A DNA stretch of 64,000 nucleotides from Eledone cirrhosa (Eukaryota). The stretch lies in NCBI GenBank assembly GCA_964016885.1, contig OZ024764.1, forward strand, positions 26,908,001 through 26,972,000, read 5' to 3'. A program made the position numbers and the translations under genes. This document shows, in pieces, positions 1-64,000 of the stretch. The notes under the pieces are model-generated. The model was not told the DNA's origin. It was given only the letters and a program-made list of their open reading frames with translations, and made no database searches. Numbering within the stretch: position 1 is the stretch's first letter; every line of letters starts with the position of its first letter.

Positions 1-1052
1 GATGAAACGAGAGAGTGAGAGCTAGAGGAAACGAGAGCTAGAGGAAACGAGAGAGAGAGGAAACGAGAGAGAGGATACGAGAGAGAGGAAACGAGAGTAG
101 AGAGCGAGATGAAACAGGAGAGAGAGAGCGAGATGAAACAGGAGAGAGAGAGCGAGATGAAACGAGAGGGAGAGAGAGATGAAACGAGAGAGCGAGAGAG
201 AGATAGAGGGAGATGAAACGACAGAGAGAGAGACAGATGAAACGAGGGAGATAGAGATGAAACGAGAGAGAGAGATGAAACGAGAGAGAGGAAGAGAGAG
301 ATGGAACGAGAGAGAGGAAGAGAGAGATGGAACGAGAGAGAGGAAGACAGAGATGAAACGAGAGAGAGAGAGAGCGAGATGAAACGAGAGAGAGGAAGAG
401 AGAGAACGCGAGATGAAACGAGAGAGAGAGCAAGATGAAACGAGAGAGAGGAAGAGAGAGCGCAAGATGAAACGAGAGAGAGAGAGCGCGAGATGAAAGT
501 CTGTCATGTAATGTTATGGACATATCTGCCCTTGGGGCTAATAATTGTCATGTAATGTTATGGAAATCTCTGTCCCTGTGGCTAATAATTCTGTCATGTA
601 ATGTTATGGACATCTCTGCCCCTGTGGCTAATAATTCTGTCATGTAATGTTATGAACATCTCTGCCCCTGTGGCTAATAAATCTGTCATGTAATGTTATG
701 GACATCTCTGCCCCTGTGGCTAATAATTCTGACATGTAATGTTATGGACATCTCTGCCCCTGTGGCTAATAAATATGACATGTAATGTTATGGACATCTC
801 TGCCCCTGTGGCTAATAAATCTGTCATGTAATGTTATGGACATCTCTGCCCCTGGGGCTAATAATTCTGACATGTAATGTTATGGACATCTCTGCCCCTG
901 TGGCTAATAAATCTGTCATGTAATGTTATGGACATCTCTGCCCCTGTGGCTAATAATTCTGACATGTAATGTTATGGACATCTCTGCCCCTGTGGCTAAT
1001 AATTCTGACATGTAATGTTATGGACATCTCTGCCCCTGTGGCTAATAATTCT
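1..1052 (+). repeat. Composite satellite, purine-rich (GA) orientation: end of a GAGATGAAAC(GA)n block followed by ~12 copies of the 46-bp monomer
   Basis: Repeated GAGATGAAAC units to ~499. CATGTAATG then recurs at a 46-bp period (549, 595...). Confidence 0.97.
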
Positions 1053-4000
1053 GATTTATTAGCCACAGGGGCAGAGATGTCCATAACATTACATGACAGA
1101 ATTATTAGCCACAGGGGCAGAGATGTCCATAACATTACATGTCAGAATTATTAGCCACAGGGGCAGAGATGTCCATAACATTACATGTCAGAATTATTAG
1201 CCACAGGGGCAGAGATGTCCATAACATTACATGACAGAATTATTAGCCACAGGGGCAGAGATGACCATAACATTACATGACAATTATTAGCCACAGGGTC
1301 AGATATGTCAATAACATTACATGACAGAGTTTCATCTTGCGCGCTCTCTCGTTTCATCTCGCTCTCCCTCTCTCTCGTTTCATCTCTGTCTTCCTCTCTC
1401 TCGTTTCATCTCGCTCTCTCTCTCTCTCGTTTCATCTCTGTCTTCCTCTCTCTCGTTCCATCTCTCACTTCCTCTCTCTCGTTCCATCTCTCTCTTCCTC
1501 TCTCTCGTTTCATCTCGCTCTCCCTCTCTCTCGTTTCATCTCTGTCTCTCTCTCTGTCGTTTCATCTCGCGCTCTCTCTCTCTCTCGTTTCATCTTGCGC
1601 TCTCTCTCTCTCTCGTTTCGTCTTGCTCTCTCTCTCTCTCGTTTCATCTCTGTCTTCCTCTCTCTCGTTCCATCTCTCTCTTCCTCTCTCTCGTTCCATC
1701 TCTCTCATCCTCTCTCTCGTTTCATCTCTATCTCCCTCCTTTCATCTGTCTCTCTCTCTCTCGTTTCATCTTGCGCTCTCTCTCTCTCGTTTCATCTCGC
1801 TCTCTCTCTCGTTTCATCTCTGTCTTCCTCTCTCTCGTTCCATCTCTCTCTTCCTCTCTCTCGTTCCATCTCTCTCTTCCTCTCTCTCGTTTCATCTCTA
1901 TCTCCCTTCTTTCATCTGTCTCGCTCTCTGTAGTTTCATCTCGCGCTCTCTCTCTCTCGTTTCATGTCGCGCTCTCTCTCTCTCGTTTCATCTCGCTCTC
2001 TCTCTCTCGTTTCATCTCTGTCTTCCTCTCTCTCGTGCCATCTCTCTCTTCCTCTCTCTCGTTCCATCTCTCTCTTCCTCTCTCTCGTTTCATCTCTATC
2101 TCCCTTGTTTCATCTCTCTCTCGCTCTCTCGTTTCATCTCTCTCTCCCTCTCGTTTCATCTCGCTCTCTCTCTCCTGTTTCATCTCGCTCTCTCTCTCTC
2201 GTTTCATCTCTGTCTTCCTCTCTCTCGTTCCATCTCTGTCTTCCTCTCTCTCGTTCCATCTCTCTCTTCCTCTCCCTCGTTTCATCTCTCTCTCGCTCTC
2301 TCGTTTCATCTCTCTCTCCCTCTCATTTCATCTCGCTCTCTCTCTCCTGTTTCATCTCGCTCTCTACTCTCGTTTCCTCTCTCTCTCTCGTTTCATCTCT
2401 CTCTCCCTCCCGTTTCATCTCGCTCTCTCTCTCTCATTTCATCTCGCTCTCTCTCTCTCGTTTCATCTCGCTCTCCCTCTCTCGTTTCATCCCGCTCTCA
2501 CTCTCTCATTTCTTCTCGCTCTCTCTCTCTTGTTTCAACACTCTAATCCCTCACTTGTTTACTATCTCTCAGAATTATTAGCCACAGGGACAGAGATGAC
2601 CATAACATTACATGTCAGAATTATTAGCCACAAGGGCAGAGATGTCCATAACATTACATGACAGAATTATTAGCCACAGGGGCAGAGATGACCATAACAT
2701 TACATGAAAATTATTAGCCACAGGGGCAGATATGTCAATAACATTACATGACAGAGTTTCATCTCGCGCTCTCTCTCTCTCTCGTTTCATCTTGCGCTCT
2801 CTCTCTCTCTCGTTTCATCTTGCTCTCTCTCTCGTTTCATCTCTGTCTTCCTCTCTCTCGTTCCATCTCTCTCTTCCTCTCCCTCGTTCCATCTCTCTCA
2901 TCCTCTCTCTCGTTTCATCTCTATCTCCCTCCTTTCATCTGTCTCTCTCTCTGTCGTTTCATCTCGCGCTCTCTCTCTCTCGTTTCATCTCGCGCTCTCT
3001 CTGTCTCGTTTCATCTCGCTCTCTCTCGTTTCATCTCTGTCTTCCTCTCTCTCGTTCCATCTCTCTCTTCCTCTCTCTCGTTCCATCTCTCTCTTCCTCT
3101 CTCTCGTTTCATCTCTATCTCCCTCGTTTCATCTCTCTCTCGCTCTCTCGTTTCATCTCTCTCTCCCGCTCGTTTCTTCTCGCTCTCTCTCTCCTGTTTC
3201 ATCTCGCTCTCTACTCTCGTTTCCTCTCTCTCATTTCCTCTCTCTCTCGTTTCATCTCTGTCTCGTTTCATCTCGCTCTCTCTCTTTCTCGTTTGATCTC
3301 GCTCTCACTCTCTCGTTTCATCTCGCTTCTCTCACTCTCTTGTTTCATCTCGCTCTCTCTCTCTCTTCCTCTCTCTCTCTTGTTTCAACACTCTAATCCC
3401 TCACTTGTTTTATCTCTCTCTAATCCCTCACTTGGTTCATCTCTCTCAGAATTATTAGCCACAGGGGCAGAGATGTCCATAACATTGCATGTCAGAATTA
3501 TTAGCCACAGGGCAGAGATGTCCATAACATTACGTCAGAATTATTAGCCACAGGGGCAGAGATGTCCATAACATTACATGTCAGAATTATTAGCCACAGG
3601 GGCAGAGATGTCCATAACATTACATGACAGAATTATTAGCCACAGGGGCAGAGATGTCCATAACATTACATGTCAGAATTATTAGCCATAGGGGCAGAGA
3701 TGTCCATAACATTACATGACAATTATTAGCCCCAAGGGCAGATATGTCGATAACATTACATGAGAGAGTTTCATCTCGCGCTCTCTCTCTTCCTCTCTCT
3801 CGTTTCATCTCTGTCTTCCTCTCTCTCGTTCCATCTCCCTCTTCCTCTCTCTCGTTCCATCTCTCTCTTCCTCTCTCTCGTTTCATCTCTATCTCCCTCC
3901 TTTCATCTGTCTCTCTCTCTGTCGTTTCATCTCGCGCTCTCTCTCTCTCGTTTCATCTTGCGCTCTCTCTCTCTCGTTTCATCTCGCTCTCTCTCTCTCT

Positions 4001-7000
4001 CGTTTCATCTATGTCTTCCTCTCTCTCTTCCTCTCTCTCGTTTCATCTCTATCTCCCTCGTTTCATCTCTCTCTCGCTCTCTCGTTTCATCTCTCTCTCC
4101 CTCTTGTTTCATCTCGCTCTCTACTCTCGTTTCCTCTCTGTCTCGTTCCATCCCGCTCTCTCTCTCTCTCATTGCATCTCGCTCTCTCTGTCTCGTTTCA
4201 TCTCGCTCTCACTCTCTCGTTTCAACACTCTAATCCCTCACTTGTTTTATATCTCTCTAATCCCCCACTTGTTTCATCTCTCTCAGAATTATTAGCCACA
4301 GGGGGAGAGATGTCCATAACATTACATGTAAGAATTATTAGCCACAGGGGCAGAGATGTCCATAACATTACATGACAGAATTATTAGCCACAGGGCCAGT
4401 GATGTCCATAACATTACATGACAATTATTAGCCCGAAGGGCAGATATGTCCATAACATTACATGACAGAGTTTCATCTCGCGCTCTCTCTCTTGCTCTCT
4501 CTCGTTTCATCTCGCTCTCTCTCTCTCTCGTTTCATCTCGCTCTCTCGTTTCATCTCGCTCTCTCTCATTTCATCTCTGTCTTCCTCTCTCTCGTTCCAT
4601 CTCTCTCTTCCTCTCTCTCGTTCCATCTCTCTCTTCCTCTCTCTCGTTCCATCTCTCTCTTCCTCTCTCTCGTTTCATTTCTATCTCCCTCCTTTCATCT
4701 GTCTCTCTCTCTGTCGTTTCATCTCGCGCTCTCTCTCTCTCGATTCATCTCGCGCTCTCTCTCTCTCGTTTCATCTCGCTCTCTCTCTCTCTCGTTTCAT
4801 CTCTGTCTTCCTCTCTCTCGTTCCATCTCTCTCTTCCTCCCTCTCTTCCTCTCTCTCGTTTCATCACTATCTCCCTCGTTTCATCTCTCTCTCCCTCTCG
4901 TTTCATCTCGCTCTCTCTCTCCTGTTTCATCTCGCTCTCTACTCTCGTTTCCTCTCTGTCTCGTTCCATCCCGCTCTCTCTCTCTCTCATTACATCTCGC
5001 TCTCTCTGTCTCGTTTCATCTCGCTCTCTCTCTCTCTCGTTTCATCTCGCTCTCACTCTCTCGTTTCATCTCGCGTTTCATCTCACTCTCCCTGTCTCAT
5101 TTCATCTCGCTCTCTCTCTCTCTCTTCCTCTCTCTCTCTTGTTTCAACACTCTAATCCCTCACTTGTTTTATCTCTCTCTAATCCCTCACTTGTTTCATC
5201 TCTCTCAGAATTATTAGCCACAGGGGCAGAGATGTCCATAACATTACATGTCAGAATTATTAGCCACAGGGCAGAGATGTCCATAACATTACATGTCAGA
5301 GTTATTAGCCACAGGGGCAGAGATGTCCATAACATTACATGTCAGAATTATTAGCCACAGGGGCGGAGACGTCCATAACATTACATGACAGAATTATTAG
5401 CCACAGGGGCAGAGATGACCATAACATTACATGACAATTATTAGCCACAGGGGCAGATATATCAATAACATTACATGATAGAGTTTCATCTCGCGCTCTC
5501 TCTCTCTCGTTTCATCTTGCTCTCTCTCTCTCTCGTTTCATCTCTGTCTTCCTCTCTCTCGTTCCATCTCTCTCTTCCTCTCTCTCGTTCCATCTCTCTC
5601 ATCCTCTCTCTCGTTTCATCTCTATCTCCCTCCTTTCATCTGTCTCTCTCTCTGTCGTTTCATCTCGTGCTCTCTCTCTCTCGTTTCATCTCGCGCCCTC
5701 TCTGTCTCGTTTCATCTCGCTCTCTCTCTCTCTCGTTTCATCTCTGTCTTCCTCTCTCTCGTTCCATCTCTCTCTTCCTCTCTCTCTTCCTCTCTCTCGT
5801 TTCATCTCTATCTCCCTCGTTTCATCTCTCTCTCGCTCTCTCGTTTCATCGCTCTCTCCCTCTCGTTTCATCTCGCTCTCTACTCTCGTTTCCTCTCTGT
5901 CTCGTTCCATCCCGCTCTCTCTCTCTCACATTACATCTCGCTCTCTCTGTCTCGTTTCATCTCGCTCTCTCTCTCTCTCGTTTCATCTCGATCTCACTCG
6001 CTCGTTTCATCTCGCTTCTCTCACTATTGCGTTTCATCTCGCTCTCCCTGTCTCATTTCATCTCGCTCTCTCTCTCTCTCTTCCTCTCTCTCTCTCTTGT
6101 TTCAACACTCTAATCCCTCACTTGTTTTATCTCTCTCTAATCCCTCCCTTGTTTCATCTCTCTCAGAATTATTAGCCACTGGGGCAGAGATGTCCATAAC
6201 ATTACATGTCAGAGTTATTAGCCACAGGGGCAGAGATGTCCATAACATTACATGACAATTATTAGCCCCAAGGGCAGATATGTGCATAACATTACATGAC
6301 AGAGTTTCATCTCGCGCTCTCTCTCTCTCGTTTCATCTCGCGCTCTCTCCCTTCCTCTCTCTCGTTTCATCTCGATCTCTCTCTCTCTCGTTTCACCTCT
6401 GTCTTTCATCTCTCTCTTCCTCTCTCTCGTTCCATCTCTCTCTTCCTCTCTCTCGTTTCATCTCTATCTCCCTCCTTTCATCTGTCTCTCTCTCTGTCGT
6501 TTCATCTCGCGCTCTCTCTCTCTCCTTTCATCTCGTGCTCTCTCTCTCTCGTTTCATCTCGCTCTCTCTCTCTCTCGTTTCATCTCTGTCTTCCTCTCTC
6601 TCGTTCCATCTCTCTCTTCCTCTCTCTCTTCCTCTCTCTCGTTTCATCTCTATCTCCCTCGTTTCATCTCTCTCTCCCTCTCGTTTCATCTCGCTCTCTC
6701 TCTCCTGTTTCATCTCGCTCTCTACTCTCGTTTCCTCTCTCTCGTTTCCTCTCTGTCTCGTTCCATCCCGCTCTCTCTCTCTCTCATTACATCTCGCTCT
6801 CTCTGTCTCGTTTCATCTCGCTCTCTGTCTCTCTCGTTTCATCTCGCTCTCACTCTCTCGTTTCATCTCGCGTTTCATCTCACTCTCCCTGTCTCATTTC
6901 ATCTCGCTCTCTCTCTCTCTCTTGTTTCAACACTCTAATCCCTCACTTGTTTTATCTCTCTCTAATCCCTCACTTGTTTCATCTCTCTCAGAATTATTAG

Positions 7001-9120
7001 CCACAGGGGCAGAGATGTCCATAACATTACATGTCAGAATTATTAGCCACAGGGCAGAGATGTCCATAACATTACATGTCAGAATTATTAGCCACAGGGG
7101 CAGAGATGTCCATAACATTACATGTCAGAATTATTAGCCACAGGGGCGGAGACGTCCATAACATTACATGACAGAATTATTAGCCACAGGGGCAGAGATG
7201 ACCATAACATTACATGACAATTATTAGCCACAGGGGCAGATATATCAATAACATTACATGATAGAGTTTCATCTCGCGCTCTCTCTCTCTCTCGTTTCAT
7301 CTTGCGCTCTCTCTCTCTCATTTCATCTTGCTCTCTCTCTCTCTCGTTTCATCTCTGTCTTCCTCTCTCTCGTTCCATCTCTCTATTCCTCTCTCTCGTT
7401 CCATCTCTCTCATCCTCTCTCTCGTTTTATCTGTATCTCCCTCCTTCAATCTGTCTCTCTCTCTGTCGTTTCATCTCGTGCTCTCTCTCTCTCGTTTCAT
7501 CTCGCGCTCTCTCTGTCTCGTTTCATCTCGCTCTCTCTCTCTCTCTCGTTTCATCTCTGTCTTCCTCTCTCTCGTTCCATCTCTCTCTTCCTCTTTCTCG
7601 TTCCATCTTTCTCTTCCTCTCTCTCGTTTCATCTCTATCTCGCTCGTTTCATCTCTCTCTCGCTCTCTCGTTTCATCTCTCTCTCCCTCTCGTTTCATCT
7701 CCCTCTCTACTCTCGTTTCATCTCTGTCTCGTTCCATCCCGCTCTCTCTCTCTCTCATTACATCTCGCTCTCTCTGTCTCGTTTCATCTCGCTCTCTCTC
7801 GCTCTCGTTTCATCTCGCTCTCACTCTCTCGTTTCATCTCGCTTCTCTCACTATTGCGTTTCATCTCGCTCTCCCTGTCTCATTTCATCTCGCTCTCTCT
7901 CTCTCTCTTCCTCTTGTTTCAACACTCTAATCCCTCACTTGTTTTATCTCTCTCTAATCCCTCACTTGTTTCATCTCTCTCAGAATTATTAGCCACAGGG
8001 GCAGAGATGTCCATAACATTACATGTCAGAGTTATTAGCCACAGGGGCAGAGATGTCCATAACATTACATGACAGAGTTTCATCTCGCGCTCTCTCTCTC
8101 TCGTTTCATCTTGCTCTCTCTCTTCCTCTCTCGTTTCATCTCGCTCTCTCTCTCTCTCGTTTCACCTCTGTCTTCCATCTCTGTCTTCCTCTCTCTCGTT
8201 CCATCTCACTCTTCCTCTCTCTCATTTCATCTCTCTCTCTCTCGTTTCATCTGTCTCTCTCTCTGTCGTTTCATCTCCCTCTATCTCTCTCTCCCTCTCG
8301 TTTCATCTCGCTCTCTCTCTCCTGTTTCATCTCGCTCTCTCTCTCTCATTTCATCTCGCTCTCTCTCTCTCATTTCATCTCGCTCTCTCTCTCTCGTTTC
8401 ATCTCGCTCTCACTCTCTCGTTTCATCTCGCTCTCACTCTCTCGTTTCATCTCGCTCTCCCTGTCTCGTTTCATCTCGCTCACACTCTCTCATTTCATCT
8501 CGCTCTCTCTCTCTTCTTTCAACACTCTAATCCCTCACTTGTTTCATCTCTCTCAGAATTATTAGACACAGGGGCAGAGATGTCCATAACATTACATGTC
8601 AGAATTATTAGCCACAGGGGCAGAGATGTCCATAACATCACATGTCAGAATTATTAGCCACAGGGGCAGAGATGTCCATAACATTACATGTCAGAATTAT
8701 TAGCCACAGGGGCAGAGATGTCCATAACATTACATGACAGATTTATTAGCCACAGGGGCAGAGATGTCCATAACATTACATGGCAGATTTATTAGCCACA
8801 GGGGCAGAGATGTCCATAACATTACATGTCAGAATTATTAGCCACAGGGGCAGAGATGTCCATAACATTACATGACAGATTTATTAGCCACAGGGGCAGA
8901 GATGTCCATAACATTACATGACAGATTTATTAGCCACAGGGGCAGAGATGTCTATAACATTACATGACATAATTATTAGCCACAGGGGCAGAGATGTCCA
9001 TAACATTACATGACAGATTTATTAGCCATAGGGGCAGAGATGACCATAACATTACATGACAGAATTATTAGCCACAGGGGCAGAGATGTCCATAACATTA
9101 CATGACAGAATTATTAGCCA
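1053..9120 (-). repeat. Composite satellite, inverted (CT-rich) orientation: 46-bp blocks alternating with (TC)nGTTTCATCTC blocks
   Basis: Reverse complement of the same two monomers, with fixed junction motifs GACAGAGTTTCATCT and TTTCAACACTCTAATCCCTCACTTG in each unit. Confidence 0.97.
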
Positions 9121-9350
9121 CATGTAATGTTATGGACATCTCTGCCCCTGTGGCTAATAATTCTGTCATGTTATGTTATGGACATCTCTGCCCCTGTGGC
9201 TAATAATTCTGACATGTAATGTTAGGGACATCTCTGCCCCAGTGGCTCATAATTCTGACATGTAATGTTATGGACATCTCTGCCCCTGTGGCTAATAATT
9301 CTGTCATGTAATGTTATGGACATCTCTGCCCCTGTGGCTAATAATTCTGT
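9121..9350 (+). repeat. Five 46-bp monomers re-inverted to + orientation
   Basis: TTATTAGCCA|CATGTAATGTTATGG switch at 9121. The block ends at ATAATTCTGT, joined to non-satellite sequence. Confidence 0.95.
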
Positions 9351-9687
9351 TCAAATCTGACTGACATGCATGGTATATATTTATGTTTCATTAGACACCG
9401 CCACAATACACAGGAACTTATAAAGATATGTATATATTGTCCAGGAGTTTCGAGTTTAGTGGGAATTGTACAAATCTCAATTGGAGCTAGTCCCTGCAAG
9501 ATCAGCATAAATAATGTTATACCTTTTCATGAAATCTTGCACACCCGATATTTTATACATGATTATTTAAAGGTGAACAAAAACCGAAGAACATTGAGCA
9601 GCATTTCTCAACCTTTCTACCCATGTTGATCTCTTGAAATAGTTTTTATGTCTCAAGGAAGCCTTGCATAAAATATACTTTTTCTAT

Positions 9688-9750
9688 CTCTAGAGCAGTG
9701 GTTCCGAAATCGTGTGCTGTGAGATGAAACTAGATGAGCTGCAAAAGACT
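9688..9750 (+). mobile_element. hAT (Charlie-like) terminal fragment; also at 55898 and 58478
   Basis: CTCTAGAG (NTCTAGAN-type target) is immediately followed by CAGTGGTTCC(G/C)AAA. The other end was not found. Confidence 0.55.
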
Positions 9751-9811
9751 AAGATTAAGTTTTAAGATGTGAAAAATATAAAACTGAAATTTCATATAAA
9801 AGTTCAAATAT

Positions 9812-10082
9812 AGCTACAGCCACAAACCTAGGCTCCACACCCCGCAACGCAGAGGAGAGTAAGATAGTACTGAGGCCTGACTCACCTCTTCCACTCCATT
9901 GAGACCTCTGCCATACTTGGTCCCCCTACTGCTGATTTCCTCCATAAAGTCGGGAGGAAAGACGGCAGGAGCCTCGTGAAGAGGGGCAACTATTGTAGCA
10001 GGTGTCTCTGGCCTTGTTCCGAGGTAACGCTTTTACGTTTCTTCCACGTGTTGCGGCTGAGGGACCACTTAGACTGGGGTGA
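9812..10082 (+). pseudogene. 3' fragment of a CRE-like non-LTR retrotransposon (RLE endonuclease C-terminus); copies at ~56022-56292 and ~58602-58872
   Basis: Manual translation across frameshifts gives ..RNAEESK..IETSAILGPPTADFLHKVGRK..EPREEGQLL*QVSLALFRGNA. This fits the CRE C-terminal pattern ETxG..G....FL...G......R....L.QRlSxAxxRGNA. Confidence 0.7.
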
Positions 10083-10399
10083 AGTGTCTGTCCCTCCCCC
10101 GACTTATTACTTCCTTTTTTTTCTCCTTTTCAATTTCTTTTCTCTTCTTGCTTATCTCTGCTATACCACGGCATCAAAAAGATATATGATATATGTATGT
10201 ATGGTATAGGTGTATTTATATTTAGGATAGTTATCAAAGGTAAATAGACTGGTTGGAGTAATAACAGTCTTGTTTATGTATATACACACATATATACATA
10301 TATATATATATATATATGTTTGTTCTTGTATTTCTATAGAAAAGGTAAAGAAAAGAAGAGTGCTCTATGTATTGTACAGAGCTATTTAATTACATAATA

Positions 10400-11150
10400 A
10401 ACAACAGAATGGAAAACATTCAGACAGAGAAGAATGGATAATGAGCGTTGTAAGAGAAATTGGCCAACAATTAATATTAATGGAAATGTAGAAGAATTTC
10501 ATATTAGTGATATGAATGTTTCGTGTGATCACTGTGGAGCTTTGAAATTTAGAAATGAAAATTGTAACTGTTGTAATAAAGGAAAGGTTGTGTTGCCACC
10601 ATTGCAAATATACCCTGAGAGACTGAGAAATCTCTTTGAAAGAGGCCAGGAAGCAGTTGATTTCACAGAAACATCTGCAATTAAAACTACATTTATTTCA
10701 CTTCATTTGGTGTTACCACCCGGCAGAGGCCCGTATAGCTTTCATATTCAGGGTCAAACATATCACTACACCCCCATCTCTGTAACCTGTAGAAAATACA
10801 CCACAATATGGCCAGTTATATATTATTGATGGGAACGATGGTATGTAGCACAGATTGGAAGTACAACCAAATAATTGTTTCTGGCACAAGGCCAGTAATT
10901 ACTGGTACTTTATTCTATCGACCTCATAAGGATGAAAACAAAGTCAACCTTGGAGGGATTTGAACCCAGAACGTAAAGGGCCATAACCCTATGCTGTAAA
11001 GCATGGTGTCTGGCGCTCTACTGATACTGCCAATCCACCGCCCTAGTACCAACAAATAATTTCTGCTCACCACAAAAAATGGCTATGATAAGAGAAGTGT
11101 TGCATGAATGTAATCCATATGTCGAAGTGTACAATACAATGCATGGCATA
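10400..11150 (+). pseudogene. Helitron Rep-Hel N-terminal fragment (copy A)
   Basis: CDHCGALKFRNENCNCCNKGKVVLPPL zinc-finger-like motif, PPGRGPYSFHIQGQTYH and LHECNPYV. The reading frame is disrupted. Confidence 0.88.
10876..11043 (-). mobile_element. tRNA-derived SINE (CORE-type, octopus OR2-like) inside the Helitron; same insertion at 47546-47713 and 59704-59871
   Basis: Minus strand shows an A-box-like TGGCAGTATC, a B box GGTTCAAATCC and the core TTTCATCCTTATGAGGTCGATA. It has a ~15-bp degenerate TSD (GTACAACCAAATAAT / GTACCAACAAATAAT). Confidence 0.85.
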
Positions 11151-11279
11151 ACAAATGAATATATATATATATATATATATATATACTACTAAAGTGTATG
11201 TAAAATTTTAAAATAAATACTTAAATTCAATTTGTATAATTACACATACAATATGTTTTGTTGTAAAACCCTAAATAAT

Positions 11280-11452
11280 TGTTTCTACATTTGGCACAAG
11301 GCCAGCAATTACCCAGTGCATTACTGGTACTTTATTTTATCGACCCCGTAAGGATGAAAGGCAAAATTAACCTCGGCGGGATTTGAACTCAGATCGTAAA
11401 GGGACGTAACTATGCTGGAAAGCATGGCGTCCGACCCTCTACCGATACTGCC
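11280..11452 (-). mobile_element. tRNA-derived SINE with perfect 14-bp TSD; absent from paralogous copy D
   Basis: TSD AAACCCTAAATAAT at 11266-11279 and 11453-11466. The empty site is at ~60082-60095. Confidence 0.9.
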
Positions 11453-11908
11453 AAACCCTAAATAATGATTTAAGAAATGATGTCAATCTCTTTGTACAGA
11501 GAAAAACAATTTATATATATGCATCGTGTGCGCGTGTATACTCCATTTAAGACAGCGACAAACCTAGTACCTCCTTCAAAGAATGCCAAATAGTTTATGC
11601 CTAAGGTGTAACACTAATTAAGTTACCGGTGTAGATATTTCAGTTGAACCTTGCTTCAAACATGCATATTATTATTATATATTTTCAAACACACTTACAT
11701 ACATTATATTTATACACATAGAAATAATAAGTTAAAACTAAAGTATAATGATATAACAACAGTATATAATAGTTTTCTTCACTTTATTGAGATGCAATCG
11801 TTTTAAAGAAAAAACATGACAGTATAAGAAATATTTAATATGATAACATAATATTTCAGGTAGGATGGTGGTTTCTCTATGATGGTGGTTTCTCTTTGAA
11901 CTAATAAT

Positions 11909-12073
11909 TGTTTCTATTTTAGGCACAAGGTCAGTAATTAACCAGTACATTACTGGTACTTTATTTTATCGACCCCGTAAGGATGAAAGGCAAAGTTGAC
12001 CTCGGATCGTAAAGGGACGTAACTATGCTGGAAAGCATGGCGTCAGACCCTCTACCGATACTGCCAATTCACC
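11909..12073 (-). mobile_element. tRNA-derived SINE with internal deletion of the B box; paralog at 60508-60672
   Basis: Same family as 11280-11452, but CCTCGG joins directly to ATCGTAAAGGG. Confidence 0.85.
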
Positions 12074-12269
12074 ATACAGTATAATTATACAAATATGCAT
12101 ATAGATAGCAATATATATACACTAATATGTATGTACATATTTACAAATATGTACATATATATAGGGAGAGAGCGAGACACATGTATGTATATATATATAC
12201 ACATGCGTGTATGTATGTGTGTTTATGTACATTCTTCTGTATATATATATGAGTCACAGTTTATTACAC

Positions 12270-15200
12270 ATTGGAGACACAGAGGGAGAGAGTTGTAACG
12301 AGAGGTGAGAGAGAGAGAGAGAGTTGGAACGAGAGGTGAGAGAGAGAGAGTTGGAACGAGAGAGAGAGAGAGAGTTGAAACGAGAGGTGAGAGAGTTGAA
12401 ACAAGAGAGGAGAGAGAGAGAGTTGAAACGAGGAGAGAGTTGAAACAAGAGGGTGAGGGGAGAGAGGGGAGAGAGTGATGAAACGAGTTGGAGATAGTGT
12501 GAAAGAGAGAGAGAGAGGAAGAGAGAGAGAGAGAGGAAGAGAGAGGAAGAGAGGGGAAGAGAGAGAGAGGGAGAGAGGGGGATGAAACAAGAGAGAGGGG
12601 GATGAAACAAGAGGGTGAGGGATGAAACAAGAGAGAGAGGGGAGAGAAAGAGAGAGAGAGAGAGAGAAAGAATTGAAACAAGAGAGAGATGAAACAAGTG
12701 AGGGATTAGAGAGAGATGAAACAAGTGAGGGATTAGAGTGTTGAAACAAGAGAGACAGAGGAAGAGAGAGAGAGAGCGAGATGAAATGAGAGAGAGAGAG
12801 TGAGATGAAATGAGAGAGAGAGAGCGAGATGAAACGAGACAGGGAGAGCGAGATGAAACGAGAGAGTGAGAGCGAGATGAAACGAGAGAGTGAGAGCGAG
12901 ATGAAACGAGAGGGAGCGAGATGAAATGAGAGAGAGAGATGAGATGAAATGAGAGAGAGAGAGAGCGAGATGAAACGAGACAGAGAGAGCGGGATGAAAC
13001 GAGAGAGAGAGAGAGCGAGATGAAACGAGAGAGAGAGAGAGCGAGATGAAACAAGAGTGAGAGAGCGAGATGAAACAAGAGAGTGAGAGCGAGATGAAAT
13101 GAGAGAGAGAGAGAGAACGAGATGAAATGAGAGAGAAAGAGCGAGATGAAATGAGACATAGAATGATGAAACGAGAGAGAGATGAAACGAGAGAGAGAGG
13201 AAACGAAAGAGAGGAAACGAGAGTAGAGAGCGAGATGAAACAGGAGAGAGAGAGCGAGATGAAACAGGAGAGAGAGAGCGAAATGAAACGAGACGGAGAG
13301 AGAGATGAAATGAGAGAGCGAGAGAGAGATAGAGGGAGATGAAACGACAGAGAGAGAGACAGATGAAACGAGGGAGATAGAGATGAAACGAGAGAGAGGA
13401 AGAGAGAGATAGAACGAGAGAGAGGAAGAGAGAGATGAAACGAGAGAGAGGAAGACAGAGATGAAACGAGAGAGAGAGAGAGCAAGATGAAACGAGAGAG
13501 AGGAAGAGAGAGAGTGAGAGATGAAACGAGAGAGAGAGAGAGTGAGATGAAACGAGAGAGAGGAAGAGAGAGAGCGCGAGATGAAACGAGAGAGAGCGCG
13601 AGATGAAAGTCTGTCATGTAATGTTATGGACATATCTGCCCTAGGGGCTAATAATTGTCATGTAATGTTATGGACATCTCTGCCCCTGTGGCTAATAATT
13701 CTGTCATGTAATGTTATGGCCATCTCTGCCCCTGTGGCTAATAAATCTGTCATGCAATGTTATGGACATCTCTGCCCCTGTGGCTAATAATTCTGACATG
13801 TAATGTTAAGGACATCTCTGCCCCTGTGGCTAATAATTCTGACATGTAACGTTATGGACATCTCTGCCCCTGTGGCTAATAATTCTGAGAGAGATGAAAC
13901 AAGTGAGGGATTAAAGTGTTGAAACAAGAGAGAGAGAGGAAGAGAGAGTGAGAGCGAGACAAACGAGAGAGAGAGAGCGAGATGAAATGAGAGAGTGAGA
14001 GCGAGAAGAAACGAGAGAGAGAGAGCGAGATGAAATGAGAGAGAGAGAGCGAGATGAAATGAGAGAGAGGGAGCGAGATGAAACGAGACAGAGAGAGCGG
14101 GATGAAACGAGAGAGAGAGAGCGAGATGAAATGAGAGAGAGAGAGTGAGATGAAACGAGAGAGTGAGAGCTAGATGAAATGAGAGAGAGAGGAAACGAGA
14201 GAGAGAGGAAACGAGAGAGAGGAAACGAGAGTAGAGAGCGAGATGAAACAGGAGAGAGAGAGAGCGAGATGAAACAGGAGAGAGAGAGCGAGACGAAACG
14301 AGAGGGAGAGAGAGATGAAACGAGAGAGCGAGAGAGAGATAGAGGGAGATGAAACGACAGAGAGAGAGACAGATGAAACGAGGGAGATAGAGATGAAACG
14401 AGAGAGAGAGATGAAACGAGAGAGAGGAAGAGAGAGATGGAACGAGAGAGAGGAAGAGAGAGATGGAACGAGAGAGAGGAAGACAGAGATGAAACGAGTG
14501 AGAGAGAGATCGAGATGAAACGAGAGAGAGGAAGAGAGAGAGCGCATGATGAAACGAGAGAGAGAGCGAGATGAAATGAGAGAGTGAGAGTGAGATGAAA
14601 CGAGAGAGAGAGAGCGGGATGAAACGAGACAGAGAGATCGAGATGAAATGAGAGACAGAGAGAGCGAGATGAAACGAGAGAGTGAGAGCTAGATGAAACG
14701 AGAGAGAGATGGAACGAGAGTAGAGAGCGAGATCAAACAGGAGAGAGAGAGCGAGATGAAACAGGAGTGAGAGAGCGAGATGAAACGAGAGCGAGGTAGA
14801 GATGAAACGAGAGAGCGAGAGAGAGATAGAGGGAGATGAAACGACAGAGAGAGAGACAGATGAAACGAGGGAGATAGAGATGAAACGAGAGAGAGAGAGC
14901 GAGATGAAACGAGAGAGTGAGAGCTAGATGAAACGAGAGAGAGGAAGACAAAGATGAAACGAGAGAGAGAGAGAGAGAGCGAGATGAAACGAGAGAGAGG
15001 AAGAGACAGAGCGCGAGATGAAACGAGAGAGAGAGAGCGCGAGATGAAAGTCTGTCATGTAATGTTATGGACATATCTGCCCTTGGGGCTAATAATTGTC
15101 GTGTAATGTTATGGACATATCTGCCCCTGTGGCTAATAATTCTGTCATGTAATGTTATGGACATCTCTGCCCCTGTGGCTAATAATTATGTCATGTAATG

Positions 15201-18200
15201 TTATGGACATCTCTGCCCCTGTGGCTAATAATTCTGTCATGTAATGTTATGGACATCTCTGCCCCTGTGGCTAATAAATTCGTCATGTAATGTTATGGAC
15301 ATCTCTGCCCCTGTGGCTAATAAATCTGTCATGTAATGTTATGGACATCTCTGCCCCTGTGGCTAATAATTCTGACATGTAATGTTATGGACATCTCTGC
15401 CCCTGTGGCTAATAATTCTGAGAGAGATGAAACAAGTGAGGGATAAGAGAGAGATGAAACAAGTGAGGGATTAGAGTGTTGAAACAAGAGAGAGAGAGGA
15501 AGAGAGAGTGAGAGCGAGATGAAATGAGAGAGAGACAGAGCGAGATGAAATGAGAGAGTGAGAGCGAGATGAAACGAGAGAGAGAGAGCGAGATGAAATG
15601 AGAGAGAGAGAGCGAGATGAAATGAGAGAGAGAGAGCGAGATGAAACGAGACAGAGAGAGCGGGATGAAATGAGAGAGAGAGAGCGAGATGAAATGAGAC
15701 AGAGAGAGCGGGATGAAACGAGACAGAGAGAGCGAGATGAAATGAGAGAGAGAGAGAGCGAAATGAAACGAGACAGAGAGACCGAGATGAAACGAGAGAG
15801 AGAGAGAGAGCGAGATGAAATGAGAGAGAGAGAGCGAGATGAAACGAGAGTGAGAGCTAGAGGAAACGAGAGAGAGAGGAAACGAGAGAGAGAGGAAACG
15901 AGAGAGAGAGAGGAAACGAGAGAGAGGATACGAGAGAGAGGATACGAGAGAGAGGAAACGAGAGTAGAGAGCGAGATGAAACAGGAGAGAGAGAGCGAGA
16001 TGAAACAAGAGAGAGAGAGCGAGATGAAACGAGAGGGAGAGAGAGATGAAACGAGTGAGCGAGAGAGAGATAGAGCGCAAGATGAAACGACAGAGAGAGA
16101 GACAGATGAAACGAGGGAGATAGAGATGAAACGAGAGAGAGATGAAACGAGAGAGAGGAAGAGAGAGATGGAACGAGAGAGAGGAAGACAGAGATGAAAC
16201 GAGAGAGAGAGAGAGAGCAAGATAAAACGAGAGATAGGAAGAGAGAGAGTGCGAGATGAAACGAGAGAGAGAGAGAGTGAGATGAAACGAGAGAGAGGAA
16301 GAGAGAGAGCGCGAGATGAAACGAGAGAGCGCGAGATGAAAGTCTGTCATGTAATGTTATGGACATATCTGCCCTAGGGGCTAATAATTGTCATGTAATG
16401 TTATGGACATCTCTGCCCCTGTGGCTAATAATTCTGTCATGTAATGTTATGGCCATCTCTGCCCCTGTGGCTAATAATTCTGTCATGTAATGTTATGGAC
16501 ATCTCTGCCCCTGTGGCTAATAAATTCGTCATGTAATGTTATGGACATCTCTGCCCCTGTGGCTAATAAATTCGTCATGTAATGTTATGGACATCTCTGC
16601 CCCTGTGGCTAATAAATCTGTCATGTAATGTTATGGACATCTCTGCCCCTGTGGCTAATAATTCTGACATGTAATGTTATGGACATCTCTGCCCCTGTGG
16701 CTAATAATTCTGAGAGAGATGAAACAAGTGAGGGAAAAGAGAGAGATGAAACAAGTGAGGGATTAGAGTGTTGAAACAAGAGAGAGAGAGAGGAAGAGAT
16801 AGTGAGAGCGAGATCAAACGAGAGAGAGAGAGAGCAAGATGAAATGAGAGAGAGAGAGCGAGATGAAATGAGAGAGAGAGAGCGAGATGAAACGAGATAG
16901 AGAGAGCGGGATGAAACGAGACAGAGAGAGCGAGATGAAATGAGAGAGAGAGAGAGCGAAATGAAACGAGACAGAGAGAGCGAGATGAAACGAGAGAGAG
17001 AGAGGGAGATGAAATGAGAGAGAGAGAGCGAGATGAAACGAGAGAGTGAGAGCTAGAGGAAACGAGAGAGAGTGGAAACGAGAGAGAGAGGAAACGAGAG
17101 AGAGGATACGAGAGAGAGGAAACAAGAGTAGAGAGCGAGATGAAACAGGAGAGAGAGAGCGAGATGAAACAGGAGAGAGAGAGCGAGATGAAACGAGAGG
17201 GAGAGAGAGATGAAACGAGAGAGCGAGAGAGAGATAGAGGGAGATGAAACGACAGAGAGAGAGACAGATGAAACGAGGGAGATAGAGATGAAACGAGAGA
17301 GAGAGATGAAACGAGAGAGAGGAAGAGAGAGATGGAACGAGAGAGAGGAAGAGAGAGATGGAACGAGAGAGAGGAAGACAGAGATGAAACGAGAGAGAGA
17401 GAGAGATGAAACGAGAGAGAGAGGAAGATAGAGAGTGCGTGATGAAACGAGAGAGAGAGAGAGAGAGAGAGCGAGATGAAACGAGAGAGAGGAAGAGAGA
17501 GAGCGCGAGATGAAACGAGAGAGAGAGAGAGCGAGATGAAATGAGAGAGTGTGAGTGAGACGAAACGAGAGAGAGAGTGAGAGCGAGATGAAATGAGAGA
17601 GAGAGAGCGAGACGAAATGAGAGAGAGAGAGCGAGATGAAACGAGACAGAGAGAGCGGGATGAAACGAGACAGATGGATCGAGATGAAATGAGAGAGTGA
17701 GAGCGAGATGGAACGAGACAGAGAGAGCGCGATGAAACGAGAGAGAGATGGAACGAAAGTAGAGATCGAGATGAAACAGGAGAGAGAGAGCGAGATGAAA
17801 CGAGAGGGAGGGAGAGATGAAACGAGAGAGCGAGAGAGAGATAGAGGGAGATGAAACGACAGAGAGAGAGACAGATGAAATGTGGGAGATAGAGATGAAA
17901 CGAGAGAGCGAGATGAAACGAGAGAGTGAGAGCGAGATGGAACGAGACAGAGAGAGCGAGATGAAACGAGAGAGTGAGAGCTAGATGAAACGAGAGAGAG
18001 ATGGAACGAGAGAGAGAGGAAGAGAGAAATGGAACGAGAGAGTGGAAGACAAAGATGAAACGAGAGAGAGAGAGAGCGAGATGAAACGAGAGAGAGGAAG
18101 AGAGAGAGCGCGAGATGAAACGAGAGAGAGAGAGAGCGAGATGAAACGAGAGAGAGGAAGAGAGAGAGGGCGAGATGAAACGAGAGAGAGCGCGAGATGA

Positions 18201-21200
18201 AAGTCTGTCATGTAAAGTTATCGACATATCTGCCCTTGGGGCTAATAATTGTCATGTAATGTTATGTACATCTCTGCCCCTGTGGCTAATAATTCTGTCA
18301 TGTAATGTTATGGACATCTCTGCCCCTGTGGCTAATAATTATGTCATGTAATGTTATGGACATCTCTGCCCCTGTGGCTAATAAATTCGTCATGTAATGT
18401 TATGGACATCTCTGCCCCTGTGGCTAATAAATCTGAGAGAGATGAAACAAGTGAGAGATTAGAGTGTTGAAACAAGAGAGAGAGAGGAAGAGAGAGTGAG
18501 AGCGAGATCAAACGAGAGAGAGAGAGCGAGATGAAATGAGAGAGTGAGAGCGAGATGAAACGAGAGAGAGAGAGCCCGATGAAATGAGAGAGAGAGAGCG
18601 AGATGAAATGAGAGAGAGAGAGCGAGATGAAACGAGACAGAGAGAGCGGGATGAAACGAGATAGAGAGAGCGAGATGAAATGAGAGAGAGAGAGAGCGAA
18701 ATGAAACGAGACAGAGAGAGCCAGATGAAATGAGAGAGAGAGAGCGAGATGAAACGAGAGAGAGAGAGCGAGATGAAATGAGAGAGAGAGAGCGAGATGA
18801 AACGAGAGAGTGAGAGCGAGATGAAATGAGAGAGAGAGAGAGAACGAGATGAAATGAGAGAGAGAGAGAGAGCGAGATGAAATGAGACATAGAATGATGA
18901 AACGAGAGAGAGATGAAACGAGAGAGAGAGGAAACGAGAGAGAGGAAACGAGAGTAGAGAGCGAGATGAAACAGGAGAGAGAGAGCGAGATGAAACGAGA
19001 CGGAGAGAGAGATGAAACGAGAGAGCGAGAGAGAGATAGAGGGAGATGAAACGACAGAGAGAGAGACAGATGAAACGAGGGAGATAGAGATGAAACGAGA
19101 GAGAGGAAGAGAGAGATAGAACGAGAGAGAGGAAGAGAGAGATGAACGAGAGAGAGGAAGACAGAGATGAAACGAGAGAGAGAGAGAGCAAGATGAAACG
19201 AGAGAGAGGAAGAGAGAGAGTGCGAGATGAAACGAGAGAGAGAGAGAGTGAGATGAAACGAGAGAGAGGAAGAGAGAGAGCGCGAGATGAAACGAGAGAG
19301 AGCGCGAGATGAAAGTCTGTCATGTAATGTTATGGACATATCTGCCCTAGGGGCTAATAATTGTCATGTAATGTTATGGACATCTCTGCCCCTGTGGCTA
19401 ATAATTCTGTCATGTAATGTTATGGCCATCTCTGCCCCTGTGGCTAATAATTATGTCATGTAATGTTATGGACATCTCTGCCCCTGTGGCTAATAAATTC
19501 GTCATGTAATGTTATGGACATCTCTGCCCCTGTGGCTAATAAATTCGTCATGTAATGTTATGGACATCTCTGCCCCTGTGGCTAATAAATCTGTCATGTA
19601 ATGTTATGGACATCTCTGCCCCTGTGGCTAATAATTCTGACATGTAATGTTATGGACATCTCTGCCCCTGTGGCTAATAATTCTGAGAGAGATGAAACAA
19701 GTGAGGGAAAAGAGAGAGATGAAACAAGTGAGGGATTAGAGTGTTGAAACAAGAGAGAGAGAGAGGAAGAGAGAGTGAGAGCGAGATCAAACGAGAGAGA
19801 GAGAGAGCAAGATGAAATGAGAGAGAGAGAGCGAGATGAAATGAGAGAGAGAGAGCGAGATGAAACGAGATAGAGAGAGCGGGATGAAACGAGACAGAGA
19901 GAGCGAGATGAAATGAGAGAGAGAGAGAGCGAAATGAAACGAGACAGAGAGAGCGAGATGAAACGAGAGAGAGAGAGGGAGATGAAATGAGAGAGAGAGA
20001 GCGAGATGAAACGAGAGAGTGAGAGCTAGAGGAAACGAGAGAGAGTGGAAACGAGAGAGAGAGGAAACGAGAGAGAGGATACGAGAGAGAGGAAACAAGA
20101 GTAGAGAGCGAGATGAAACAGGAGAGAGAGAGCGAGATGAAACAGGAGAGAGAGAGCGAGATGAAACGAGAGGGAGAGAGAGATGAAACGAGAGAGCGAG
20201 AGAGAGATAGAGGGAGATGAAACGACAGAGAGAGAGACAGATGAAACGAGGGAGATAGAGATGAAACGAGAGAGAGAGATGAAACGAGAGAGAGGAAGAG
20301 AGAGATGGAACGAGAGAGAGGAAGAGAGAGATGGAACGAGAGAGAGGAAGACAGAGATGAAACGAGAGAGAGAGAGAGAGAGATGAAACGAGAGAGAGAG
20401 GAAGATAGAGAGTGCGTGATGAAACGAGAGAGAGAGAGAGAGAGAGCGAGATGAAACGAGAGAGAGGAAGAGAGAGAGCGCGAGATGAAACGAGAGAGAG
20501 AGAGAGCGAGATGAAATGAGAGAGTGTGAGTGAGACGAAACGAGAGAGAGAGTGAGAGCGAGATGAAATGAGAGAGAGAGAGCGAGACGAAATGAGAGAG
20601 AGAGAGCGAGATGAAACGAGACAGAGAGAGCGGGATGAAACGAGACAGATGGATCGAGATGAAATGAGAGAGTGAGAGCGAGATGGAACGAGACAGAGAG
20701 AGCGCGATGAAACGAGAGAGAGATGGAACGAAAGTAGAGATCGAGATGAAACAGGAGAGAGAGAGCGAGATGAAACGAGAGGGAGGGAGAGATGAAACGA
20801 GAGAGCGAGAGAGAGATAGAGGGAGATGAAACGACAGAGAGAGAGACAGATGAAATGAGGGAGATAGAGATGAAACGAGAGAGTGAGAGCGAGATGGAAC
20901 GAGACAGAGAGAGCGAGATGAAACGAGAGAGTGAGAGCTAGATGAAACGAGAGAGAGATGGAACGAGAGAGAGAGGAAGAGAGAAATGGAACGAGAGAGT
21001 GGAAGACAAAGATGAAACGAGAGAGAGAGAGAGCGAGATGAAACGAGAGAGAGGAAGAGAGAGAGCGCGAGATGAAACGAGAGAGAGAGAGAGCGAGATG
21101 AAACGAGAGAGAGGAAGAGAGAGAGGGCGAGATGAAACGAGAGAGAGCGCGAGATGAAAGTCTGTCATGTAATGTTATCGACATATCTGCCCTTGGGGCT

Positions 21201-24200
21201 AATAATTGTCATGTAATGTTATGGACATATCTGCCCCTGGGGCTAATAATTGTCATGTAATGTTATGTACATCTCTGCCCCTGTGGCTAATAATTCTGTC
21301 ATGTAATGTTATGGACATCTCTGCCCCTGTGGCTAATAATTATGTCATGTAATGTTATGGACATCTCTGCCCCTGTGGCTAATAATTCTGTCATGTAATG
21401 TTATGGACATCTCTGCCCCTGTGGCTAATAAATTCGTCATGTAATGTTATGGACATCTCTGCCCCTGTGGCTAATAAATCTGAGAGAGATGAAACAAGTG
21501 AGGGATTAGAGTGTTGAAACAAGAGAGAGAGAGGAAGAGAGAGTGAGAGCGAGATCAAACGAGAGAGAGAGAGCGAGATGGAATGAGAGAGTGAGAGCGA
21601 GATGAAACGAGAGAGAGAGAGCCAGATGAAATGAGAGAGAGAGAGCGAGATGAAATGAGAGAGAGAGAGCGAGATGAAACGAGACAGAGAGAGCGGGATG
21701 AAACGAGATAGAGAGAGCGAGATGAAATGAGAGAGAGAGAGAGCGAAATGAAACGAGACAGAGAGAGCCAGATGAAATGAGAGAGAGAGAGCGAGATGAA
21801 ACGAGAGAGAGAGAGCGAGATGAAATGAGAGAGAGAGAGCGAGATGAAACGAGAGAGTGAGAGCGAGATGAAATGAGAGAGAGAGAGAGCGAAATGAAAC
21901 GAGACAGAGAGAGCCAGATGAAATGAGAGAGAGAGAGCGAGATGAAACGAGAGAGAGAGAGCGAGATGAAATGAGAGAGAGAGAGCGAGATGAAACAAGA
22001 GAGTGAGAGCGAGATGAAACGAGGGAGATAGAGATGAAATGAGAGAGAGAGAGAGAGCGAGATGAAATGAGACATAGAATGATGAAACGAGAGAGAGATG
22101 AAACGAGAGAGAGAGGAAACGAGAGAGAGGAAACGAGAGTAGAGAGCGAGATGAAACAGGAGAGAGAGAGCGAGATGAAACGAGACGGAGAGAGAGATGA
22201 AACGAGAGAGCGAGAGAGAGATAGAGGGAGATGAAACGACAGAGAGAGAGACAGATGAAACGAGGGAGATAGAGATGAAACGAGAGAGAGGAAGAGAGAG
22301 ATAGAACGAGAGAGAGGAAGAGAGAGATGAACGAGAGAGAGGAAGACAGAGATGAAACGAGAGAGAGAGAGAGCAAGATGAAACGAGAGAGAGGAAGAGA
22401 GAGAGTGCGAGATGAAACGAGAGAGAGAGAGAGTGAGATGAAACGAGAGAGAGGAAGAGAGAGAGCGCGAGATGAAACGAGAGAGAGCGCGAGATGAAAG
22501 TCTGTCATGTAATGTTATGGACATATCTGCCCTAGGGGCTAATAATTGTCATGTAATGTTATGGACATCTCTGCCCCTGTGGCTAATAATTCTGTCATGT
22601 AATGTTATGGCCATCTCTGCCCCTGTGGCTAATAATTCTGTCATGTAATGTTATGGACATCTCTGCCCCTGTGGCTAATAAATTCGTCATGTAATGTTAT
22701 GGACATCTCTGCCCCTGTGGCTAATAAATTCGTCATGTAATGTTATGGACATCTCTGCTCCTGTGGCTAATAAATCTGTCATGTAATGTTATGGACATCT
22801 CTGCCCCTGTGGCTAATAATTCTGACATGTAATGTTATGGACATCTCTGCCCCTGTGGCTAATAATTCTGAGAGAGATGAAACAAGTGAGGGAAAAGAGA
22901 GAGATGAAACAAGTGAGGGATTAGAGTGTTGAAACAAGAGAGAGAGAGAGGAAGAGAGAGTGAGAGCGAGATCAAACGAGAGAGAGAGCAAGATGAAATG
23001 AGAGAGAGAGAGCGAGATGAAATGAGAGAGAGAGAGCGAGATGAAACGAGATAGAGAGAGCGGGATGAAACGAGACAGAGAGAGCGAGATGAAATGAGAG
23101 AGAGAGAGCGAGATGAAATGAGAGAGAGAGAGAGCGAAATGAAACGAGACAGAGAGAGCGAGATGAAACGAGAGAGAGAGAGGGAGATGAAATGAGAGAG
23201 AGAGAGCGAGATGAAACGAGAGAGTGAGAGCTAGAGGAAACGAGAGAGAGTGGAAACGAGAGAGAGAGGAAACAAGAGAGAGGATACGAGAGAGAGGAAA
23301 CAAGAGTAGAGAGCGAGATGAAACAGGAGAGAGAGAGCGAGATGAAACAGGAGAGAGAGAGCGAGATGAAACGAGAGGGAGAGAGAGATGAAACGAGAGA
23401 GCGAGAGAGAGATAGAGGGAGATGAAACGACAGAGAGAGAGACAGATGAAACGAGGGAGATAGAGATGAAACGAGAGAGAGAGATGAAACGAGAGAGAGG
23501 AAGAGAGAGATGGAACGAGAGAGAGGAAGACAGAGATGAAACGAGAGAGAGAGAGAGAGAGATGAAACGAGAGAGAGAGGAAGATAGAGAGTGCGTGATG
23601 AAACGAGAGAGAGAGAGAGAGAGAGCGAGATGAAACGAGAGAGAGGAAGAGAGAGAGCGCGAGATGAAACGAGAGAGAGAGAGAGCGAGATGAAATGAGA
23701 GAGTGTGAGTGAGACGAAACGAGAGAGAGAGTGAGAGCGAGATGAAATGAGAGAGAGAGAGCGAGACGAAATGAGAGAGAGAGAGCGAGATGAAACGAGA
23801 CAGAGAGAGCGGGATGAAACGAGACAGATGGATCGAGATGAAATGAGAGAGTGAGAGCGAGATGGAACGAGACAGAGAGAGCGCGATGAAACGAGAGAGA
23901 GATGGAACGAAAGTAGAGATCGAGATGAAACAGGAGAGAGAGAGCGAGATGAAACGAGAGGGAGGGAGAGATGAAACGAGAGAGCGAGAGAGAGATAGAG
24001 GGAGATGAAACGACAGAGAGAGAGACAGATGAAATGAGGGAGATAGAGATGAAACGAGAGAGTGAGAGCGAGATGGAACGAGACAGAGAGAGCGAGATGA
24101 AACGAGAGAGTGAGAGCTAGATGAAACGAGAGAGAGATGGAACGAGAGAGAGAGGAAGAGAGAAATGGAACGAGAGAGTGGAAGACAAAGATGAAACGAG

Positions 24201-27200
24201 AGAGAGAGAGAGCGAGATGAAACGAGAGAGAGGAAGAGAGAGAGCGCGAGATGAAACGAGAGAGAGAGAGAGCGAGATGAAACGAGAGAGAGGAAGAGAG
24301 AGAGGGCGAGATGAAACGAGAGAGAGCGCGAGATGAAAGTCTGTCATGTAATGTTATCGACATATCTGCCCTTGGGGCTAATAATTGTCATGTAATGTTA
24401 TGGACATATCTGCCCCTGGGGCTAATAATTGTCATGTAATGTTATGTACATCTCTGCCCCTGTGGCTAATAATTCTGTCATGTAATGTTATGGACATCTC
24501 TGCCCCTGTGGCTAATAATTATGTCATGTAATGTTATGGACATCTCTGCCCCTGTGGCTAATAATTCTGTCATGTAATGTTATGGACATCTCTGCCCCTG
24601 TGGCTAATAAATTCGTCATGTAATGTTATGGACATCTCTGCCCCTGTGGCTAATAAATCTGAGAGAGATGAAACAAGTGAGGGATTAGAGTGTTGAAACA
24701 AGAGAGAGAGAGGAAGAGAGAGTGAGAGCGAGATCAAACGAGAGAGAGAGAGCGAGATGGAATGAGAGAGTGAGAGCGAGATGAAACGAGAGAGAGAGAG
24801 CCAGATGAAATGAGAGAGAGAGAGCGAGATGAAATGAGAGAGAGAGAGCGAGATGAAACGAGACAGAGAGAGCGGGATGAAACGAGATAGAGAGAGCGAG
24901 ATGAAATGAGAGAGAGAGAGAGCGAAATGAAACGAGACAGAGAGAGCCAGATGAAATGAGAGAGAGAGAGCGAGATGAAACGAGAGAGAGAGAGCGAGAT
25001 GAAATGAGAGAGAGAGAGCGAGATGAAACGAGAGAGTGAGAGCGAGATGAAATGAGAGAGAGAGAGAGAATGAGATGAAATGAGAGAGAGAGAGAGAGCG
25101 AGATGAAATGAGACATAGAATGATGAAACGAGAGAGAGATGAAACGAGAGAGAGAGGAAACGAGAGAGAGGAAACGAGAGTAGAGAGCGAGATGAAACAG
25201 GAGAGAGAGAGCGAGATGAAACGAGACGGAGAGAGAGATGAAACGAGAGAGCGAGAGAGAGATAGAGGGAGATGAAACGACAGAGAGAGAGACAGATGAA
25301 ACGAGGGAGATAGAGATGAAACGAGAGAGAGGAAGAGAGAGATAGAACGAGAGAGAGGAAGAGAGAGATGAACGAGAGAGAGGAAGACAGAGATGAAACG
25401 AGAGAGAGAGAGAGCAAGATGAAACGAGAGAGAGGAAGAGAGAGAGTGCGAGATGAAACGAGAGAGAGAGAGAGTGAGATGAAACGAGAGAGAGGAAGAG
25501 AGAGAGCGCGAGATGAAACGAGAGAGAGCGCGAGATGAAAGTCTGTCATGTAATGTTATGGACATATCTGCCCTAGGGGCTAATAATTGTCATGTAATGT
25601 TATGGACATCTCTGCCCCTGTGGCTAATAATTCTGTCATGTAATGTTATGGCTATCTCTGCCCCTGTGGCTAATAATTCTGTCATGTAATGTTATGGACA
25701 TCTCTGTCCCTGTGGCTAATAATTCTGTCATGTAATGTTATGGACATCTCTGCCCCTGTGGCTAATAATTCTGAGAGAGATGAAACAAGTGAGGGATAAG
25801 AGAGAGATGAAACAAGTGAGGGATTAGAGTGTTGAAACAAGCGAGAGAGAGGAAGAGAGAGTGAGACAGAGCGAGATGAAATGAGAGAGTGAGAGCGAGA
25901 TGAAACGAGAGAGAGAGAGCGAGATGAAATGAGAGAGAGAGAGCGAGATGAAATGAGAGAGAGAGAGCGAGATGAAACGAGACAGAGAGAGCGGGATGAA
26001 ATGAGAGAGAGAGAGCGAGATGAAATGAGACAGAGAGAGCGGGATGAAACGAGACAGAGCGAGCGAGATGAAATGAGAGAGAGAGAGAGCGAAATGAAAC
26101 GAGACAGAGAGAGCGAGATGAAACGAGAGAGAGAGAGAGAGCGAGATGAAATGAGAGAGAGAGAGCGAGATGAAACAAGAGAGTGAGAGCTAGAGGAAAC
26201 GAGAGAGAGAGGAAACGAGAGAGAGAGGAAACGAGAGACAGAGAGGATACGAGAGAGAGGAAACGAGAGTAGAGAGCGAGATGAAACAGGAGAGAGAGAG
26301 CGAGATGAAACAGGAGAGAGAGAGCGAGATGAAACGAGAGGGAGAGAGAGATGAAACGAGAGAGCGCGAGAGAGATAGAGGTAGATGAAACGACAGAGAG
26401 AGAGACAGATGAAACGAGGGAGATAGAGATGAAACGAGAGAGGGAGATGAAACGAGAGAGAGGAAGAGAGAGATGGAACGAGAGAGAGGAAGACAGAGAT
26501 GAAACGAGAGAGAGAGAGAGCAAGATAAAACGAGAGAGAGGAAGAGAGAGAGTGCGAGATGAAACGAGAGAGAGAGAGAGTGAGATGAAACGAGAGAGAG
26601 GAAGAGAGAGAGCGCGAGATGAAAGTCTGTCATGTAATGTTATGGACATATCTGCCCTAGGGGCTAATAATTGTCATGTAATGTTATGGACATCTCTGCC
26701 CCTGTGGCTAATAATTCTGTCATGTAATGTTATGGCCATCTCTGCCCCTGTGGCTAATAATTCTGTCATGTAATGTTATGGACATCTCTGCCCCTGTGGC
26801 TAATAAATTCGTCATGTAATGTTATGGACATCTCTGCCCCTGTGGCTAATAAATTCGTCATGTAATGTTATGGACATCTCTGCCCCTGTGGCTAATAAAT
26901 CTGTCATGTAATGTTATGGACATCTCTGCCCCTGTGGCTAATAATTCTGACATGTAATGTTATGGACATCTCTGCCCCTGTGGCTAATAATTCTGAGTGA
27001 GATGAAACAAGTGAGGGATAAGAGAGAGATGAAACAAGTGAGGGATTAGAGTGTTGAAACAAGAGAGAGAGGAAGAGAGAGTGAGAGCGAGATCAAACGA
27101 GAGAGAGAGCAAGATGAAATGAGAGAGAGAGAGCGAGATGAAATGAGAGAGAGAGAGCGAGATGAAACGAGACAGAGAGAGCGGGATGAAACGAGACAGA

Positions 27201-30200
27201 GAGAGCGAGATGAAATGAGAGAGAGAGAGAGCGAAATGAAACGAGACAGAGAGAGCGAGATGAAACGAGAGAGAGAGAGCGAGATGAAACGAGAGAGAGA
27301 GAGAGAGCGAGATGAAACGAGAGAGAGGAAGAGAGAGAGCGCGAGATGAAACAAGAGAGAGAGAGCGCGAGATGAAAGTCTGTCATGTAATGTTATGGAC
27401 ATATCTGCCCTTGGGGCTAATAATTGTCGTGTAATGTTATGGACATATCTGCCCCTGTGGCTAATAATTCTGTCATGTAATGTTATGGACATCTCTGCCC
27501 CTGTGGCTAATAATTATGTCATGTAATGTTATGGACATCTCTGCCCCTGTGGCTAATAATTCTGTCATGTAATGTTATGGACATCTCTGCCCCTGTGGCT
27601 AATAAATTCGTCATGTAATGTTATGGACATCTCTGCCCCTGTGGCTAATAAATCTGTCATGTAATGTTATGGACATCTCTGCCCCTGTGGCTAATAATTC
27701 TGACATGTAATGTTATGGACATCTCTGCCCCTGTGGCTAATAACTCTGAGAGAGATGAAACAAGTGAGGGATAAGAGAGAGATGAAACAAGTGAGGGATT
27801 AGAGTGTTGAAACAAGAGAGAGAGAGGAAGAGAGAGTGAGAGCGAGATGAAACGAGAGAGAGACAGAGCGAGCTGAAATGAGAGAGTGAGAGCGAGATGA
27901 AACGAGAGAGAGAGAGCGAGATGAAATGAGAGAGAGAGAGCGAGATGAAATGAGAGAGAGAGAGCGAGATGAAACGAGACAGAGAGAGCGGGATGAAATG
28001 AGAGAGAGCGAGATGAAATGAGACAGAGAGAGCGGGATGAAACGAGACAGAGAGAGCGAGATGAAATGAGAGAGAGAGAGAGCGAAATGAAACGAGACAG
28101 AGAGAGCGAGATGAAACGAGAGAGAGAGAGAGCTAGATGAAATGAGGGAGAGAGAGCGAGATGAAACAAGAGAGTGAGAGCTAGAGGAAACGAGAGAGAG
28201 AGGAAACGAGAGAGAGAGGAAACGAGAGAGAGAGAGGAAACGAGAGAGAGGATACGAGAGAGAGGAAACGAGAGTAGAGAGCGAGATGAAACAGGAGAGA
28301 GAGAGCGAGATGAAACAAGAGAGAGAGAGCGAGATGAAACGAGAGGGAGAGAGAGATGAAACGAGAGAGCGAGAGAGAGATAGAGCGCAAGATGAAACGA
28401 CAGAGAGAGAGACAGATGAAACGAGGGAGATAGAGATGAAACGAGAGAGAGAGATGAAACGAGAGAGAGGAAGAGAGAGATGGAACGAGAGAGAGGAAAA
28501 CAGAGATGAAACGACAGAGAGAGAGAGAGCAAGATAAAACGAGAGAGAGGAAGAGAGAGAGTGCGAGATGAAACGAGAGAGAGAGAGAGTGAGATGAAAC
28601 GAGAGAGAGGAAGAGAGAGAGCGCGAGATGAAACGAGAGAGCGCGAGATGAAACGAGAGAGCGCGAGATGAAAGTCTGTCATGTAATGTTATGGACATAT
28701 CTGCCCTAGGGGCTAATAATTGTCATGTAATGTTATGGACATCTCTGCCCCTGTGGCTAATAATTCTGTCATGTAATGTTATGGCCATCTCTGCCCCTGT
28801 GGCTAATAATTCTGTCATGTAATGTTATGGACATCTCTGCCCCTGTGGCTAATAAATTCGTCATGTAATGTTATGGACATCTCTGCCCCTGTGGCTAATA
28901 AATTCGTCATGTAATGTTATGGACATCTCTGCCCATGTGGCTAATAAATCTGTCATGTAATGTTATGGACATCTCTGCCCCTGTGGCTAATAATTCTGAC
29001 ATGTAATGTTATGGACATCTCTGCCCCTGTGGCTAATAATTCTGAGAGAGATGAAACAAGTGAGGGATAAGAGAGAGATGAAACAAGTGAGGGATTAGAG
29101 TGTTGAAACAAGAGAGAGAGAGGAAGAGAGAGTGAGAGCGAGATCAAACGAGAGAGAGAGAGAGCAAGATGAAATGAGAGAGAGAGAGCGAGATGAAATG
29201 AGAGAGAGAGAGCGAGATGAAACGAGATAGAGAGAGAGGGATGAAACGAGACAGAGAGAGCGAGATGAAATGAGAGAGAGAGAGAGCGAAATGAAACGAG
29301 ACCGAGAGAGCGAGATGAAACGAGAGAGAGAGAGCGAGATGAAATGAGAGAGAGAGAGCGAGATGAAACGAGAGAGTGAGAGCTAGAGGAAACGAGAGAG
29401 AGAGGAAACGAGAGAGAGAGGAAACGAGAGAGAGGATGCGAGAGAGAGGAAACGAGAGTAGAGAGCGAGATGAAACAGGAGAGAGAGAGCGAGATGAAAC
29501 AGGAGAGAGAGAGCGAGATGAAACGAGAGGGAGAGAGAGATGAAACGAGAGAGCGAGAGAGAGATAGAGGGAGATGAAACGACAGAGAGAGAGACAGATG
29601 AAACGAGGGAGATAGAGATGAAACGAGAGAGAGAGATGAAACGAGAGAGAGGAAGAGATAGATGGAACGAGAGAGAGGAAGAGAGAGATGGAACGAGAGA
29701 GAGGAAGACAGAGATGAAACGAGAGAGAGAGAGAGAGAGAGATGAAACGAGAGAGAGAGGAAGATAGAGAGTGCGTGATGAAACGAGAGAGTGAGAGAGA
29801 GAGAGCGAGATGAAACAAGAGAGAGGAAGAGAGAGAGCGCGAGATGAAACGAGAGAGAGAGAGAGCGAGATGAAATGAGAGAGTGTGAGTGAGATGAAAC
29901 GAGAGAGAGAGTGAGAGCGAGATGAAATGAGAGAGAGAGAGCGAGATGAAATGAGAGAGAGAGCGAGATGAAACGAGACAGAGAGAGCGGGATGAAACGA
30001 GACAGAGGAATCGAGATGAAATGAGAGACAGAGAGAGCGAGATGAAACGAGAGAGTGAGAGCGAGATGGAACGAGACAGAGAGAGCGCGATGAAACGAGA
30101 GAGATGGAACGAAAGTAGAGATCGAGATGAAACAGGAGAGAGAGAGCGAGATGAAACAGGAGTGAGAGAGCGAGATGAAACGAGAGGGAGGGAGAGATGA

Positions 30201-33200
30201 AACGAGAGAGCGAGAGAGAGATAGAGGGAGATGAAACGACAGAGAGAGAGACAGATGAAATGAGGGAGATAGAGATGAAACGAGAGAGCGAGATGAAACG
30301 AGAGAGTGAGAGCGAGATGGAACGAGACAGAGAGAGCGAGATGAAACGAGAGAGTGAGAGCTAGATGAAACGAGAGGGAGATGGAACGAGAGAGAGAGGA
30401 AGAGAGAAATGGAACGAGAGAGAGGAAGACAAAGATGAAACGAGAGAGAGAGAGAGCGAGATGAAACGAGAGAGAGGAAGAGAGAGAGCGCGAGATGAAA
30501 CGAGAGAGAGAGAGAGCGAGATGAAATGAGAGAGAGGAAGAGAGAGAGGGCGAGATGAAACGAGAGAGAGCGCGAGATGAAAGTCTGTCATGTAATGTTA
30601 TCGACATATCTGCCCTTGGGGCTAATAATTGTCATGTAATGTTATGGACATATCTGCCCCTGGGGCTAATAATTGTCATGTAATGTTATGTACATCTCTG
30701 CCCCTGTGGCTAATAATTCTGAGAGAGATGAAACAAGTGAGGGATTAGAGTGTTGAAACAAGCGAGAGAGAGGAAGAGAGAGTGAGACAGAGCGAGATGA
30801 AATGAGAGAGTGAGAGCGAGATGAAACGAGAGAGAGAGAGCGAGATGAAATGAGAGAGAGAGAGCGAGATGAAATGAGAGAGAGAGAGAGCGAGATGAAA
30901 CGAGACAGAGAGAGCGGGATGAAATGGGAGAGAGAGAGCGAGATGAAATGAGAGAGAGAGAGCGAGATGAAACGAGAGAGTGAGAGCTAGAGGAAACGAG
31001 AGAGAGAGGAAACGAGAGAGAGAGGAAACGAGAGAGAGGATACGAGAGAGAGGAAACGAGAGTAGAGAGCGAGATGAAACAGGAGAGAGAGAGCGAGATG
31101 AAACAGGAGAGAGAGAGCGAGATGAAACGAGAGGGAGAGAGAGATGAAACGAGAGAGCGAGAGAGAGATAGAGGGAGATGAAACGACAGAGAGAGAGACA
31201 GATGAAACGAGGGAGATAGAGATGAAACGAGAGAGAGAGATGAAACGAGAGAGAGGAAGAGAGAGATGGAACGAGAGAGAGGAAGAGAGAGATGGAACGA
31301 GAGAGAGGAAGACAGAGATGAAACGAGAGAGAGAGAAAGCGAGATGAAACGAGAGAGAGGAAGAGAGTGAACGCGAGATGAAACGAGAGAGAGAGAGAGC
31401 GAGATGAAACGAGAGAGAGAGAGCGAGATGAAATGAGAGAGAGAGAGAGCGAGATGAAACGAGAGAGTGAGAGCTAGAGGAAACGAGAGAGAGGAAACGA
31501 GAGAGAGAGGAAACGAGAGAGAGAGGAAACGAGAGAGAGGATACGAGACAGAGGAAACGAGAGTAGAGAGCGAGATGAAACAGGAGAGAGAGAGCGAGAT
31601 GAAACAGGAGAGAGAGAGCGACATGAAACGAGAGGGAGAGAGAGATGAAACGAGAGAGCGAGAGAGAGATAGAGGGAGATGAAACGACAGAGAGAGAGAC
31701 AGATGAAACGAGGGAGATAGAGATGAAACGAGAGAGAGAGATGAAACGAGAGAGAGGAAGAGAGAGATGGAACGAGAGAGAGGAAGAGAGAGATGGAACG
31801 AGAGAGAGGAAGACAGAGATGAAACGAGAGAGAGAGAGATCGAGATGAAACGAGAGAGAGAGGAAGATAGAGAGTGCGTGATGAAACGAGAGAGAGAGAG
31901 CGAGATGAAACGAGAGAGAGGAAGAGAGAGAGCGCGAGATGAAACGAGAGAGAGAGAGAGAGCGAGATGAAATGAGAGAGTGTGAGTGAGATGAAACGAG
32001 AGAGAGAGTGAGAGCGAGATGAAATGAGAGAGAGAGAGCGAGATGAAATGAGCGAGAGAGAGCGAGATGAAACGAGACAGAGAGAGCGGGATGAAACGAG
32101 ACAGAGGGATCGAGATGAAATGAGAGACAGAGAGAGCGAGATGAAACGAGAGAGTGAGAGCGAGATGGAACGAGATGAAACGAGAGAGTGTGAGCTAGAT
32201 GAAACGAGAGAGAGATGGAACGAGAGTAGAGATCGAGATGAAACAGGAGAGAGAGAGCGAGATGAAACAGGAGTGAGAGAGCGAGATGAAACGAGAGGGA
32301 GGGAGAGATGAAACGAGAGAGCGAGAGAGAGATAGAGGGAGATGAAACGACAGAGAGAGAGACAGATGAAATGAGGGAGATAGAGATGAAACGAGAGAGC
32401 GAGATGAAACGAGAGAGTGAGAGCGAGATGGAACGAGACAGAGAGAGCGAGATGAAACCAGTGAGTGAGAGCTAGATGAAACGAGAGAGAGATGGAACGA
32501 GACAGAGAGGAAGAGAGAAATGGAACGAGAGAGAGGAAGACAAAGATGAAACGAGAGAGAGAGAGAGCGAGATGAAACGAGAGAGAGGAAGAGAGAGAGC
32601 GCGAGATGAAACGAGAGAGAGAGAGAGCGAGATGAAACGAGAGAGAGGAAGAGAGAGAGGGCGAGGTGAAACGAGAGAGAGCGCGAGATGAAAGTCTGTC
32701 ATGTAATGTTATCGACATATCTGCCCTTGGGGCTAATAATTGTCATGTAATGTTATGGACATATCTGCCCCTGGGGCTAATAATTGTCATGTAATGTTAT
32801 GTACATCTCTGCCCCTGTGGCTAATAATTCTGTCATGTAATGTTATGGACATCTCTGCCCCTGTGGCTAATAATTATGTCATGTAATGTTATGGACATCT
32901 CTGCCCCTGTGGCTAATAAATTCGTCATGTAATGTTATGGACATCTCTGCCCCTGTGGCTAATAAATCTGAGAGAGATGAAACAAGTGAGGGATTAGAGT
33001 GTTGAAACAAGAGAGAGAGAGGAAGAGAGAGTGAGAGCGAGATCAAACGAGAGAGAGAGAGCGAGATGAAATGAGAGAGTGAGAGCGAGATGAAACGAGA
33101 GAGAGAGAGCCAGATGAAATGAGAGAGAGAGAGCGAGATGAAATGAGAGAGAGAGAGCGAGATGAAACGAGACAGAGAGAGCGGGATGAAACGAGATAGA

Positions 33201-34192
33201 GAGAGCGAGATGAAATGAGAGAGAGAGAGAGCGAAATGAAACGAGAGAGCGAGATGAAACGAGAGAGAGAGAGCGAGATGAAATAAGAGAGAGAGAGCGA
33301 GATGAAACGAGAGAGTGAGAGCTAGAGGAAACGAGAGAGAGAGGATACGAGAGAGAGGAAACGAGAGTAGAGAGCGAGATGAAACAGGAGAGAGAGAGCG
33401 AGATGAAACAGGAGAGAGAGAGCGAGATGAAACGAGAGGTAGAGAGAGATGAAACGAGAGAGCGAGAGAGAGATAGAGGGAGATGAAACGACAGAGAGAG
33501 AGACAGATGAAACGAGGGAGATAGAGATGAAACGAGAGAGAGAGATGAAACGAGAGAGAGGAAGAGAGAGATGGAACGAGAGAGAGGAAGAGAGAGATGG
33601 AACGAGAGAGAGGAAGACAGAGATGAAACGAGAGAGAGAGAAAGCGAGATGAAACGAGAGAGAGGAAGAGAGTGAACGCGAGATGAAACGAGAGAGAGAG
33701 AGAGCGAGATGAAACGAGAGAGAGGAAGAGAGAGAGCGCGAGATGAAACGAGAGAGAGAGAGAGCGCGAGATGAAAGTCTGTCATGTAATGTTATGGACA
33801 TATCTGCCCTTGGGGCTAATAATTGTTATGTAATGTTATGGACATCTCTGCCCCTGTGGCTAATAATTCTGTCATGTAATGTTATGGACATCTCTGCCCT
33901 TGTGGCTAATAATTATGTCATGTAATGTTATGGACATCTCTGCCCCTGTGGCTAATAATTCTGACATGTAATGTTATGGACATCTCTGCCCCTGTGGCTA
34001 ATAAATCTGTCATGTAATGTTATGGACATCTCTGCCCCTGTGGCTAATAATTCTGACATGTAATGTTATGGACATCTCTGCCCCTCTGGCTAATAATTCT
34101 GACATGTAATGTTATGGACATCTCTGCCCCTGTGGCTAATAATTCTGACATGTAATGTTATGGACATCTCTGCCCCTGTGGCTAATAATTCT
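12270..34192 (+). repeat. Composite satellite array, GA orientation, ~22 kb with ~3-kb higher-order repeats
   Basis: A lead-in of GAGTTGAAAC units (12270-12690) is followed by alternating GA blocks and 46-bp blocks. Matching block ends recur at 18227/21184/24363 and 19339/22524/25565. Confidence 0.97.
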
Positions 34193-37100
34193 GATTTATT
34201 AGCCACAGGGGCAGAGATGTCCATAACATTACATGTCAGAATTATTAGCCACAGGGGCAGAGATGTCCATAACATTACATGACAGAATTATTAGCCACAG
34301 GGGCAGAGATGACCATAACATTACATGACAATTATTAGCCACAGGGGCAGATATGTCAATAACATTACATGACAGAGTTTCATCTCGCGCTCTCTCTCTC
34401 TCGTTTCATCTTGCGCTCTCTCTCTCCCGTTTCATCTCGCTCTCTCTCTCTCTCGTTTCATCTCTGTCTTCCTCTCTTTCGTTCCATCTCTCTCTTCCTC
34501 TCTCTCGTTCCATCTCTCTCTTCCTCTCTCTCGTTTCATCTCTATCTCCCTCCTTTCATCTGTCTCTCTCTCTGTCGTTTCATCTCGCGCTCTCTCTCTC
34601 TCATTTCATCTCGCTCTCTCTCTCTCTTTCGTTTCATCTCTGTCTTCCTCTCTCTCGTTCCATCTCTCTCTTCCTCTCTCTCGTTCCATCTATCTCTTCC
34701 TCTCTCTCGTTTCATCTCTATCTCCCTCGTTTCATCTCTCTCTCGCTCTCTCGTTTCATCTCTCTCTCCCTCTCGTTTCATCTCGCTCTCTCTCTCCTGT
34801 TTCATCTCGCTCTCTACTCTCGTTTCCTCTCTCTCGTTTCCTCTCTGTCTCGTTTCATCTCGCTCTCTCTCTCTCTCTCGTTTGATCTCGCTCTCACTCT
34901 CTCGTTTCATCTCGCTTCTCTCACTCTCGGGTTTCATCTCGCTTCTCTCACTCTCGGGTTTCATCTCGCTCTCCCTGTCTCATTTCACTTCGCTCTTTCT
35001 CTCTCTTCCTCTCTCTCTCTTGTTTCAACACTCTAATCCCTCACTTGTTTTATCTCTCTCTAATCCCTCACTTGTTTCATCTCTCTCAGAATTATTAGCC
35101 ACAGGGGCAGAGATGTCCATAACATTACATGTCAGAATTATTAGCCACAGGGCAGAGATGTCCATAACATTACATGTCAGAATTATTAGCCACAGGGGCA
35201 GAGATGTCCATAACATTACATGACAGAATTATTAGCCACAGGGGCAGAGATGTCCATAACATTACATGACAGAATTATTAGCCACAGGGGCAGAGATGTC
35301 CATAACATTACATGACAATTATTAGCCCCAAGGGCAGATATGTCCATAACATTACATGACAGAGTTTCATCTCGCGCTCTCTCTTTCCCTCTCTCTCGTT
35401 TCATCTCGCTCTCTCTGTCTCTCGTTTCATCTCGCTCTCTCGTTTCATCTCGCTCTCTCTCGTTTCATCTCTGTCTTCCTCTCTCTCGTTCCATCTCTCT
35501 CTTCCTCTCGCTCGTTCCATCTCTCTCTTCTTCTCTCTCGTTTCATCTCTATCTCCCTCCTTTCATCTGTCTCTCTCTCTGTCGTTTCATCTCGCGCTCT
35601 CTCTCTCTCGTTTCATCTCGCGCTCTCTCTCTCTCGTTTCATCTCGCTCTCTCTCTCTCGTTTCATCTCTGTCTTCCTCTCTCTCGTTCCATCTCTCTCT
35701 TCCTCTCCCTGGTTTCATCTCTCTCTCCCTCTCGTTTCATCTCGCTCTCTCTCTCCTGTTTCATCTCGCTCTCTACTCTCGTTTCCTCTCTCTCGTTTCC
35801 TCTCTGTCTCGTTCCATCCCGCTCTCTCTCTCTCTCATTACATGTATCTCTTTCTGTCTCGTTTCATCTCGCTCTCTCCCTCTCTCGTTTCATCTCGCTC
35901 TCACTCTCTCGTTTCATCTCGCTTCTCTCACTCTCGCGTTTCATCTCGCTCTCCCTGTCTCATTTCATCTCGCTCTCTCTCTCTCTCTTCCTCTCTCTCT
36001 CTTGTTTCAACACTCTAATCCCTCACTTGTTTTATCTCTCTCTAATCCCTCACGTGTTTCATCTCTCTCAGAATTATTAGCCACAGGGGCAGAGATGTCC
36101 ATAACATTACATGTCAGAATTATTAGCCACAGGGCAGAGATGTCCATAACATTACATGTCAGAATTATTAACCACAGGGGCAGAGATGTCCATAACATTA
36201 CATGACAGAATTATTAGCCACAGGGGCAGAGATGACAATAACATTACATGACAATTATTAGCCACAGGGGCAGATATTTCAATAACATTACATGACAGAG
36301 TTTCATCTCGCGCTCTCTCTCTCTCGTTTCATCTTGCGCTCTCTCTCTCCCGTTTCATCTCGCTCTCTCTCTCGTTTCATCTCTCTCGTTCCATCTCTCT
36401 CTTCCTCTCTCTCGTTCCATCTCTCTCTTCCTCTCTCTTGTTTCATCTCTATCTCCCTTGTTTCATCTCTCTCTCGCTCTCTCGTTTCATCTCGCTCTCC
36501 CTCTCGTTTCATCTCGCTCTCTCTCTCCTGTTTCATCTCGCTCTCTCTCTCTCTCGTTTCATCTCTGTCTTCCTCTCTCTCGTTCCATCTCTCTCTTCCT
36601 CTCTCTCGTTTCATCTCTATCTCCCTCGTTTCATCTCTCTCTCGCTCTCTCGTTTCATCTCTCTCTCCCTCTCGTTTCATCTCGCTCTCTCTCTCCTGTT
36701 TCATCTCGCTCTCTCTCTCTCCTGTTTCATCTCGCTCTCTACTCTCGTTTCCACTCTCTCTCGTTTCATCTCTCTCTCCCTCCCGTTTCATCTCGCTCTC
36801 TCTCTCTCTCGTTTCATCTCGCCCTCACTCTCTCGTTTCATCTCGTTCTCTCTCTGTCTCGTTTCATCTCGCTCTCTCTCTCTCATTTCATCTCGCTCTC
36901 TCTCTCTCATTTCATCTCGCTCTCTCTCTCTCGTTTCATCTCGCTCCCACTCTCTCGTTTCATCTCGCTCTCACTCTCTCGTTTCATCTCACTCTCCCTG
37001 TCTCGTTTCATCTCGCTCACACTCTCTCATTTCATCTCGCTCTCTCTCTCTTGTTTCAACACTCTAATCCCTCACTTGTTTCATCTCTCTCAGAATTTTT

Positions 37101-40100
37101 AGCCACAGGGGCAGAGATGACCATAACATTACATGTCAGAATTATTAGCCACAGGGGCAGAGATGTCCATAACATTACATGTCAGAATCATTAGCCACAG
37201 GGGCAGAGATGTCCATAACATTACATGACAGAATTATTAGCCACAGGGGCAGAGATGACCATAACATTACATGACAATTATTAGCCACAGGGGCAGATAT
37301 GTCAATAACATTACATGACAGAGTTTCATCTCGCGCTCTCTCTCTCTCGTTTCATCTTGCGCTCTCTCTCTCTCGTTTCCTCTCGCTCTCTCTCTCTCTC
37401 GTTTCATCTTTGTCTTCCTCTCTCTCGTTCCATCTCTCTCTTCCTCTCTCTCGTTTCATCTTGCGCTCTCTCTCTCCCGTTTTATCTCGCTCTCTCTCTC
37501 TCTCTCGTTTCATCTCTGTCTTCCTCTCTCTCGTTCCATCTCTCTCTTCCTCTCTCTCTTCCTCTCTCTCGTTTCATCTCTATCTCCCTTGTTTCATCTC
37601 TCTCTCGCTCTCTCGTTTCATCTCGCTCTCTCTCTCCTGTTTCATCTCGCTCTCTCTCTCTCTCGTTTCATCTCTGTCTTCCTCTCTCTCGTTCCATCTC
37701 TGTCTTCCTCTCTCTCGTTCCATCTCTCTCTTCCTCTCTCTCGTTTCATCTCTATCTCCCTCGTTTCATCTCTCTCTCGCTCTCTCGTTTCATCTCTCTC
37801 TCCCTCTCGTTTCATCTCGCTCTCTCTCTCCTGTTTCATCTCGCTCTCTCTCTCTCCTGTTTCATCTCGCTCTCTACTCTCGTTTCCACTCTCTCTCGTT
37901 TCATCTCTCTCTCCCTCCCGTTTCATCTCGCTCTCCCTCTCTCGTTTCATCTCGCTCTCACTCTCTCGTTTCATCTCGTTCTCTCTCTGTCTCGTTTCAT
38001 CTCGCTCTCTCTCATTTCATCTCGCTCTCTCTCTCTCATTTCATCTCGCTCTCTCTCTCTCGTTTCATCTCGCTCACACTCTCTCATTTCATCTCGCTCT
38101 CTCTCTCTTGTTTCAACACTCTAATCCCTCACTTGTTTCATCTCTCTCAGAATTATTAGCCACAGGGCAGAGATGTCCATAACATTACATGTCAGAATCA
38201 TTAGCCACATGGGGCAGAGATGTCCATAACATTACATGCCAGAATTATTAGCCACAGGGGCAGAGATGTCCATAACATTACATGACAATTATTAGCCCCA
38301 TGGGCAGATATGTCCATAACATTACATGACAGAGTTTCATCTCGCTCTCTCTCTCTCTCGTTTCATCTCTGTCTTCCTCTCTCTCGTTCCATCTCTCTCT
38401 TGCTCTCTCTCGTTCCATCTCTATCCTCCTCTCTCTCGTTTCATCTCTATCTCCCTCCTTTCATCTGTCTCTCTCTCTGTCGTTTCATCTCGCGCTCTCT
38501 CTCTCTCGTTTCATCTCGCGCTCTCTCTCTCTCGTTTCATCTCGCGCTCTCTCTCACTCGTTTCATCTCGCTCTCTCTCTCTCTCGTTTCATCTCTGTCT
38601 TCCTCTCTCTCGTTCCATCTCTCTCTTCCTCTCTCTCGTTTCATCTCTATCTCCCTCGTTTCATCTCTCTCTCGCTCTCTCGTTTCATCTCTCTCTCCCT
38701 CTCGTTTCATCTCGCTCTCTACTCTCGTTTCCTCTCTCTCGTTTCCTCTCTGTCTCGTTCCATCCCACTCTCTCTCTCTCATTACATCTCGCTCACTCTG
38801 TCTCGTTTCATCTCGCTCTCTCTCTCTCTCGTTTCATCTTGCTCTCTCTCTCTCGTTTCATCTCGCTTCTCTCACTCTCGCGTTTCATCTCGTTCTCCCT
38901 GTCTCATTTCATCTCGCTCTCTCTCTTCCTCCCTCTCTCTTGTTTCAACACTCTAATCCCTCACTTGTTTTATCTCTCTCTAATCCCTCACTTGTTTCAT
39001 CTCTCTCAGAATTATTAGCCACAGGGGCAGAGATGTCCATAACATTACATGTCAGAATTATTAGCCACAGGGCAGAGATGTCCATAACATTACATGTCAG
39101 AATTATTAGCCACATGGGGCAGAGATGTCCATAACATTACATGCCAGAATTATTAGCCACAGGGGCAGAGATGTCCATAACATTACATGGCAGAATTATT
39201 AGCCACAGGGGCAGAGATGTCCATAACATTACATGACAGAATTATTAGCAACAGGGGCAGAGATGTCCATAACATTACATGTCAGAATTATTAGACACAG
39301 GGCAGAGATGTCCATAACATTACATGACAATTATTAGCCCCAAGGGCAGATATGTCCATAACATTACATGACAGAGTTTCATCTGGCGCTCTCTCTCTTC
39401 CTCTCTCTCGTTTCTTCTCGCTCTCTCTCTCTCTCGTTTCATCTCGCTCTCTCGTTTCATCTCGCTCTCTCTCGTTTCATCTCTGTCTTCCTCTCTCTCT
39501 TCCTCTCGCTCATTCCATCTCTCTCTTCCCCTCTCTCGTTTCATCTCGCGCTCTCTCTCTCTCGTTTCATCTCTCTCTCTCTCTCGTTTCATCTCAGTCT
39601 TCCTCTCTCTCGTTCCATCTCTCTCTTCCTCTCTCTTGTTTCATCTCTATATCCCTCGTTTCATCTCTCTCTCCCTCTCGTTTCATCTCGCGCTCTCTCT
39701 CCTGTTTCATCTCGCTCTCTACTCTCCTTTCCTCTCTCTCGTTTCCTCTCTGTCTCGTTCCATCCCGCTCTCTCTCTCTCTCATTACATCTCGCTCTCAC
39801 TCTCTCGTTTCATCTCGCTTCTCTCACTCTCGCGTTTCATCTCGCTCTCCCTGTCTCATTTCATCTCGCTCTCTCTCTCTCTTCCTCTCTCTCTCTTGTT
39901 TCAACACTCTAATCCCTCACTTGTTTTATCTCTCTCTAATCCCTCACGTGTTTCATCTCTCTCAGAATTATTAGCCACAGGGGCAGAGATGTCCATAACA
40001 TTACATGTCAGAATTATTAGCCACAGGGCAGAGATGTCCATAACATTACATGTCAGAATTATTAACCACAGGGGCAGAGATGTCCATAACATTACATGAC

Positions 40101-43100
40101 AGAATTATTAGCCACAGGGGCAGAGATGACTATAACATTACATGACAATTACTAGCCACAGGCGCAGATATGTCAATAACATTACATGACAGAGTTTCAT
40201 CTCGCGCTCTCTCTCTCTCGTTTCATCTTGCGCTCTCTCTCTCCCGTTTCATCTCGCTCTCTCTCTCTCTCGTTTCATCTCTGTCTTCCTCTCTCTCGTT
40301 CCATCTCTCTCTTCCTCTCTCTCGTTCCATCTCTCTCTTCCTCTCTCTCGTTTCATCTCTATCTCCCTTGTTTCATCTCTCTCTCGCTCGCTCGTTTCAT
40401 CTCTCTCTCCCTCTCGTTTCATCTCGCTCTCTCTCTCCTGTTTCATCTCGCTCTCTCTCTCTCTCGTTTCATCTCTGTCTTCCTCTCTCTCTTCCACTCT
40501 CTCGTTTCATCTCTCTCTCCCTCGTTTCATCTCTCTCTCGCTCTCTCGTTTCATCTCTCTCTCCCTCCCGTTTCATCTCGCTCTCTCTCTCCTGTTTCAT
40601 CTCGCTCTCTCTCTCTCCTGTTTCATCTCGCTCTCTACTCTCGTTTCCACTCTCTCTCGTTTCATCTCTCTCTCCCTCCAGTTTCATCTCGCTCTCTCTC
40701 TCTCGTTTCATCTCGCTCTCGCTCTCTCGTTTCATCTCTCTCTCCCTCTCGTTTCATCTCGCTCTCTCTCTCCTGTTTCATCTCGCTCTCTCTCTCTCTC
40801 GTTTCATCTCTGTCTTCCTCTCTCTCGTTCCATCTCTGTCTTCCTCTCTCTCGTTCCATCTCTCTCTTCCTCTCTCTCGTTTCATCTCTATCTCCCTCGT
40901 TTCATCTCTCTCTCGCTCTCTCGTTTCATCTCTCTCTCCCTCTCGTTTCATCTCGCTCTCTCTCTCCTGTTTCATCTCGCTCTCTCTCTCTCCTGTTTCA
41001 TCTCGCTCTCTACTCTCGTTTCCACTCTCTCTCGTTTCATCTCTCTCTCCCTCCCGTTTCATCTCGCTCTCCCTCTCTCGTTTCATCTCGCTCTCACTCT
41101 CTCGTTTCATCTCGTTCTCTCTCTGTCTCGTTTCATCTCGCTCTCTCTCATTTCATCTCGCTCTCTCTCTCTCATTTCATCTCGCTCTCTCTCTCTCGTT
41201 TCATCTCGCTCACACTCTCTCATTTCATCTCGCTCTCTCTCTCTTGTTTCAACACTCTAATCCCTCACTTGTTTCATCTCTCTCAGAATTATTAGCCACA
41301 GGGCAGAGATGTCCATAACATTACATGTCAGAATCATTAGCCACATGGGGCAGAGATGTCCATAACATTACATGCCAGAATTATTAGCCACAGGGGCAGA
41401 GATGTCCATAACATTACATGACAATTATTAGCCCCATGGGCAGATATGTCCATAACATTACATGACAGAGTTTCATCTCGCTCTCTCTCTCTCTCGTTTC
41501 ATCTCTGTCTTCCTCTCTCTCGTTCCATCTCTCTCTTGCTCTCTCTCGTTCCATCTCTATCCTCCTCTCTCTCGTTTCATCTCTATCTCCCTCCTTTCAT
41601 CTGTCTCTCTCTCTGTCGTTTCATCTCGTGCTCTCTCTCTCTCGTTTCATCTCGCGCTCTCTCTCTCTCGTTTCATCTCGCGCTCTCTCTCACTCGTTTC
41701 ATCTCGCTCTCTCTCTCTCTCGTTTCATCTCTGTCTTCCTCTCTCTCGTTCCATCTCTCTCTTCCTCTCTCTCGTTTCATCTCTATCTCCCTCGTTTCAT
41801 CTCTCTCTCGCTCTCTCGTTTCATCTCTCTCTCCCTCTCGTTTCATCTCGCTCTCTACTCTCGTTTCCTCTCTCTCGTTTCCTCTCTGTCTCGTTCCATC
41901 CCACTCTCTCTCTCTCATTACATCTCGCTCACTCTGTCTCGTTTCATCTCGCTCTCTCTCTCTCTCGTTTCATCTTGCTCTCTCTCTCTCGTTTCATCTC
42001 GCTTCTCTCACTCTCGCGTTTCATCTCGTTCTCCCTGTCTCATTTCATCTCGCTCTCTCTCTTCCTCCCTCTCTCTTGTTTCAACACTCTAATCCCTCAC
42101 TTGTTTTATCTCTCTCTAATCCCTCACTTGTTTCATCTCTCTCAGAATTATTAGCCACAGGGGCAGAGATGTCCATAACATTACATGTCAGAATTATTAG
42201 CCACAGGGCAGAGATGTCCATAACATTACATGTCAGAATTATTAGCCACATGGGGCAGAGATGTCCATAACATTACATGCCAGAATTATTAGCCACAGGG
42301 GCAGAGATGTCCATAACATTACATGGCAGAATTATTAGCCACAGGGGCAGAGATGTCCATAACATTACATGACAGAATTATTAGCAACAGGGGCAGAGAT
42401 GTCCATAACATTACATGTCAGAATTATTAGACACAGGGCAGAGATGTCCATAACATTACATGTCAGAATTATTAGCCACAGGGGCAGAGATGTCCATAAC
42501 ATTACATGTCAGAATTATTAGCCACAGGGGCCGAGATGTCCATAACATTACATGAAAGAATTATTAGCCACAGGGGCAGAGATGTCCATAACATTACATG
42601 ACAGAATTATTAGCCACAGGGGCAGAGATGTCCATAACATTACATGACAATTATTAGCCCCAAGGGCAGATATGTCCATAACATTACATGACAGAGTTTC
42701 ATCTGGCGCTCTCTCTCTTCCTCTCTCTCGTTTCTTCTCGCTCTCTCTCTCTCTCGTTTCATCTCGCTCTCTCGTTTCATCTCGCTCTCTCTCGTTTCAT
42801 CTCTGTCTTCCTCTCTCTCTTCCTCTCGCTCATTCCATCTCTCTCTTCCCCTCTCTCGTTTCATCTCGCGCTCTCTCTCTCTCGTTTCATCTCTCTCTCT
42901 CTCTCGTTTCATCTCAGTCTTCCTCTCTCTCGTTCCATCTCTCTCTTCCTCTCTCTTGTTTCATCTCTATATCCCTCGTTTCATCTCTCTCTCCCTCTCG
43001 TTTCATCTCGCGCTCTCTCTCCTGTTTCATCTCGCTCTCTACTCTCCTTTCCTCTCTCTCGTTTCCTCTCTGTCTCGTTCCATCCCGCTCTCTCTCTCTC

Positions 43101-46100
43101 TCTCATTACATCTCGCTCTCTCTGTCTTGTTTCATCTCGCTCTCTCTCTCTCTCGTTTCATCTCGCTCTCACTCTCTCGTTTCATCTCGCTTCTCTCACT
43201 CTCGCGTTTCATCTCGCTCTCCCTGTCTCATTTCATCTCGCTCTCTCTTTCTCTTCCTCTCTCTCTCTTGTTTCAACATTCTAATCCCTCACTTGTTTTA
43301 TCTCTCTCTAATCCCTCACGTGTTTCATCTCTCTCAGAATTATTAGCCACAGGGGCAGAGATGTCCATAACATTACATGTCAGAATTATTAGCCACAGGG
43401 CAGAGATGTCCATAACATTACATGTCAGAATTATTAACCACAGGGGCAGAGATGTCCATAACATTACATGACAGAATTATTAGCCACAGGGGCAGAGATG
43501 ACTATAACATTACATGACAATTACTAGCCACAGGCGCAGATATGTCAATAACATTACATGACAGAGTTTCATCTCGCGCTCTCTCTCTCTCGTTTCATCT
43601 TGCGCTCTCTCTCTCCCGTTTCATCTCGCTCTCTCTCTCTCTCGTTTCATCTCTGTCTTCCTCTCTCTCGTTCCATCTCTCTCTTCCTCTCTCTCGTTCC
43701 ATCTCTCTCTTCCTCTCTCTCGTTTCATCTCTATCTCCCTTGTTTCATCTCTCTCTCGCTCGCTCGTTTCATCTCTCTCTCCCTCTCGTTTCATCTCGCT
43801 CTCTCTCTCCTGTTTCATCTCGCTCTCTCTCTCTCTCGTTTCATCTCTGTCTTCCTCTCTCTCTTCCACTCTCTCGTTTCATCTCTCTCTCCCTCGTTTC
43901 ATCTCTCTCTCGCTCTCTCGTTTCATCTCTCTCTCCCTCCCGTTTCATCTCGCTCTCTCTCTCCTGTTTCATCTCGCTCTCTCTCTCTCCTGTTTCATCT
44001 CGCTCTCTACTCTCGTTTCCACTCTCTCTCGTTTCATCTCTCTCTCCCTCCCGTTTCATCTCGCTCTCTCTCTCTCGTTTCATCTCGCTCTCACTCTCTC
44101 GTTTCATCTCGTTCTCTCTCTGTCTCGTTTCATCTCGCTCTCTCTCTCTCATTTCATCTCGCTCTCTCTCTCTCATTTCATCTCGCTCTCTCTCTCTCGT
44201 TTCATCTCGCTCTCACTCTCTCGTTTCATCTCGCTCCCACTCTCTCGTTTCATCTCGCTCTCCCTGTCTCGTTTCATCTCGCTCACACTCTCTCATTTCA
44301 TCTCGCTCTCTCTCTCTTGTTTCAACACTCTAATCCCTCACTTGTTTCATCTCTCTCAGAATTATTAGCCACAGGGGCAGAGATGACCATAACATTACAT
44401 GTCAGAATTATTAGCCACAGGGGCAGAGATGTCCATAACATTACATGACAGAATTATTAGCCACAGGGGCAGAGATGACCATAACATTACATGACAATTA
44501 TTAGCCACAGGGGCAGATATGTCAATAACATTACATGACAGAGTTTCATCTCGCGCTCTCTCTCTCTCGTTTCATCTTGCGCTCTCTCTCTCTCGTTTCC
44601 TCTCGCTCTCTCTCTCTCACGTTTCATCTCTGTCTTCCTCTCTCTCGTTCCATCTCTCTCTTCCTCTCTCTCGTTCCATCTCTCTCTTCCTCTCTCTCGT
44701 TTCATCTTTATCTCCCTCCTTTCATCTGTCTCTCTCTCTGTCGTTTCATCTCGCGCTCTCTCTCTCTCGTTTCATCTCGCGCTCTCTCTCTCTCATTTCA
44801 TCTCGCTCTCTCTCTCTCTCGTTTCATCTCTGTCTTCCTCTCTCTCTCTTCCTCTCTCTCATTCCATCTCTCTCTTCCTCTCTCTCGTTTCATCTCTATC
44901 TCCCTCGTTTCATCTCTCTCTCGCTCTCTCGTTTCATCTCTCTCTCCCTCTCGTTTCATCTCGCTCTCTCTCTTCTGTTTCATCTCGCTCTCTACTCTCG
45001 TCTCCTCTCTCTCGTTTCCTCTCTGTCTCGTTTCATCTCGCTCTCCCTGTCTCATTTCATCTCGCTCTCTCTCTCTCTCTTCCTCTCTCTCTCTTGTTTC
45101 AACACTCTAATCCCTCACTTGTTTTATCTCTCTCTAATCCCTCACTTGTTTCATCTCTCTTAGAATTATTAGCCACAGGGACAGAGATGTCCATAACATT
45201 ACATGTCAGAATTATTAGCCACAGGGGCAGAGATGTCCATAACATTACATGACAGAATTATTAGCCACAGGGGCAGAGATGTCCATAACATTACATGACA
45301 GAATTATTAGCCACAGGGGCAGAGATGTCCATAACATTACATGACAATTATTAGCCCCAAGGGCAGATATGTCCATAACATTACATGACAGAGTTTCATC
45401 TCGCTCTTTCTCTCTCTCGTTTCATCTCTGTCTTCCTCTCTCTCGTTCCATCTCTCTCTTGCTCTCTCTCATTCCATCTCTATCTTCCTCTCTCTCGTTT
45501 CATCTCTATCTCCCTCCTTTCATCTGTCTCTGTCTCTGTCGTTTCATCTCGCGCTCTCTCTCTCTCGTTTCATCTCGCGCTCTCTCTCTCTCGTTTCATC
45601 TCGCGCTCTCTCTCTCTCGTTTCATCTCGCTCTCTCTCTCTCTCGTTTCATCTCTTTCTTCCTCTCTCTCGTTCCATCTCTCTCTTTCTCTCTCTCGTTT
45701 CATCTCTATCTCCCTCGTTTCATCTCTCTCTCGCTCTCTCGTTTCATCTCTCTCTCCCTCTCGTTTCATCTCGCTCTCTACTCTCGTTTCCTCTCTCTCG
45801 TTTCCTCTCTGTCTCGTTCCATCCCGCTCTCTCTCTCTCTCTCTCATTACATCTCGCTCTCTCTGTCTCGTTTCATCTCGCTCTCTCTCTCTCTCGTTTC
45901 ATCTCGCTCTCACTCTCTCGTTTCATCTCGCTCTCTCGTTTCATCTCGCTCTCTCTCGTTTCATCTCTGTCTTCCTCTCTCTCGTTCCATCTCTCTCTTC
46001 CTCTCGCTCGTTCCATCTCTCTCTTCCTCTCTCTCGTTTCATCTCTATCTCCCTCCTTTCATCTGTCTCTCTCTCTGTCGTTTCATCTCGCGCTCTCTCT

Positions 46101-46884
46101 CTCTCGTTTCATCTCGCGCTCTCTCTCTCTCGTTTCATCTCTCTCTCTCTCTCGTTTCATCTCTGTCTTCCTCTCTCTCGTTCCATCTCTCTCTTCCTCT
46201 CTCTCGTTTCATCTCTATCTCCCTCGTTTCATCTCTCTCTCCCTCTCGTTTCATCTCGCTCTCTCTCTCCTGTTTCATCTCGCTCTCTACTCTCGTTTCC
46301 TTACTCTCGTTTCCTCTCTCTCTCGTTTCCTCTCTGTCTCGTTCCATCCCGCTCTCTCTCTCTCTCATTACATCTCGCTCTCTCTGTCTCGTTTCAACTC
46401 GCTCTCTCTCTCTCTCGTTTCATCTCGCTCTCACTCTCTCGTTTCATATCGCTTCTCTCACTCTCGCGTTTCATCTCGCTCTCCCTGTCTCATTTCATCT
46501 CGCTCTCTCTCTCTCTTCCTCTCTCTCTCTTGTTTCAACACTCTAATCCCTCACTTGTTTTATCTCTCTCTAATCCCCCACGTGTTTCATCTCTCTCAGA
46601 ATTATTAGCCACAGGGGCAGAGATGTCCATAACATTACATGTCAGAATTATTAGCCACAGGGCAGAGATGTCCATAACATTACATGTCAGAATTATTAAC
46701 CACAGGGGCAGAGATGTCCATAACATTACATGACAGAATTATTAGCCACAGGGGCAGAGATGTCCATAACATAACATGACAGAATTATTAGCCACAGGGG
46801 CAGAGATGTCCATAACATTACATGACAGAATTATTAGCCACAGGGGCAGATATGTCCATAACATTACATGACAGAGTTTCATCT
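34193..46884 (-). repeat. Composite satellite array, CT orientation, ~12.7 kb with a ~3.1-3.4-kb duplication
   Basis: Paired near-identical blocks start at 38310/41446, 39352/42672 and 40170/43542. Confidence 0.97.
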
Positions 46885-46923
46885 GGTTGGAGTAATAACA
46901 GTCTTGTTTATGTATATACACAC

Positions 46924-46956
<33 letters not shown>

Positions 46957-47061
46957 TGTTTGTTCTTGTATTTCTATAGAAAAGGTAAAGAAAAGAAGAA
47001 TGCTCTATGTATTGTACAGAGCTATTTAATTACATAATAAACAACAGAATATAATTATTCC

Positions 47062-49417
47062 ATGCAAATAGACTTAGAATGGAAAACATTCAGACAGAGA
47101 AGAATGGATAATGAGCGTCATAAGAGAAATTGGCCAACAATTAATATTAATGGAAATCTAGAAGAATTTCATATTAGTGATATGAATGTTTCGTGTGATC
47201 ACTGTGAAGCTTTGAAATTTAGAAATGAAAATTCTAACTGTTGTAATAAAGGAAAGGTTGTGTTGCCACCATTGCAAATATACCCCGAGAGACTGAGAAA
47301 TCTCTTTGAAAGAGGCCAGGAAGCAGTTGATTTCACAGAAACGTCTGCAATTAAAACTATATTTATTTCACTTCATTTGGTGTTACCACCCGGCAGAGGC
47401 CCGTATAGCTTTCATATTCAGGGTCAAACATATCACTACACCCCCACCTCTGTAACCTGCAGAAAATACACCACAATATGGCCAGTTATATATTATTGAT
47501 GGGAACGAAGGTGTGTAGCACAGATTGGAAGTACGACCAAATAATTGTTTCTGGCCCAAGGCCAGCAATTACTGGTACTTTATTCTATCGACCTCATAAG
47601 GATGAAAACAAAGTCAACCTTGGAGGGATTTGAACCCAGAACGTAAAGGGCCATAACCCTATGCTGCAAAGCATGGTGTCTGACGCTCTACCGATACTGC
47701 CAATCCACCGCCCTAGTACCAACAAATAATGAGTGCTCACCACAAAAAATGGCTATGATAAGAGAGGTGTTGCATGAATGTAATCCATATGTCGAATTGT
47801 ACAATACAATGCATGGCATCAAACAGCAAAGTGCAAGAAGAGAAAATTGTCGTGTACAGAACTGTGAATTAAGATTTAGAAGAGGATCAGATATGAGCTG
47901 CTATAATTTACCAACTAGTAATGATAGCTGTTGTTTTGTGGGGGATTGAGGGCAGACCACCTGTACAAAGAGATATTATCATCTTTCCTAAAGACCATCC
48001 TCCTCAGAAAATATCACATAATTCATGCCACTTGGACCTCATGACCGACCCATAATGGTGAATTTTGGTGGCATAGTGACATGGAGAGGAATGCAGGACC
48101 TGTGTTTGCAATAGACTGACAATGCAGGAGTATTACATATACAGTATAGCATATAGAGGAGGATTTAGTGCGATATATAGGGCAGGTAAATTATTTTAGC
48201 AGTATTTAGTGGAAGCCTATATGAAAGTAGAGGGATGCAGGCTTCAATATTTGAGGAACAATCAAGCCCAATTGTGAGTGGATGAGTATAATGGTTTAAT
48301 GAATTATCTAAACAGATGATAACACTGAGCCTTAAGAAATGAAGACAAGATAAGAAACAGAGAAGACATTGACAGAATCGTGTCAGCAGAAATACCTGCA
48401 TTGGAAGATGATCAAGTACTACATGAGCAGGTTTAAAAGTTTATGATCCACGGGCCATGTGGTTCTGGAAACCCTTTTCCCCCATTTATACAAAATGGAT
48501 TTTTCCAAAAGAACTATCCAAAAACCTACAGAAGGGAAACATTATTGAACCTAAATGGATACCCAGAGTACAGGAGGTGCAAGACAGGAACTGCAGTGTA
48601 AATTGGATGACATTCAGTAGATAACAGGAATGTTGTGCCATTTAATGCCTTTTTGCTTAAGAAATATTGTGCACATATTAATGTTGAAGTTTGCGCTTCT
48701 GTAAAAAGTGTCAAGTACCTCTTTAAATATGTTACATGGGGCATGATTGTACATCTATAGAAGTAACGAATAATGCATTACCTAATGAGGCTCAGAACCA
48801 ACACAACCATGATGAAATAAGAACCTATCTTTGTTGCAGGTATGTGTCTCAGCCAGAAGCAGTGTCGTGTCTGTCCGAATTTAAGCTTCATGGTACATCA
48901 CATACATTATACAGCCTAGCCACACACCTGGAGAACAAACACAGTTTACTTTCAAAGAGGCAATGCTCAGGTTGTGGTAGAAATGCAGGGACCCTTGCTG
49001 CCTGGTTCAAGCTAAATGAACTTGCTTACACCTTCTGGGATGCCGCCTCACAAACTCCAATTAAAAGCAGGATCAATAATAATGCTTCTATGGAATATTT
49101 CAATCCAGAACAGATTATGTAATGGCACAAGATTAGAAGTAGTAGAACTGCATAAACATTTTATCAAAGCTTCTCATATCTATGGTCCTTTGATGGGCAG
49201 GTGTGTTTTGATCCCAAGACTGAAGTTAGCCCCCAGTGGTGCCAACATCCTTTTTACTTTGGAAAGACCCCAGTTTCCATTAAGACTGTCATATGCCATG
49301 ACAATCAACAAGAACCATGGTCAAATACATGATAAAGTGGGTCTGTTCCTCCCTGAGCAAGTATTTAACCCTGGACAATTGTATGTTGCTTTTTCAAGAG
49401 TTCACAGACAGATGTAA
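47062..49417 (+). pseudogene. Internally deleted Helitron Rep-Hel pseudogene (copy B; lacks the satellite insert)
   Basis: N-terminal Zn-finger motif, YNLPTSND, IDRIVSAEIP, MIHGPCG, HINVEVCASVKSVKYLFKYV (Rep motif 3), DEIRTYLCCRYVS, and PIF1 C-terminus MPPHKLQLK..CNGTRL..QFPLRLSYAMTINK..GQLYVAFSRV. Many stops and frameshifts. Confidence 0.93.
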
Positions 49418-49429
49418 AAATTAATCCTA

Positions 49430-49780
49430 GCAAACCCCCACCACTCCTACAACTGTTAGCTGTTAGCCCACCCCCAGCACCACCCAACCTCCGTTCTAGT
49501 CCCACCGTTAGAACCAATGCTGCTTACCCTGCCTCTTTTACTAGTTCACTCCGTCGCTCGAATTTCAAAGCTGGCCCTCTACACTTGGTCGTTGCCAGCT
49601 CACCACCTGGTTGTGCTCTCTGTGTCCGCACTAGCCGGTACCTAAACACAATAAAATGTCACCTGTGCTACCAAAACTACCACAGGAACTCTGTCGGCAT
49701 CAGCAAGGCTCAAGCCGAAAGGCTTCAATACTAGACCTGTAATCAGGGCCACTTTACCTCCGACGACCAGCTTTCTACCG
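49430..49780 (+). pseudogene. Degenerate PHD-finger coding relic, probably the 5' part of a non-LTR retrotransposon ORF
   Basis: From 49612: CALCVRTSRYLNTIKCHLCYQNYHRNSVGISKAQAERLQY*TCNQG. Single-base changes (TCT>TGT, TAG>TGG, GGC>TGC) restore C4HC3 and the conserved Trp. Confidence 0.6.
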
Positions 49781-49989
49781 AGTGTGTGTTGATGGAGGGG
49801 ACATGAGACCAGCAAAGTCCTAGGAGTAGAGACTAGTAAATAATAAACGGTCCTAGCTATGTTAAGAATATATATAAGAAAAATGTTCTATACATTTAAG
49901 AAGACAAGAGAAATAAATATTTACCTCTTTCATGTAGGTAATATAGCGGTGTTATAAAAGTATAATAACTGATGCGGGTAGTTTGTTTC

Positions 49990-50632
49990 AAACTATAACA
50001 CATATAACTCTATCAGTGAAGCCCTTTAGTATAGGTCAACTGGGAAACTATAACACATATAACCCTATCAGTGAAGTCCTTTAGTATAGGTCAACTGGGA
50101 AACTATAACACATATAACCCTATCAGTGAAGTCCTTTAGTATAGGTCAACTGGGAAACTATAACATATATAACCCTATCAGTGAAGTCCTTTAGTATAGG
50201 TCAACTGGGAAACTATAACACATATAACCCTATCAGTGAAGTCCTTTAGTATAGGTCAACTGGGAAACTATAACACATATAACCCTATCAGTGAAGCCCT
50301 CTGGGAAACTATAACACATATAACTCTATCAGTGAAGCCCTTTAGTATAGGTCAACTGGGAAACTATAACACATATAACCCTATCAGTGAAGTCCTTTAG
50401 TATAGGTCAACTGGGAAATTATAACACATATAACCCTATCAGTGAAGTCCTTTAGTATAGGTCAACTGGGAAACTATAACACATATAACCCTATCAGTGA
50501 AGTCCTTTAGTATAGGTCAACTGGGAAACTATAACACATATAACCCTATCAGTGAAGTCCTTTAGTATAGGTCAACTGGGAAATTATAACACATATAACC
50601 CTATCAGTGAAGTCCTTTAGTATAGGTCAACT
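49990..50632 (+). repeat. 55-bp tandem repeat, ~12 copies
   Basis: AAACTATAACACATATAACCCTATCAGTGAAGTCCTTTAGTATAGGTCAACTGGG at 50045, 50100, 50155 and onward. One unit is shortened to 41 bp (50265-50305). Confidence 0.97.
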
Positions 50633-50689
50633 AACAGAAGTATTACGGGTATGGAAAAAATTCTAAATAAGCCTACAAGAGTCATTGCG

Positions 50690-50760
50690 GGCCACTCTGA
50701 CTGGTCAGGTGGGCTCGATTGTGGCCCGCGGGCCGCCTGTTGTACGCCCCTCCTTTAGAC
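50690..50760. mobile_element. hAT-like terminal fragment
   Basis: TGGCCCGCGGGCCGCCTGTTGTACGCCCCTC followed by CTTTAGAC resembles hAT ends (GGCCCGCGGGCCG...CCCCTG plus an NTNTAGAN target). Confidence 0.55.
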
Positions 50761-50778
50761 AGTATATCTATCACTGTT

Positions 50779-50994
50779 AAGTAATACTGTGATCTGTCGG
50801 CCAACTACATTTTCCAGCCTGTGGCGTTTGGGGGAGTCGGGATACTGACTGCGAGATTCCTATCTTCACTGGCGGCTAGCCTGACGAAGGTGACTGGTGA
50901 AGCTCGTGAGGGCACTTGGTTGTTCCAGCTCCTCAGCCTCGCCATCGCCCGAGGTAACGCTGCAGACGTGCTGGCTTGCCTAAAAAATCATTAG
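50779..50994 (+). pseudogene. CRE-like non-LTR retrotransposon RLE C-terminus
   Basis: One frame reads K*YCDLSANYIFQPVAFGGVGILTARFLSSLAASLTKVTGEAREGTWLFQLLSLAIARGNAADVLACLKNH*. Confidence 0.8.
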
Positions 50995-51077
50995 AGAGGT
51001 TTCCCAGTGCTCCTCGCGATACTGTTATCTTTTGATCTAGTAGCAGCTCGTTTGTCCACCCCTTTCGCCTGCCTTTG

Positions 51078-51262
51078 GTTGTATGTCGTCCTAGATGTGG
51101 GTATTACCTGCTTGTGTGTTGTATGTGGTCCTAGATGTGTGTATTACCTGCTTATGTGGTCCTAGATGTATGTATTACCTGCTGGTGTGTTGTATGTGGT
51201 CCCAGATGTGTGGATTACCTGTTTTTGTGTTGTATGTGGTCCCAAATGTGTGTGCTACCCGC
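51078..51262 (+). repeat. 40-bp minisatellite, ~4.5 copies
   Basis: GTTGTATGTGGTCCTAGATGTGTGTATTACCTGCTTGTGT. Period 40 (51081/51121, 51192/51232), with one shortened unit. Confidence 0.9.
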
Positions 51263-51848
51263 TTCTGTGATTTGTTTCTTCTTTCTCTCTTCCGAGAAAC
51301 AATCCTGTATTTTTTTAATCTATTCCATGCGTTAAGTAATTAGCAGCAACAACAAACCGATTTTCAGTTGTAAAAAGAATCTTTAAACCTTCACCATTTA
51401 CATTAACACATACCATACGTTGTCCCAGCCACAAATAAACAGTAAAAAAAACTTACTTTGCGGTTAAATTCTTCACAATTAAAAGAAAAATATTTCTAAC
51501 ACGTTTCTAGACAACACCAAGTTTACACCTTCAATATCCGGTAAAAGTAAAAACAAATTCTGGAGACATTTAACGAAACGAAACTATGTAAAGAAAAACG
51601 AAAATTAAACGAAGACAAATAGTAAATTTTAATTTTTATTAAATAAAATACCAGTAATTCACTGCAGTAGATTTAATCAACTTTACTCTCTCTGCACGAA
51701 AGAAGAAAAAAATTCCTGACTTAGTGCTTAATATATAGAGAGGGGGAGAGTTTGGTGTTACTTCATATAGAGAGGGGTATTGGAAGAGACTGCCGTGTAG
51801 TAGATATAGAGAGGGAGAGAGTTAGTGCTAATTGATATAAAGAGGGGG

Positions 51849-52003
51849 ATATTCAAATTATCCCCTGTGGGGCGTGCACCCCACGTTGAGAATCCCTCAT
51901 AAATGAATATATGTGAGTGTGTTTCTATGACTGCTATTTCTAGCATGTATGGACACTTTAGAAATAGCAGCGAAAAACGGAAAACAGCAGAAAGAAGGAC
52001 ACA

Positions 52004-52036
<33 letters not shown>

Positions 52037-53748
52037 CAGCTATACACACACCCATATCTACGTATAGGTGTGTGTGCGCGCGTGTATGTATATATAAATA
52101 TATATATTTAAATGTATATATCTGTGCATATATATATATGTATATATGTATATATATATATATATATACAGATACATAATTATATATATATATATACGTG
52201 TGTGACCTTTTTTCTTATGTTTCCCGTGTTTCGCTGCTATTTCTAAAGTGTCCATATATGCTAGAAATAGCAGTCAAATACACCAAACAAACTGCACACC
52301 CGCAAAATTTTTGCCTCGATTTTTGCGATTAAGTAAGACAAGAGTTATCTTTCTTGGCAAATTGTTAAAAAACTTTTGCCTGATTTTAAGCCAAAGTTTT
52401 TTAATGGCTGCCACTTCCGGTTTTTGTTGTGCGTCTACAGGACTGCAGTAAACCTGCTAGAAATAGCAGTCATAGCAACACACTCACATATATTTATTTA
52501 TGAGGGATTCTCAACGTGGGGTGCACGCCCCACAGGGGATAATTTGAATATAATAGGGGTCAATTTGAAAGTCATATAATACGACCCAACTCCCTGTTAC
52601 ACTTCGTATACACATGTTATCGTGTATCTGGCAGCACCTGCGAGAAGTTTGTTTACATTAATAAAAACGATGATTCGTTGTCTTCAGTAGTTCCAAACCT
52701 TTTTTGCTCCATGCCCCACCTCAACGTTTAAAAATTAGGTTTATGTTCCCCTTTAATATAGAAATAAACCGAGTCTTGTAAAAGTGTTACTACTGTAATA
52801 TAAAGTAGAAATGCTTTAATTAAACAAAGCTACGATGCCGCGATGATCAAAACAAACTTCAAAATATAAACAAACTTCTCGTAGCTGCTGCCAGATACAG
52901 GATGACATGTGAACAAAGTGTAACTGGAAGTTTGGTCGTATTATATCACTTTCTAATTGGCCCCTATTAAATTCAAATTGCCCCCTGTGGGGCGTGTACC
53001 CTTCGTTGAGAATCCCTGATATATAAATATACATAAGTGTGTTGTTATGACTGCTATTTCTAGTAGGTTTATGGCTGTCCTGTAGACGCACAACAAAAAC
53101 CGGAAGTGGCAGCCATTAAAAAACTTTGGCTTAAAATCAGCCAAAAGATTTTCAATAATAGTAAAATTTTATTTTTGACAAGGACGATAACTTTTGTCTT
53201 ACTTAATCGCAAAAATCGAGGCAAAAATTTTGCGGGTGTGCAGTTTACACGCTAAAATAAACCTGCTAGAAATAGCAGTCATAGCAACTCACATATATTT
53301 ATATATCATATATATATATATATATATATATCAGCCAAACACACACACTTATATATGTACGTGTGTGTGTGTTGACCGCTATATATATAAATAGCAGCCA
53401 AACACATACACAGACACACATATATATATATATACATGTGTGTGTGTTTGTGTGTGTCCTCTTCTCGTCTATGGCTGCTATTTTTACATTGTCCTTCTTT
53501 TTGTTATTTTTCTCGGGATTTGCCCGGATTCGAACATGCGACCACCTATTTACAATACAGAATCTTTACAGCTTTACTGACTTTTAAGTAATCCAAGTTG
53601 TAACCCCGGATTTAGTAGTGTTTAATTTATTTTGAAGTATTTTATTATTGGCCTTAGTTAGACGATCGTCCAAGACCATGCTGGGGCATATATATATATA
53701 TGTATATATATGTGTGTGTGTGTGTGTATGCTGGGGCATATATATATA

Positions 53749-53801
<53 letters not shown>

Positions 53802-54458
53802 ATATATATATGTGTGTGTGTGTGTCCTTTCTGTTATTCGCTGCTATTTCTAAAGTGTCCATATATATATCATATATATATATATATGATATATAAATAT
53901 ATGTAAGTGAGTTGCTATGACTGCTATTTCTAGCAGGTTTATTTTTAGCGTGTAAACTGCACACCCTCAAAATTTTTGCCTCGATTTTTGCGATTAAGTA
54001 AGACAAAAGTTATCGTCCTTGTCAAAAATAAAATTTTACTATTATTGAAAATCTTTTGGCTGATTTTAAGCCAAAGTTTTTTAATGGCTGCCACTTCCGG
54101 TTTTTGTTGTGCGTCTACAGGACTGCAGTAAACCTGCTAGAAATAGCAGTCATAGCAACACACTCACATATATTTATTTATGAGGGATTCTCAACGTGGG
54201 GTGCACGCCCCACAGGGGATAATTTGAATATAATAGGGGTCAATTTGAAAGTCATATAATACGACCCAACTCCCTGTTACACTTCGTATACACATGTTAT
54301 CGTGTATCTGGCAGCACCTGCGAGAAGTTTGTTTACATTTTGGGGTTTGCTTTGATGATCGCTGCATCGCAGCTTTGTTTAAATAAAGGGTTTCTACTTT
54401 ATATTACAGTAATAACACTTTTACAAGACTCGGATTGTTTTTATATTAAAGGGGACAT
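51849..54458. repeat. Cluster of nested inverted and direct repeats with (AT)n/(GT)n spacers and hAT-like termini
   Basis: 52290-52658 (+), 52867-53246 (-) and 53955-54338 (+) are copies of one unit. 52743-53330 is inverted against ~53870-54458. Termini CAGGGATTCTCAAC (minus strand, ~53018) and CAGTAGTTCCAAACCTTTTT (52685) are present. Confidence 0.88.
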
Positions 54459-54556
54459 GTTTTTTAAACTCTGAACTCAGCATCTTTCTGTTGTTCTCCG
54501 GGATTTTAGCAAAGTATAAAAATATATATATATATATAGATATATATATATATATC

Positions 54557-54705
54557 TGGCAGTCAACCTCAGACTCGAAAAAGCCGCCGCTAATCGTGAT
54601 CGTTGGGGTTATAATTAGACTAAAGTGCTTCCACTGGGCACCATTAGCTGATTGTGATCATTGGAGAATTCTTTCTGCGCTGAAAGAGCCTAGGACTAAA
54701 AGATA
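54557..54705 (+). mobile_element. Possible 3' end of an RTE-like LINE
   Basis: NLRLEKAAANRDRW and ADCDHWR resemble the A.DR..WR ending of RTE ORFs, followed by a short (AT)n tail. The match is short and weak. Confidence 0.3.
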
Positions 54706-55018
54706 TATATATAGATGTCGAAACGGCAGTAGCACAGCCGTTGGGGTCCTGAATATTTTCACATCTATATATGTGTGTGTATTCTGCGACATTTATAATT
54801 ACATAAGCAAGCATATTTGAATAACAAAATTTGAGGTTTAAATACTTTATTTTTTACCAATAACATAGAGAAAGGCATGAACAACACCACATGTTAATTA
54901 CTTTAATATTGAAAGTAGGCTTATAAATATTAAAAAAGCAGATTTTTGTATCTTTCATGGTGGTCTGGTGGGTGATACCAGAGATGGTGGTAGTCCTGGT
55001 TTCGGTTTCAATCCCGGT

Positions 55019-56882
55019 CATGGGTTACATATAAGGTCTCATTTTTTTTTTTCTTTCTTTCAGTTTTCTTCTTATCTCTAGATATAAATATATATACATA
55101 AGGTAATTTGGTAGAATTGTTAGAACATCAGATAGAATTCTTTGCAGTATTTTTCCAGTTCTTTACTCTGAGTTCAACTTTACCTTTCTTCCATTCGGTG
55201 TCGATAAGTCTTGAATATGTCTAACGTAGCAATAATTGGAGCTACTTAACCAAGTTTTCCCAACCTAGTCGATGTCACCTACTGGTTGGCGATTTAAACT
55301 GTTGGCTGGGACAATGACCAACTAATCATTCAGATTCGAACTCACTATGTCTGGCATATATTTTATATTTTATATTTGAATGAAGTTCTGTAAGTAACCT
55401 GGTGGCTTAGATGGCAATACTGCTCGAATAGATGGCTTCTATTATGAAGTTATAAGTTCATTCCCTATCCAGGATTGTAGAATTAATTTTATTTAGTTAT
55501 TATTTAATCAATTGTTTTAACAAACAAATTATATCTATAAAACGCCAAATATAGTGAGTTCAAATCTGACTGACATGCATGGTATATATTTATGTTTCAT
55601 TATACAACGACACAATACACAGGAACTTATAAAGATATGTATATATTGTCCAGGAGTTTCGAGTTTAGTGGGAATTGGTACAACTCTCAATTGGAGCTAG
55701 TTCCTGCAAGATCAGCATAAATAATGTTATACCTTTTCATGAAATCTTGCACACCCGATATTTTATACATGATTATTTAAAGGTGAACAAAAACCAAAGA
55801 ACATTGTGCAGCATTTCTCAACCTTTCTACCCATGTCGATCTCTTGAAATAGTTTTTATGTCTCAGGGAAGCCCTGCATAAAATATACTTTTTCTAACTC
55901 TAGAGCAGTGGTTCCCAAATCGTGTGCTGCGAGATGAAACAAGATGAGCTGCAAAAGACTAAGATTAAGTTTTAAGATGTGAAAAATATAAAACTGAAAT
56001 TTCATATAAAAGTTCAAATATAGCTACAGCCACAAACCTAGGCTCCACACCCCGCAATGCAAAGGATAGTAAGATAGTACCAAGGCCTGACTCACCTCTT
56101 CCACTCCATTGAGACCTCTGCCATACTTGGTCCCTGTACTGCTGATTTCCTCCATAAAGTCGGGAGGAAAGACGACAGGAGCCTCATGAGGAGGGGCGAC
56201 TAATGTAGCAGGTGTCTCTGGCCTTGCTCCGAGGTAACGCTTTTACGTTTCTTCCACAGGTTGCGGCTGAGGGACCACTTAGACTGGGGTGAAGTGTCTG
56301 TCCCTCCCCCGACTTCTTACTTCTTTTTTTTTCTCATTTTCATTTTCTTTTCTCTTCTTGCTTATCTCTGCTATACCACGGCATCAAAAACATATATGAT
56401 ATGTGTATGGATGGTATAGGTGTATTTATATTTAGGATAGTTATCAAAGGTAAATAGACTGGTTGGAACAATAACAGTCTTGTTTATGTATATACACACA
56501 TATATATATATATATATATATATCTGTTTGTTCTTGTATTTCCATAGAAAAGGTAAAGAAAAGAAGAATGCTCTATGTATTGTACAGAGCTATTTAATTA
56601 CATAATAAACAACAGAATATAATTATTCCATGCAAATAGACTTAGACTGGAAAACATTCAGACAGAGAAGAATGGATAATGAGCGTCGTAAGAGAAATTG
56701 GCCAACAATTAATATTAATGGAAATGTAGAAGGATTTCATATTAGTGATATGAATGTTTCGTGTGATCACTGTGGAGCTTTGAAATTTAGAAATGAAAAT
56801 TGTAACTGTTGTAATAAAGGAAAGGTTGTGTTGCCACCATTGCAAATATACCCTGAGAGACTGAGAAATCTCTTTGAAAGAG
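55019..56882 (+). repeat. Duplicated segment, copy C; ends in a truncated Helitron fragment (56630-56882)
   Basis: Near-identical direct repeat of 57612-59472. Confidence 0.95.
55102..55208 (+). mobile_element. Old degenerate SINE relic; copy at ~57697-57805
   Basis: TGGTAGAATTGTTAG head, TGAGTTCAA, and core-like CCTTTCTTCCATTCGGTGTCGATAA. Confidence 0.6.
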
Positions 56883-56902
56883 ATTTCTCAGTCTCTCAGG
56901 GT

Positions 56903-57614
56903 ATATATTCCCGCCGTTGAAATAAACATTTTAATAGAAAAACGGCGGGAATATATGTTACAACCCAATCTATATATATTTGGGTTGTAACATATATTCC
57001 CGCCGTTGAAATAAAAATTTTAATAGGAAAACGGCGGGAACATATGTTACAACCCAATCTATATATATTTGGGTTGTAACATATATTCCCGCCGTTGAAA
57101 TAAAAATTTTAATAGAAAAACGGCGGGAATATATGTTACAGCCCAATCTATATATATTTGGGTTGTAACATATATTCCCGCCGTTGAAATAAAAATTTTA
57201 ATAGAAAAACGGCGGGAATATATGTTACAACCCAATCTACATATATTTGGGTTGTAACATATATTCCCGCCGTTGAAATAAAAATTTTAGTATAAAAACG
57301 GCGGGAATATATATTACAACCCAAACATATATAGGTTGGGTTGTAACATATATTCCCGCCGTTTTTCTATTAAAATTTTTATTTCAACGGCGGGAATATA
57401 TGTTACAACCCCAAAATATGTAGCTTGGATTGTAACATATATTCCCGCCGTTTTTCTATTAAAATTTTTATTTCAACGGCGGGAATATATGTTACAACTC
57501 AAATATATATAGATTGGGTTGTAACATATATTCCCGCCGTTTTTCTATTAAAATTTTTATTTCACCGGCAGGAATATGTTACAACCCAAATATATATATA
57601 TTGAGTTGTAACAT
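56903..57614. repeat. 89-bp internally palindromic tandem repeat, ~8 copies, with orientation flip near 57330
   Basis: Each unit is a 28-bp arm (TTGGGTTGTAACATATATTCCCGCCGTT), a 22-nt spacer, the reverse complement of the arm, and an 11-nt spacer. Period 89 (56992/57081). Confidence 0.96.
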
Positions 57615-59073
57615 GGGTTACATATAAGGTCTCATTTTTTTTCTTTTCTTTCTTTCAGTTTTCTTCTTATCTCTAGATATAAATATATATACATAAGGTA
57701 ACTTGGTAGAATTGTTAGAACATCAGATAGAATTCTTTGCAGTATTTTTCCAGTTCTTTACTCTGAGTTCAACTTTACCTTTCTTCCATTCAGTGTCGAT
57801 AAGTCTTGAATATGTCTAACGTAGCAATAACTGGAGCTACTTAACCAAGTTTTCCCAACCTAGTCGATGTCACCTACTGGTTGGCGATTTAAACTGTTGG
57901 CTGCGACAATGACCAACTAATCAGTCAGATTCGAACTCACTATGTCTGGCATATATTTTATATTTTATATTTGAATGAAGTTCTGTAAGTAACCTGGTGG
58001 CTTAGATGGCAATACTGCTCGAATAGATGGCTTCTAGTTCATTCCCTATCCAGGATTGTAGAATTAATTTTATTTAGTTATTATTTAATCAATTGTTTTA
58101 ACAAACAAATTATATCTATAAAACGCCAAATATAGTGAGTTCAAATCTGACTGACATGCATGGTATATATTTATGTTTCATTATACAGCGACACAATACA
58201 CAGGAACTTATAAAGATATGTATATATTGTCCAGGAGTTTCGAGTTTAGTGGGAATTGGTACAACTCTCAGTTGGAGCTAGTCCCTGCAAGATCAGCATA
58301 AATAATGTTATACCTTTTCATGAAATCTTGCACACCCGATATTTTATACATGATTATTTAAAGGTGAACAAAAACCAAAGAACATTGTGCAGCATTCTCA
58401 ACCTTTCTACCCATGTCGATCTCTTGAAATAGTTTTTATGTCTCAGGGAAGCCCTGCATAAAATATACTTTTTCTATCTCTAGAGCAGTGGTTCCCAAAT
58501 CGTGTGCTGAGAGATGAAACAAGATGAGCTGCAAAAGACTAAGATTAAGTTTTATGATGTGAAAAATATAAAACTGAAATTTCATATAAAAGTTCAAATA
58601 TAGCTACAGCCACAAACCTAGGCTCCACACCCCGCAATGCAGAGGATAGTAAGATAGTACCAAGGCCTGACTCACCTCTTCCACTCCATTGAGACCTCTG
58701 CCATACTTGGTCCCTGTACTGCTGATTTCCTCCATAAAGTCGGGAGGAAAGACGACAGGAGCTTCATGAGGAGGGGCGACTATTGTAGCAGGTGTCTCTG
58801 GCCTTGCTCTGAGGTAACGCTTTTACGTTTCTTCCACAGGTTGCGGCTGAGGGACCACTTAGACTGGGGTGAAGTGTCTGTCCCTCCCCCGACTTCTTAC
58901 TTCTTTTTTTTTCTCATTTTCATTTTCTTTTCTCTTCTTGCTTATCTCTGCTATACCACGGCATCAAAAACATATATGATATATGTATGTATGGTATAGG
59001 TGTATTTATATTTAGGATAGTTATCAAAGGTAAATAGACTGGTTGGAGCAATAACAGTCTTGTTTATGTATGT

Positions 59074-59118
<45 letters not shown>

Positions 59119-59979
59119 TGTTCTTGTATTTCCATAGAAAAGGTAAAGAAAAGAAGAATGCTCTATGTATTGTACAGAGCTATTTAATTACATAATAAAC
59201 AACAGAATATAATTATTCCATGCAAATAGACTTAGAATGGAAAACATTCAGACAGAGAAGAATGGATAATGAGCGTCGTAAGAGAAATTGGCCAACAATT
59301 AATATTAATGGAAATGTAGAAGAATTTCATATTAGTGATATGAATGTTTCGTGTGATCACTGTGGAGCTTTGAAATTTAGAAATGAAAATTGTAACTGTT
59401 GTAATAAAGGAAAGGTAGTGTTGCCACCATTGCAAATATACCCTGAGAGACTGAGAAATCTCTTTGAAAGAGGCCAGGAAGCAGTTGATTTCACAGAAAC
59501 ATCTGCAATTAAAACTACATTTATTTCACTTCATTTGGTGTTACCACCCGGCAGAGGCCCGTATAGATTTCATATTCAGGGTCAAACATATCAATACACA
59601 CCCATCTCTGTAACCTGCAGAAAATACACCACAATATGGCCAGTTATATATTATTGATGGGAACGAAGGTGTGTAGCACAGATTGGAAGTACAACCAAAT
59701 AATTGTTTCTGGCACAAGGCCAGCAATTACTGGTACTTTATTCTATCGACCTCATAAGGATGAAAACAAAGTCAACCTTAGAGGGATTTGAACCCAGAAC
59801 GTAAAGGGCCATAACCCTATGCTGCAAAGCATGGTGTCTGACGCTCTACCGATACTGCCAATCCACTGCCCTAGTCCCAACAAATAATGACTGCTCACCA
59901 CAAAAAATGGCTATGATAAGAGAGGTGTTGCATGAATATAATCCATATGTCGAAGTGTACAATACAATGCATGGCATCA
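57612..59979 (+). repeat. Duplicated segment, copy D
   Basis: Direct repeat of 55019-56882, continuing as 10640-11150. Confidence 0.95.
59220..59979 (+). pseudogene. Helitron Rep-Hel 5' part (copy D)
   Basis: Same Zn-finger and GPYxFHIQGQ motifs. Colinear with 47062-47821. Confidence 0.88.
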
Positions 59980-61534
59980 CAAATGAATATATATATATAT
60001 ACTACTAAAGTGTATGTAAAATTTTAAAATAAATACTTAAATTCAATTTGTATAATTACACATACAATATGTTTTGTTGTAAAACCCTAAATAATGATTT
60101 AAGAAATGATGTCAATCTCTTTGTACAGAGAAAAACAATTTATATATATGCATCGTGTATACTCCATTTAAGACAGCGAAAAACCTAGTACCTCCTTCAA
60201 AGAATGCCAAATAGTTTATGCCTAAGGTGTAACACTAATTAAGTTACTGGTATAGATATTTCAGTTGAACCCTGCTTCAAACATGCATATTATTATTATA
60301 TATTTTCAAACACACTTACATACATTATATTTATACACATAGAAATGTTAAAACTAAAGTATAATGATATAACAACAGTATATAATAGTTTTCTTCACTT
60401 TATTGAGATGCAATCGTTTTAAAGAAAAAACATGACAGTATAAGAAATATTTAATATGATAACATAATATTTCAGGTAGGATGGTGGTTTCTCTTTGAAC
60501 TAATAATTGTTTCTACTTTAGGCACAAGGCCAGCAATTAACCAGTACATTACTGGTACTTTATTTTATCGACCCCGTAAGGATGAAAGGCAAAGTTAACC
60601 TCGGATCGTAAAGGGACGTAACTATGCTGGAAAGCATGGCGTCAGACCCTCTACCGATACTGCCAATTCACCATACAGTATAATTATACAAATATGCATA
60701 TAGATAGCAATATATATACACTAATATGTATGTACATATTTATACATATATACATATATATAGGGAGAGAGAGAGACACATGTATGTATATATATATACA
60801 CATGCGTGTATGTATGTGTTTATGTACATTCTTCGGTATATATATATGAGTCACGGTTTATTACACATTGGAGACACAGAGAGAAAGAGTTGAAACGAGA
60901 GGTGAGAGAGTTGAAACAAGAGAGGAGAGAGTTGAAACGAGAAAAGAGAGAGAGAGTTGAAACGAGAGGAGAGAGAGAGAGAGTTGTAACGAGAGGAGAG
61001 AGAGAGAGAGAGTTGAAACGAGAGGAGAGAGAGTTGAAACGAGGAGAGAGTTGAAACAAGAGGGTGAGGGGAGAGAGGGGAGAGAGTGATGAAACGAGTC
61101 GGAGATAGAGTGTGAAAGAGAGAGAGAGAGGAAGAGAGAGAGAGAGAGGAAGAGAGAGAGAGAGGAAGAGAGAGAGAGAAAGAGAGAGAGAGAGGAAGAG
61201 AGAGAGAGGAAGAGAGAGAGAGGAAGAGGGAGAGGGGGGATGAAACAAGAGGGTGAGGGATGAAACAAGAGAGAGAGGGGAGAGAAAGAGAGAGGGGAGA
61301 GAAAGAGAGAGGGGAGAGAAAGAGAGAGAGAGAGAGAGAACGAATTGAAACAAGAGAGAGATGAAACAAGTGAGGGATTAGAGTGTTGAAACAAGAGAGA
61401 GAGGAAGAGAGAGAGAGAGCAAGATGGAACGAGAGAGAGAGAGCGAGATGAAATGAGAGCGAGATGAAACGAGAGAGAGAGAGAGTGAGATGAAATGAGA
61501 GAGAGAGAGAGCGAGAGAGAGAGCGAGATGAAAC

Positions 61535-61566
<32 letters not shown>

Positions 61567-62552
61567 TGAAATGAGACAGAGAGAGCGAGATGAAACGAGA
61601 GAGAGAGAGAGCGAGATGAAATGAGAGAGTGAGTGCGAGATGAAATGAGAGAGAGTGAGAGCGAGATGAAATGAGAGAGAGAGAGCGAGATGAAACGAGA
61701 GAGAGAGAGAGCGAGATGAAATGAGAGAGAGTCAGAGCGAGATGAAATGAGAGAGTGAGAGCGAGATGAAATGAGAGAGAGAGAGCGAGATGAAATGAGA
61801 GAGAGTGAGAGCGAGATGAAATGAGAGAGAGAGAGCGAGATGAAATGAGAGAGAGAGGAAACGAGACTAGAGAGCGAGATGAAACAGGAGAGAGAGAGCG
61901 AGATGAAACAGGAGAGAGAGAGCGAGATGAAACAGGAGAGAGAGAGCGAGATGAAACGAGAGGGAGAGAGAGATGAAATGAGAGAGCGAGAGAGAGATAG
62001 AGGGAGATGAAACGACAGAGAGAGAGACAGATGAAACGAGAGAGAGAAATAGAGATGAAACGAGAGAGAGTGATGAAACGAGAGAGAGGAAGAGAGAGAT
62101 GGAACGAGAGAGAGGAAGAGAGAGATGGAACGAGAGAGAGGAAGACAGAGATGAAATGAGAGAGAGGAAGACAGAGATGAAACGAGAGAGAGAGAGAGCG
62201 AGATGAAACGAGAGAGAGAGAGCGCGAGATGAAACTCTGTCATGTAATGTTATGGACATATCTGCCCCTGGGGCTAATAATTCTGTCATGTAATGTTATG
62301 GTCATGTCTGCACCTGTGGCTAATAAATCTGTCATGTAATGTTATGGTCATCTCTGCCCCTGTGGCTAATAATTCTGTCATGTAATGTTATGGACATCTC
62401 TGCCCCTGTGGCTAATAATTCTGACATGTAATGTTATGGACATCTCTGCCCCGGTGGCTAATAATTCTGACATGTAATGTTATGGACATCTCTGCCCCTG
62501 TGGCTAATAATTCTGACATGTAATGTTATGGACATTGCTATCTTGTTTCATC
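59980..62552 (+). other. ~2.6-kb insert in the Helitron: AT-rich segment with SINE, GTTGAAAC lead-in, one GA block and ~6.5 46-bp monomers
   Basis: Flanks GGCATCA|...|TCAAACAGC compared with the empty site GGCATCAAACAGC at 47815-47827. Confidence 0.85.
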
Positions 62553-64000
62553 TCAAACAGCAAAGTGCAAGAAGAGAAAATTGTCGTGTACAGAACTGTG
62601 AATTAAGATTTAGAAGAGGATCAGATATGAGCTGCTCTAATTTACCAACTAGTAATGATAGCTGTTGTTTTGTGGGGGATTGAGGGCACACCACCTGTAC
62701 AAAGAGATATTATCATCTTTCCTAAAGACCATCCTCCTCAGAAAATACCACATAATGCATGCCACTTGGACCTCATGACCGACCGATAATGGTGAATTTT
62801 GGTGGCATAGTGCCATGGAGAGGAATGTAGGACCTGTGTTTGCAATAGACTGACAATGCAGGAGTATTACATATACTGTATAGCATATAGAGGAGGATTT
62901 AGTGCGATATATAGGGCAGGTAAATTATTTTAGCAGTATTTAGTGGATGCCTATATGAAAGTAGAGGGATGCAGGCTTCAATATTTGAGGAACAATCAAG
63001 CCCAATTGTGAGTGGATGAGTATAATGGTTTAATGAATTATCTAAACAGATGATAACACTGAGCCTTAAAAAATGAAGACAAGATAAGAAACAGAGAAGA
63101 CATTGACAGAATCGTGTCAGCAGAAATACCTGCATTGGAAGATGATCCAGTACTACATGAGCAGGTTTAAAAGTTTATGATCCACAGGCCATGTGGTTCT
63201 GGAAACCCTTTTCCCCCATTTATACAAAATGGATTTTTCAAAAAGAACTATCCAAAAACCTACAGAAGGGAAACATTATTGAACCTAAATGGATACCCAG
63301 AGTACAGGAGGTGCAAGACAGGAACTGCAGTGTAAATTGGATGACATTCAGTAGATAACAGGAATGTTATGCCATTTAATGCCTTTTTGCTTAAGAAATA
63401 TTGTGCACATATTAATGTTGAAGTTTGCGCTTCTGTAAAAAGTGTCAAGTACCTCTTTAAATATGTTACATGGGGCATGATTGTACATCTATAGAAGTAA
63501 CGAATAATGCATTACCTAATGAGGCTCAGAACCAACACAACCATGATGAAATAAGAACCTATCTTTGTTGCAGGTATGTGTCTCAGCCAGAAGCAGTGTC
63601 GTGTCTCTCGGAATTTAAGCTTCATGGTACATCACATACAGTATACAGCCTAGCCACACACCTGGAGAACAAACAGAGTTTACTTTCAAAGAGGCAATGC
63701 TCAGGTTGTGGTAGAAATGCAGGGACCCTTGCTGCCTGGTTCAAGCTAAATGAACTTGCTTACACCTTCTGGGATGCCGCCTCACTAACTCCAATTATAA
63801 GCAGGATCAATAATAATGCTTCTATGGAATATTTCAATCCAGAACAGATTATGTAATGGCACAAGATTAGAAGTAGTAGAACTGCATAAACATTTTATCA
63901 AAGCTTCTCATATCTATGGTCCTTTGATGGGCAGGTGTGTTTTGATCCCAAGACTGAAGTTATCCCCCAGTGGTGCCAACATCCCTTTTACTTTGGAAAG
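62553..64000 (+). pseudogene. Helitron Rep-Hel 3' part (copy D), running off the window end
   Basis: Colinear with 47819-49266, including the same internal deletions. Confidence 0.92.

Follow-up and report, generated by a model that had tools for sequence, protein, structure and literature searches.

The window, by which is meant the whole 64,000-nucleotide stretch analysed here (C25:26,908,001-26,972,000, in a genome of 3.0 Gb), contains copies A, B and D of a Helitron relic together with long and short blocks of satellite DNA (Table 1). Remnants of a Helitron Rep domain (PF14214, E 1.4e-7, read through with stops as X) and of a PIF1 helicase (PF21530, E 5.3e-14), both above curated cut-offs, were detected in the host sequence, which reads as a broken, dead Helitron. 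The left flanks of copies B and D match at 97.2% (46883-47821 vs 59039-59979) and the right flanks at 98.5% (47819-49266 vs 62553-64000). An empty form of the host unit is arranged in tandem on C23 with a period of 8.2 kb, and the C23 arrays hold this form alone. Other repeat insertions are also present in the same host relic. By eye, the open reading frames listed for the C22 and C23 units amounted only to low-complexity frames and transposon debris, and no match was returned by Rfam for the window and four loci or by ARAGORN for nine loci; as neither genes nor structured RNAs were found, the satellite domain is most likely inert, heterochromatic DNA.

The insert of copy D and its read support

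In copy B the empty site is unbroken and reads GGCATCAAACAGC from 47815, and in copy D the host sequence is interrupted after 59979 and continues with TCAAACAGC (62553), as an earlier note on this DNA had reported. The intervening insert (59980-62552) is 2,573 bp in length and, also as reported, holds a single GA-rich block (approximately 60873-62235) and 6.5 copies of a 46-mer (62236-62535). The further claim that copy A has the same left junction and lead-in and then continues into about 35 kb of satellite is also confirmed: copy A shares the junction with one substitution (GGCATAA), its lead-in has in addition an extra SINE-like copy, and satellite then runs from 12270 to 46882 (about 34.6 kb), where it stops in inverted orientation at another position of the host.

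The right end of the short insert is backed by short-read data in two runs, as raw reads in X14 and as contigs in X2, and the internal joints of the lead-in are likewise backed by short-read data in two runs. Mean depth in X14 (raw reads from another study) was 16/37 in the bin of the D junction vs 17/43 in the next host bin. A single contig of X5, a run labelled with a second organism, crosses both internal lead-in joints, and this run also holds the GA-to-46-mer, 46-mer-to-GA and empty junctions. The D right end was not seen in X1 and X5, runs of too low a depth for this to carry information; among the runs checked no record spans the whole insert and no long read crosses it, and no RNA record holding the queried sequence was listed.

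Table 1. Features of the window (positions are those of the 64,000-nucleotide stretch).
Feature	Position	Strand	Remarks
Junction jA and host left flank of copy A	9336-11149	+	Return from 46-mer to host sequence, 1.8 kb upstream of the site
Copy A lead-in	11150-12270	+	Extra SINE-like copy 11263-11457; 17-bp repeat at B/C joint
Forward sub-array of GA/46-mer higher-order units	12270-34195	+	15 blocks
Foldback (inversion) centre	34180-34206	.	Orientation flip
Inverted sub-array	34196-46882	-	13 blocks; ends at jB (46870-46892), fused to copy B
Copy B	46883-49417	+	Broken, internally deleted Helitron Rep-helicase relic; empty site 47815-47827
Host unit, left flank of copy D	57612-59979	+	Macrosatellite unit of transposon debris
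Host 15-mer, inverted copy of which forms the insert's right end	58511-58525	-	Also in C23 empty units L071 and L075
Lead-in piece A	59978-60280	+	Source 6.2-kb C22/C24 macrosatellite; CA microhomology to host
Lead-in piece B	60281-60495	+	Same C22/C24 family, 1.8 kb further along donor unit; TCAACA microhomology, one extra A
Lead-in piece C	60496-60872	+	Precedes B in donor; SINE-like copy 60501-60672
Single ordered GA-rich block	60873-62235	+	Colinear with the opening block of copy A; no donor found
46-mer run, 6.5 copies	62236-62535	+	Monomer identical in kind to stand-alone C26 arrays
Right end	62536-62554	+	Inverted local copies: 10 bp = 60702-60711, 15 bp = 58511-58525; TC microhomology to host at end
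Helitron relic resumes	62553-64000	+	Alignment to copy B

Empty, short and long lineages in the genome

Searches of the genome with exact patterns returned 44 right junctions, 101 left junctions and 86 empty sites. The reversed-pattern controls returned none, and because of this the observation of an insert in empty, single-block and amplified states is real and not due to chance. When the pattern was taken without host flank, 46 right ends were found, all of them in Helitron-unit clusters. Junctions and empty sites alike cluster on C25, at 14.7 Mb and from 26.43 to 29.09 Mb along its length of 29.35 Mb, on C20 and C1, and at two places on C18. The trio of empty, short and long forms recurs every few tens of kb across approximately 2.6 Mb of C25, where the window represents one period of a composite array that is also present on C18 and C20. 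The three states are not the local snapshot for which they had been taken, as the lineages repeat dozens of times on three contigs. Within 264 kb around the window, 51% of which is satellite, 6-18 mismatches per 5.1 kb separate three D copies, which are therefore not identical assembly duplicates.

On the forward arm of C25, 20 of the 50 left junctions reach a right junction 2,484-3,028 bp further on, and the other 30 open spans of 16.5-44.5 kb that end at jB (17), at jA (12) or at another left junction (1). A lead-in marker is present at a distance of 2.2-4.5 kb from 24 of the remaining 26 right ends; one of the two outliers consists of a single block (L152), the other of a single block with an inverted array attached to it (L159). 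Not one of the 46 right junctions closes a same-orientation multi-block array (unmapped copies being judged by length) and the long arrays end elsewhere, results that give no support to the proposal that one copy had expanded in place. The original right junction is kept in no long array, each one mapped being folded back and joined to a stretch of host that lies upstream of the site. Five long arrays and one partly in view are present in the 264-kb stretch, all with an identical inversion centre, of which 58 exact copies were found on C18, C20, C25 and C644; this shared centre is explained by one event copied many times.

A tree of host flanks was built from 57 distinct rows, identical sequences having been dropped. 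It placed 26 of the 27 filled rows in one group, with weak support (76/90), within which D and A formed separate subgroups; three rows were misplaced, as recombinants would be. B-type flanks grouped with the empties, so that jB is best read as an array fused to a neighbouring empty unit and not as the right end of A itself. The earlier suggestion of one insertion origin followed by duplication of the host segment is supported.

The earlier note had also recognized that a D unit nested among the array variants would represent a collapsed and not a founder state. No such nesting was observed: a private string of monomers is common to D copies from three contigs, and four D monomer types, which make up 40 of 120 D monomers, are absent from the arrays (0 of 1003 monomers). 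The first monomer of D is intermediate between the C26 type and the commonest first monomer of the arrays, one step nearer to the C26 type, and the first GA blocks of D and A are colinear (47 vs 48 tokens). Relative to the donors, D carries two substitutions and a 5-bp deletion as derived changes; most D copies have 7.5 46-mers, the window's copy having lost one monomer and a further 8 bp. The same structure would result if an early array, with both junctions at its borders, had shrunk to a single block through recombination of its first unit with its last; flank recombinants between D and A do exist (L141, L149), and four C18-25.0 units look like real collapses. However, the lack of any right junction closing a same-orientation multi-block array, the private monomers, the first monomer nearer to the C26 type and the colinear GA blocks all argue against such a contraction, which we consider improbable. 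D is instead best read as a sister lineage of A with its own derived changes, founder-like without being the literal ancestor of A.

Sources of the pieces and the joints between them

The lead-in consists of three pieces (A, B and C) of a macrosatellite with a period of 6.2 kb on C22/C24, arranged as A, C, B in the donor and as A, B, C in the insert, and the donor family sequence runs on beyond every lead-in boundary. Joint homologies were identified as CA between host and piece A, TCAACA with one extra A between A and B, and TG with one extra T between B and C. The SINE-like copy in piece C sits at the same place in two C24 donor copies, and a 17-bp re-copied stretch is present at the B/C joint of copies A and C18-25.0. 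Of 721 donor-family candidates 40 were scored, and the nearest fetched copies differ from the lead-in by 4.6-5.6% substitutions; a further search for closer donors brought up none below 4.6%, and no single fetched copy was best for all three pieces. Divergence between the D flank and other host flanks is 1.6-3.1%, about half the figure for the lead-in and its donors. The donor gap of approximately 5% may indicate that the lead-in was assembled earlier, or that the true donor has been lost or lies outside the 40 of 721 candidates scored.

The 46-mer gave 7,931 matches genome-wide (about 7,900 monomers), mapped mainly to three contigs among the matches listed. Stand-alone arrays lacking a GA block are present on C26 at 6.51, 5.73 and 10.98 Mb (approximately 342, 48 and 52 monomers, in that order), and a diverged relative of approximately three monomers at C26:21.73 Mb has the same ragged right edge and flank as the 6.5-Mb array. 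The earlier note implied that the 46-mer was born in the insert; these stand-alone arrays and the diverged proto-repeat point to its earlier presence, and the monomer is most likely older than the insert and pre-existing on C26. Variant 5A was found in 33 of 120 D monomers, 261 of 1003 array monomers and 1 of 441 C26 monomers, a distribution consistent with capture from a C26-like array and later change, and on grounds of parsimony the direction of transfer was probably from C26 to the insert. A search of C26 for an ordered run of monomers as in D gave 2 hits, which is not significant (p 0.17). A site on C7, where 2.8 monomers are dropped into other sequence, is more likely an escaped copy than a donor. 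A second dispersed family resembled the 46-mer weakly (the score was reached by 0-3 of 60 shuffles, the case being chosen by eye), and this resemblance has been superseded by the C26 proto-repeat.

No donor of the GA block was found, and GA markers occurred only in Helitron clusters among the matches listed; exact counts were 54 for the lead-in-to-GA joint and 46 for a 22-mer of the GA block, both confined to Helitron-unit clusters. A GA-rich array on C24 has tokens related to those of the GA block, a relationship that does not show it to be the donor.

The spread of these sources bears on a stepwise assembly, in which the cassette would have been put together by several separate repair events, at this site or at some locus since lost or missing from the assembly, before it was copied into the Helitron relic or finished there. 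Its lead-in stands about 5% from the nearest donors compared with about 2% among host flanks, the lead-in donors lie on C22/C24 and the 46-mer arrays on C26, and the relic received other repeat insertions too. Yet homogenisation of the host flanks may have reduced their divergence, an intermediate consisting of the lead-in alone between the two host junctions was not found, and no free lead-in patchwork was present beyond the host junction in 100 listed of 115 matches, the single outlier being a donor-family copy at C24:13.98 Mb. Assembly in several steps is rather unlikely, though of the alternatives to a single episode of repair it is the one to be taken most seriously.

The last 17 bp of the insert are inverted local copies: a stretch of 15 bp corresponds to host sequence 1.4 kb upstream, and an overlapping one of 10 bp to lead-in piece C; a 14-bp alternative source for the 15-mer is found in the GA satellite itself. 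This right-end piece shares TC with the resuming host. Since the left CA is shared with the donor and the right TC with the inverted piece, the TCA at either side of the insert reads as two microhomologies and not as a target duplication. Microhomology is present at all four joints for which both templates are known: CA, TCAACA (+A), TG (+T) and TC. Two of the four are only 2 bp long and two require one extra base. The joints of piece C with the GA block and of the GA block with the 46-mer fall outside this count, no GA-block donor being available.

The earlier note could be read as describing a mobile cassette that duplicated 3 bp of its target and has no clear TIRs. The lack of TIRs holds, no inverted repeat linking the two termini being present in the 25 longest of 165 inverted pairs. 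The mobile cassette is not supported: a genome search with both ends recovered only this host site, and no unrelated insertion site was found genome-wide with exact patterns or patterns allowing 1-2 mismatches (among the matches listed, 100 of 115 for the lead-in). A cut-and-paste DNA transposon with a 3-bp TSD was rejected for the lack of TIRs in the 25 longest pairs and of independent insertions with their own TSD among the matches listed, and a retrotransposed copy for the lack of a poly-A or simple tail and of a 7-20 bp TSD. If the left boundary is shifted by 3 bp a Helitron-style 5' TC between A and T can be read, in a left end that is internal to the donor unit, and the insert has a central tandem array after a microsatellite-like segment, as in a Helentron HINE. 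A non-autonomous Helitron was rejected as the 3' end is CATC and not CTRR after a hairpin, and a Helentron HINE as the target lacks TT and neither dispersal nor a 3' palindrome was observed, nor subTIRs in the 25 longest pairs. A non-autonomous HINE- or Helitron-like element, or one of another class making 3-bp target duplications, that carried a central satellite would account for the flanking TCA, the shifted 5' TC and a resemblance to the central tandem repeats described for oyster Cg_HINE (PMC7492417), but the left end lies inside the donor unit, and with the termini, target and single site described above such an origin is highly improbable. Given that its ends were found at this Helitron-relic site alone, the insert is taken not to be a transposon.

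Proposed origin, parallels and meaning

The insert is a patchwork of pieces that match other repeats, probably copied into a dead Helitron by template-switching repair and probably amplified passively at a later time within a large tandem unit. This filler-DNA reading is favoured because most pieces trace to separate sources that continue past the breakpoints, the joints carry microhomology, and both ends occur at one host site. From these observations, the composition of the insert and its lineages, we infer the order of events, the repair process and the route of amplification. A break in one copy of the 8-kb empty unit would have been filled by serial template switches (MMBIR/SD-MMEJ-like 'filler DNA'). 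Lineage D would have kept the single block, and sister lineage A would have gained a 46-mer-to-GA joint, giving rise to the higher-order unit, folded back once, and lost its original right end when it fused with the host at a point 0.9 or 1.8 kb upstream of the insertion site, in most cases that of an empty unit. Unequal exchange and segmental duplication would then have multiplied composites of 10-60 kb into megabase blocks on C25, C20 and C18.

Several known systems resemble parts of this history. Filler-DNA capture in Helitrons (PMC6544945) likewise places host DNA with traceable sources inside a Helitron, with junction homologies of 2-13 bp there and 2-6 bp here; in the present case, however, the Helitron is dead and spreads in a tandem unit, and the captured DNA consists of other satellites and seeds a megabase array. 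FoSTeS/MMBIR as outlined in PMC5120786 shares the use of several templates, microhomologies, short locally templated junction inserts and inverted pieces, but concerns de novo human rearrangements of kilobases to megabases, whereas here an old, fixed 2.6-kb event is seen whose enzymatic route is unreadable from sequence. The macro-dyads of Tribolium madens (PMC13081366) are similar in their megabase extent, inverted sub-arrays of tens of kb and conserved inversion sites, and a composite of satellite and microsatellite is also described in that account. They make up 38% of the genome, and are likely to be (peri)centromeric on every chromosome, in contrast to the approximately 7,900 monomers on three main contigs here, where the inversion centre is restricted to C18, C20, C25 and one small contig and its sharing is explained by descent from one event. 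The Cg_HINE Helentrons of the Pacific oyster, in the description given in PMC7492417, also tie tandem arrays to Helitron-type sequence; here no subTIRs (25 longest pairs), TT target or element dispersal were seen and the satellite is foreign to the Helitron. The formation of satellites from shuffled transposon debris is among the topics reviewed in PMC12628747. Neither an octopus satellite of this kind nor work on repair-born composite satellites was found by title in the literature, where supplementary repeat libraries could already list the monomer.

A bolder reading, which is improbable and offered as speculation, is that a single accident of repair gave rise to a composite satellite, the entire history of which has been preserved in one genome, from proto-repeat, pure array and captured block to higher-order unit, foldback and megabase domain, and that the macro-dyad domains are now young centromeres or pericentromeres of three small chromosomes. 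The locus would matter more if the inverted domains proved to be centromeric; no function is shown here. The locus is largely explained by known processes and is unusual in how completely its history can be read. It also provides a caution, in that a neat 3-bp 'target duplication' accompanied by an empty site can consist of two microhomologies. The origins of satellites are usually erased, whereas here most steps are readable at base level, and these steps point to template-switching repair, not transposition, as the process that joined unrelated repeats into a new higher-order unit that grew to megabase size.

Atypical insert copies on C18 and C25

Four host units at C18:25.03 Mb (L066, 4300-8700) were found to carry a shortened GA block fused mid-monomer to ~4.5 46-mers, together with jA, the junction at which long arrays meet the host 1.8 kb upstream of the insertion site. 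These units likely represent true collapsed arrays. At the same locus the Helitron relic is broken by a distinct ~54-bp tandem repeat. Copies of the short-insert (D) type at C25:14.68-14.72 Mb (L062-L065) have lost the boundary between host and lead-in by deletion, and their single block of 13-36 monomers is almost homogeneous. The extra SINE-like copy in the lead-in of copy A is present in some long-array (A-type) copies only and is flanked on both sides by a ~14-bp direct repeat.

Features of the window
Feature	Position in window
Additional SINE-like copy, copy A lead-in	11263-11457
55-bp tandem repeat within host unit, ~11 copies	49990-50632
Copy C break, palindrome, inverted array and host restart	55019-59472

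Rearrangement of the host unit and its domain

At 56882 the host sequence of copy C gives way to a palindrome of 61 bp and to an array of ~89-bp repeats in inverted orientation, after which the host begins again from 55019, the duplicate being 97.3% identical. This is a further foldback/template-switch scar within the host unit. On a larger scale, the C25 domain (26.4-29.1 Mb) itself has an inverted layout, with units forward up to 28.0 Mb and reverse from 28.64 Mb, and the three stretches sampled between these arms contained unrelated sequence. The 55-bp host-unit repeat is longer in the copies at C18 ~25.0 Mb than in the window. In addition, GTTTCATC immediately precedes host re-entry both at the right junction of copy D (62545-62552) and at jB (46876-46883), the array-host fusion 0.9 kb upstream of the insertion site.

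Related repeats at other loci

The left end of the pure 46-mer array at C26:6.51 Mb interrupts a common LINE, and 0.5 kb from this array lies a ~120-bp tandem repeat of ~12 copies (C26:6.528 Mb; L181, 8080-9590). The large GA-rich array at C24:27.01 Mb (L096, 8170-10000; L186), which carries TGAAACAAG motifs and has a copy of the lead-in donor family 3 kb away, is possibly a relative of the insert's GA block. At C7:42.17 Mb (L091, 4763-4893), 2.8 nearly identical 46-mers are set within unrelated sequence, presumably SINE-like, and probably represent an escaped satellite seed.
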